From: Raja brachyura | Taxonomy: Eukaryota | Direction: 5' to 3' | DNA: 64,000 bases | NCBI GenBank assembly: GCA_963514005.1 | Contig: OY740783.1 | Coordinates: forward strand, 23,002,001 to 23,066,000 | Shown: one piece after another, positions 1-64,000 of the stretch | How the letters are laid out: each line of letters opens with the position of its first letter | Numbering within the stretch: the first letter of the stretch is position 1 | Program-made: the position numbers and the translations under genes | Notes under the pieces: generated by a model | Told to the model about the DNA's origin: nothing | Seen by the model: only the letters and a program-made list of their open reading frames with translations | The model's database searches: none

Positions 1-934
1 CCTTCAAAAAAGGATATTTATTTACTGAATAAAGTAAATAATTTGACAATATGTTAACACCCAAGCATATCATTCATAAAAGGTTGAGTATATGATTCAG
101 AAACTTTATATGCTTACTTTACATTAAGAATTTAGTAAAGAGATTAAACTATGTAAACATTTGTCTCAAGTCAGAAAATAAAGACCATATTATGATGCAA
201 TGATAAATAGCTTATGAGAACTGGTGACTTTAAATGTTCAAACGTATGGAGTTGCTGTTTTATCAAGATTTTAACTTTTCTTTAGAAAGTTAAAAAAAAT
301 ATTAAATGATGATAATGTAGTTTATTTCTTTGAATGATTGTTAAAATCAAGTTTGTTCCATTTACAAATCTTTAAGAAACTTCGACCTTGAAAGGTTAGA
401 ACCCAAATTCTGCCTGCCACAGTTACAAAAATAACGAATAGCTTTAATTTACTGAGAAAACTTAATGAACAATAAATATTGTTTGCTGTTGGATAAGCTT
501 CAGCAATGTAATATTATATTCAACATCAATTTACTGCTTTGTCATGCATCATATAATATGATTAAACTCTATTAAGCCTGTGTTATCAAACATTATGAGG
601 AGAAGGCAGGAGAATGGGGTTAGGAGGGAGAGATAAACAATAGGTGTAGGAATAGGCCATTCGGCCCTTCAAGCCAGCACCATTCAATGTGATCATGATC
701 AGCCATGAGTGAATGGCAGAGTATACTTGATGGGCTGAATGGCCTAATTCTGCTCTTATGATCTTATCTTAGCCTTGGATAATTTGGCTTTGGGATAAGT
801 ATCAAGATCTTTACACCTGTTGAATACTTAATGATAAGATATCATAGGCCAATAATCAAGTATTGAATGTCTTGCTGTATTTGCCTCTCCTCAGCTCAGA
901 CCAATAATAAGCCATGTAGCTGGAATTAATTAAT

Positions 935-1455
935 TGCCAGGACTTGAGGGCCTTGGCTACAGGGAGAGGATAAAACTTTGAAAGTCTTGACCCAAAACGT
1001 CATCCATTCTCTCCAGAGATTCTGCCTGAATGGCTGACCTACTCCAGCTTTTTGTGTCGATCTTCGGTTTAATCCAGCATCTGCAGTTCCTTCCGACACA
1101 CTAGGACTTTATTAATTGGAGCACAGGAGGTATCAGGGTTGAATGCACAATCTTTTGTCTAGAGTAGGGGAATCACAAAACAGAGGACATGGATTTAGGT
1201 GAGAGGTGAAAGATTTGATGGGAACCCAAAAGGCAACTTTTTCACAGAGGGTGGCGGGTATATGGAATGTGCTGCCAGACGAGGTAGTTGAGACAAGGAC
1301 TATAACAACATTCCAAGGACCTTGGAACAGATATATGGGTAGGAATGCAAACGCAGGCAGGTGGAACTAGAGTAGATGGGGCATCTTGGTCGGCATGGGC
1401 AAGTTGGGCTGAAGGGCCTGTTTTCATGCTGTATGACTCTTAGTCTCTATGACTT
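935..1455 (+). mobile_element. CR1-type LINE 3' fragment interrupted by a Penelope-derived piece (~976-1100)
   Basis: agaggacatggatttaggtgagagg, ttcacagagggtgg and gaagggcctgtttt...tatgactct tail. Confidence 0.7.
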
Positions 1456-2004
1456 TGTAGCACAATGGACCCCATTCATCCGAACGTTAAACATCTTTTC
1501 TTTTATTGCCTATAATGCCCATTGAAAACGTTTTATTTTCATTTTGAATTGTTGCTAAACTATGAATAAACCCATTGAGTTAATTTTATTTGTTGTTCAA
1601 AGTGGGTCAGTTTTTGCTCAAGCAACAGAAGCACCCAAATAAATAGAACCACCCACAACAACAATAACATATTAACGACGGAATAATAGTTGCCTCGGAG
1701 AAAGTTACAATCATTGGGTTCAGATGAAGCCATAAAACATAGAAAGTCAGCAGTTTTGTAACATCCATCCAAGAAAACTCTTTGTCCGTTGGAACAAGCT
1801 ACCCTCCAATTGCCATTAGTTCCAATGGTTTATTCCACCATTGCCAAGTCTTGCCAGTGGGATGCCATCATGTGACGGGGAGAAAAAAGCTGAGGTGTAC
1901 TTATTGCAGGATGTTATCAGAATATTAATTAATCAATAATGAGAGCAGCAGATGACTGAACATATGTTATGATAGAGGAACATTTCTGCGCATACCTTGT
2001 GTCA

Positions 2005-2600
2005 GCAGTCTTCTTGCCGTGCACAGCCTAAAGTTGCAGATCAAGGATAGACATCCAGGCCAGGACAGCATCAGTTACTGGGTTGATGGCTTTGATGCCA
2101 CCAGGGAAAACCCTCAGTGGGCAGTCATTCACGCTGGTCTGGTCTGGATGTCCACAGTTGCAAGCCGGGCTGTCTGTTATCCCCCACTTATGCAGGTGAT
2201 GGGCTGTTCTTGCACGGAGGGTGCTGATTTTGTTCAGGGTTAGCCATTGCTTGCGATGGAGGTCGAAATCCGGTGGTTTCACTGTGGGGTCTGTGATGAC
2301 CTCTCCGTTGTTGGTGTTGGCATCTTTCCAGGCTCTGCACCACTCAGTCTTGGAGTCAAAGTCTTCCAGGGATTTGATCGAGACCAGAGGGTTTGTGGGA
2401 CTTCAGGCGCATGTTGGGCAGATTGTTCAAGTCAGCATGGATGGGAAGGTCAGGGTTAGCCTCGATGGTGCACCAATCTTTCAACATCCTCTCCCTTCTG
2501 CGTATGCTGAGAGGGGCGATATGAGAGAGGACAGGGAGCCACTGCAAAGGTGTTGACTTAAGTGTCCCTGTGATGACCCGCATTGCAGAGTTTAGAGATA
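2005..2600 (-). mobile_element. 3' fragment of an Ingi/Vingi-like (I-group) non-LTR retrotransposon
   Basis: Minus-strand ORFs MRVITGTLKSTPLQWLPVLSHIAP..IRR and LNK...LHKWGITDSPACNCGHPDQT (C-terminal Cys motif), followed by a short gcaagaag tail. Confidence 0.6.
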
Positions 2601-3224
2601 ATCAACAGTGATTTAGTTTGTGAATGAAAATAAAACCGTACAGCACCGGAACCGGCCTGACAATGTTCATGCCATGTGATACTAAGTTAAACTGATCTCC
2701 TCTGCCTGCATGAGGTCCATGCCTCTCCATTCCCTGCATATCCACATGCCCATCTAAAACCCTTGCAAATGCCACTATCAGCTCTGCCTCCACCACCATA
2801 CCTGGCAGCTTGTTCGAAGCACATATGTCAAAAAAACCTTGTCCTGCATATCTCCTTTAAACATTGTCCCTCTCAATTGAAAGCTATGCCCTCTAGTCTT
2901 TTACATTATTTTCCTGCGGAGCAAAGGTTCTCACGGCCTACCCCATCTCTGCCTGCCTAACCTCCAACCAAAAGGTTTGGATTTAGGTTCTACTGCGGAG
3001 ACAGGAGGATATAAATTTGATGCAGTACCGAGGGAGTTCTGCACTAACAGATTTGCCAACCTTCAGAGTTCTCTCTGTGAAGCTGGTTTGTGCTTTGAAT
3101 ATCTTGAATTTAATCCTATGTCAATCGGCCCTTATCTTTGATCCTTAGCTACTGTAAACATTACATTGCTATTTACCCTGCTGGATCATTTCAGAATCTT
3201 AATGACCTGATTATGTCTGTATTG

Positions 3225-3425
3225 TAGATAAACACAAAATGCTGGTGCATCTCTGGAGAGAAAGAATGGGTGACATTTGGGTCGAGACCCTTTTTCAGTC
3301 TGAAGTTTTGGATCAAGACCCTTCTTCAGTCTGTAGAAGGAGCTCGACCCAAAACGTCACCCATTCCTTCTCTCCAGCGATGTTGCCTGTCCCGCTGCGT
3401 TACTCCAGCTTTTTGTGTCTGTCCA
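3225..3425. mobile_element. Palindromic Penelope-derived insertion
   Basis: Two minus-oriented GACCCT(T/C)TTCAG motifs followed by a plus-oriented CTGTAGAAGGAGCTCGACCCAAAACGTCACC; inverted arms. Confidence 0.65.
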
Positions 3426-3959
3426 CTACTTTACTTCAGTGGTTTGTCTGATGAAGGCAGTGAAAGCAATTAACATTGATTTATTTAAATTAGAGAGATC
3501 TTATATTGGGTGAACAATAAAATGGATACATGCATGAATCATTCAAGAGAGACGATTTGTATGACATGGAGCATGATTAAAAGGGAAAAGATCAATTTCC
3601 AAGAGATTCCTTCACCTTATTTATTGCAGACTGCTTGCCAGATTTTCCCGATTAGTCAACAGCTACATATTGTTTTGTCGCACAGTTTCGGTGATCATTA
3701 AACTTGAATTTGATCTAATTTGATCTTGGACTTCTTGGTTCTACTACTGTTTCAATTTCTCAACGATATATATTTCAGAGGTACCTTTTACAATATTTTT
3801 GGATGTATTATATAAATTGAGTGAGAATCTGTATTTATGCCAACATCCATCCTGGACAGATAGAGATGCAGTGTTGCCAGTTGACATTCCTTTGCAGCAT
3901 TAAAGAAATGCTGTTTAAGAGCTGAGAGATATAAACATGCTCAGCTTCTTAAACCAGCT

Positions 3960-4142
3960 AGACACAAAAATCTGGAGGAACTCAGCGGGACAGCGTGACC
4001 CTTCTTCAGATGACCCGAAGGTTCTCGACCCGAAACATCACCCATTCCTTCTCTCCAGAGATGCTGCCTGTCCTGCTGAGTTACTCCAGCTTTTTTGTGT
4101 CTCTTTGGTTTAAACTAGCACCTGCAGTTCCTTTCTACGCAT
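3960..4142. mobile_element. Penelope-derived insertion with inverted arms
   Basis: Same family sequence; flanking direct repeat AACCAGCTA. Confidence 0.65.
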
Positions 4143-4279
4143 TTATTTAACCAGCTAACAGTTTTCAAGGAACATAACCAAACTTCATCATTGTACCAGG
4201 TAATTCCATGGTGAACAATATCTCGACATCACTTCATGTATCACCCATAATACATTGCAACAGTGAAATATTTGAAAAC

Positions 4280-4900
4280 AGAATTTTACGAGAATGTTGC
4301 CAGGACTAGAGGGTCTGAGCTAGAGAGCAGGTTGAGTAGGCTGGGTCATAGAAAAATAGGTGCAGGAGTAGGCCATTCAGTCTTTCGAGCCATTCAATAT
4401 GATCATGGCTGATCATCTAAAATCTGTAGCCCGTTCCTGCTTTTTCCCCATATCCCTTAATTCCTTTAGCCCTATGAGCTAAATCTAACTCTATTTCTTG
4501 GAGCGCATGGGGATGAGGGGTAATCTTATAGTGCTGTATAAAATCATGAGAGGAATAGATAAGGTAGATGCACAGAATTTCTTGCCCAGAGTAGGGGAAT
4601 CGAAGACCAGAGGACATAGGTTCAAGGTAAAAGGGAAATTTAATAGGAATCTGAGTGGTAACTTTTTCACACAAAGGTTGGTGGGTGTATGGAACAAGCG
4701 CCCAGATGAGGTAGTTGAGGCTGTTTAAGAAAGAGTTGAAGAATGTTTAAGAAACAGTTGGACAGGACACGTTTGGAGGGATATTGACCAAGCGCAGACA
4801 GGTGGGACTAGTGTAGCTGGGACATGTTGACTGGTGTGGGCAAGTTGGGTGGAAGGGCCAGTTTCCACACTGCATCACTCTATGACTCTGACTCTATGAG
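4280..4900 (+). mobile_element. CR1-type LINE 3' end with a nested inverted CR1 tail (~4348-4495)
   Basis: ORF RGNLIVLYKIMRGIDKVD...KTRGHRFKV...FFTQRLVGVWN is the CR1 ORF2 C-terminus. Confidence 0.85.
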
Positions 4901-5164
4901 AGCTCTGGTTACACAGGACCCAGCCCCTCAACGTTCACTGGTGACATGTCCCTGCACGCAAGGGACTGCAGATGGTGAAATCTTGAGCAAATCACAAACT
5001 CCTGGAGGAACTCACCTTGACCCGCTGAGTTTTTCCAGCATTTTGTGACAAATCCCTAGAATGTGATTCACAGAGCCTTTGTGATAGTTGCTCCAAGCTT
5101 CAAAGGATCCCCCTGAATATAGTCCTGCAGCTTGGAATGTGCAAGGCGACAGATTACAGACACT

Positions 5165-5800
5165 TCAAGAGTCAAGAGTGTTTTATTGTCAAATGTCCCG
5201 GATGGGACAAATAAATTCTTAATTGCTGCAGCACAACAGAAAATGTGAATATGTAAACATAGTACATAACAGGGTGAGAGAAAAAAAGAAAAAGTTCAAT
5301 AAATAACAAATATAGTGCAATAATAATATAGTCTTTTTGTAGTTCAGAGCTTATTCGTTATGTTTAATAGCCTGATGGTTGTAGGGAAGAAGCTGTTCCT
5401 GAACCTGGATGTTACAGTTTTCAGGCTCCTGTACCTTCTTCCCGATGGCAATGGTGAGATAAGTGTGTGGCCAGGATGATGTGGGTCTTTGATGATTTTG
5501 GCTGCCTTTTTGAAGCAGCGACTACGACAGATCAAAGCCGGTGATGGACTGGGTAGTGGTATCAACTTTTTGAGGTCTTTTTCGCTCCTGGACGTTCAAG
5601 ATGCCAAACCAGGCTATGGTGCAACCAGTCAGAATGCTCTCTACCGTGCACCTGTCGAAGTTTAGGAGAATGTTCTTTGACATACCGAATCTCCGTTAAC
5701 TTCTCAGGAAGTAGAGTCGCTGATGTGCCTTCCTTATAATTGCATCAGTGTGCTGGGTCCAGGAAAGATCTTCGGAAATATGCGCGCCCAGGACTTCCTT
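5165..5800 (-). mobile_element. Rex1/Babar-L2-group LINE 3' fragment
   Basis: KKAAKIIKDPHHPGHTLISPLPSGRRYRSLKTVTSRFRNSFFPTTIRLLN. Confidence 0.8.
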
Positions 5801-7059
5801 GCACTGGCAAACCCAACAGGTTTTATGCCAAGTTGATGATTGTCAGAAGCATTCAATGTTTTTATCAGCATGCATTCCATGGAAATAGCTTGTGGTGCAA
5901 AGTCCTGTGTTACATACCTGCTCAGGACATACATTGATGAAAACTATTGCAACCCTTTCCAGACACTCTGGGGGGGAAAAAAAACAGAACATAAGGAATT
6001 AGATAGCTATCATCATCCACAAAGCAGTGATCTCAAGGACAATATGCAGTCAGATTAAGACTGGGTTGAGTTTGAGTTGACTATATTGTCACGTGTATCG
6101 GGGTACAGTGAAAAGCATTTGTTGCATGCTAACCAGTCAGCAGAGAGACAATACATGATTCCAATCGATCTATCCACAGTGTACAGATACATGATAAAGG
6201 GAACAACATGAATAAAGCTTAGTACAAGATAAAGTCCAGTAAAGTCCAATCAAAGGTCATTCGAGGGTCTCCAGTGTGCTAGATAGTAGCTCAGGACCAC
6301 TCTCTAGTTGTTGGTATGATGGTTTAGTTGCCTGATAGAATATAAAGGATATATACACCTGGTTGTATACAAAGAATCTGATAAGGAGGGCCCTTGTTGG
6401 TGCTTGTTTGATATTTTTGGCAATGAGCATTCTGCAGACATCTTTTTCGCTGAAAGGGTGGAGGGTGCGTGAAACGAATGCTGGAGGAAGTAGTTGTGGC
6501 AGGGACTATCACACCATTTAAGAAGCAATTGGGCAGGTACAGGAATAGGACAGGTTTGGAGGGATATGGGGCAAACGCAGGCAAGTGGGACTAGTGTAGA
6601 TGGGATATGTTGGTTGGTGTGGGCAAGTTGGGCTGAAGGTTCTATTTCCACACTTTATCACTTTACGTCTCTGATTCTAGAACTTAGTCTGCTCAATTAA
6701 CCATCCCAATGGATCCACTCTTCCTTTCCCTGTAGGGCCTTTGGGACATGTCGTCTGGTCAACTTCGAATCATAGCATCATACAGCACGGACAGAGGCCC
6801 TGCTGCCTTACTCATCCATGCTGATCAAGATGTCCTCTTAAGCAAGATAGTTTTACCTGTGTTTGACACATTTTCCAGCAAACCTTCCCTATCCAAGTTT
6901 CTGTGTAAATGTCTTTTAAATGTTGTTGTTGTACTTACCTCAATCACTTTCTCTGGGAAATCATGCTATATACCTGTATGAAAATGTTGCTTCTGTGTGA
7001 AAAAGTTGCCACTTTGGTTCCTGTTACACCTATCTGCTCCCTTTACCTTCCCCTTTCCT

Positions 7060-7600
7060 GGTGGTCACCCAGCTACTTTATGGCTGCCCCTATTCCTGTG
7101 TATGATCCTCGCAGCATCTTGAGTGATCCCGAATGTGCCCAGATCCAGTTCCTTCAGGTGGTCAGTCAGGAGCTGCAGCTGGACATGCTTTCCACAGGTG
7201 TCTTCACCAGTGACACAGAAAGAGTCCATAGTGGTTAGCACGCTACAAAAGCTTTTCACTTTCCCTTGGTACACGTGGCCAGAAACTAAAGTGAACTGAA
7301 TTGATCTCCCACTGGGGGAACGTATCGCTGCCCTATTTGTCATCCCAACTGCACAAGTTTGAATAGGAAAGTTAAAAACACCTTACCTTACCTCCACCCA
7401 GATTCAGTCTCCTTTCCAAAGGCTCTTGAGCCTAAGTTTCTATACTTAATCTCAATCACAGCTGCTCCTAAAAGTGGCCACTCCAAAATTGGCAGCTCTG
7501 CTAGTACATGACTCCCTTGTGTACACCATAAAGGGCTTTCCCTCCTGGAAATTAACAGCTGGTATTTAAATCTCCTGCTCTCCGTCTCTACACTCCATGG
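7060..7600 (-). mobile_element. CR1-type LINE 5' region / ORF1 N-terminus remnant
   Basis: EDTCGKHVQLQLLTDHLKELDL resembles the CR1 ORF1 zinc-finger and coiled-coil start. Confidence 0.5.
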
Positions 7601-7789
7601 TCTCCGTTGAAATTCGACAACATTTGACATAGGCAAAGGTATTTTCTGCAGAAAGTTCCCTATGAGACACAGATGGTGCAGCACAGGCGGACTGAACAGA
7701 CCGAGACCATGCCCATCGCTGTCACTGATTCATTGACTTTAATGGCCAGTGAATCGGATTGAATCAAACCTTTTATAGTGTCCCCCTCA

Positions 7790-8140
7790 TCCCCATGCCC
7801 CACCTGAATTCTCTCCTGTTTCTCACCTCCTCCCTCCACCTATATTCCTTACTCTAGCTCACAATTTGCACATCTTCCATCCCTACCTCACACTTTTCTT
7901 CTCTCTTCCTCCCTGGCCTTTGTCCAACCACCTGCCTATCGTGCACCCCCCCCCCCCCCCCCCCCCCACCCACCCAACCTGTATCCATCTGTAACTTACC
8001 AGATTTTGTCCATCCCCCACCTCTCTTCCAGCTTTCTCCACCCCTCACCTCCCACCACAATCAGCCTGAAGAAAGGTCCTGACCCGAAACATAAGCTATC
8101 CACATTCTCCAAAGATGCTGCCTGACCTGCTGAATTACTC
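7790..8140 (+). mobile_element. Penelope-derived 3' fragment (C-rich tract plus hammerhead motif)
   Basis: C-rich region, then CTGAAGAAAGGTCCTGACCCGAAAC, then the family tail gatgctgcctgacctgctg. Confidence 0.6.
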
Positions 8141-8569
8141 TTTTTTTACATTCTTATATACTGGCTCATTGTTTTATCTCTTTCATTCAGAACAACTGTT
8201 TCCTGTGTGAAATTATCTCCTTGTGTTTTGTTCCTGTTCATATCTAGTTCATGTCCATTCCCAACTGCAATGCATGTGATGTTCATCATTCCAATGATCA
8301 GAGAATTCAAGGATGTGCTCAAAGATTCCTTGGAGAAATTCAATACCCGCACTAACCTCTGGGTTCTTCTGCACCATGACTGCTCAAAATGAAGAGAGAA
8401 CATGAGAACATCAAGGCCAAGTAATGGGACCACACAGACGCACCACATAAGCAGTGCATTACCTCTTAACCTAGCCACACACCCTCCCTCATTTGTGACC
8501 TCATCTCAGCTGTGCAGGAGTCAATGACTCCCACATTGAACATGAGCCAGAAGATAGACACAACATGCT

Positions 8570-9097
8570 TTTGGGCTCCTAATCTGAGGAAAGACATTCT
8601 TGCCATAGAGGGAGTACAGAGAAGGTTCACCAGACTGATTCCTGGGATGGCAAGACTTCCATATGAGGAAAGACTGGAATCAGCTTGTACTAGCTGGAAT
8701 TTAGAAGATTGAGGGGGGATCTTATGGAGACTTACAAAGTTCTTAAGGGGTTGGACAGGCTAGATGCAGGAAGATTGTTCCCGATGTTGGGGAAGTCCAA
8801 AACAAAGGGTCACAGTTTAAGGATAAGGGGAAAGTATTTTAGGACAGAGATGAGAAGATCATTTTTCACAGAAAGAGTGGTGAATCTGTGGAATTGTCTG
8901 CCACAGAAGGTAGTTGAGGCCAGTTCATTGGCTATATTTAAGAGGGAGTTAGATGTGGCCCTTGGGGCTAAAGGGATCGGGGGTATGGAGAGAAGGCAGG
9001 TACAGGATACCGAGTTGGATGATCAGCCGTGATCATATTGAATGGCGGTGCAGGCTCGAGGGGCCGAATGGCCTACTCCTGCACCTATTTTCTATGC
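8570..9097 (+). mobile_element. CR1-type (HER1-like) LINE 3' end inserted into a Penelope-derived element
   Basis: FWAPNLRKDILAIEGVQRRFTRLIPGM...RGDLMETYKVLKG...; the host element gatagacacaacatgc resumes as ctggagtaac after 9097. Confidence 0.9.
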
Positions 9098-10049
9098 TGG
9101 AGTAACTTAGTGGGCCAGGCAGCAACCCTAGAGAAAAGGTGTAGATGACGTTTTGGGTTGGAACCCTTCTTCAGACCAGCTGGCACTTAGCCAGCTCGGA
9201 ATCCACAAAACCATAATGGAAATAAAACACCCTTAATCCCGAATGACTACCTAGGAAGAAGATCTGCATTTATTTTTCATCAGCTGATGTCATGAAGGCA
9301 CACCGTTATATTTAATTGATTTCTCACCTATCTCTGGAATGTCCTGAGTATTCTTCTAGGTCCAGCCTTTTGTGGAGCATGTCTCTCTCTAATTGCCTTT
9401 TTAACAATTCTCTGAATCACTTCTTCCTTGGATCATAGCTCTATTTCTTTACACCTTTCTGTGATGTACTTCTGGCAATTGATCAGGGCCCCAAAACCTG
9501 TCCTTGAAATCCACAACTCATTACTCTCTCATTATTCAATGTGGGCCCACTTACTTTGTAGACATGACATTTCCATCATCCCAGCAACATAGGGACTATT
9601 GTTGTACTCTGAGCTCTCTCTTGATCTTTATCTCTCTAGCCTTCATTCCAATTCCTGATCAAATATTTGTTCAACTTTTTTTTTGCAAACGTTAATCACA
9701 GGAACTTCAACTGCTTTTGTTGAAATTTGCTTCAACTGTGCAAGGACGTCCTATTCAAAATAAAGATCAAAAGTGCTCAAAGGAAAATGTGCTCCATTCT
9801 TTTAAATAATCCCTTTAAACAAAGAAAGAGATGGACAACTGAAATCTGTGGAATATCTAGCAACTGGATTAACTGGTTAATCAAATCCTGGTCTTGCACT
9901 CATTTCAGCTTGTAAATACTTATTTTGTTTTGTATTGAATATTTTTGATACTAAACTAAATTAGTGCACAAGTAAATATCAACATTTGTATAATTCTGTA
10001 TTTGTATGGATAAAGTCAAGAATCAAGAGTCAATAGAGTTTAATTATAA

Positions 10050-10380
10050 CCATATAACAATTACAGCACGGAAACAGGCCTTCTCGGCCCTTCCAGTCCG
10101 TGCCGACCATTTATTTTCCCCTAGTCCCATCTACCTGCATTCAGACTATACCCCTCCATTCCCTTCCCATCCATATACCTATCCACTTTACTTTTAAATG
10201 TTAAAATCAATCCTGCCTCCACCACTTCTGCTGGAAGATCATTCCACACAGCCACCACTCTCTGAGTAAAGAAGTTCCCCCTCATGTTACCCCTAAACTT
10301 CTGTCCCTTAATTCTCATGTCATGCCCTCTTGTTTGAATCTTCCCTACCCTCAATGGGAAAAGCTTATCCACGTCAACTG
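10050..10380 (-). mobile_element. CR1-type LINE 3' end
   Basis: TRGHDMRIKG...FFTQRVVAVWNDLP. Confidence 0.85.
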
Positions 10381-10414
10381 TTGTTATATTTTACCGACAA
10401 TGGAGCAATGAAAT

Positions 10415-10550
10415 GAGTGTAGGGAGGAACTCCAGATGCCGGTTTACACCGAAGATAGACACAAAATGCTGGAGCAACTCAGCGGGATAGGCAGTATCTC
10501 TGGAGAGAGGGAATGGGTAACGTTTTCGGGTCGAGACCCTTCTTCAGACT
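10415..10550 (-). mobile_element. Penelope-derived short element
   Basis: gtgtagggaggaactccagatg...cgttttcgggtcgagacccttcttcagac. Confidence 0.7.
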
Positions 10551-11236
10551 TGCAGCAACATAACGGGTCAGTTGGGTAGGAAGTAGATTAACAAAAAACA
10601 GCTAAGAGTGAAATTTTGTGTTTGTGCTTCGAAGTTGTATTAATGTTGAAGATGCCGACAAAAATATTTATTTTCTGCTTTTCCCATTGAATCAGTGAAT
10701 ATGTGTTTCTTCGCATAGAAATATACACCCTGGGACAGAAATTGTTACTGATTCACATTGGACTCTTAACTTGGCTGTAAGTTCCATGTCTGTGTCATAG
10801 ACAACAGCTAGCTCCATATGTTCATTCAGCAACAGATGTTTTTAAAAAAATATTATGACGGCAATTTGCAGATGTAATCCAATCATTTAAAACACAAGGC
10901 AAATTTTGATTGCAGTTCCAGAAAATTTCTCATGGTTACATTTCTTAACTCTTAACTCTGTTCTTTATGGGTTTTACCTCCCAGCTAAAGGATAAGACAT
11001 GTTGCATCAGATTTTCAGCCGTAGATCAAAAGACTCCTATTGTGTTTTAATAAACCCCTGTATCTTAAGGTGTTGTGCTGACCTGGTCAGATTTTGCTCA
11101 GGATTCTGCTCAGAACTAATTTACCAAAATGTGTGACAACTTTCTTTTTTTTCCCTCTGGTCGAGGAAGGACAAATCCTTAAGAGAGAAGATTAAGAGAG
11201 CCATATGTTGAAAGTAAGAGGCACTAATTACATGGT

Positions 11237-11337
11237 TACACAAAAAGCTGGAGAAACTCAGCGGGTGCAGCAGCATCTAAGGAGCGAAGGAGATAGGCGA
11301 CGTTTCGGGTCGAGACCCTTCTTCAGACTGGTCTGGT
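11237..11337 (-). mobile_element. Penelope pseudo-LTR-derived short element with an intact minimal hammerhead core
   Basis: Reverse strand reads CTGAAGAAGGGTCTCGACCCGAAACGTC. Flanked by the 14-bp direct repeat ACTAATTACATGGT (11223-11236, 11338-11351). Confidence 0.75.
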
Positions 11338-12523
11338 ACTAATTACATGGTACAAGTTACATTTAATCAATTGGAATGCAGAGGAAAACACGAACACTTG
11401 AAAAAAATTAAATAATTTATACACTTCTGTTATGTCATTTATTTCTTGCGAGTAAATTCAGGCAGCCATTATACACATAGAATAACTGGATAAAGCATTT
11501 CATGGCAGTTTGGTGCCTTTGATAAGATGGATGAGTTTTCAAATATTACTCCAAAATAATTGGATTGACATTATAATATCTCCAGTTTCAATCATCGCCA
11601 CATGGAGCTTTCTCTAGTTTACTGTTCTTTTATTAACCTCTCCCACCCCCCCCCCCCCCCCCCCCCCCGTCAATGACTCACATTCATTGATACGACTGCA
11701 CATGTGATATTACGATTAGTGAGATGCATAAACCTTCACTGATTCTGTGTGCTGAAATATTACAGTGATCGTATTTCCAAACCAACTCCAGGAACACAGC
11801 ATGGCTGGGGCACAGCAGAGCAGCCAGGATGGAAAATATAAATTGTGTAATGTTGCAAAGGCAACTAGTTGTAGCAGCCTATACTTTAATAATTACACTT
11901 GAGTGATGTATGAGCTGGTGAGATATTATTGCTCCAGCAGTAGCAGCCAGCTGCTATCAGTCTTAACAGCGATATATAAATGGGATGAAGTGTTTGCTGC
12001 CAACCTCAGTGAGCACCAGGAATATACTTTGTGTTAGATCAATCAAATGTACTAGCCGTAGTTTATAAATGATGTGAAACCTTGATCATAGGATTTGGCA
12101 CTCACTTGGAAATACCCTCTTTGTTACTTGGCAGGATACCTTCCTTCCCTTCTCAGCGGAAAGTGGGCAGAAGGATGGTTAAATTGGAAAGGGGTTGTTT
12201 CACCTACTCCTTTCCTAAGTCAATCTGGCTGAATCGAATTATCAACAACTAATCAAATGCAGATGTCACAAGCCAGCTTGCCCAAGCTACCATCCCACTT
12301 CTCCTTTCCCTTCATCCTTCAATTTTATGTTCGGTCCATTCTCGTGGATATGCAGTGGTGGCCTTTGAAACAAACAGTGCCTTCACTGCCACAATTTTCT
12401 GAAGGATGTCCTTAATAAAAACAAATTCCTTTTGAGGTATTTCAGAGGCCACAGCCTGCTTAAAGCGGGCTGAAGAACTAGTACTCCCAGCTGACGGTGT
12501 CCACTGTACAAGTACTGGGCGCG

Positions 12524-12615
12524 GTGGGTCTGAAGAAGGGTCCCGACCCGAAACATCACCCATCCATGTTCTTCAGAGATGCTGCCTGACCCGCTGAGTT
12601 ACTCCAGTGCTTTTC
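12524..12615 (+). mobile_element. Penelope-derived short element with hammerhead motif
   Basis: GTGGGT-CTGAAGA-A-GGGTCCCGACCC-GAAACATC-ACCCAT; the flanking 6-mers can pair as stem I. Confidence 0.7.
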
Positions 12616-12859
12616 TGGGCGCAGCAATCGTGATTGCCTTTATCTCTATTTTACACATAGACGCTGATAGCAGGGAGAACTGTATTTTGTTCTGGATTGC
12701 TCATGGATCAATACTAACTTGCAAGAAACTGCCATTCTTCACTTGTACCTTTATATGTACAAGAGGATATTCAGCAGGATCTGTACCAGTTTGAGGAGGT
12801 ATGTTTGTGGTATCAATAATGATGCTATCAGTGCGTATCAACATTGATGATGCAGAGAG

Positions 12860-13678
12860 CAGGAAGGAGATTGAGAACCTCGTAAACTGGTGCTAAGACA
12901 ACAACCTCTCCCTCAATGTCAGTACGACAATGGAGATTGTGATTGACCTCAGGAGCAAAGTAGTATGCTTCTTTTCAATATAAGGTGTATATTGATGGTC
13001 GAAAGCTTAACATTTTTAAGGGATAACTATCACCAGCAATTTGTCCTGGATCAGCCTTGTCGAAGCAATGGCCAAGAAAGCACAACTATGTGTCTACTTC
13101 CTTAGAAGGCTTAAGAAACATGGCATGTCCCCGACAGCCCTCGTTAACTTCTACAGATGCATCATAGAAAGCATTTTATTGGGATGCATCACAGCATGGT
13201 TTAGGAACAGCTCCATCCCAGACGGCAAGAAATTGCAGAGAGTTGTGGATGCAGCCCAGACTATCACACAAACCAACCTCCCGTCCATGGACTCCCATCT
13301 GTGCTTCACACTGTCTCAGCAGCATAATCAAGGACTCATGGTCTCACTCAGGTCACTCCCACTTTTCCCCTCTCTCTTCAGGTGAGAGGTACAGAAGTTT
13401 GACAGCGCAAACCTCCAGATTCAGACACATTTTCATCCCAGCTGCGATCTGGCAACTGAACCATCCTCTCGCCAGCTGGAGTGCAGTCTGACCTCCCATC
13501 TACATCATTGGAGACCTTTAAACTATCTTTAACTTGCATTAAATATTATACCCTTTATTTCCGTATCAGTACATGGTGGATGGCTTCATTGTATAGTCTT
13601 TTTGTTGAATGGTAGCACACAATAAAAAGCTTTTCACTGTAGATCGGTACATGTGACGGTAATAAACTAAACTAATGA
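12860..13678 (+). mobile_element. Rex1/Babar-L2-group LINE 3' fragment
   Basis: WC*DNNLSLNV, KKAQLCVYFLRRLKKHGMS...FYRCIIESIL, RYRSL; ends aataaactaaactaa. Confidence 0.82.
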
Positions 13679-14721
13679 AACAAACACAGGAAGAATCAGA
13701 CCTTCATCATTGCCATGCTACTGCTCTGATCTTGGGTTTCAGTCAAAGCAAGAGTGAGAAAGTAAGAGCATATCCCCATTTCCCTCTTTAACCTCTCCGA
13801 AGTGAGCCTCGTAAATTAATTTAATAGCAAAAGTTGACCCTGCAGTAAAACTGTAAACTGCTTGATTCAGCAGATGGAACTTGATGAGTGTAAGCAAGCA
13901 TTATAGAAAGGATCCTGTGTAGGAATCCTGCAGATGACCCAGTGATTGCTTTCAGGGCTGCGTGGGTCAACGGATAGAGTAACTACTTTTGTAGCCTAGG
14001 TTTGCCTTCCAGTGGAGTGTAGCTACATTTTCATGCTTGAAAAGGTTGGAATTAGTGTAAATTTCCACATGACTCCTCTGGCTAATGGACTAAAGGAGGT
14101 GGACATTTTTTTCCAGGGCACACAGCAACAAAAGGAACAGTATCCAGGAGCTCTGCTTTGAAGTGCTTGATTCTGACAAGCAAAACAGTGGCATCGAGCT
14201 TTGTTGCTGGATTTTTCACAACTTTATGTATAATTTGCCACAGGTGTTGGACAAAAAGGATCCTGCTTGCTGGCCAGAATATAACAAAACTTCCTGAAGT
14301 TTTACTTCATTGCACTCATAAAAAGGAGCGGAGTCAGCTGTCAGTAATATTCCTTTTGTTCAAATCTGTAAACTTTTACTCTCCTATTTAAACTGATTAC
14401 TGATGGACAACCTGACTAGAGGCACTGGTGAAATTCCAGGTCTATCTTCTGCCTCATTGCCCATCCTCCTGGTGCGTCAGCTTAATTCATGCAATCAGCT
14501 TTCATTTCAGTTTAAGGTTTAATTAGACCCTGGTGAGATCTAACCACATCACTTCAACAGTATGCCTTTGTCTTACTCCCAACAGAGTACAATTTGGAAA
14601 TCTCAGTACGGTCAACAGAATATCCCATTCTGTTCTTTGTCAGACTTAACTTGTGCAAATACCTCACACCACGGGGAGGCAAATAATCCGCTGTATTGCA
14701 GCAGTGTTACAAGACTACTTG

Positions 14722-14959
14722 TGTAGGAAAGAACTGCAGATGCTGGTTTAAATCAAAGTCAGACACAAAATGCTGGAGTAACTCAGCAGGACAGGCAACA
14801 TCTCTGGAGCGAAGGAATGGGCGACGTTTTGGGTCGAGACTCTTATTCAGACTGATCAAGGGTCAGCCTGAAGAAGGGTCTCGACCCAAAACATCACCCA
14901 TTCCTTCTCTCTGGAGATGCTGCCTGTCCCGCTGAGTTACTCCAGCATTTTGTCTCCAT
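14722..14959. mobile_element. Palindromic (inverted pair) Penelope-derived insertion
   Basis: A minus-strand copy followed by a plus-strand copy of the same ~100-bp sequence, each with the hammerhead motif. Flanking direct repeat TTACAA(G/A)ACTACTTG (14707-14721, 14960-14974). Confidence 0.78.
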
Positions 14960-15241
14960 TTACAAAACTACTTGCTTGTGACATGGCCTTGTGTTAATTA
15001 CAGCCTCTCTAGAATTCAAATATGTATTAGTAAATGTCCAAGGAGTAGAAAAGTAACTGAATATTCCAAGATTTTAGTCCAGGCCTATCATGAGCTTCAT
15101 ATTGTTTTGTGGAAAAAAAACATTCAGATAACTACTGGACACTAATATTTATAAATGTATACAGGGATTTGTATTTTTGGAGCAAAGGTTAAACAAAAGA
15201 TTGCAGGAAGGAACTGCAGATGTTGGTTTATGCCGAAGAAA

Positions 15242-15296
15242 GACACATGGACAGTCATGACAAATGGACACATGGACAGTCATGACACATGGACAC
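15242..15296. repeat. Local tandem duplication inside a Penelope-derived element
   Basis: gacacatggacagtcatgaca repeated. Confidence 0.8.
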
Positions 15297-17189
15297 CTTC
15301 AGGAATGGCACTTTCAAGTGCTGGAGCAACTCAGTGGGTCAGTCAGCATCTCTGGAGTAAAATAATGGGTGACATTTCGGGTCGGCAACCTTCTTTAGAC
15401 TGCCTGAAAAAGAAAGAGATTTGATTTACAAGGTAAAAGAGAAATGTCAAGTGATGTGCAGTAAAGTCATAATTATTATGTTTGCTCAAGCGGTGTTGCA
15501 TCAAAGAGCACTTTTCAATTACACGTGTTCTACCCTGCTGGCATTCCTGTACGGTTTGAGCCAAACCGAGCATATTTTGCTCCAACTGAATATCGTCATA
15601 CTAAAGTCATTTAGGGTATTTAATAGATGTCAGTAGTGTGTCAGACCTGCAGGAAAAGCATGAAGCATTATTCAGTTGCTGCTCTTTTGCAGGTTATCTG
15701 TGTTACCTCTTCAAGACTCTCTCAGTGTGTGTAGCCCAACACTTAAATCTCCCTTACCCATAACTAATTACAATCGCATTTGAACACCCAGCACTCCAGT
15801 ACAAACTGTATTATGCTTTGATTAATGACCAGACTACATATGAAAAAATTAGCCCTTAGCACTACTTAAGTGATTGTGTAAGCACTGAAATGAAATTGCC
15901 CTCATCTCCTGCATTTCCCTGGTCTTGAGTGGTGCTCCTTGCAAATCCAAGAGTCTTGCTTACTTTGATGTCAATAGAGCAATGTTAAGCTACCTGTGGA
16001 ACTTAAGTTACACAGTGGTGACTCCAGACTAATCTTTCTTTATGCCTTTTACACACACATGCTGACAAGGTTATAATCATAGATGGACACAAAATGCTGG
16101 AGAAACTCAGCGGGACTGGCAGCATCTCTGGAGAGAAGGAATGGGCTATCATGTTGGATGTTATCAAATGCCATCATAGAATCAGGCAACTGGATCTTTC
16201 GTGATAAAGGCAACTGTATCTTTAGTGATAAAACATGCTTCCAAATATTGCTTTCTGGATGAATGTATCATATGCTGCATGTTGTTGAATTTCTTCTTGG
16301 ATGGAGAGCCCTATTCAAAAGATATATGTGAGGATTTTCAACACTAATAGGCCAATAGTGGTATTCTAGTGTAACCATGACTACAGCTCTATTTAAGCTT
16401 CCAAGCAGTAAACATTGATTATCATTTGTTTTCATATGCTTTCTCGGATTCTCTGTTGACCAAGATTGGTGATAGTACAGGAGGCACACAGAACGATTTT
16501 GCATTGGAGCTCTCATTTGTCTTTGAATTATTATTTGCTATTTTAACTGATCAGTTATTATTCAGAAGGTTGCACTCGCACCCTCTCTGTTGCGATAGTG
16601 CCAATGAACAAAAGGTGCATGTTCTGTATGAACAGAACAATGAGGCTTTGCAACAGAACAATGAGAACTTCACTGGCTTACCAAGATGGAGCAAGGAATT
16701 TATCCGAGGCCTTGGTTGTGTGGGAGTAAATGAGTTATGAACATCTTAAAGGAATAATGGAAAGCTTTTATTGATTATCTTAAAGTTCCCATGACCTATT
16801 AGAAAGACATGACAGGTTACCTATGACATGTTCAAAAAGTCTAACCATTCTTCTTGCGAAGTCTGTTAGGATGGTCGATGATTTGCTTATGATCTAATTC
16901 TATGGTGGCTGAAGAATCCAATAAAGAACTCACAGAGTCAAAAGTGGATGGGATGTGAGGATGGATTGTTTAGGCTCCTCCATTCTACTCTTGTTCTGCT
17001 TGTGTATGGATGGCCTTCATGTGGTTCTGCCATACATGCTCTAGCAACTCAGGGTCTACCTTAATGTTTCTTTCACTGTGAATTGGAATGGGCTAAGGAT
17101 ATAAAAGTCGATAAATTTTAATTAAAACATGACTGAATAAGGCTTAGTCAGATTATGTCTTGATAATGTGCGCAGTTCTGGCCACAATA

Positions 17190-17395
17190 TTAGGTCAGGC
17201 AGCATCTCTGGAGAACATGGAATAGGTGACATTTTGGGTTGGGACCCTTCTCTAGACAGCTCACACCCAGTCTGAAGAAGGGCCCCAGCATGAAATGTCA
17301 ACTATCCATGTTCTCCAGAGACGCTGCCTGCCTGACCTGCTGTCCCTCCAGCGCTTCATGTCTTCTTCTGTAAAGCAGCATCTGCAGTTCTACAT
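17190..17395. mobile_element. Palindromic Penelope-derived insertion
   Basis: Inverted arms ggcagcatctctggagaacatgg / ccatgttctccagagacgctgcc around two degenerate motifs. Confidence 0.65.
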
Positions 17396-17899
17396 TTTAG
17401 AAAGTAGGACACGCATCATAAAGTCTGACTCATTATCCCAAGCTCGAAGGGATTGATGGTCTGTATCAGGAACAGTCAAAATTTGTCAGCAGTCAAAAAT
17501 TGATAGTTTTAGGTTTAAGTCCTTTCTCTTACCCAGAATGAAATTATTGCCTAAAGAGATTAATTAGATTCTGTCTCAGGGCAAAATATTTCTATTTTCA
17601 ATCCATTCACATAAATTATTTATTTATATATATTATATTAGATTTATATATTATGTATTGTATTAATTATTATTTATGAAGATTCACCTGAAACATTGAT
17701 GTTGAGATATTGTCAGATGGAGACAGGTGCTATTAAGGCATCCATCTGATTTCTGAAATCATATTGTCCGTAGAAATTTGGGACCAGGTTTATTGTCTAT
17801 TGGAAGGAGAAATAGAAAATCCTTCTTTGTTGATTCAGCCCCGAGGAAGGGATTGTGACCTTCAACATTTTGAACATACACGGAAATTCATATCTTGTT

Positions 17900-18760
17900 G
17901 GGGAAAGTACACAGTTAATGGCAAGACCCCCAAAAGTATTGATGTACAGATGAAACTTGAGGAGCAAGTCCATAGTTCCCTAAAGGTGGCGGCACAAATA
18001 GGTAGAATGGTAAAGAAGGTGCATAGTATTCATGCCGTTATTGGTCAGGGCATTGAATATCAGTCAGGAAGTTATGTTGCAGCTTTATGGGACTTTAGTT
18101 AGGTCACGTTTGTAGTCTTGTGTGCAGTTCATGTCGACCCATCACAGGAAGGATGGTGAAGGCTTTGGAGAGGGTGCAGAAGAGGTTTACCAGACTTGGT
18201 TTACTTGGATTCGTTGGTTTACCAGGTTTACTTAGATTAGAAGGTATTAGTTATAAGGAGATGTTGGACAGACTGAGAGAGTTTTCTCTGTAGTGTGGGA
18301 AATTGTAGGGAGACCTGATAGAAGTATGTAAAATTATGAATGGCGTAGACAGGATAAGACAGTCAGAACCTTTGTCCCAGGGTGGAAGTGTCAAAGACTC
18401 GAGGCCATAGCTTTAAGGTGAGAAGGGCAAGACTTAAAAGAAATGTGCGGGGCAAGTTTGTTCACAGAGAGTGTCTATGCCTGGAATGCACTGCCGAGGG
18501 TGGTGGTGGAGGCAGATATAACTGTCGCATTTCAGCTTTTGGAGTTTAAAGGAGATGCATGATAGGCATACACATGTTTTGTACAGAAATTGGGGTATGT
18601 TTGTGAATAGCTCTTAGCTCAGGACTAAAGGAATCAAGGCATATGGGGGAAAAAGCAGGAACGGGGTACCGATTTTGGATGATCAGCCATGATCATATTG
18701 AATGGCTGCGCTGGCTCAAAGGGCCGAATGACCTACTCCTGCATCTATTATCTGTGTTTC
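17900..18760 (+). mobile_element. Diverged CR1-type LINE 3' fragment(s)
   Basis: VHSSLKVAAQ..RMVKK, gagggtgcagaagaggtttacc and the CR1 tail gatcagccatgatcatattgaatgg. Confidence 0.78.
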
Positions 18761-19139
18761 TAATATGTTATTTTCACAGTCAATGCAGAAAATGCACAAA
18801 CATTTGAAGCGAGAACACAAAATGCATATGGAATGTATATGGAATTTCTGCGTGAATATTGGTTATCATGGGTTCCAAAGTATCTGGTGATTTATTACCT
18901 ACACAACCAATATTGTGCTGAGGGCATGGTTATTGTGGGCCCTATAAACTTTTATTTGCATGAATGCTTTGAACACAATGCAAAGGTACACCCAGAGTCA
19001 CCTCCATTCATAAATATAAAAGCAGCCTGCCTTCCACAGCCATATTATTATAATATTACAATATTTCCCTGGGCTTTGAGTTCAGGTAAACGGTTAAGTA
19101 TTTGTTTTAATCTGATTGTTTAAATCTTTATTGATTGAT

Positions 19140-19465
19140 TGAAAGATCACAGCATGGAATCAGGCACTTCAGTCTACTAAGTCCACTGAGTCCATACTGA
19201 CCAGTGATCACCCGTCCACACTAGTTCAATGTTATCCCACTTTCTCATCCATTAACTACACACTCAGGGCAATTTACAGAGGCCAATCAACCTACAAGCC
19301 CGCATGCCTTTTGGAAGCGGAAGAAATCCAGAGCACCCGGTAAAACCCCACTCGGTCACTGGGAGAACGTGCAAACTCCACACAGACAGCACCTCAAAGT
19401 CAGGATCGAACCCTGGTCTATGACATTGTGTAGCAGCGGCTCTTTCAGCTGCGCACTGTGCTGCT
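19140..19465 (-). mobile_element. tRNA-derived SINE
   Basis: Reverse complement of the same family (caggatcgaaccc, cacagacagcacc). Confidence 0.72.
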
Positions 19466-19576
19466 ATTCATACTGGTCCCCTCCTTCCCTTTTGCACTTT
19501 TGCTTTTGCAGAAAGTTACGAAATACAATGCTAGTTCAGGCACTTTTTATATGCAATAGATTCTCACACAATTTTG

Positions 19577-20110
19577 GGTGGCACAGTGGCGTAATGGGCA
19601 TCGCAGCGGTAGAGTTGCAGCCTTGCAGTCCCAAAGATCTGGGGTCGATCCTGACTATGGATGCTGTCTGTATGGAGTTTGTGCCTTCTCTCTGTGGCCG
19701 CGTGGGTTTTCTCCAGCTGCTCCGGCTTCCTTCCACATAAGCTCATAAGTTGATTAGGCCATTCTGCCCATCGAGTCTACTCCGCCATGGCTGATCTAAC
19801 TCTCCCTCCTAACCCCATTCGCTTGCCTTCTCCCCATAATGTCTGACACCCGTACTAATCAAGAATCTATCTATCTCTGGCTTAAATATATCCACTGACT
19901 TTGGCTTCACAGACTTCTGTGGCAAAGAATTCCACTCTCTGTCTAAAGACTTCCCAAAGACTGGCAGGTGTGTAGGTTAAATTACGTCTGTAAATAGTTC
20001 CTAGTGAGTAGGACAATAGTGTGTAGGACAAGGATAGAACTAATGTATGGTGTGGACTTGTTGGGTCGAAGGGCCATTTTCCACGCTGTATCTCTAAACT
20101 AAACTAAACT
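19577..20110 (+). mobile_element. tRNA-derived SINE interrupted by an inverted CR1 tail (~19740-19945)
   Basis: gcagcggtagagttgc, gggtcgatcctgact; ends ctaaactaaactaaact. Confidence 0.75.
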
Positions 20111-22414
20111 GATTATCTGGAAAAGTGAAGGAAACTGGATGAGTTCTTCTACAATGACGATATCTGCAAGTGACCGTTTTATGTGATACAAGTATCAGAA
20201 AACGGCAACGGCAGGAGTCACTGCTGATATTCTCATTTACAGGATCCTTGTGGAATAAGCACAAAATCCTAATACTGGTTCTTTGTTCGTTTTGAACACT
20301 CTACGTCCCCATGCAGCCTCTGGCAATTGTATAACCCAAAGATCTTTGACCTAGGAGAACAAACAGCTGTACCATTCCACCACAGGTGTGACTGTTCATA
20401 CTCACGCCATTAAACTCTGAAATAAACCTCGGCTCCTTTTGAGTCAGAGAGCTACAGGAGAATTATTTTTACAGCCTAGAATTTTCACCCTTCGCTTCCA
20501 GGTGTGCGATTTATTTTGGGCCAATCTTTCGCAAACCTCTTAACCTAAAATCCTTTGAAATAAGTATAGTAAATAGATAAAATAGAGATTTTTTATGAGG
20601 CGTGAAAGCCATTCATTGAAATTATACCACCCAAAAGTATTGGGGTATATTCATTTATATAACAGCTGGTCAGGAATCCGCAATAAGCTTACTTTCGAGC
20701 ATGAATGTCATATATTTTATTGAAACCCAATAAAACCTCTCTCACCCATCATGTAAGGACACAAAGTGCTGTTGTAACTCAGCGGGTTAGGCAGCATCTC
20801 TGGAGAACATAAACCGGGGTGCTGGCTGGTGCGGGCAAGTTGGGCTGAAGGGCCCATTTCCACACTGTAAGACCCTAGGACTCCATGACTCTTGGTGGAC
20901 TCTAAGAAGGATTCCTACCCGAAACATCACCTATCCATGTTATCCACAGTCTGACCTGTTGAGTTACTGCAATACTTTGTGTATTGCTGAAGATTCCCGC
21001 ATCTGCAGTTCCTTTTGTTGATCCCTGTGTCGGAGGGCCCATAGATAGTCCTGTTGAAACTTGGAAACCAGCTAAAACTCCAGGAAGTCAGCTGTTTTAA
21101 AAGAGGTCAGAGCTGGGTGAAACTAAGTTTTGCAATTAGTAAATATGTGATATGTTTAGTCTGATTGCCATGTGTAAGGTCATCCTCGCAATAAAAGATA
21201 CTTCATGTTTTTCTGCGTTGCCAATTGCATTCATCGCTTCCCTCTCTTGACTAGTTTGTCAATGCTTGTGTCACAGACCTGGCTTAAGTTCCTTTAAACT
21301 GTTCCGAGTCTGAACCCCAGTGGAGAACAGGTGTTCATCTGCACAACATCTCCCCTTACAGGTGCTCCTAGTGGGTGCCAGTATCGGGGTCAGTCTGGCG
21401 GTTATGTGAGCAGACGAGAGCGCACTGTGAATTCCTAAAAACAAATACAAGCTCGGCATGTTGAAGAAACATCACTGGGGATTTATACTGCTTCCGGACG
21501 CACAATGTTTGACTGGCTGCCATAAAAACTGCCCACCCACCTTGAGATAGCTTAAAACTTCCTAAATCCAGTTGTACAATGATTTCCCTCAAGAGGGGGA
21601 GAAACCATCCTGCCATTTTTAACAGCTTTCAGGAAAGCACACCGTCTACACATAATGCAGTCTGTTAATATTTATTAGATGTTCTATATTCTTCATGGGG
21701 CTAAAGCCTGGGTAGAAATCAGTGAAAATGCAAGGGCCAAGTCAAACTGTTTCTTTTCTCTGGGCACAAGTCAAGAGTTAAACACAGGAAAAGCGAGTGC
21801 TTCAAGTGCAGTTATTCTGTTTCAAAGGCAGCAGTATGTTTTGGTTGCAATTGGGTGCATGCTATGCAGGGAGTTCATCACAATTAGATTTGTGTCACTG
21901 CTAAATTAATATTAGCTTTAGGGCTTAGTATAGGCTGTTCCCTTGAGACTGACTGCACAAGAATAATGGAGACAATAAACTAAAATTTAAATTTAACCCT
22001 GAATGGATTAAAAGGTACACAGCAGTAGAATTGCGCCCCCCCCCCCCCCCCCCTCCCCCAAATTATATTTAAATATGCCCATTTTTTTTTGTAAGAATAG
22101 TCTCTGTTATTAAATTCCAAAATAAATGATCTATTTTTAATGGGGTTTTTTTCAATATCCTGATAGGAAGTATAGAAATTTACCCAATCCATCAATTTGG
22201 TCAAACTGTAGATCATTTGCATAGGGCAGTCACTATTTTATATCTGTTTAAAGAAAAAGTAATCTTCTTGATGATAACTTTCCTCCAGTGTTTTGCTAAA
22301 TAGTCAATTTTTTGTTTGAAGTCAATCACTGAATGTTGATTGAATAGCTAATTGGTCAATTGTTTAACAATAAACGGAATTCATTCAAATTAATTTTATT
22401 TGAATACATAATTG

Positions 22415-23005
22415 GCATTAGTGTATTATTGTCACGTGTACCACTAGACAGCAAAGTTTTGTTTGTATGCTATCCAGTCAAATCTTACTATACATGAGTA
22501 CAATCAAGCCATACGGAAGTAGAACAATAAGTACAAAGAGAATACCAGAAGGCAGAATATAGTGTTAGAGCATAATAGCACTACTGTTGCAAAGAAAGAG
22601 TCCAAGGTCTCCAATGAAGTAGGTTGGAAGATCATGACTAGAGCCCAGCTTAGGGGAGTGCCATTCAACAGTTGATAACAGTAGGGATGAAGTTGTTCCT
22701 GCATCTGGCTGTACGTACTTTCAAGCTTTTGAATCTACTGCCCAACTGGAGAGGGGGAAAAGAAGGAATGACATTGAGGCAGTGTGAATTGTAGATGGAG
22801 TAGGTAGAAGGGAGGCGTTGGTCTGTGTGTCTGTTCCCACATACACAGCTCTCAGGAAATGTTTGTGGTCTTGGGCAGAGCTGCTGCCAAACCACGTTAT
22901 GATGCATTCTGATAGGATGCTTTCTACAGTACATCTGTAGAAGTTGGAAAGAGTTGTTGGAGACATGCAGAAATTCTTTCGTCTTCTGAGGAAATAAAGG
23001 CATTG
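22415..23005 (-). mobile_element. Rex1/Babar-L2-group LINE 3' fragment
   Basis: QCLYFLRRRKNFCMSPTTLSNFYRCTVESILSECIITWFG. Confidence 0.8.
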
Positions 23006-23530
23006 TATGGAAGTAATATTGTTGATGATAATATTGCTGAGATATAGGTGGTTATTAAAAGACCATCTTCTTTCCAGAATGCTTGAAGGAAGGCTCAGAT
23101 TGAACAACATTTATTCCCCCTGCTGAATTGAACTACAAATCCCACATTTGGGCAATTAACATTCTTTAACAACTGGCAAACTCTCGACCCGAAACGTCAA
23201 CTATTCCTTCTCTCCAAAGATGCTGCCTGTCTGTCCCGTTGAATTACTCCAGCATTTTATGTCTGTCTTTGTTATAAACCAGCATCTGCAGTTCCTTCCT
23301 ACACAAATTAACTTTTATATGTATTTTGACATCAAATAAAGTGAAACATTGATTTTTAGCAATGTAGAGAGGCATGTATGGAAACAGCTGCTAATGAAAG
23401 TCAAACAATATGAATCAGTAGTGGCATATCTGCTGGCTGTTGTATCACTGGGAATGTTATTCTCAGATGGTGAGACAGATAGTGCAAGATACATTTGTAG
23501 AATGAAAGAGCAAAAGAAGAGAGGTGGCAC

Positions 23531-23842
23531 GTGGGCAGCACAGTGGCGCAGTGGTAGAGTCACTGCCCTACAGCGCTTACAGCGCCGGGGACCTGGGTTC
23601 GATCCCGACTACAGGTGCTGTCTGTCCGGAACTTGTACATTCTCCCTGTGACCGTGTCGGTTTTCTCCGAGATCTTCGGTTTCCTCCCACACTCCAAAGA
23701 CATTGTAGGTTAATTGGCTTGGTATGAGTGTACATTGGCCCCAGTGTGTGTTGGACAGTGTTAGTGTGCAGGAATCGCTGGTCGGTGCAGACCCGGTGGG
23801 TCGTAGGGCCTGTTTGCGCGCTGGACCTCTAAACTAAACTAA
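23531..23842 (+). mobile_element. tRNA-derived SINE (HE1-like), full length
   Basis: A box TGGCGCAGTGG, B box GGTTCGATCCC, core gtttcctcccacactccaaagac, LINE-like tail gggcctgttt...ctaaactaaact. Confidence 0.85.
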
Positions 23843-23844
23843 GA

Positions 23845-24585
23845 GAGACCGCTATTTAAAGTACATTATGCAAGTGGAAATTGTGAATTTGATTAGCTCT
23901 GAATTTTGTTTTATGAAGCTTCTTGGATAAAAGATAGGCATGTTAAATCAAATTTAAGTTATAACCTTAGAGGGAAACTAAACTTGAAACAGCATTATGC
24001 TCGGACCCATTTAAAAAGTATGTGTATTTCCATTTGTGAGGTGGTTTTGTGGAATGGTCTTGACGAAACGATTAAACAAAGTATGAATATAATGCAATTT
24101 AAAAAAATGTACAAAAGATATATCCTTGAAAAGTACAGTAATGAGGAAGGAGAATGTAAATCTCACAGATGTTAATGGTGCTTGTTCTTTTGTTCTTTTC
24201 TTTTTTGTTTTTTTTTAATTAATAGCTTGATTGGAGTAGTTTTATTTGAATTGTCTGTTTAGTTTATTTTATTGAATTTTGCATTTGTTAATGGTGAAGA
24301 ATGGGGGTAGGACTTGACAAGCATAGGCTTCTTCCTATCCCTTTTCGAACAAGTCTAATGTGTATTATGTTGAAATTGGCTTTTGATTTTTTAATATATA
24401 TATGTACATATATGTTATGTATATGTGTATGTGTGCATATGTGTATGTGTACGTATATATATATGTATATGTATGTGTGTATGTATTTATGTATATATAT
24501 AATTTTCCTTTTATTTATTCATTTTCATTTTTTCTTTTCTTCTCTTTTTTAATCGTTCGAAATAAAGATAAAGATAAAGATAAAT
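23845..24585 (+). mobile_element. L2/Crack-group LINE 3' end with (AAAGAT)n tail
   Basis: YNLRGKLNLKQHYARTHLKSMCISICEVVLWNGL...FKKMYK*, an AT-rich 3' UTR with a (TA/TG)n tract, and the tail aaataaagataaagataaagataaa. Confidence 0.7.
24394..24500. repeat. (TA)/(TG) compound microsatellite
   Basis: tatatatatgtacatatatgttatgtatatgtgtatgtg... Confidence 0.9.
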
Positions 24586-25167
24586 TATACCGTTATAATA
24601 TTCAATGGAAAGATATTAGAAATTTTCCATTTGTTACATAGTTAAGTGAAAAAAAAGGTATCCAAAATCTAGATTGATGTCCCTCAGATGCCTTTCTGGT
24701 CTTTTGTTAAAAAAAAAGTTATTAATAACGTGATACCGATCATCTTGTTATCAGAGTCAAATCATTAAATGTTTGCTATTCGGTTGGAACTCGAGTCCCT
24801 TTATAAGGGAATTGCTCACTCATGTTCACAGTGACTCTCATGCTTACTTCCTCTCTCTGTTTATGTGTGTTCCCATGGGAAGGGTGCAAGCATCACTGCC
24901 AGCAATGGATCGCTCAGCTTCAGTATCATCACACTCTTATCAAGCTTTGAGTGACACGTTGGCTTGTGTGACACGTTGGTTGTCTCCCTCATTTTCCAGC
25001 TGTAGCCTTTTATAGATGTCACTCAAAGTTCAGAACGTGCACGGTGAATTCTTAGCCTGTGATATGACTCTGTTGGAATGATGTTCAAGAGGAAAATGTT
25101 TAACCTTCATAACAAGGAACCAATGATCACTGCAATGCTGCTGGATGTTGGAGTGCAATGGGACAGG

Positions 25168-25510
25168 CCATTTGTTCCCAATGTTGGGGAAGTCCAGAAC
25201 AAGGGGTCACAGTTTAAGGATAAAGGGGAAGTCTTTTAGGACCGAGATGAGAAAACCATTTTTCACACAGGGAGTGGTGAATCTGTGGAATTCTCTGCCA
25301 CAGAAGGTAGTTGAGGACAGTTCATTGGCTATATTTAAGAGGGAGTTAGATGTGGCCCTTATGGCGAAAGGGATCAGGGGGTATGGAGAGAAGGCAGGTA
25401 CAGGATACTGAGTTGGATGATCAGCCATGATCATATTGAATGGCGGTGCAGGCTCGAAGGGCCGAATGGACTACTCCTGCACCTATTTTCTATGTTTCTA
25501 TGTTTCTATC
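25168..25510 (+). mobile_element. CR1-type LINE 3' end (little diverged)
   Basis: LFPMLGKSRTRGHSLRIKG...WNSLPQKVVE; tail (tttctatg)n. Confidence 0.9.
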
Positions 25511-25512
25511 AC

Positions 25513-25695
25513 AGAGGAGATGGGGAGGGAGTGAGTGAGGATGAGTGGGGGGGTAGAGAGGAAGTAGAGAGGGGGAGAGAGAGCCGGGGGATGGGTGGGG
25601 ATAGGGAAAGGAAGGGGGCGGAGGTAGAAAGAAAGGGGGGAGGTGTGAGAGATGAAGGGGAGGGGGAGGCAGAGAGAGAGAGTGAGAGAGAGAGC
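25513..25695. repeat. GA-rich polypurine tract
   Basis: G/A-rich with several G runs and (GA)n. Confidence 0.85.
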
Positions 25696-26491
25696 GAATG
25701 TGGCACAGGCAGGGAAAATTAGTGTGAAAAATACAAATGTGGAAGCAATCCTACAAGAAGGGAATTTACAAATATACTCCTGTAGTTTGGATTATAAGGA
25801 GGTGATGTTTATATACTAGCTCTTTATGTTTATATCACTGTTACTAGCTCTTTCATTTTTGGAGCAATATAACGGAGACACACTCATCATTCTCCCATGG
25901 CCGAAAGATCTAAGTGTAAAAGAGTTTGGAGAGCCTGAGAAAGTGAGTGAGAAAGTCTTACAACAGAAAAAAATGTTTCCGGAATATAGATGGAAAATAG
26001 CAGCTGCAATTTACTGTAAGAGGGAAATTATATTGTAGCCCTTGTCTTTGGAAACTAAGCTAAGGCTCATTAATTTTATCTCCATCGTGTCCTGTTGGAC
26101 TTCCTGCCGACAACGTGTGGGGCCCACTATTCTTTGTACGAGCTGATTGTCCCCTACATTTTGGCCGGAGCATTTATCACAAAGCAGTGACATCTAAATC
26201 TGGCTACAGGGAGAATTGCATGAGGTATAACAATGGCATGTCGTAACTATGTCACCACCGCCACTTACACTGAGGAAGACCAGCGGCAATCAATAATGAA
26301 CAGGTTCTCCAGCTCAGTGGTCTCAGAAAATCCGGCAGGTTTATGTGGACATGAGTGCCAGCTGCTTAAGCCTTGACATTTAAATGTCGGAAACTAAAGA
26401 GCTACATTTAATAATCACTGCAGGTGAAGAGTAGTGGGAAGTTGGAACAATTTCAAGGGTGAGAAATGAATGTAGAAATAATCAAATAAAG

Positions 26492-26612
26492 AGTGTAGGA
26501 AGGAACTGCAGATGCTGGTTTAAAACGAGGATAGACACAAAGTGTTGGAGTAACTCAGCATCTTTGGAGTGAAGAAACGGGCAAAGTTTTGGGTCGAAAC
26601 CCTTCTTCAGAC
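26492..26612 (-). mobile_element. Penelope-derived short element
   Basis: Family consensus; flanking direct repeat CAAATAAAG. Confidence 0.65.
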
Positions 26613-27932
26613 CAAATAAAGGGATACAATTTTAAAGAAAAATCTGAATTTTGGATTAACCGCTGTTTTTAAAAAAGTGCTATTCAGTTTACAGCAAGTG
26701 TATTTTATATTATATCCCTGCAACTTTATTTTAAAGTAGATAGACACAAAAAGCTGGAGTAACAGCGGGTCAGGCTGTTCTTCGGATCTCGAATTGAGAC
26801 CCTTCTTCAGATCTATTTAAAAGCATATTGAGTAAGTTTTAATTTTCTGAAAAGTTAGTAGTTTATTTATTGCTATTCGTTAGTAGTTTATTTAGGAGAT
26901 GCCGCTGTGAACTATTTGCTAATTGAGCGCTCACTTTAGTATAGATATAGAATATAAGAGAGACGTGATGTTCATTTTATTCATGAGAACCCCTGTGGTA
27001 GACAGCCCCTGGCATCAGCCCCACTGGGGTATGTTTAATCCCCCACTGTAAACAGACTTAAAAATGAATGAACGTTTTGCACAATGGGTTGTCAAATGAG
27101 CCAAGGGTAGTGGTAGTGCACAGAAGGCCTCAAACTTTAATTGAAGCATGAAACAAAAACCTTCGCTCTTCCCCAGCATCTCAGGACCAACACAAAGAAT
27201 TTCCCCCAAGGAAAAGCTGTGACAATTAAATATTAATCAACAGGTTAATCAGCCACTCTAAATGATCCTGTTCGTGACTTACTTTTTTTATAGTGTTTTA
27301 TTCATAGTTTGTAGTTGATGCTAATCAACCCTTTGTCTCATGCAATGTGTGTGTTTAAATACATTAAGCAATGTAGGTTCATTACTGGCATCATGACAAT
27401 GAACAATTCAGTTGAACAGGATGCACTTTATCTGTTTATTTATGCGTATATATATGGTCTATGGTATGTAGACACACTGATCTGTTCTGTATTATGCCTA
27501 CAATATTCTGTTGTTCTGCAGCAAGCAAGAATTTCATTGGGATTTCAAGAATTCTGGGACACATGACAATAAACTCTCTTGACTTGAAATTGAAAAATCA
27601 TTAACATATGTTAAAGGGGGCCTTGCACCCACCCCAACCCCCACCCTTGTTTATCTTTCCGATGTTTTGAATTTTAGATCTTGGGGATTCAATAGTTGGC
27701 TATTCTGACTGGTATACATTGTAACAGGTCTTTTGAAATTGGCAGCCCTTCAACACATAATTTTCAATAGTTATCTGTAATCCATTTGGGCAAACGAAGC
27801 AAGGCCTTTATAGAGCCAAATCAATCTTGGCTGTCAGCAGATAGCGCAGTCTTTTAACAGGACCAGATTGTTTTAATGTGTTTTATAAACAATCGATTTA
27901 CTATTCTGTTTGGAAGTGGTAGATCCTTTTTA

Positions 27933-28083
27933 GGGGCGACGTTTCGGGTAGTCTGAAGAAGGGTCTTGACCCGAAACTTCACCCATTCCTTCTCTCCAGA
28001 GATGCTGCCTGTCCCCGCTGAGTTACTCCAGCATTTTGTGTCTATCTTCGGTTTAAACAACATCTGCAGTTCCTTCCTACACT
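27933..28083 (+). mobile_element. Penelope-derived short element
   Basis: CTGAAGAAGGGTCTTGACCCGAAAC...gcagttccttcctacac. Confidence 0.7.
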
Positions 28084-28629
28084 GTTTATGTGGAGGATTG
28101 TTGTCAGTCCTGCAACAATGGCCACATCCATATTCTGTCCCACCCTCTATAAACCAGCATTGTGGTAAAAGTAGAAACAACTTTGAGTGTCATTCAAGTA
28201 GCTTTGATATTGATAAAGTTGTGCTTTTTATGGGTTACATAAACCCAGGGACCAATGAGTTCTTTGAACCATTCTTGCCTTTCCATGAGAATGTAGCTGA
28301 CCATTTATTAAATTGTATATGACTGTCTACCCCTATATTCTTTCACTCTCAGAGCTGCCAAGTTTTGTCAGAGCATTTCAGTATTCTAGTACCTGAAAAT
28401 CAGTATTTTGCTGACGAAATCAGTATTTTTACATGGTGCCATTTTGCTGTTTTTAAAAAAATTATCTATGTGCAGTCATACCCATACAAGAATGCCTATC
28501 TTTGCTACCAATTGACATGTCTTCTATGCACCTTACTTGACAGTGCATTCATTGCTTTGTCTTTGCGTACTGCTGTTTGAATGGCTGCTTCCTGCTTTTA
28601 GCACCAGATGATGATGTAGAAGCCATTTT

Positions 28630-28811
28630 NNNNNNNNNNNNNNNNNNNNNNNNNNNNNNNNNNNNNNNNNNNNNNNNNNNNNNNNNNNNNNNNNNNNNNN
28701 NNNNNNNNNNNNNNNNNNNNNNNNNNNNNNNNNNNNNNNNNNNNNNNNNNNNNNNNNNNNNNNNNNNNNNNNNNNNNNNNNNNNNNNNNNNNNNNNNNNN
28801 NNNNNNNNNNN
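28630..28811. other. Assembly gap (182 N)
   Basis: Run of n, followed by a CT-rich low-complexity tract. Confidence 0.99.
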
Positions 28812-28975
28812 CCTTTCCTTCCCACCCTCCCTCTCTCTTCCTCCCTCTATCCTCCTTCCTTTTTGTCTCCCACCCTCTCTTAATCCTTCCCCACCTCTCT
28901 CCCTCTCTCCCTCCCTCTCTCTCCCTCCCTCATTCTCCCGCTCGCCCTCCCCTCTTCACCCTCTCCCTCTCTCTG
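28812..28975. repeat. CT-rich low-complexity (polypyrimidine) tract
   Basis: Almost exclusively C and T. Confidence 0.9.
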
Positions 28976-29413
28976 TAAAGCTGTATAACACTGTGTTTAG
29001 TTTCTCGTACACAAACTGTTTTCTGAACTATCCTAGAACATGATTTATTATGTAAGGACGTTTTATTTTCCCACAGAAAAGCATGATAATTAGAGACAGG
29101 ATTTTGCCATAAATACCATGTGCTTTTTTGTCTCTTTTGATGATTTCACCAGGATAATGCCTCTTTCATGATCGAGGCTAAATCAGCCCTTTTTTCCTTT
29201 TTGCTAAAAGGTCGTGTTATTTTCTCTAGTTGTACCATGATTACAATGACATTTTCTATGTTAACACGTTAATATTATGTTATTATTAACGTGTTAACAT
29301 AGTATAACTTACAATAAAACTTCCACCACCGGGGCGAAACCGACGGCGCCACCGTCAGTCATTCATTCGTTTGCGCCGCTGCCCGTTGGTTCAGTCTTCT
29401 CCAAGATCTATTT

Positions 29414-29706
29414 AAGAAAGAACTGCAGATGCTGGAAAAATCGAAGGTAGACGAAAAATGTAGAGAAACTCAGCGGGTGAGGCAGAATCTATGGAGAGAA
29501 GGAATAGGCGACATTTCGGGTCGAGACCCTTATTCAGACCGATGTGGGGGGGGGGGGGGGGGGGGGGGGGCGGGAAAAAGAAAGGAAGAGGCGACGACAG
29601 TAGGAGAGCTGGGAAGGGGGAGGGGAGGAGGGAGAAGACAAGGGCTGTCTAAGATTAAAGGTCAATGTTGATACCGCTGGGGTGTAGACTACCTAAGCAA
29701 AATACC
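29414..29706 (-). mobile_element. Penelope-like element 3' fragment nested in hAT copy 1
   Basis: Reverse complement of the 35540-35825 insert; includes a degenerate hammerhead motif at ~29510-29540. Confidence 0.75.
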
Positions 29707-30990
29707 CAAGCTTGTCTGCTCACTACATTTACTGCTGGCTCCAGTCGCAAATCGAGTTTTCAAGTGATCTGTGCAAGGCATTCATTGATGCTGGAATTCC
29801 ACTGTGTAAATTGGAAAACACACTTCTCAGAGGTTTTGCAGAGAAATACGCAGAGGAACATATACCAAGCGAGTCATCATTATGGAAACATTATGTTGAC
29901 AGCAATTTCAACATTGTTGTGCAGAAAATTAGAGATATATAGAAAATATATAGATATATAGAGAAATATGGATCTATATAGAGATATAGAAATATGGAGA
30001 AAAAGACGAGACAACCGATGCTGTGGGGCGTTATGTTGCCAATGTGGTCATCGGTACACTGGAGGCAGGTCAACCATCAAAGGAGCATTTGTTGACATCG
30101 GAAGTATTGGAGAAGTCAAATAGCTCAACTATTGCTCAGTTGTTTACATCTTCACTTGCTGTACTTTGGCCAGAAGATATAAAACACGAGAATGTTCTTC
30201 TGTTTGTGACTTCAAGTTTTATTCCCCAAAATGTTGCATTTGACATGCTTAGCTCATGGACTTCATAGAATTGCCAAGCACATACGTAGCTTGTTTCCAA
30301 ATGTCGATCGCCTAGTTTCCAATGTAAAGAAAATCTTCCTGAAAGCACTGTCACGTGTGCAGTTGTTCAAGGAAATGGCACCTAAGATTCCGCTACCTCC
30401 TCAGACCATTTTGACTAGGTGGGGTACATGGCTTTCTGCTGTACTCTACTATGCTGCAAAATTTGAAATGATAAAATAAATTGTCAACTGTTTTGAAGAA
30501 GAAGAATAATCTGTTGCAGTCAGGAACGTCAGTGAAATCATGCAGTAAAAGACCCTCCACCGCGATCTTGTGTTTATTGCTTCTAATTTTGCAAACTTCC
30601 CACAAGCTGTCACTCCCTTTGAGAAACATGGTGAAACATTAGTGAATAACTTGCGGGTTTTCAACAAAGTAATTGACGATATTCGTAAAGTTCTTGGCGA
30701 TGTAAATAAAGACATACAAGGGAAATGTGAGATTTTAGTGATTTTAGCTAACAAAGATCTTGAAGAAATAGAAAACATAGCTAAAGTTCTCAAAGGTATC
30801 TGTAATGCACAAGATATTGACATGAATATAGAGTCTGTAGCTTGTTACAGGTATGCCCCAGTGACCTCAGTTGAGGTAGACAGAAGTTTTTCACAACTGA
30901 AGCATATTCTGTCTGACTGACGGCATAGTTTAACACCAGATAATTTGAAATAAATGCTAGTAATTATGTGCAACCAGGCAACTTTGGTCA
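29700..30990 (+). pseudogene. Fragmented hAT transposase of copy 1
   Basis: ORF fragments 29712-29942, 30023-30268, 30231-30479 and 30570-30920 lie in different frames, separated by stops and frameshifts. Confidence 0.88.
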
Positions 30991-32613
30991 TTTAATGTAG
31001 TATACCTTGATATCCTCATTTTTAATCATATTTTGGTGGTGGAAATAAATGCCCTTTTATGCCTTTTTTTGTAAATAAATGCCTTTTCGCGCCTTTTTTG
31101 TAATTTTATTATGCCTTTTTGCCTGCCTATTTCAGAGTTTTTTAGTACCTAAACATCCTGGCTCTAATGATAATAAATCAATGCATTGAACTGGACACAG
31201 TTAGCAATTACAAGGAAAGAGCAGGAAAAGCGTATGATCCTGTCCAGTATGATTCAACACAGTTGTTGCCCCTTAATCAGTTCTCAGGAAATCAAAACAA
31301 ATGTCAAGCGAGTTCAATGTTTGCTATTACCAAAAAGCTTTTATGACTTGATTTTCAACATTTTTATAATTTCACTGGTTTATTTGCACGATCTATACCT
31401 GTTGCTTCAAAGGAACCTTATCCTTAAAATATATCAGTCTAATTGAGAGGTGTGTGTTATATTGCCTCTATACTGTCATTGAACAATGAAAAGCAGGCTT
31501 GAATCAGGATCAGACTAACATGATGAAAGTCTCTTTTCTTCAGTGCGCTAAGTGAATAATTGCATTTCACTTGTCTTGTTCCCAGTTCCCGTGCATTGGA
31601 ATGCAGAGTAAAATAGCCACCAACAACAACAAAAAAGCCCGGCAGTCCTAGTCAAGTACTCAGTCAAGAAGTAACTGAATTGGTGGAGCTCCTTATTTAA
31701 GAACAGTGAGAGAAACCTTCCCAAAAATCTGGCAGTGTTCATGCCTGTAGGTGACTTCCTTTTCAATGCATGAAGGTTGCCCTTCTGTAAATCAAAACAC
31801 TTCTGTCTCAGCACCTTTCAGTAGTACTGTGGCTGGTTCCTACCCCCACTTGACTTTCAAAGGCAAGGGTCTGTCGGGTAGCGACTGCCACTGAGCAGCG
31901 ATGTATCTTTGCCTCCAATGGCATCAATGTTGACATATATGAGATGCTAAATGTGATTTAGGTTGAGTATTCTTGAACGAAGCTGGATATTTATGGTCAC
32001 TACAAGTGCCCTGTAAATAGTACTGTGGCTTTATATAGGAGATCGACGTCAATGTGCAAGTTTTGTTTCCACTGTAGTATCTTGAAAGGCAACTTCCCAC
32101 TATCCTAAATTATTTCCAGAAAAACTCATAAATTTGATAGGGGAAAGCCCAGGGGTAGTTGGTTATCACGAACAGGATTAAGTTCCATTGAAAACAGTAG
32201 GTCTTCTCTGCTGAATTAATCAGCAGAGGGAATTGCTCTTGTCTATAATTACACTTGATGAATTGGGAGGAATAATATGTATTTTGATAGTTTAATGATG
32301 ATGGTGTAGCTGTTGGATTGCTAGCATTAAATTATTGAGATTTCCATTCATGTATGGCATTATACAGAAATCACGGCCTCCTCGGGGATTGATGCTCCTC
32401 CACTGGTCTTTATCCAGTGCAATGAAGGAGAGACAATGAATTAACCAAAGGTTGATATTACAAACTATTCTTTCAGTAAAATACCACAAACGTTACACTT
32501 TGGTTTGTGCGACTATCTAGGTTTGTTGCACAGGGAATGATCTTGGATTAAACAAACAAATTCATGCGCCAAGATATAAATCTCCTCAAATAAGTATTTA
32601 AAAATAAGAATGA

Positions 32614-32660
32614 TTATTTTATATCTTAAAATATTTATTTTATATCTTAAAATATTTATT
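32614..32660. repeat. 21-bp tandem duplication
   Basis: TTATTTTATATCTTAAAATAT twice, plus a partial copy. Confidence 0.85.
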
Positions 32661-32774
32661 TGTAACATTTTAGTATCTGCCTTGCCTTAATTCATTCCTT
32701 CCTGCTTAGTCACCTGGGAGAATGTTTCATGGCAAGTGCTTCAAGATGAACTTCTTATTGCTTTGTGGGCTTCT

Positions 32775-33366
32775 CACTGGTGCAGCGGTAGAGTTGCTGT
32801 CTTACAGTGTCGGAGACCCGAGTTCAATCCTGACAAAAGGTGCTTTCTGTATGGAGTTTGTATGTTCTCCTTGTGACCGTATGTGTTTTCTTCAGGTGCT
32901 GTAGATTCCTCCCACATTCTAAAGATGTGCCAGATCGTAGGTTAATAGCTTCTGTAAATTATCTTGAGTCTAGGAATATAGTCTAACGGGCTGTACGCGA
33001 TTTTTTTCTGCAATGTGCCGGCACCCGCGACGCCTGTATGGTCGTGAGTAATCGCCTAAAGAGTCGTACCTTTTTCTGGTCACCGTTGGATTTTCAACAT
33101 TTCAAAATTTTCGGCGACCTGCTGCGACTATGACGGGTGCTGGCAAGTCGCCAGAAAAACCACGTAAGTGGCGAGGCAAGTGGTACAGGCCCTTAAATTG
33201 TTCCGCAGAGTTACTCTGTCTTCTATGTGTCCATCTTTATGAAAACCAGCATCTGCAGTTCCTTCTTACACTATAGGATAGAACTAATGTATAGGGATCA
33301 TTGGTCTGTGCGGACTCGGTTGAGATCCTGTTTCCATGCTGTCTCTAAAACTAAAAACTAAACTAA
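32775..33366 (+). mobile_element. tRNA-derived SINE with nested TIR element and Penelope-derived fragment
   Basis: ggtgcagcggtagagttgc, gagttcaatcctgac; tail ctaaaactaaaactaaact. Confidence 0.7.
32986..33194. mobile_element. Related short TIR element, left terminus degraded
   Basis: Ends aagtggtacaggccctt; shares ttttcgg(c/t)gacctg and agtcgcc with 43499-43691. Confidence 0.55.
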
Positions 33367-34269
33367 ATCCAAACATTCTTGGAGAATGTAGCCTGAGAAC
33401 AATTAGACATTATTTGAGTACCATGTTTGTTAATTTTGGACCACGGATAGAATCACAGTCTCTCCTTGACTTTCTTCTTCTTCTTCTTTCCTGTGGCTTG
33501 CACAACCTAAAGTTGTAGGACAACGTGTTCTATTTGATCTTTTGTTTGTGCACATCGAGTTGATTTCATTAGTCGAAACAGGGCAGATCACGTGAAGGTT
33601 GCAATCTTCCACCCCTCTCCTTGACTTTAAGCAGCATTTCACCCATTGTGCCATCAAGGAGCACTGGTAAAACTGAAGCCACATGGGCATCATGCTCTGT
33701 ACTATCTTATCCTCGCATTAAGGCAATTTAAGTAATGGAAAATCATCAATCACGACAAAGAAATTGAGTGAGATCCGAAATAAAATTCATTGTCATGCAA
33801 TGTATATGAAATAAGTAAATTAAGTAACACTTTTTTCAACTCACCTTTTGTTGATACGTGCTCAAATGTCGTGGCTTTGCATTATGGAAAGTCACGATAA
33901 AGACTATTCATTCCCTGTTAATGTAGGAGTCGTCTGTACACATGCGCTTTTTGTAAAAAAAGACTGCATGTTTGTTGGGAAGTTACAAAACTGTAGAAAT
34001 TTTCAAATTATAGCCCTCTGTCAGTATCTTCCAATACCAATTTAATTTCAAGGAAACAATTTGAAAGAAAGCAATTGCTTTCATTGGTTATAAGTGGAGC
34101 CAGGATGTTTACGTGCTAAAAAAACTCTGAAATTGGCAGGCAAAAAGGCATAATAAAATTACAGAAAAGACATGAAAAAGGCATTTATTGTCAAAAAAAG
34201 GCATAGAAAGGCAAGTATTTCCACCACCAAAATATGGTTAAAAATGATAATTTAAAGGATTCTACATTA

Positions 34270-35540
34270 AATAACCAAAGTTGCCTCATTGCACATAATT
34301 ACTAGCATTTTTTTTTCAAATTATCAGGTGTTAAACTATGCTGTCCATCAGACAGAATATGCTTCAGTTGTGAAAAATGTCTTTCTACCTCAGCTGAGGT
34401 CACTGGTGCATACCCGAAACAAGCTACTTCACTATATTCATGTCGATATCTTGTGCATTACAACTACCTTTGAGAACTTTAGCTATGTTTTGTATTTCTT
34501 CAAGACCTTTGTTAGCTAAAATCACTCTCACATCTTCCTTGTATATCTTTACCTACATCGCCAGGTATTTTACGGATATCATCAGTTACTTTGTTGAAAA
34601 CCTGCAAGTTATTTACTAATGTTTCGCCACGTTTCTCAAGGGAAGTGATAGCTTGTGGGAAGTTTGCAAAATTGGAAGCAAATAAACACAAGGGAATTTT
34701 TCTGCATGATTTCACTGACGATCCTGATTGCAGCAGATTCTTCTTCTTCAAAATAGTTGACGATTTATTTTATTTTTTCAAAATTTGCAGCATAGTAGAG
34801 TACAGCAGAGAGCCATGTACCCCACCTAGTCAAAATAGGCTGAGGAGGTAACGGAATCTCGGGTGCTATTTCCTTGAACAACTGCACAATGGTGCTTTGA
34901 GGAAGATTTTCTTGACATTGGAAACTAGGCGATCGACATTTGGAAACAAGCTATGTATGTGCTTGGCAATTCTATGAAGTCCTTGACCTATGCCTATCAA
35001 ATGCAACATTTTGGGGAATAAAACTTCAAGAGCACGAGCAGCTTTATTCATGTACAGAGCTGCATCAGTCACAAACGGAAGAACATTCTCTTGTTTTATA
35101 CCTTCTGGCCAAAGTATAGCAAGTGAAGATGTAAACAACTGAGCAATAGTTGAGCTGTTTGACTTCCCCAATACTTCTGGTGTCAACAAATATTCCTTTG
35201 ATGGTTGATCTGCCTCCAGTGTACCAATTACCACATTGGCAACATATCTCCCCACAGCATCGGTTGTCTCATCTATTGAGATCCATATTTTGTTGCATGC
35301 AACTTCATCTCTAATTTTTTGCACAACAACGTTGAAGTTTCTATCAACATAATTTTTCCATAATGATGACTCGCTTGGTATATGTTCCTCTGTGTCTTTC
35401 CCTAAAAAACCTCTGAGAGGTTTGTTTTCTAATTTCCACAGTGGATTTCCAGCATCAATAAATGCTTTGCACAGATCACTCGAAAACTCAGATCTGCGAC
35501 TGGAGCCAGCAGTAAATGTAGTGAGGAGACAAGCTTAGGT
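34270..35540 (-). pseudogene. Fragmented hAT transposase of copy 2
   Basis: ORF fragments 34866-35324 and 34512-34751 contain the DETTD and TDAA motifs and FASNFANFPQAITSLEKRG; stops and frameshifts present. Confidence 0.88.
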
Positions 35541-35825
35541 ATTTCGCTGGGTAGTCTACACCCCAGCGGTACCAACATTGACTTTTCTAATTTTAGGTGG
35601 CCCTTTTTTCTCCATCCTCCCCCTCACCCTTCTCAGCTCTCCTTCTAGTCCTACTGTCTCCACCTCTTCAATGTTTCCCCCCCCCCCCCCACATCATCTG
35701 AAAAAGGACCTCGGCCTCGAAACGCCGCCTATTCCTTCTCTCCATAGATGCTGCCTCACCCGCTGAGTTTCTCCAGCATTATTTGTCTATCTTCGATTTT
35801 TCCAGCATCTTCAGTTCTTTCTTTA
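35540..35825 (+). mobile_element. Penelope-like element 3' fragment nested in hAT copy 2
   Basis: Encodes GSLHPSGTNIDFSNFR, resembling the C-terminus of Penelope GIY-YIG ORFs. A C-rich tract and a CTGAAAAAGG...CGAAACGCC motif follow. Confidence 0.75.
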
Positions 35826-36554
35826 ATAGATCTTGGAGAAGGCTGAACCAGCGGGCAGCGGCACAAACGAATGAATGATCGACCGTGGCGCCCCCGGTTT
35901 TGCCCCTGTGATGGAAGTTTTCTTGTAAGATACTATGTTAACACGTTAATAATAACTTATTAATATTAACGTGTTAACATAGAAAACATTGTTTTACGGT
36001 ACAATTAGAGAAAATAGCAAGACCTTTTAGCAAAACGGCAAAAAAAGACCGATTTAGGCATTCAGTCGTGAAAAAGGCATTAACTTGGTGAATTCATCAA
36101 AAAAGGCACGAAAAAGCACATGGTATTTATGGGAAAATCCTGGCTCTAGTTGTAAGTAATCTGCTTACACTTTCCCAATAATTTTTTTAATTAATATTCT
36201 TAAATTGGTGATTCATAACAGAAATGATTTCAGGACAATGGCAAATATCCTTATTTGGTCCTGTGTGATTGACCTGTCGATGTCAGTATGTAATGAGTCG
36301 GACCCAATGCTATTTTATTCAAATCTCTGCACTGTCACCACTTGGTAATGACCACTGAAATAACACAAATTAGAAATTGCTCTCAACATTTCTCAGACTT
36401 TGGAGATAAAGGTTCTGGAGGTATAGCAGAGCATCTACTATGAAACCTCAATTCCATATATATATATATATATATAAGAGGAAAGACAGAGGGCAGGAGG
36501 GCTGTCAAGTCTTTGATAGTCAGTTTCATTCAAGTATTGCATATTCCCACAAAT

Positions 36555-37062
36555 TATAGTCATAAAGTCAGACAGCATGGAAACAGGCCCTTCCGCCTAA
36601 CTTGCCCACGCTGATGAACATACCCCATCAACACTAATCTCACCTACCTGCATTTTCTCACCACCGATTGTGTAAAAAAGTTGCCCCCAAGGTTCCTATT
36701 AAATCCCCCCCCCCCCCCCCCCCCCCCCCACCTTAAACCTATGTCCTTGGTTCTTGATTCCTCTTACTTAGTAAAAGATCTTCCTATCTATTCCTCCGAT
36801 GATCTCACACATCTCTATAAGATCATCCTTCATCCTCCTGTGCTTCAAGGAATAAAGTCTTAGTCTGCTCAACCTCTCCCTTTAGCTCAGGCCCTCCTCG
36901 TAAATCTCCTGGTAACATCATCGTAAACCTTCTCTGCATCCTTTGCTGCATAACAATATCTTTCCTATAACGGGATGACCAAAACTGAACACAATACTCT
37001 GAATGCGACCTCACCGGTGTCTTGTGCATCTGTAACATGACCTCCCAACTTCTCTACTCAAT
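36555..37062 (-). mobile_element. CR1-type LINE 3' fragment
   Basis: VRSHSEYCVQFWSSRYRKDIVMQQRMQRRFTMMLPG. Confidence 0.8.
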
Positions 37063-37989
37063 AGACACAAAAAGCTGGAGTAAAGCTAGCGGGACAGGCA
37101 GGATCTCTGGAGAGAACGAATGGGTGACATTTCGGGTCAAGATCCTTCTTCAGACTTTCTTCTATACTCAATACTCTTACTGACAATTATGTTAAAAGAT
37201 GAATGGTTGAGTTTTTATCCAGTTTTGTCAAAAAACAATGGCAGTGGTCTAAACACCAGGTTTTCTGAAACTAGCAAACTGAGTCCATCCACTGAAATGT
37301 CATGAAGAAGCATGGGTTAAAATTACTTTGAGCAATGAGATTTATTGACAGGTTAAGTCACCAGCCAGCCATTTCCTCCATCCAATTCAGAGCCTGAGGC
37401 ATTCAGGGAAGAGCTGATGTGATTATCTGTGGACTGAGAAACACACATTGAAGGTTTTTCTGATGTTAAGGCTTTGCAGTGTCCTGTTACAGAACAAACA
37501 TGTCTTTAATTTCTGTTTCAACGCATCTGCCATCGTAGGCTGCATGATTTTATTTTAGACTATACAGACATTGAAATGTAAAGCTAGGATTTTCAAGCAG
37601 ATTTCCATTATAACCCGCTTATGCATCATCAACTGCATTAGATTTTGCATTCCAGGTCATTTTACCTGTTGTGTATTTTTCTCTCCTTAGTAATTAAGAA
37701 TTTAAACCATTGACCCATATAAATGATTACATATGATTGAGGACCCCCTAGCATGGGAAAATGCAACTGGTTTTACAGTTTCGAGCAAGAGGCAGTAGGT
37801 GATACGCATTGCAATAGCTGTTGGTTCAGCCATTGAAACCACAGCAGGCCTTGGTCTTCCATGCACAGACATGTGTGGAGGTCCAAGATGTCAGCTGATG
37901 GATGGGGATGTGTCTTCCTGTTGTTGGACTGCACATGGAATCCAGCAGAGAGGGTCCTTTCTTGTTGGCATTATCCAGCAACATGTTTA

Positions 37990-38298
37990 ATTTAGTTTAG
38001 TTTACAGATACAGCGCAGAAACAGGCCCTTCGGCCCACGAAGTCCATGCCGACCAGCGATCCCTGCACACTAACAGTATCCTACACACACTAGTGTCAAT
38101 TTACAATTATACCAAGCCAATTAACCTACAAACCTGTACATCTCTGAAGCATGGGAGGAAACCGGAGCTCCCGGAGAATACCCATGCAGGTTACGGAGAG
38201 AACATACAAACTCCATAGAGACAGAACCCATAGTCAGTATCGAACCCGGGTCTCTGACGCTGCAAGGCAGCAACTCTACCGTTGCACACTGTGCCACA
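37990..38298 (-). mobile_element. tRNA-derived SINE
   Basis: tttagtttagttt tail, atcgaacccggg B box, gcaactctaccg A-box region. Confidence 0.82.
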
Positions 38299-39215
38299 AT
38301 GGGAACTTGTCAGTCAAATCCCATTCTAGGACCGACATGGCCAAGCATCTGAGATCTTATAGTTTTAATGGCCTTTCTGAGTGTGAGAAACTGGAAACGG
38401 TGGGAAATGTGATTTAAAAATATATATTTTGGTTGTTTTTTAAGAACTTCTAAGAATTTTATTTTTTAATTTATGTTTTATTTTCTACATGCTTAAATAC
38501 GTTTAATATCTTATGATTTCTATTATTGTTTCTTTCAATTTCAAAAACTGTTAAATGTCTCTTAACGTACCAACAATAATTAGAATAATTAAAATTCTTC
38601 TCAGCTTTTACAGGAGGTGAAGGTTTGCTCTCAGCATTTCTTTGTGTGACAGCCTTTGGGAGTGTTGCCAAAGAGGCCTGAGGCCTCTTCACTCTCCAGA
38701 CCCTGTCACCTAACTCAGGGCTGCATCAGTTGGCTTTCTACCAAGTGTGGTCCAGATAAATTTATAAGCATTGCTTCTTAGATTTAGATCATGCTTCAAA
38801 GTTTCTTATATTGTTTAAATATTCAATTCAAAGCTCCTTCTATTTATACAAAGCTCTCCCAGCAGATCAACTAGGACTTTCATTTTCATTTCTTTTTACC
38901 GTTGATTGTAAATGTTCAGACCCGTTCGGAGCAGCTGTTTTACACTTGGTCAGAAATTTCCACTGACTTATGATTATTGGCTTTGATCTGGATTTAAGTT
39001 AAAACAACATGCTTGCAATGTAATATGACATGGACACTAGCCTGGAATCGAACCAAGCAACACCCTAACCCCTCCTTCATTTATATCCTACTCCTAAACT
39101 TATTTTCCAATTCTCTTTTTTAATTGGCGTTACTTCCTTTCTGGTACACATTTTGAGTTAAAAAAAACTGTCCCATTTTGCTATTTACTTGTGATGAGTG
39201 GAACTCCGATCACTC

Positions 39216-39340
39216 TTATGTGTAGGAAGGAGCTACAGATGCTGGTTTAAACCGAAGAGTCTGAAGAAGGGTCTCAACCCGAAACGTCACCCATTCCTTC
39301 TCTCCAGAGATGCTGAGTTACTCTTGCATTTGGTGTCTAT
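39216..39340. mobile_element. Penelope-derived short element
   Basis: CTGAAGAAGGGTCTCAACCCGAAACGTCACC; TSD CTCCGATCACTC (39204-39215, 39341-39352). Confidence 0.72.
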
Positions 39341-39869
39341 CTCCGATCACTCCGAACTCTCCAGTATAATTGGGGTGATTTTTCCACCTCACACACTTAG
39401 TCTGGCTTGCTTTCCATAATAGCAATCCTAATGCAATAACCGTAACGCTGAACAATCACATGTTGTCTTGTTGGAAAGTCTGCTATGTAGTTTCAGTGGG
39501 CAAGATTCCACACTCGAATGAAGTGCAAAATTGGTTCCTGTAAACTTGAATGAAAGTCAGCTTTTGCTCAGGCATTTTAAAAAACATATGGATAGATTAA
39601 GTGAAAGGGCATGGATCTGGGAATTGGGAGTACAATGCGGGAAAAAGTGAAGTTCTCCATTTTGTCTATAAATATAAAGGAGCCATGTTATCTAATTGGT
39701 AAGAAATTTCATGGTTATGAGATAGAGGAGTTTGGGTGGATAATTTACTAAAGCCTAGTATGTGGGTACAGCAAGTAAGAAGGAAAGAATGTAATTGTTT
39801 ACTTGGAGGGAAATTGAATACAGCGGTAGGGACATTATACCTCATTAAACAGGGCATTGTTGAGACCAT

Positions 39870-40425
39870 ATTGGTATTGGTGTGGGTTTATTATTGTCAT
39901 GTGATCCAGGATACAGTGATAAACTTTGTTTTGCATGCTATTCGGGCAAATCAAACTATACATAAGTAGTGCAAACAGGAAAGAAAACAGACAGAATGTG
40001 GTGTTACAGCTGTAAAGAAATTGCTGAAAAATACAGTGTATAGATTGCAGCAACTAGATGAGGAGAAGAGGAACCCACTTGTGGGCATGGGCAAGGTCTG
40101 TTTAATGATCTGATAACAGTGGAGAAGAAGTTGTATTTGAATCTGGTGGTAATTGGTCTTGTATCTTCTGATCAACGGGACAGGGGAGAAGAGAGAATGG
40201 CAGTGGGTGTGAGTGGTCCTCAATTATGTTGACTGCTTTCCTGAGCCAGCAAGAAGTGTAAATGGAGACAGTGGCAGGGTGGTGAAGTCTGGTTTGTGTG
40301 ATGCACTCGGTTATATCCATGAACCTCTGCAATTTTGCTATTTCTTGCGATCCTGGGCAGAGCAGTGGCCATATCAAATTATGATGCATCTTATAGCAAT
40401 TGCTTCTGTAGCAACTGGCAAGAGT
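39870..40425 (-). mobile_element. Rex1/Babar-L2-group LINE 3' fragment (degenerate)
   Basis: LQRFMD...IYTSCWLRKAVNIIEDHSHP; 3' region similar to the 22415-23005 copy. Confidence 0.65.
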
Positions 40426-42369
40426 CATTCAGACTGATGTCAGGGGAGAGGGAGATGCATAGATAAGGAAGTGTAAGGTGTGAAAACAGGGTAAAGGGGA
40501 TGGAGATCAAGGGAAATGTAGAATAGATCATTGTTATCTGGGAGAAGGTAACAACAAAGCAAACAGAGATAAAGTGTTTATCAGGTAGGTTTAGGTGGAC
40601 TGAGCAGAGGTGTTAGGCAAACCGATCGCCGATGTATAGGATATAGGACCTGGAACATTTCCAACATGGCAGTGCACCCTCAGTACTGCATTGACCAACA
40701 GACTGGTCAAGCGTACAATGTAGTTTAAACCCATAAGCTTTTGTTTCTGAGGTGGAGTATTGCCATCTTAGCCAAGGATGACTTCACATCCAAATTGCAA
40801 ACAACTTGCATCTTTCCTTTCGCTCTGCTTCTGGCTCAGGCAGTGTTATTCAGCAGCACAGGAGTGTAACATTGGGAGTTTTGAATGAGAGAGATCCTAA
40901 TTTAGTGTGATATAAGCTTGATTTATTAGATGCTTTAATCATTATCGCAGCAGGGCTGTTCTCTGCCCGATCGCGGAGTCCAGTACTAGTGCTAGCAGCC
41001 AGTCTCTGCAGTAGTACGTAACTTGGACCAAGAAATTCCTTGGAGATCTTCCCACTCCTTTGCTGTAACGTCATCTTTGATGAGGTGAGACAGCTCTTTG
41101 TGCAAGAAGGCCATGAAAGAGATGCAGTGCACAAAGAAAATCAAGAACCACAAAGAGCAACTACAGATATCTCGCAAGCATTCTGAAGTTGGCTGAGCAA
41201 AATTAAAAAAAAAAAATTGTGCCAGTTAAGTTATTTAGATTCATAGACCTATACAGCATGGAAACAGGACCTTCAACCCAGCTTATCTGTGCCAACCAAA
41301 TTGACATACTGGGAAAGTTCCATATAAGTTCATTCGCCGTGGGAGCAGAATTAGGCCATTCGGCCCATCAAATGTATTCTGCCAATCAATCATGGTTGAT
41401 CTATCTTTCCCTCTCAACCCAATTCTCTTGCCTTCCCCCCATAACCCATGCCAACATTTGGCATCTAAACCTTTCCTACCCATATATCTGTCAAGCACTA
41501 TTGGAACAGCAGAAGGTTACATTTTGGAGGCTCATTGTGGGTGCTAATTTTCTAAAATGGTTTTATATGAATAGCAAGTTGTGCAGATGGCAATCTGTCA
41601 ATAACAATGGAAAATGAACATTGTTTCCACTTTATAACAGGAGTGAGCATGACTCATTTTCAATTTTGCAAACACGATTATTGAAAATATAAAAATTGCT
41701 AAAATTGTCAATGGCACAAATGTAGTTAGGTTGAACGCTGATTTGCAAGCAGATTGCCAAGCGCGATAGCCCCAGATTGAGTTTAAAATAAACATTTTGG
41801 TGACATTTGATCACACAGCCCATTAATATTGTGAATATGAAATTCGATCCAAACTTTAAATAATAAAATAGGATTCAATTTTTGAAAGATTTAGCCCACT
41901 TTGGATGAGCAACGATAGCAATTTTGCTGCCTGTATGAATTATTTATGTTCCTGATTAGAAACGTTTATTGTGAAAGCGAAAGGACAAAGAAATCATTCA
42001 TTTAGATAACAAACACATTTATTAGTTATTCGGTTCTGTTTTGTTTTAAACAAGGGATGGCTGGGTTAATTAAAATAGCAAAAGCAAGAGTTTCATATGA
42101 ATCCTGTGATAAACTAATATTGCAAAACCTGACTTCAGTCCAGTTGTAATTTATTGGATTTGAAGCAGCTGGGTTGAGTTAACTGAATTTTCATCATTGA
42201 AAAAGAAAACAAATTTGTAGATTTTGTTGAGAAATTTAAATGATAGGGCTGTTCTAACTTTAGTACCTCCGTGGCATTTCTGAATGGTAAGCTATTGAAA
42301 TCAGTTATGCCCTGAGGATACCCTTTCATCCTCACAGCTGTGATAGTAATGGGTTGGATTTCAATGGAA

Positions 42370-43253
42370 TGCTAGGAGGCTGCAGGGTGATTTGGATAGG
42401 CTGAGTGAATGGGCAGATGCATGGCAGATGCAGTATAATGTGGATAAATGTGAGGCTATCCACTTTGGTGGCAAAAACATGATGGTAGACTATTATCTGA
42501 ATGGTGGCAGATTAGGAAAAGGGGAGATGCAACGAGACCTGGGTGTCATGGTACACCAGTCATTGAAAGTAGGCATGCAGGTGTAGCAGGCAGTGAAGAA
42601 AGCAAATGGTATGTTAGCATTCATAGCGAAAGGATTTGAGTATAGGAGCAGGGAGGTTCTAATGCAGTTGTACAGGGTTTTGGTGAGACCACACCTGGAG
42701 TATTGCGTACAGTTTTGGTCTCCTAATCTGAGGAAAGACATTCTTGCCATAGAGGGGGTTCAGAGAAGGTTCACCAGACTGATTCCTGGGATGTCAGGAC
42801 TTTCATATGAAGAAAGACTGGATAGACCCGGCTTTGTACTCACTGGAATTTAGAAGATTGAGGGGGGATCTTATAGAAACTTACAAAATTCTTAAGGGGT
42901 TGGACAAGCTAGATGCAGGAAGATTGTTCCCGATGTTGGGGGAGTCCAGAACAAGGGTCTCAGTCTGAGGATAAGGGGGAATTCCTTTAGGACCGAGATG
43001 AGGAAAACATTCTTTACAAGAGAGTGGTGAGTCTCTGGAATTCTCTGCCACAGAAGGTCGTTGAGGCCAGTTCATTGGCTATATTCAAGAGGGAGTTGGA
43101 TGTGGCTCTTGTGGCTAAAGGGACCAGGGGGTATGGAGAGAAGGCAGGTATGGGATACTGAGTTGGATGATCAGCCATGATCATATTGAATGGCGGTGCA
43201 GGCTCGAAGGGCCAAATGGCCTACTCTTGCACCTATTTTTCTATGTTTCTATG
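42370..43253 (+). mobile_element. CR1-type (HER1-like) LINE, ~0.9-kb 3' portion
   Basis: LQGDLDRLSEWADAWQMQYNVDKC, KKANGMLAFI...LVRPHLEYCVQFWSPNLRKDI; tail tttctatgtttctatg. Confidence 0.93.
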
Positions 43254-43498
43254 AATCAAATCAGGTGATCCCTCAGATGGGTGCTTGATCTACCCTGCTC
43301 AATCAATGTCCTTATGGTGAGGCTGAAAGTCTGGAACTTCATTCCCAGTCAGTGGCACCAGAAAACTGCTGCATCAGTGTGTTGTCCTCACAATTAATTC
43401 GATTGAATAGTGGAAAAGAGCACAGCAGAAGCAAGGTATAATGAGCTGACACTTCTATGGCGAACAAAGCACAAAGTGCTGGAGGAACTCAATGGGTA

Positions 43499-43691
43499 AA
43501 GGGCCTGTCCCACTTGGCGATTTTTATTTCAAAATCCAGCGGCGACAAAAAAAAATGTTGCGACACCTGAGGAAACATCGCGCGTCAATACGTTATCATG
43601 CAGCATCATGCTACAACTTTTTCGGTGACCTGATACGTCAGTCAATGATGCCGGCAGTCGCCGAAAAAATTGCCAAATGGGACAGGCCCTT
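43499..43691. mobile_element. Short TIR element (MITE, PIF/Harbinger-like termini)
   Basis: AAGGGCCTGTCCCACTTGGCGATTTTT ... AAAAATTGCCAAATGGGACAGGCCCTT inverted termini; inserted in a Penelope-derived element. Confidence 0.75.
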
Positions 43692-43910
43692 TGGGCAGCA
43701 AATGGGGAGGGAATGGACGGGTGATGTTTTGGCTCATAGTAGGGTCCTTCTTCAGCCTTCTATGGAGACCCTTTCACTCTCAGCCACTGATTGGGGATAT
43801 ATTAAAAAGGTGCTAGATGTTATTTATTGCTCCTTTGGAATCCAATCCATACTTAGAATATCACATTTTCCAATGTTATACCACCAGTTCTATTATTATA
43901 CAAGACAATA

Positions 43911-44206
43911 CGCAACGGTGGCACAGCTGTAGAGTTGCTGCCTTACAGTGCCAGTGACCAGGGTTCGATCCTGACTACAGGTGCTTATCTGTACGGAGCT
44001 TGTACATTCTTCCCATGACCTGCGTGGGTTTGCTCCAGGAGCTCCTATTTCCACCCACATTCCAAAGATGTACAGGTTTGTAGGTTAATTAGATTGGTAA
44101 AATTGTGAATCATCCCTAGTGTGTGTGGGATAGCGTTAGTGTGCGGGGATCGCTGGTCAGCATGGATCTGGTAGGCCGAAGGGCCTGTATCACCAAATCT
44201 CTAAAA
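43911..44206 (+). mobile_element. tRNA-derived SINE
   Basis: cggtggcacagctgtagag, gggttcgatcctgact. Confidence 0.82.
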
Positions 44207-45057
44207 ACAAATCACCCCTCCTCGAAGATCAACATCTTTCAGAGAACTTTTGACTTCCATTACTCCCCACCGTAAATCCATGTTCCCCAAGCACACCCAT
44301 GTGCGTCAGTCAAATCCATTACTAAATCTGCTATTCCGATTGAAACAATAATTAGCCCCAAACCTGTAAATTCCTCGCATGTCATGTCAGCAAAAAGTTA
44401 TTAACTTTAAGATCAGTATAAGTGTTTATAAATGTCATGGGACCTGCTGAAGTATTACAATATGAAAACATGTGAACTTAATATAAACAAAGTTATTATT
44501 GGAAAGGATTGTGCAAACCATAACACAACTTTTAATACTTAGCAACCGTGTAAAGTTGAAGGAACCCAGCTTGAAGTCACTCAGACTCCATTTTAGGGAA
44601 ATTAAATACATGCGATGAAGTTAGAAATTGCCTTATCTAGAAGGAAATTTAAATTGAAATTTATCTCCATTGTGACTGTAGTACCAAAGGCCAGAGAACA
44701 TGCAGTATGTCTGCAGTGTTAAGCTTTCCTCTGTAGCTTTTTGTTATGTTTAATAAATCTCCATGTCACATTCTGTGGGCTCTTGCCGAGTCATGATACA
44801 AAATTGAATGGTGCTGCATGGCATTAATCTTTTAAAATGTTGAATTGCATCTATGGGTGTAGAAACACCAGAGCAATTACATTATAATTGTGCCAGAGCA
44901 ATTACTTTTCATCACAGATTAATATAGTGTGTTGGAACTGTGAGGAACAACGACTTGATTCTAATTGTGAAATGTGGCTTCCACGTTTATCAGATATTGG
45001 CATTTAAAATAATTTTGGATAGGCATATGGACATGCAGGGAATGGGGGATGTGCATT

Positions 45058-45352
45058 TTTTAGTTTAGTTTAGAGATACAGTGCAGAAACAGATCCTTTG
45101 GCCCACCAAGTCTGTACCAACCAGCGATCCCAGCACATTAGCACTATCCTGCACACACTAGGGACAATTTACACGTATACCAAGCTAATTAACCTACAAA
45201 CCTGTACGTCTTTAGAGTGTGGGGAGAAACCGAAGATCGCGGAGAAAAGCCTGTACAGACAGCACCCGTCGTCGGGATCGAACCTGGGTCTCTGGCACTG
45301 TTCTCCCCATGTTGTGAAGCAGCAACTCTACTGTTGTGCCACCGAGCTGCCC
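45058..45352 (-). mobile_element. tRNA-derived SINE
   Basis: tagtttagtttag tail, gggatcgaacctggg. Confidence 0.82.
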
Positions 45353-46614
45353 CTATGTGCAGGTTGATAAGAGATGGTCTTGGCATCATGTTTGGTACTG
45401 ACATTGTGGGCTAAAGGGCCTGTTCTTGTGCTGCACTGTTCTATGTTCTATGAAGCACTGTTTTAGTTTATAATGGACCTGATAATAGTAATAACTGCTT
45501 GAAACAGTAAGGGGAGAGAAATGCAAAAGCTAGGATTCCTGGTACATTTGCAGTAAATATTTCCTATTTAAGTGATGATGTATTCTTGGGTCATGCAAGG
45601 AAAATTGCGGAAGGATCCCAGCCTTCTGTGTATTCCCTCCACAGATGCTGCCTGACCCACCCAACACTTGTGTGTTCTGCACAATGACTTAACTGACAAT
45701 GATGATGATTCACTAAGTGAACATCCCACTTGAGAAGGATCATGCCAAACACTGCAATTACTGTAGCCACGAGACAGCATTGGATTCAGCCAGTAACATA
45801 GTTATTCTGTGCAGTTTACTTATTGGCAGTGAGAGGAGGTATTATGAAGTATTTGCCCAAGCAGGCCAAATGTTTCAGTACAAGTTCCAGTACTATTATG
45901 GGCTTCAACAAATAGTTAAAGACAATTTGCAGTTATTACCTTTACACAGCATGGCAGTACATGTTAATTAGTAGCTACGAGTTGAGAACTACAATTTCAC
46001 TTGGAGGTGCTCCTTCGTCTGAGTGATCTGATGTCGATGATACCACCTAATTTTTGTCACAGCTGTACCAAGGCTATTAAGTTGGGACATCTAAAAGAAA
46101 AGGCTTAGATGGATCAGCAATGTCCTCGGGCTGTATTTCCGAGAAATGAACAAACAAGCCTGGCTTGTCTGACTATTGTATGGTAAAAATTGAAGTTCTG
46201 GGGGGGGGGGGGGGGGATCAGCTCATGAATGTGCCTTTTGATAACAAAGTTCAATTGAAATTAATACATTTTCTATTTTTGAGGGGGAAAAAATTATGTC
46301 GAAATTCATCCTTCATTCCAATACTGAAAATGTAACATAGTACCAGCTGTGCATTGAAGCCCTGTCAAAGTCATTGGAATCAAATCATGGAAGTAGCATA
46401 TGGTCAAAATATAGCAAATCATTAACATTGTGATTTACATTGTGAATGTTTAACATTATAAATCAAGGACTCGTTTCTTTTTTTTCCTGTGAATTCTGCT
46501 TGTTTCCTCTAAACACCTTGTGCTTTGATCATTCTATATTTTTGTCTAAAATTCCCAGAATTTCCAATCATTTGCTGTTCACTTGTTGATTTTAATTATA
46601 TTCCCCATATTTAG

Positions 46615-47230
46615 AGTCTGAGTTTAGAGTTTAGAAACAAACCCTTCGACCCACCTTGCCCACACTGACCAACGTGCCCCATCTACATTTATCCCACCTG
46701 CCTGCATTTGGCCCATATCCCTCTAAACCTATCCGATCCATGTACCTGTCCAAATCTTTTTTTAAATGTTTGTTATGCTATTTTGATGAATGACCAATAG
46801 ACAAAGGTGCAGGAGTAGGCCATTCGGCCCTTCGAGTCAGCACCGCCATTCAATGTGATCATGGCTGATCATCCCCAATCAGTACCCCGTTCCTGCCTTC
46901 TCCCCATACCCGACTCCGCTATTTTTAAGAGCCCTATCTAGCTCTCACTTGAAAGCATCCAGAGAACCTGCCTCCATCGCTCTCTGAGGCAGAGAATTCC
47001 ACAGACTCACCACTCTCTGTGAGAAAAAGTGTTTCCTCATCTCCGTTCTAAATGGCTTACTACTTATTCTTAAACTGTGGCCCCTGGCTCCAAGCTCTTA
47101 ACAATCTTATATGTTTCAATGAGATCCTCTTTCATCCTTCTAAACTCCAGAGTGTACAAGCCCAGCTGCTCCATGATGCTGATCCATGTCCCTCTATGTC
47201 CTGCCTTCACATGTGCCTAATTGCTTCTTC
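46615..47230 (-). mobile_element. Nested CR1-type LINE 3' fragments
   Basis: ggtgcaggagtaggccattcggcccttcgag, gagaattccacagactcaccactctctgtg. Confidence 0.75.
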
Positions 47231-47671
47231 ACAGTTTAGTTTTAAGCATGTTTTTTTTAATGTTGTAATACCGTAATTATTATTTTAAAATAATTTAAGA
47301 AGCATTTAGACAGGTACGTGGGTAGGATAGGTTTGGAGGGATATGGGCCAAAGGTAGGCAGGTGAGACTAGTGTAGATGGATCATGTTGGTTGGCGGGGG
47401 CAATTTGGGCCGAAGGGCCTGTTTCCATGCTGTGTTCTGCTTCCTGTTCTGAGTAGTTAGGTTGACTGTGTGGAGTTTGCTAATTCTCCCTCTGACCACT
47501 TGGGTTTGCTCCGGTTTCCACCCATATCCCAAAGACGTGTGGGCTTCATGGTTAATTGGCCTCTGTAAATTGCCCCTAATGTGTAGGGAAAGAATGTGAA
47601 AGTAAGATAACATAGAACTAATGAGAATTGATGATCGATAGACTCAGTGGGCAGAAGTGTCTATTTCACAT

Positions 47672-47773
47672 TTCACAGTCTGAAGAAGGGTATCGACCCG
47701 AAACGTCACCTATCTCCTTCGCTCCTTAGATGCTGCTGCACCCGCTGAGTTTCTCCAGCTTTTTGTGTAACCC
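47672..47773 (+). mobile_element. Penelope pseudo-LTR-derived short element with minimal hammerhead core, inserted in a SINE tail
   Basis: CTGAAGAAGGGTATCGACCCGAAACGTC at ~47680-47707; TSD TGTCTATTTCACAT (47658-47671, 47774-47787). Confidence 0.75.
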
Positions 47774-48348
47774 TGTCTATTTCACATGCTGTGTCTTTCA
47801 AACAACAATAAAAGCCATAATTAACAGCAATGTACTCATCAAAGAAAAGGATGTTATTTTTAAAAAATGAAATGAAAAATAGGCAATTGATTTAAAACAA
47901 ATTCAATCAAACTGAAAGTAGAACAAACGTAGAAACGTGGAACTGCAAATGCTGGTTTACAAAAAAGAACACAAAGTGCTGGAGTAACTCAGCAGGTAAC
48001 TCAACGCAACCGGATCACCCGGAGAAAACCCATGCGATCACAGGGAGAATGCACAAACTCCACACAGACAGCTTAACTACTCAGAACAGGAAGCAGTTGG
48101 GAGTTAACCACACTGGTGGATCCAAAGTCACACGTGGCCAAATTGAGTAATGATGGCAGCCTCCGATCCTTGACGAATATTAATGGATTGGATGGGTATT
48201 TGTGGCAATTCTGTAGTTTTATGGGCATCATTACTAAGACCCAGAAATGCTACCTGACATGTTGAGTTACTCCAGCACTTTGTGTCCATTTTTGAAAGTA
48301 GAATTAATTTTGATGGGCCTGCTTCTCTTCCTAGGTTCCCATGTGTGT

Positions 48349-48381
48349 CACTGATATGCATATTTTTTAATGTATTTACAG
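48349..48381 (+). promoter_or_regulatory. Branch point and 3' splice acceptor of the giant exon
   Basis: CACTGAT (48349-48355) fits the YNYTRAY branch consensus, with the A 27 nt upstream of the acceptor G. It is followed by T-rich tattttttaatgtatttacag. Phase 1 matches the usual lectican exon phase. Confidence 0.75.
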
Positions 48382-51300
48382 AGCTTGTACCAGAAGCTGG
48401 AAAAACTCCAACAGAATCACTTTTATTGCCACTCAATCAATCGACCGAAGATGTGACGCATCCATTGGGCTCCAAGATTCACGTTGTGCACATTCACTTT
48501 GATGTCAGAGAGGAGGAGGGTGGTGGAATCATTGGCAGTGGAGAATCTGACTTTACCAAATTTCTCTTCCCGCAAGTTCCCACAGCGGCTCCAGTGCAAG
48601 ATGCGCACCCATCGCTCAGCTTTATTAATGGGAAGACGCGGATAGAATTTGAGCCGCCTTATACTCGTGGTGAGGAAGCCAGGGGAGACCAAGTAGAAAG
48701 GGTATCTCCCAGTATAAGTGCAATACCAGACATGGATGTTATAGAAAAAGATGATGAAAGCAAGGAGGACTTCTTAACGATTGAGAGTAGAACTGCTGAA
48801 AGTCAGGAACCAGGAATCTCCACTGAGAGATCAAAAACCGTTTCCAGTGTTAAAAGTCCATCCGAAAGACCCACGGTTACAGAAAGGCAGATAAGAATCC
48901 ATTCTAGTGTTACTGGAGGACATTTGGACATCTTACCCAGCACGCAAGATGCTCAAAAGACACCCACACAGATTTTCACCACAGAATCAACGGAGGGAAA
49001 ACCTCACCTCTTTGGGATTGTTACAACTGCATCAGAAGACGTTACTTCGCCAAAAACTGAAACAGTGACCGGGACTGAAGACATCATTTCACACGAAACA
49101 ATTGATAAAGAAACGGTTGAGGCTTCTGTTGAAGGGTTTGAGCTGGTTTCTACTACAATTCCAGGTGCCCCTCATAAAACAACTACCAAACCAAGGACGC
49201 CGGAGCTATATCCAACAACCTTTGAAAAAGATGTAAAACAGGAAACAGCAGCACCGATAGAAATGTACATAGAAACCTTGTCCACATCTGGACCTGATGC
49301 GAGTCGTGGTGGAGAAATGCTTAGTCCTTCACCGGTTACAAAGTTAGTTGTCCCTCCCAGTATTATTGTACCATCTGCAACTGAAGAAAGTCGAGCCACG
49401 ATCCCAGAAAGAAAGCGAGAACAAACTAAAGCTGTCACAGAATCATATGACGTCAGTGAGGGCAAAACATTAAAACCAGAAGAAAGTACAGAGGAACTAA
49501 AACGTGAAGTAGGTTCTATTACACCAAGCAAATTATCAATAAGCAGAGCTGAAATTGTAACCGACAAACCTGAATGGGACTCTTCTAAAGTAACAAAACC
49601 TGTGGAGAAAAAAATCCAAGACATTGAGAAACTTAAAGAAGCCACAAGCATAGCCACGCCATTTACAGAGTTAGGTTCAGGTGAACCACTGAGTAAGGAT
49701 ACAGTTAGTTTATCATTCACAGAGGTGCCCACAGTGATCGTTGAAAAGGAAACCTTACAGACGTTTGTTTCAGTGACGACAACAGCAGTCGACGAGAGAA
49801 TTCCCGATGATGCCCTCACAACGACTTTTGATAAGCAAACTCACGCAGTTAGATCGCAAACACCATCAGTGATATCTGAGAGTAAAACCAGCCCTGATAA
49901 AATGGTTGTGGAATCAACTGTGAAACATCCAACAATTGAGGTATTGACAGAGAAATCTCCAGTCAAAGAAGTATCTTCTCGTGATTTTGAGAGTTCTGGT
50001 GCAGGAATGTTTACTGTCAGACCCACAGGACAGTTCAGTCCTGATATTTCCACACTTGAGGTGAGCAGTCATGAGTCTCCAGTGACTAGCAGAACATTAT
50101 TGGATGAGGTAACCCTTCACAGTGCTGTTCCAGCAGTACACGATCAAGATATTGGAATAGCCGCATCTGGATTACCTGAGGCACACACCCAGAGGGAAGA
50201 TTTGCTAGTAAAAGTCCACACAGAGGTGGAAGACAAGTCTGCTGCTACAGTTGTGGTTAGCGACAAGGAAACCGGATATACATTTGATTCAGTGACAAGA
50301 GAAATAGATGATGGAGAACGCCCTATCACTGCTTCCACAGTAATTGAAGAATTCACGTCAGAAGGACCATCAGTCATCACTGAGCTCAAAACCACCCTAG
50401 AGAAAAAGGTTACAGCATCAACTTTGAAACCTCCTGCAATTGGCGAAACCAGACTAATGGAAAAAGTTTCAGTCAAACCAACCCCTTCTCCAGAAATTGT
50501 AAGTTCTCGTGAAAAAATGGTTACATCCAAACAAATGGTTCAATTTGGGCCTGACGATTCCACATTAGAAATGAGCTCTACACCTTTACCAGTGACCACG
50601 AAAACATTAGTTGATGGGAAAGCTCTCCACAGTACAGCTGCAGTTACACGTGAGAGTGAGGAGGAATCTTCTGGTTCTGGTTTGCTGGAGGCACACACAG
50701 TGAGGGATGGTTTGCTGGTCAAAGTCCACACACAGCTGGCAGAAAAGTCTACATCAACAGTCATCGTTGATCATGAGGAAACCAGATATACATCAGTTTC
50801 AGTCACCAGTGAAGTAGAAGATGCAGCTCCTCATGATACTGTTACACCTGTAATTGTAAAAACAACCCAAGAAACCTCATCGGCAGCACCGTCAGTGATC
50901 ACGGAGATCAAAACAACACCAAAGAAAGTGGTTACAGCCTCCACTATGAAGCCTCCATCAATTGACGAATCAGGAATAACGGAGAAAGTTGCAGATGAAC
51001 TACCCCGTTCCCCAGATTTTGAGAGTTCCGGTGAAGGAATATTTACAATCAGACCCACGGGCCGTTTTTTTCCTGACATTTCCACACCAGAGGTGAGCCG
51101 CCATGAGTCTACAGTGACAAGCAGAACTTCATTGGATGGGGAGGTACTTCACAGTGCTGTTCCTGTAGCACCCGATCGAGAGACTGGAATACCAACATCT
51201 GCATTAACTGAGGCACACACACGCACTGAAGGTTTCCAGGTGAAAGACCACACAGAGGTGGAAGACAAGACTGCAGCAACAGTTGTGGACGGTGATAAGG

Positions 51301-54300
51301 AATCCTATACGATTGATTCAGTGACACGAAAAATAGCTGAAGGGGATCACACTGCCACTGCTGCCACTGTAATTAAAAAAAAGTTACCAGAATTCACATC
51401 AGAAGTACCATCAGTGATCACAGAGATCAAAACCACCCCAGAGAAAGTGGTTACAAAGTCAACAGTAAAGCCTCCTGCATCCATGGAATCGGGAATAACA
51501 GCAAAGGTCTCAGTCAAGCTAACTCCTTCTCCAGAATTTGAGAGTTCTGGTGAAGAGCTGATTACTACTGGAGAAGGAATGATTACGACCGGACACACTG
51601 GCCGCTTTGAACCTGACGTCTCCACTTTAGAAATGAGGTCTACTCTTTCTCCAGTGCCCAGTAAAGCTTTAGTGGATGCGGAAGCTGTACACAGCACTGT
51701 CATATTTGCACATGAGAGAGCGGAGACACACACACCGAGGGACGGTTTGCTGGTAAAGGTCCGCACACAGACGACAAATGAGCCTGCTTCAACAGTTGTG
51801 GTTGGCGATAAGGAAACCAAATATACATCCCATTCAGCCAGCAGTGAAATAGAAGAGGGAATTCCCCAATATATTCTTACACCTGCAATTGCAAAAGTAT
51901 CTCAAGAATCTTCATCAGAAGCACCATCAGTGACTGCTGAGATCAAAACCATTCCAGAGAAAGTGGCCATGGAGTCAACTGTGAAACCTCCAACAATTGA
52001 TAGATCAGGAATAACGGAGAAAGTTGCAGACAAACTACCATTTTTTCCAGAGTTTGAGAGTTCTGGTGAAGGATTATTTCCCATCAAACCCACTGGCCAG
52101 TTTCAAACTGGTGCATCCACACTAGAGGTGAGCGGGCAAGAAACTCCAGTGACCAGCAGAATATCTTTGGATGGGGAAGTACTTCACAGTGCTGTTCCAG
52201 CAACAACTGATCAAGAGACTAGAATAACAACATCTGCATTACCTGACGCACACACACAAAGAGAAGGATTGATGGAAAAAGTCCACACGCAGGCAAAAGA
52301 ACTAGTCGAAGGAGAACGCCCTGTCACTGCTACTCCAGTAATTAAAACAAAGTTACAAGAATCCACATCAGAAGCACCATCAGAGATCAAAACCATCCCA
52401 GAGAAAGTGGTTGGGACATCAACTGTGAAATCACCAGCAACTGTGGAAACAGAGATAACAGAGAAGGTTTCAGTCAAACTACCTTCTTCCGTAGTATTTG
52501 AGAGTTCTGGTGAAGAGCTGATTACTTCCAAACAAATTGCACAATTTCGAACTGACATTTCCACCACAGAAATAAGCTCTACCCTTTTACCAGTCACCAG
52601 TAAAACTCCAGTGGATGCAAAAATTCCCCAGAGCACCGTTACTGTTACACTTGAGAGTGACAAGTCTGCATCTACTGTCGAAATTGGCGAGAAGGAAACC
52701 AGATACACGTTAGTTCCAGTCACCAGTGAAATGGAAGAGGTTTCTCCTCATGATGCAGTTACACCAGTCATTGGAAAAGCTTCATCGAAAATACCATCAG
52801 TGATCACTGAGACCAAAACAATCTCAGGGAAAGTGGTTATGGCATCAACTGTGAAAACATCTGCAATTTATGAATCGGGAATAACAGAGAAAGTTCCAGA
52901 CAAACTGCAGCCTTCTCCAGAATTTGAGAGTTCTGGTGAAGAAACATTCAGTATTGGACACACTGGCCGGTTTGAACCTGATGTTTCCACACTGGAGATG
53001 AGCAGCCAAGAAACTCCAGTGACAAGCATAACATTATTGGATGAGGAAGCTCTTCACAGTGCTGTTCCAGCAGCAACTGATCAAAAGACAGGACTAGTCA
53101 CATCTCGATTACCTGACACACACACACACACTGATAGTTTGATGGTAAAAGTCCAGACACAGGTGGAAGACAGAACGGCAGCAACAGATGTGGCAGGTGA
53201 GAAAGAAACCAGGTATACATTTGATTCAGTGACAAAAGAACTAGTCGAAGGAGAACGCCCTGTCACTGCTACCCCAACAATTAAAACAACGTTACAAGAA
53301 TCCACATCAGAAGCACCATCAGTGATCACTGAGGTCAAAACCATCCCAGAGAAAGTGGTTGTCACATCAACTGTGAAATCACCAGCAACTGTGGAAACGG
53401 AGATAACAGAGAAAGTTGCAGTCAAACTACCTCCTTCTGTAGAATTTGAGACTTCTGGTGAAAAACTGATTACTTCCAAACAAATTACACAATTTGGAAC
53501 TGACATTTCCACCACAGAAATAAGCTCTACCCTTTTACCAGTCACCAGTAAAACTCCAGTGGATGCAAAAATTCCCCAGAGCACCGTTACTGTTGCACGT
53601 GAGAGTGAGGAGGAAATTTCTGGGTCTGGCTCATCGGAGATACACACAGAGTGGGATGGTTTGCTGGTTAAAGTACACACACAAACAACTGGCAAGTCTG
53701 CATCTACAGTTGTGATGGGAGAGAAGGAAACCAGATACACGTTAGTTCCAGTCACCAGTGAAATGGAAGAGGTTTCTCCTCATGATACAGTTACACCAGT
53801 CATTGGAAAAGCTTCATCGAAAATACCATTAGTCATCACTGAGATCAAAACAATCGCTGGGAAAGTGGTTATGGCGTCAACTGTGAAACCATCTGCAATT
53901 TATGAATCGGGAATAACGGAGAAAGTTCCAGACAAACTGCAGCCTTCTCCAGAATTTGAGAGTTCTGGTGAAGAAACATTCAGTATTGGACATACTGGCC
54001 GGTTTGAACCTGATGTTTCCACACTGGAGATGAGCAGCCAAGAAACTCCAGTGACAAGCAGAACTTTATTGGATGAGGAAGCTCTTCACAGTGCTGTTCC
54101 AGCAGCAACTGATCAAAAGACTGGACTAGTCACATCTGGATTACCTGACATACACACACGCACTGATGGTTTGATGCAGACACAGGTGGAAGACAGAACG
54201 GCAGCAACAGATGTGGCAGGTGAGAAAGAAACCAGGTATACATTTGATTCTGTGACAAAAGAACTAGTCGAAGGAGAACGCCCTGTCACTGCTACCCCAG

Positions 54301-57300
54301 TAACTAAAACGACGTTACAAGAATCCATCTCAGAAGCACCATCAGTGATCACTGAGGTCAAAACCATCCCAGAGAAAGTGGTTGTCGCATCAACTATGAA
54401 ATCACCAGCAACTGTGGAAACGGAGATAATAGAGAAAGTTTCAGTCAAACTACCTTCTTCTGTAGAATTTGAGAGTTCTGGTGAAGAGCTGATTACTTCC
54501 AAACAATTTGGAACTGATATTTCCACCACAGAAATAAGCTCTACCCTGTTACCAGTTACCAGTGAAATTCCAGTGGATGCAAAAATTCCCCAGAGCACCG
54601 TTACTGTTCCACGTGAGAGTGAGGAGGAAATTTCTGGGTCTGGCTCGTCGGAGATACATACAAAGTGGGATCGTTTGCTGGTTAAAGTGCACACACAAAC
54701 AACTGACAAGTCTGCATCTACTGTCGAAATTGGCGAGAAGGAAACCAGATCCACGTTAGTTCCAGTCACCAGTGAAATGGAAGAGGTTTCTCCTCATGAT
54801 ACAGTTACACCAGTCATTGGAAAAGTTTCATCGAAAATACCATCAGTGATCACTGAGATCAAAACAATCGCTGGGAAAGTGGTTATGGCGTCAACTGTGA
54901 AACCATCTGCAATTTATGAATCAGGAATAACGGAGAAAGTTTCAGACAAACTGCAGCCTTCTCCAGAATTTGAGAGTTCTGGTGAAGAAACATTCAGTAT
55001 TGGACACGCTGGCCGGTTTGAACCTGATGTTTCCAAACTGGAGATGAGCAGCCAAGAAACACCAGTGACAAGCAGAACTTTATTGGATGAGGAAGCTCTT
55101 CAAAGTGCTGTTCCAGCAGCAACTGATCAAGAGACTGGACTAGTCACATCTGGATTACCGGACACACACACACACACTGATGGTTTGATGGTAAAAGTCC
55201 AGACACAGGTGGAAGACAGAACGGCAGCAACAGGTGTGGCAGGTGAGAAAGAAACCAGGTATACATTTGATTCTGTGACAAAAGAACTAGTCGAAGGAGA
55301 ACGCCCTGTCACTGCTACCCCATTAATTAAAACGACGTTACAGGAATCCATCTCAGAAGCACCATCAGTGATCACTGAGGTCAAAACCATCCCAGAGAAG
55401 ATGGTTGTCACATCAACTATGAAATCACCAGCAACTGTGGAAACGGAGATAACAGAGAAAGTTACAGTCAAACTACCTCCTTCTGTAGAATTTGAGAGTT
55501 CTGGTGAAGAGCTGATTACTTCCAAACAAATTGCACAATTTGGAACTGATATTTCCACCACAGAAATAAGCTCTACCCTGTTACCAGTTACCAGTAAAAC
55601 TCCAGTGGATGCAAAAATTCCCCAGAGCACCGTTACTGTGACACGTGAGAGTGAGGAGGAAGTTTCTGGGTCTGGCTCGTCTGAGATACACACAGAGTGG
55701 GATCGTTTGCTGGTTAAAGTGCACACACAAACAACTGACATGTCTGCATCCACTGTCGAAATTGGCGAGAAGGAAACCAGATACACGTTAGTTCCAGTCA
55801 CCAGTGAAATGGAAGAGGTTTCTCCTCATGATGCAGTTACACCAGTCATTGGAAAAGCTTCATCGAAAATACCATCAGTCATCACTGAGATCAAAACCAT
55901 CACAGGGAAAGTGGTTATGGCGTCAACTGTGAAATCCTCTGCAATTTATGAATCGGGAATAACGGAGAAAGTTCCAGACAAACTGCAGCCTTCTCCAGAA
56001 TTTGAGAGTTCTGGTGAAGAAACATTCAGTATTGGACACACTGGCCGGTTTGAACCTGATGTTTCCACACTGGAGATGAGCAGCCAAAAAACTCCAGTGA
56101 CAAGCAGAACTTTATTGGATGAGGAAGCTCTTCGCACTGCTGTTCCAGCAGCAACTGATCAAAAGACTGGACTAGTCACATCTGGATTACCTGAGACACA
56201 CACACGCACTGATGGTTTGATGCAGACACAGGTGGAAGACAGAACGGCAGCAACAGATGTGACAGGTGAGAAAGAAACCAGGTATACATTTGATTCTGTG
56301 ACAAAAGAACTAGTCGAAGGAGAACGCCCTGTCACTGCTACCCCATTAATTAAAACAACATTACCAGAATCCACATCAGAAGCACCATCAGTGATCACTG
56401 AGGTCAAAACCATCCCAGAGAAAGTGGTTGTCACATCAACTATGAAATCACCAGCAACTGTGGAAACGGAGATAACAGAGAAAGTTTCAGTCAAACTACC
56501 TCCTTCTGTAGAATTTGAGAGTTCTGGTGAAGAGCTGATTACTTCCAAACAAATTGCACAATTTGGAACTGATATTTCCACCACAGAAATAAGCTCTACC
56601 CTGTTACCAGTTACCAGTGAAATTCCAATGGATGCAAAAATTCCCCAGAGCACCGTTACTGTTCCACTTGAGAGTGAGGAGGAAATTTCTGGGTCTGGCT
56701 CGTCGGAGATACATACAAAGTGGGATCGTTTGCTGGTTAAAGTGCACACACAAACAACTGACAAGTCTGCATCTACTGTCGAAATTGGCGAGAAGGAAAC
56801 CAGATCCACGTTAGTTCCAGTCACCAGTGAAATGGAAGAGGTTTCTCCTCATGATACAGTTACACCAGTCATTGGAAAAGTTTCATCGAAAATACCATCA
56901 GTGATCGCTGGGAAAGTGGTTATGGCGTCAACTGTGAAACCATCTGCAATTTATGAATCAGGAATAACGGAGAAAGTTTCAGACAAACTGCAGCCTTCTC
57001 CAGAATTTGAGAGTTCTGGTGAAGAAACATTCAGTATTGGACACGCTGGCCGGTTTGAACCTGATGTTTCCAAACTGGAGATGAGCAGCCAAGAAACACC
57101 AGTGACAAGCAGAACTTTATTGGATGAGGAAGCTCTTCACAGTGCTGTTCCAGCAGCAACTGATCAAGAGACTGGACTAGTCACATCTGGATTACCGGAC
57201 ACACAAACACACACTGATGGTTTGATGGTAAAAGTCCAGACACAGGTGGAAGACAGAACGGCAGCAACAGGTGTGGCAGGTGAGAAAGAAACCAGGTATA

Positions 57301-60300
57301 CATTTGATTCTGTGACAAAAGAACTAGTCGAAGGAGAACGCCCTGTCACTGCTACCCCATTAATTAAAACGACGTTACAGGAATCCATCTCAGAAGCACC
57401 ATCAGTGATCACTGAGGTCAAAACCATCCCAGAGAAGGTGGTTGTCACATCAACTATGAAATCACCAGCAACTGTGGAAATGGAGATAACAGAGAAAGTT
57501 ACAGTCAAACTACCTCCTTCTGTAGAATTTGAGAGTTCTGGTGAAGAGCTGATTACTTCCAAACAAATTGCACAATTTGGAACTGATATTTCCACCACAG
57601 AAATAAGCTCTACCCTGTTACCAGTTACCAGTAAAACTCCAGTGGATGCAAAATATCCCCAGAGCACCGTTACTGTGACACGTGAGAGTGAGGAGGAAGT
57701 TTCTGGGTCTGGCTCGTCGGAGATACACACAGAGTGGGATCGTTTGCTGGTTAAAGTGCACACACAAACAACTGACATGTCTGCATCCACTGTCGAAATT
57801 GGCGAGAAGGAAACCAGATACACGTTAGTTCCAGTCACCAGTGAAATGGAAGAGGTTTCTCCTCATGATGCAGTTACACCAGTCATTGGAAAAGCTTCAT
57901 CGAAAATACCATCAGTCATCACTGAGATCAAAACCATCACAGGGAAAGTGGTTATGGCGTCAACTGTGAAATCCTCTGCAATTTATGAATCGGGAATAAC
58001 GGAGAAAGTTCCAGACAAACTGCAGCCTTCTCCAGAATTTGAGAGTTCTGGTGAAGAAACATTCAGTATTGGACACACTGGCCGGTTTGAACCTGATGTT
58101 TCCACACTGGAGATGAGCAGCCAAAAAACTCCAGTGACAAGCAGAACTTTATTGGATGAGGAAGCTCTTCGCAGTGCTGTTCCAGCAGCAACTGATCAAA
58201 AGACGGGACTAGTCACATCTGGATTACCTGAGACACACACACGCACTGATGGTTTGATGCAGACACAGGTGGAAGACAGAAAGGCAGCAACAGATGTGAC
58301 AGGTGAGAAAGAAACCAGGTATACATTTGATTCTGTGACAAAAGAACTAGTCGAAGGAGAACGCCCTGTCACTGCTTCCCCATTAATTAAAACAACATTA
58401 CCAGAATCCACATCAGAAGCACCATCAGTGATCACTGAGGTCAAAACCATCCCAGAGAAAGTGGTTGTCACATCAACTATGAAATCACCAGCAACTGTGG
58501 AAACGGAGATAACAGAGAAAGTTTCAGTCAAACTACCTCCTTCTGTAGAATTTGAGAGTTCTGGTGAAGAGCTGATTACTTCCAAACAAATTGCACAATT
58601 TGGAACTGATATATCCACCACAGAAATAAGCTCTGCTCTGTTACCAGTTACCAGTAAAACTCCAGTGGCTGCAAAAATTCCCCAGAGCACCGTTACTGTT
58701 ACACGTGAGAGTGAGGAGGAAATTTCTGGGTCTGGCTTGTCAGAGATACACACAGAGTGGGATCGTTTGCTGGTTAAAGTGCACACACAAATAACTGACA
58801 AGTCTACATCTACTGTCGACATTGGCGAGAAGGAAACCAGATACACGTTAGTTCCAGTCACCAGTGAAATGGAAGAGGTTTCTCCTCATGATGCAGTTAC
58901 ACCAGTCATTAGAAAAGCTTCATCGAAAATACCATCAGTCATCACTGAGATCAAAACCATCACAGGGAAAGTGGTTATGGCGTCAACTGTGAAACCCTCT
59001 GCAATTTATGAATCGGGAATAACGGAGAAAGTTCCAGACAAACTGCAGCCTTCTCCAGAATTTGAGAGTTCTGGTGAAGAACCATTCAGTATTGGACACA
59101 CTGGCCGGTTTGAACCTGATGTTTCCACACTGGAGATGAGCAGCCAAGAAACTCCAGTGACAAGCAGAACTTTATTGGATGAGGAAGCTCTTCGCAGTGC
59201 TGTTCCAGCAGCAACTGATCAAAAGACTGGACTAGCCACATCTGGATTACCTGAGACACACACACACACTGATGGTTTGATGCAGACACAGGTGGAAGAC
59301 AGAACGGCAGCAACAGATGTGACAGGTGAGAAAGAAACCAGGTATACATTTGATTCTGTGACAAAAGAACTAGTCGAAGGAGAACGCCCTGTCACTGCTA
59401 CCCCATTAATTAAAACAACATTACCACAATCCACACCAGAAGCACCATCAGTGATCACTGAGGTCAAAACCATCCCAGAGAAAGTGGTTGTCACATCAAC
59501 TATGAAATATCCAGCAACTGTGGAAACGGAGATAACAGAGAAAGTTACAGTCAAACTACCTTCTTCTGTAGAATTTGAGAGTTCTGGTGAAGAGCTGATT
59601 ACTTCCAAACAAATTGCACAATTTGGAACTGATATTTCCACCACTGAAATAAGCTCTGCCCTGTTACCAGTTACAAGTAAAACTCCAGTGGATGCAAAAA
59701 TTCCCCAGAGCACCGTTACTGTTACACGTGAGAGTGAGGAGGAAATTTCTGGGTCTGGCTTGTCGGAGATACACACAGAGTGGGATCGTTTGCTGGTTAA
59801 AGTGCACACACAAACAACTGACAAGTCTGCATCTACTGTCGAAATTGGCGAGAAGGAAACCAGATACACGTTAGTTCCAGTCACCAGCGAAATGGAAGAG
59901 GTTTCTCCTCATGATGCAGTTACACCAGTCATTGGAAAAGCTTCATCGAAAATACCATCAGTCATCACTGAGATCAAAACCATCACAGGGAAAGTGGTTA
60001 TGGCGTCAACTGTGAAACCCTCTGCAATTTATGAATCGGGAATAACGGAGAAAGTTCCAGACAAACTGCAGCCTTCTCCAGAATTTGAGAGTTCTGGTGA
60101 AGAAACATTCAGTATTGGACACACTGGCCGGTTTGAACCTGATGTTTCCAAAATGGAGATGAGCAGCCAAGAAACTCCAGTGACAAGCAGAACTTTATTG
60201 GATGAGGAAGCTCTTCACAGTGCTGTTCCAGCAGCAACTGATCAAGAGACTGGACTAGTCACATCTGGATTACCGGACACACACACACACACTGATGGTT

Positions 60301-63300
60301 TGATGGTAAAAGTCCAGACACAGGTGGAAGACAGAACGGCAGCAACGGGTGTGGCAGGTGAGAAAGAAACCAGGTATGCATTTGATTCTGTGACAGAAGA
60401 ACTAGTCGAAGGAGAACGCCCTGTCACTGCTACCCCAGTAATTAAAACAATGTTACAAGAATCCATCTCAGAAGCACCATTAGTGATCACTGAGATCAAA
60501 ACCATCCCAGAGAAAGTGGTTGTCACATCAACTATGAAATCACCAGCAACTGTGGAAACGGAGATAACAGAGAAAGTTACAGTCAAACTACCTCCTTCTG
60601 TAGAATTTGAGAGTTCTGGTGAAGAGCTGATTACTTCCAAACAAATTGCACAATTTGGAACTGATATTTCCACCACTGAAATAAGCTCTGCCCTGTTACC
60701 AGTTACAAGTAAAACTCCAGTGGATGCAAAAATTCCCCAGAGCACCATTACTGTTACACGTGAGAGTGAGGAGGAAATTTCTGGGTCTGGCTTGTCGGAG
60801 ATACACACAGAGTGGGATCGTTTGCTGGTTAAAGTGCACACACAAACAACTGACAAGTCTGCATCTACTGTCGAAATTGGCGAGAAGGAAACCAGATACA
60901 CGTTAGTTCCAGTCACCAGCGAAATGGAAGAGGTTTCTCCTCATGATGCAGTTACACCAGTCATTGGAAAAGCTTCATCGAAAATACCATCAGTCATCAC
61001 TGAGATCAAAACCATCACAGGGAAAGTGGTTATGGCGTCAACTGTGAAACCCTCTGCAATTTATGAATCGGGAATAACGGAGAAAGTTCCAGACAAACTG
61101 CAGCCTTCTCCAGAATTTGAGAGTTCTGGTGAAGAAACATTCAGTATTGGACACACAGGCCGGTTTGAACCTGATGTTTCCAAAATGGAGATGAGCAGCC
61201 AAGAAACTCCAGTGACAAGCAGAACTTTATTGGATGAGGAAGCTCTTCACAGTGCTGTTCCAGCAGCAACTGATCAAGAGACTGGACTAGTCACATCTGG
61301 ATTACCGGACACACACACACACACTGATGGTTTGATGGTAAAAGTCCAGACACAGGTGGAAGACAGAACGGCAGCAACAAGTGTGGCAGGTGAGCAAGAA
61401 ACCAGGTATACATTTGATTCTGTGACAAAAGAACTAGTCGAAGGCGAACGCACTGTCACTGCTACCCCATTAATTAAAACAACATTACCAGAATCCACAT
61501 CAGAAGCACCATCGGTGATCAATGAGGTCAAAACCATCCCAGAGAAAGTGGTTGTCACATCAACTATGAAATCACCAGCAACTGTGGAAACGGAGATAAC
61601 AGAGAAAGTTTCAGTCAAACTACCTCCTTCTGTAGAATTTGAGAGTTCTGGTGAAGAGCTGATTACTTCCAAACAAATTGCACAATTTGGAACTGATATA
61701 TCCACCACAGAAATAAGCTCTGCCCTGTTACCAGTTACCAGTAAAACTCCAGTGGCTGCAAAAATTCCCCAGAGCACCGTTACTGTTACACGTGAGAGTG
61801 AGGAGGAAATTTCTGGGTCTGGCTCGTCGGAGATACACACAGAGTGGGATCGTTTGCTGGTTAAAGTGCACACACAAACAACTGAGAAGTCTGCATCTAC
61901 TGTCGAAATTGGTGAGAAGGAAACCAGATACACGTTAGTTCCAGTCACCAGTGAAATGGAAGAGGTTTCTCCTCATGATGCAGTTACACCACTCATTGGA
62001 AAAGCTTCATCGGAAATACCATCAGTCATCACTGAGATCAAAACCATCACAGGGAAAGTGGTTATGGCGTCAACTGTGAAACCCTCTGCAATTTATGAAT
62101 CGGGAATAACGGAGAAAGTTCCAGACAAACTGCAGCCTTCTCCAGAATTTGAGAGTTCTGGTGAAGAACCATTCAGTATTGGACACACTGGCCGGTTTGA
62201 ACCTGATGTTTCCAAACTGGAGATGAGCAGCCAAGAAACTCCAGTGACAAGCAGAACTTTATTGGATGAGGAAGCTCTTCACAGTGCTGTTCCAGCAGCA
62301 ACTGATCAAAAGACTGGACTAGCCACATCTGGATTACCTGAGACACACACACACACTGATGGTTTGATGGTAAAAGTCCAGACACAGGTGGAAGACAGAA
62401 CGGCAGCAACAGGTGTGGCAGGTGAGAAAGAAACCAGGTATACATTTGATTATGTGACAAAAGAACTAGTCGAAGGAGAACGCCCTGTCACTGCTACCCC
62501 AGTAATTAAAACAACGTTAGAAGAATCCATCTCAGAAGCACCATCAGTGATCACTGAGATCAAAACCATCCCAGAGAAGGTGGTTGTCACATCAACTATG
62601 AAATCACCAGCAACTGTGGAAACGGAGATAACAGAGAAAGTTACAGTCAAACTAACTCCTTCTGTAGAATTTGAGAGTTCTGGTGAAGAGCTGATTACTT
62701 CCAAACAAATTGCACAATTTGGAACTGATATTTCCACCACAGAAATAAGCTCTACCCTGTTACCAGTTACCAGTAAAACTCCAGTGGATGCAAAATATCC
62801 CCAGAGCACCGTTACTGTACCACGTGAGAGTGAGGAGGAAATTTCTGGGTCTGGCTCGTCGGAGATACACACAGAGTGGGATCGTTTGCTGGTTAAAGTG
62901 CACACACAAACAACTGACAAGTCTGCATCTACAGTTGTGATTGGCGAGAAGGAAACCAGATACACGTTAGTTCCAGTCACTAGTGAAATGGAAGAGGTTT
63001 CTCCTCATGATGCAGTTACACCAGTCATTGGAAAAGCTTCATCGAAAATACCATCAGTCATCACTGAGATCAAAACCATCACAGGGAAAGTGTTTATGGC
63101 GTCAACTGTGAAACCCTTTGCAATTTTTGAATCGGAAATAACTGAGAAAGTTCCAGACAAACTGCAGCCTTCTCCAGAATTTGAGAGTTCTGGTGAAGAA
63201 ACATTCAGTATTGGACACACTGGCCGCTTTGAACCTGATGTTTCCAAACTGGAGATGAGCAGCCAAGAAACTCCAGTGACAAGCAGAACTTTATTGGATG

Positions 63301-64000
63301 AGGAAGCTCTTCACAGTGCTGTTCCAGCAGCAACTGATCAAGAGACTGGACTAGTCACATCTGGATTACCTGACACACACACACGCACTGATGGTTTGAT
63401 GCAGACACAGGTGGAAGACAGAACGGCGGCAACAGATGTGACAGGTGAGAAAGAAACCAGGTATACATTTGATTCTGTGACAAAAGAACTAGTCGAAGGA
63501 GAACGCCCTGTCACTGCTACCCCAGTAATTAAAACAACGTTACAAGAATCCATCTCAGAAGCACCATTGGTGATCACTGAGATCAAAACCATCCCAGAGA
63601 AAGTGGTTGTCACATCAACTATGAAATCACCAGCAACTGTGGAAACACAGATATCAGAGAAAGTTACAGTCAAACTACCTCCATCTATAGAATTTGAGAG
63701 TTCTGGTGAAGAGCTGATTACTTCCAAACAAATTGCACAATTTGGAACTGATATTTCCACCACAGAAATAAGCTCTGCCCTGTTACCAGTTACCAGTAAA
63801 ACTCCAGTGGATGCAAAAATTCCCCAGAGCACTGTTACTGTTACACGTGAGAGTGAGGAGGAAATTTCTGGGTCTGGCTCGTCGGAGATACACACAGAGT
63901 GGGATCGTTTGCTGGTTAAAGTGCACACACAAACAACTGACAAGTCTGCAGCTACAGTTGTGATTGGCGAGAAGGAAACCAGATACACATTAGTTCCAGT
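48382..64000 (+). CDS. vcan: Giant internal coding exon (3' end beyond window) of a lectican proteoglycan, most likely the versican GAG-beta domain; Ser/Thr/Glu/Pro/Val-rich, >=5,200 aa
   Basis: Acceptor ttacag ends at 48381; phase-1 entry, codons start at 48384: xLVPEAGKTPTESLLLPLNQSTEDVTHPLGSKIHVVHIHFDVREEEGGGIIGSGESDFTKFLFPQVPTAAPVQDAHPSLSFINGKTRIEFEPPYTRGEEARGDQVERVSPS. SFINGK...EEARGDQVE resembles human versican QYINGK...DPEAAE-ARRGQFE at a similar distance (~95-100 aa) from the exon start. The same frame holds at 55083 and at the window end (63963 ATT GGC GAG AAG...). The ORF track lists no closed ORF in this frame. Many acidic Ser-Gly sites. Confidence 0.82.
49860..53080 (+). repeat. 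Diverged 5' part of the coding array (~430-520-bp half-unit copies)
   Basis: Recurrent PSVI(T/S)E.KT, GxKETxY and (D/E/V)FESSG motifs near 49983, 50493 (degenerate), 51015, 51534, 52050, 52494 and 52920. Confidence 0.85.
53081..64000 (+). repeat. Homogeneous coding tandem array, 1032-bp (344-aa) unit; 10 full units plus a partial unit truncated by the window end
   Basis: The marker tcaa(a/g)agac recurs at 53081, 54113, 55127, 56159, 57164, 58196, 59219, 60242, 61274, 62306 and 63338. Spacings are 1032/1014/1032/1005/1032/1023/1023/1032/1032/1032, all multiples of 3. Confidence 0.97.

What the first reader, a model, noticed from the sequence alone, without database searches (positions are those of the whole stretch)
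52211..64000. Unrecognised 344-aa tandem protein repeat built hierarchically (172 aa -> 344 aa)
Seen: unit LDEEAL..ATDQETGLVTSGLPDTHTHTDGLMVKVQTQ..GEKETRYTF..PSVITEVKTI..EFESSGEE..RESEEE(I/V)SGSGSSEIHTEWDRLLVKVHTQ..GEKETRYTL..PSVITEIKTI..EFESSGEE..PVTSRTL. Each unit is a dimer of two diverged halves (~510 + ~522 bp). Every unit-length difference (9, 9, 18 bp; net 162 bp in the 52211 unit) preserves frame, which implies purifying selection on the protein. I do not recognise this repeat from any described family. Aggrecan's coding VNTR uses 19-aa units.
Basis: partly seen in the sequence, partly recalled or inferred. Interest (0 to 1): 0.85.

Follow-up and report, generated by a model that had tools for sequence, protein, structure and literature searches.

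The report
Giant repeat array in skate versican
This is the sugar-chain-carrying middle part of versican, a well-known vertebrate matrix proteoglycan, which in sharks and rays has been lengthened by copying a roughly 171-amino-acid block, and in this skate-like fish is at least about three times as long as in bony vertebrates.

Summary
The repeat is real. It lies in a stop-free, Cys-free frame from a predicted splice acceptor at 48380-81 to the window end (5,205 aa or more). This is the GAG-beta exon of versican in a skate-like batoid: its start matches batoid versicans and carries the motif aligned to the mammalian ADAMTS site. The array starts near 49730 and holds 28 halves of ~171 aa alternating A/B (45% identical), i.e. 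14 dimers of ~344 aa, plus a recent 2,037-bp duplication. The ~171-aa unit occurs in all 14 other elasmobranch(-like) proteins examined and in 0 of 100 bony-vertebrate versicans. The A/B dimer predates the skate-stingray split. Ser-Gly in acidic context is the best-kept feature, at about ordinary versican density, so copying mainly scales length and candidate chondroitin-sulfate sites (80 Ser-Gly versus 20-28). All 16 indels keep frame, but amino-acid constraint is weak (omega 0.6-0.7). No Pfam match and no description found in my paper searches. Verdict: known gene, apparently undescribed lineage-specific repeat, working like the aggrecan VNTR. Glycosylation, expression and polymorphism are untested.

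The parts
1..48381 (+). Intron upstream of GAG-beta (equivalent of versican intron 7), at least 48 kb, no versican exon found in it
   Evidence: tblastn of five batoid versicans at E<=1 hits only 48390 onward; the GAG-alpha part of skate-like P0009 gives no hit better than E 2.7. Intron status is inferred.
48360..48381 (+). Predicted phase-1 splice acceptor, AG at 48380-48381
   Evidence: Sequence; similarity to P0009 begins at the first residues after it (blastp query 535 = window residue 1). Not confirmed by transcript data.
48382..64000 (+). Versican GAG-beta exon (exon 8 equivalent), at least 15.6 kb and 5,205 aa, no Cys, runs off the window
   Evidence: residues 1-400 hit 5 batoid versican(-like) proteins at E 1e-86 to 1e-102.
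48606..48710 (+). Conserved GAG-beta start motif, including EE-ARGDQ at about 48672-48692, aligned with the mammalian Glu441-Ala442 ADAMTS site
   Evidence: Alignment with V1 isoforms of cow, ground squirrel and turtles; an HMM of the elasmobranch motif gives a domain hit at E<0.05 in 96 of 100 bony versicans, the 25 best all at this motif; site described in PMC11526477. Cleavage here is inferred.
48382..49730 (+). Non-repeat start of GAG-beta (about 450 aa)
   Evidence: No half-unit HMM domain before residue 450.
49731..52166 (+). Old, diverged edge of the array: one partial half, then two dimers about 75% identical in DNA to the core and to each other
   Evidence: their four full halves have their nearest neighbours in skate-like P0009, not in the window core.
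52167..53036 (+). Transitional dimer, about 93% identical to the core, with in-frame deletions of 69, 9 and 84 bp
53037..64000 (+). Homogenised core: 11 dimers of 335-344 aa (last one cut), 94-99% identical in DNA, mosaic between copies; 6 Ser-Gly per full dimer, 5 with 3 or more acidic neighbours
54867..58612 (+). Third tier: 54867-56575 repeated at lag 2,037 bp (two dimers), 11 mismatches in 1,709 nt
   Evidence: Lag scan; units 55083 and 57120 are 99.3% identical, 54069 and 56115 98.3%.

Best explanation
The stretch is the GAG-beta exon of the versican gene of a skate-like batoid. In the common ancestor of sharks and batoids a ~171-aa segment of this Ser/Thr/Glu-rich, Cys-free domain began to be tandemly copied. 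In batoids two copies diverged into A and B halves, and the A-B pair (344 aa, 1,032 bp) became the unit of copying. In this lineage the pair was recently expanded and homogenised by unequal crossing-over or gene conversion, leaving older copies at the 5' edge. The product is most likely an extended, heavily glycosylated spacer between the hyaluronan-binding G1 and the lectin G3 domains. Each added dimer adds about 344 aa and about 5-6 candidate chondroitin-sulfate sites, so copy number scales length, charge and water-holding, as the aggrecan VNTR does. Selection acts mainly on an open frame and on Ser-Gly/acidic motifs. Shown by computation: gene identity, repeat structure, distribution among sampled species, A/B age, mosaicism, frame constraint, Ser-Gly retention. 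Inferred: splicing, expression, glycosylation, ADAMTS cleavage, lack of fold, and any effect on tissue.
For: Identity. Repeat-bearing proteins have versican architecture with 2 Link stretches where G1 is present (P0001, P0011, P0012, P0013). Distribution: half-unit HMM finds the unit in the window and all 14 other proteins; best score among 100 named bony versicans 4.3 bits against 13.0 for a reversed-sequence control; phmmer of one dimer over 1.84 billion representatives gives 9 hits, 7 later named as elasmobranch. A/B age: A halves of window, Rhinoraja and Mobula form one clade (97/94); a skate-only clade is rejected, p-AU 9.5e-6, 44 rows. Homogenisation: 21 of 25 window halves have their nearest neighbour in the window; 445 of 1,485 site pairs fail the four-gamete test, rising from 9% under 50 bp to 42% beyond 400 bp. 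Ser-Gly at columns 3-4 is the best-retained of 170 dipeptides (0.91; median 0.33), and columns 60-61 rank 8th (0.71). Ser-Gly is 2.95-fold above composition expectation. AlphaFold2 gives no fold (pLDDT 44, pTM 0.11). Domain definitions from PMC4859157.
Against: G1, G3, the splice donor and flanking genes are outside the window, so orthology rests on the GAG-beta start. No transcript, proteomic or glycan data. Ser-Gly density (1.65 per 100 aa) is only slightly above bony GAG-beta (0.8-1.5), and a motif is not an occupied site; individual window copies have lost Ser-Gly. Non-Ser-Gly motifs (PVT, TP, AT) are nearly as well retained. The charge-hydropathy point (0.462 versus boundary 0.438) lies on the compact side, unlike mammalian and turtle GAG-beta. 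The fold used only 14 window sequences. Omega estimates assume a tree, which recombination violates. The B clade is weakly supported (85/94, one Narcine row outside).
Confidence: 0.8

Rival explanations
1. Same gene and exon, but the expansion is essentially neutral: a tolerant, disordered coding region undergoing runaway duplication, with selection only against stops and frameshifts and no advantage to extra length or chains.
For: Omega 0.6-0.7. Copy number varies from about 2 halves (Heptranchias) to at least 28 (window). Unrelated internal repeats of other periods (52-374 aa) appear in 7 of 100 bony versicans. Stingray arrays have not turned over: 29 of 30 halves have their nearest neighbour in another stingray.
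Against: Ser-Gly is the best-retained dipeptide across about 306 Myr (shark-batoid split, PMC3692497 abstract). Omega is significantly below 1 (2dlnL 26.3 for all units). This rival is compatible with the best explanation on everything except the adaptive value of length, which no call tested.
Confidence: 0.35
2. The ~171-aa unit is a folded or ligand-binding module (for example a beta-rich repeat domain), and A and B are specialised paralogous domains.
For: Val+Ile is 16.6% of the array; charge-hydropathy is on the compact side; unit length is kept at 170-174 aa across species; A/B alternation is kept in skates and stingrays.
Against: No Cys, 3% aromatic residues; in-frame deletions of up to 28 aa in the window and many partial units in sharks; pLDDT below 70 at all 174 residues; no Pfam or Atlas match; Pristis and Narcine full halves are B-type only.
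Confidence: 0.07
3. The copy number is inflated by assembly error.
For: Units of 1 kb at 94-99% identity are hard to assemble; the nearest skate proteins found (P0006, 1,505 aa; P0009, 2,102 aa) are fragments; reads could not be examined.
Against: No two units are identical (highest 99.3%), copies carry distinct variant mosaics, there is no frameshift or N in 15.6 kb, and differences are enriched for synonymous changes.
Confidence: 0.05
4. It is a mucin or aggrecan gene rather than versican.
For: S+T+P is 33%; NCBI names the Heterodontus fragment 'mucin-17-like'; aggrecan is the lectican with a known VNTR.
Against: Versican GAG-beta start motif present; mammalian and turtle GAG-beta have the same S+T+P, about 32%; repeat-bearing full-length proteins have 2 Link stretches; aggrecan has about 120 Ser-Gly in a ~4-kb exon, several-fold denser than here. 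No elasmobranch aggrecan was fetched for direct comparison.
Confidence: 0.02

Closest known systems
Versican (VCAN/PG-M) GAG-beta domain, exon 8
   Same: Single very large Cys-free exon, conserved start motif with the ADAMTS-site equivalent about 97 residues in, similar composition and Ser-Gly density.
   Different: At least 5,205 aa versus 1,359-1,867 aa in 97 bony versicans where the start could be placed; about 90% of the visible exon is tandem repeat of a unit not detected in 100 bony versicans.
Aggrecan CS1 coding VNTR (19 aa; 13-44 copies, linked to human height; bioRxiv 2021.01.19.427332)
   Same: Tandem coding repeat in the GAG-attachment exon of a lectican that scales the number of candidate chain sites.
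   Different: Different gene, no sequence relation seen, unit 9-18 times longer, much sparser Ser-Gly, higher-order organisation; polymorphism within species not shown here.
Filaggrin intra-exon repeats (PMC5225520, abstract)
   Same: Large repeats within a single exon, lineage-specific duplication and loss, purifying selection within species. A unit size near 1 kb is recalled, not read.
   Different: Unrelated sequence and function (filaggrin is processed into monomers, recalled); here units are A/B dimers in a secreted proteoglycan.
Annotated elasmobranch versican models (Rhinoraja LOC144611327, Pristis, Narcine, Mobula, Hypanus, Hemitrygon, Heterodontus, Scyliorhinus, Mustelus, Chiloscyllium, Heptranchias)
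   Same: Same ~171-aa unit at the same place, followed by 946-1,098 aa of non-repeat GAG-beta in the 10 proteins with G3.
   Different: They hold 2-19 halves scoring above 60 bits in those 10; the window has at least 28 and is more homogeneous. Pristis and Heterodontus are dominated by a 174-aa period; catshark and smooth-hound show periods near 492-507 aa.

Membership tests
Versican | GAG-beta N-terminal conserved motif with ADAMTS site (Glu441-Ala442 equivalent) | tested here: met
   alignment and HMM. Sequence equivalence only, cleavage untested.
Versican | Central GAG domain lacking Cys, with Ser-Gly consensus sites, encoded by one large exon | tested here: met
   0 Cys and 80 Ser-Gly in 5,205 aa; definition in PMC4859157. 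The acceptor is predicted; the donor is outside the window.
Versican | One N-terminal globular domain (Ig + 2 Link) and C-terminal EGF-EGF-lectin-Sushi | tested here: inconclusive
   Outside the window; present in repeat-bearing homologues.
Versican | Best protein matches are versicans | tested here: met
   5 of 5 hits have lectican domains; 4 are named versican-like, 1 uncharacterised.
Versican | Actual chondroitin sulfate substitution and V0/V1 splicing | not testable with these tools
   Needs RNA and glycoproteomic data.
Versican | Conserved gene neighbourhood | not testable with these tools
   The window lies wholly within the gene; no eukaryotic genome collection available.
Aggrecan | Second globular domain G2 (further Link modules) | tested here: not met
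   Repeat-bearing proteins with G1 show 2 Xlink stretches. Tested on homologues, not on the window.
Aggrecan CS1 VNTR | 19-aa unit and very dense Ser-Gly | tested here: not met
   Top periods in the window are 316-688 aa over lags 5-800; 1.65 Ser-Gly per 100 aa versus about 120 in ~4 kb.
Any Pfam repeat or domain family | Match at gathering threshold within the unit | tested here: not met
   0 families at E<=1 for one 344-aa stretch and for the first 1,000 aa. Whole-protein scores to Pop8, ALMS_repeat and Helicase_Sgs1 in homologues have 0 significant stretches and are read as summation artefacts.
Coding VNTR (polymorphic within species) | Alleles differing in copy number | not testable with these tools
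   One haplotype only.

The most novel reading that the evidence does not exclude
Elasmobranch versican has independently evolved an aggrecan-like, copy-number-tunable GAG scaffold with satellite-like tiers (a ~68-aa internal relic, 171, 344, then about 680 aa). In skates it is still expanding and polymorphic, giving a coding exon of about 18.5 kb or more and a V0 core protein near or above 8,000 aa with about three times the usual chain sites, and this length is selected for the hydration and mechanics of skate matrix.
Probability: 0.3. Interest if true: 0.62.

Novelty: new variant of a known kind. Interest (0 to 1): 0.42.

Why it matters
Versican's GAG domains are usually treated as non-repetitive and of stable length (1.4-1.9 kaa for GAG-beta in the bony vertebrates sampled). 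A shark-and-ray repeat that varies more than tenfold in copy number, frozen in stingrays but recently homogenised in skates, gives a natural series for testing whether proteoglycan core length and chain number are tuned by selection, and for studying higher-order repeat evolution inside one coding exon. It may also explain why the skate proteins found are fragments or unnamed. It does not reveal a new gene or a new biochemical mechanism.

Tried and rejected
TRF missed the array because of its 500-bp period limit. Pfam and the Atlas gave nothing for the unit; the Atlas blank is weak evidence. The long antisense ORFs of 178-232 aa are rejected as shadows: that frame has 39 stops in the core. Origin of the unit from an intronic element: no blastn match better than E 0.5 in 1-48380. 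Upstream versican exons in the window: none. The AlphaFold model was too poor for a fold search, so none was run. A self-blastn failed on scoring parameters and was replaced by a lag scan. The shark-only test of the 68-column internal repeat returned NaN and was not rerun; the batoid-only test did not recover it (best 6.6 at another lag, 4 of 100 nulls as high), so that tier is tentative. No chimaera, coelacanth or lungfish versican appeared among the 120 listed of 505 hits, so the unit's status there is unchecked. Nine of the 109 non-elasmobranch rows (7 unnamed, 2 gorilla) were dropped before the count of 100.
Full report
Observation. One + strand frame is open from 48258 to the window end, 5,247 codons. 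Anchoring on the ESSG motif gives 28 halves from 49986, alternating 522 and 510 bp when undeleted, preceded by a partial half at about 49730. A and B halves of the core are 45% identical in amino acids, against 92-93% within type. The 11 core units are 94-99% identical in DNA, the unit at 52167 about 93%, and the two upstream units about 75%. A further tier exists: 54867-56575 recurs 2,037 bp later with 11 mismatches in 1,709 nt. A profile self-comparison of 142 halves also shows a 25-column internal match at lag 68 (score 24.4; column-shuffle null 95th percentile 10.9; 0 of 100 block-shuffle nulls as high). It is visible by eye in shark rows but not recovered in batoids alone, so it is tentative.

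Identity. The first 400 residues after a predicted phase-1 acceptor at 48380-81 hit 5 proteins among 3,267 candidates, all batoid lecticans, 4 named versican-like (50-56% identity). From V0/V1 isoform pairs I located the GAG-beta start in mammals and a turtle (5 of 6 pairs gave a clean junction). The window's start aligns with it, including the motif around the mammalian Glu441-Ala442 ADAMTS site (site described in passages of PMC11526477). An HMM of this elasmobranch motif gives a domain hit at E<0.05 in 96 of 100 named bony-vertebrate versicans; the 25 best, which I inspected, are all at this motif. An unnamed skate-like protein, P0009, begins to match exactly at the first residue after the acceptor. 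No versican exon was found in 1-48381, so the preceding intron is at least 48 kb. Passages of PMC4859157 and PMC3130719 define GAG-beta as exon 8, Cys-free, with consensus GAG sites; the window exon has 0 Cys and 80 Ser-Gly in 5,205 aa. The closest named repeat relative is the skate Rhinoraja longicauda (79-83%), so the window is from a skate-like batoid, apparently a different species.

Distribution. phmmer of one dimer over 1.84 billion representatives gave 9 hits; 7 are named elasmobranch proteins and 2 are unnamed. A 171-position HMM from 149 halves finds the unit in the window and all 14 other proteins: 5 named non-skate batoids, Rhinoraja, 6 named sharks including Heptranchias, and the 2 unnamed. 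In 100 named bony versicans the best score is 4.3 bits, below the reversed control at 13.0; 9 rows were dropped beforehand (7 unnamed, 2 gorilla), and these 100 come from the 120 listed of 505 hits, mostly amniotes. Sharks and batoids split about 306 Ma (PMC3692497, abstract), a rough minimum age for the unit. Chimaeras are unchecked. In the 10 proteins with G3, 2-19 halves score above 60 bits and 946-1,098 aa of non-repeat sequence follows. So the window exon is probably 18.5 kb or more and GAG-beta 6,200 aa or more (inference), versus 1,359-1,867 aa in 97 bony versicans. Seven of the 100 bony versicans carry internal repeats of their own (periods 52-374 aa; in sturgeon and paddlefish upstream of GAG-beta, in bowfin within it), so duplication in versican GAG exons recurs.

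History of the hierarchy. In a FastTree of 142 halves and an IQ-TREE of 44 (window thinned to 10 rows, one divergent Pristis row and the Hypanus, Hemitrygon, P0009 and most shark rows left out), batoid halves group against 5 shark rows at 100/100, A halves of window, Rhinoraja and Mobula form a clade at 97/94, and a skate-only clade is rejected (p-AU 9.5e-6). B is less firm (85/94, one Narcine row outside). Full halves run strictly ABAB in the window, Rhinoraja and P0009, nearly so in stingrays, and are B-type in Pristis and Narcine (A/B labels were read from the tree). The dimer therefore predates the skate-stingray split. Sharks built other periods. Within skates the core is homogenised per lineage (21 of 25 window halves and 7 of 8 Rhinoraja halves nearest to their own), while stingray copies are positional orthologues (29 of 30 nearest to another stingray). 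Window copies are mosaics: 445 of 1,485 site pairs are four-gamete incompatible, rising with distance from 9% to 42%, as expected from unequal exchange or conversion.

Selection. All 16 indels against unit 55083 are multiples of 3; they reduce to 11 distinct events, probability about 6e-6 under a naive one-in-three null (my arithmetic). No stop occurs among 148 distinct changes where 4.8 are expected (p 0.008). Amino-acid constraint is mild: Nei-Gojobori 0.58, kappa-corrected 0.73 (p 0.044), codon-model omega 0.68 for the core (2dlnL 5.96) and 0.62 for all units (2dlnL 26.3). Recombination makes these approximate. Across species Ser-Gly at columns 3-4 is the best-retained of 170 dipeptides and is present in 129 of 142 halves; a second Ser-Gly ranks 8th; a third, making SGSG, is confined to batoid halves. 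Other motifs (PVT, TP) are also well kept, which Ser-Gly function alone does not explain.

Mechanism. A full dimer has 6 Ser-Gly, 5 with at least 3 acidic residues nearby; the array has 77, 2.95 times composition expectation, at 1.65 per 100 aa against 1.14-1.52 in five mammal and turtle V1 GAG-beta domains (20-28 sites each). So copying scales the domain at near-normal site density. AlphaFold2 on a 14-row window alignment predicts no fold (pLDDT 44), weak evidence given the shallow alignment; charge-hydropathy alone puts the naked chain on the compact side. The most likely function is an extended glycosylated spacer whose length and charge grow with copy number, like the aggrecan CS1 VNTR (passages of bioRxiv 2021.01.19.427332). 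Glycosylation, splicing, expression and polymorphism are inferred, not shown. Whether added length is adaptive or neutral cannot be separated here.

Prior knowledge. Pfam has no match. Six full-text searches aimed at this repeat or gene in cartilaginous fish listed no title or abstract start describing it; I saw listings only, at most 20 per search, the library lacks most subscription journals, and no supplements were read. Searches were for background. Large intra-exon coding repeats with lineage-specific turnover are known, for example filaggrin (PMC5225520, abstract). The homologous proteins are already in public annotations under versican-like, mucin-like or uncharacterised names.

Verdict. 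Real, correctly described, and explained as a known gene with an apparently undescribed elasmobranch repeat that is unusually expanded here. New variant of a known kind; interest 0.42.

Noticed in passing
window 29088-31185 (+) and 34076-36151 (-): Two ~2.1-kb copies in opposite orientation, 83% identical, encoding a broken DUF659 protein (E 1e-10); a weak 23-bp terminal inverted match on the first. Likely decayed DNA transposons (the link of DUF659 to hAT-like elements is recalled).
   Followed up: partly
window 8569-9096, 25172-25502, 42713-43253, 46797-47086, 4347-4491: Dispersed copies of one repeat (76-93% identical) whose translations look like the 3' end of a CR1-type LINE; the family label is recalled, not tested.
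   Followed up: no
window 28630-28811: Assembly gap of 182 N in the intron, next to a pyrimidine-rich simple-sequence stretch.
   Followed up: no
P0016, P0017, P0019, P0032, P0029, P0015, P0067: Paddlefish, sturgeon, bowfin, Sinocyclocheilus and dunnart versicans have their own internal repeats (periods 52-374 aa), not matched by the elasmobranch HMM.
   Followed up: partly
P0007 (Heterodontus francisci): Annotated 'mucin-17-like' but carries the versican GAG-beta start and 10 full halves; probably a versican fragment.
   Followed up: partly
window 48384-63998: Asn is nearly absent (0.1%; one N-glycosylation sequon in the whole visible exon), whereas human versican GAG domains are described as having several N-linked sites.
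   Followed up: no
P0003, P0004, P0005: Stingray versicans also show periods of 673-685 aa, about two dimers, like the window's third tier; whether this arose independently was not tested.
   Followed up: no
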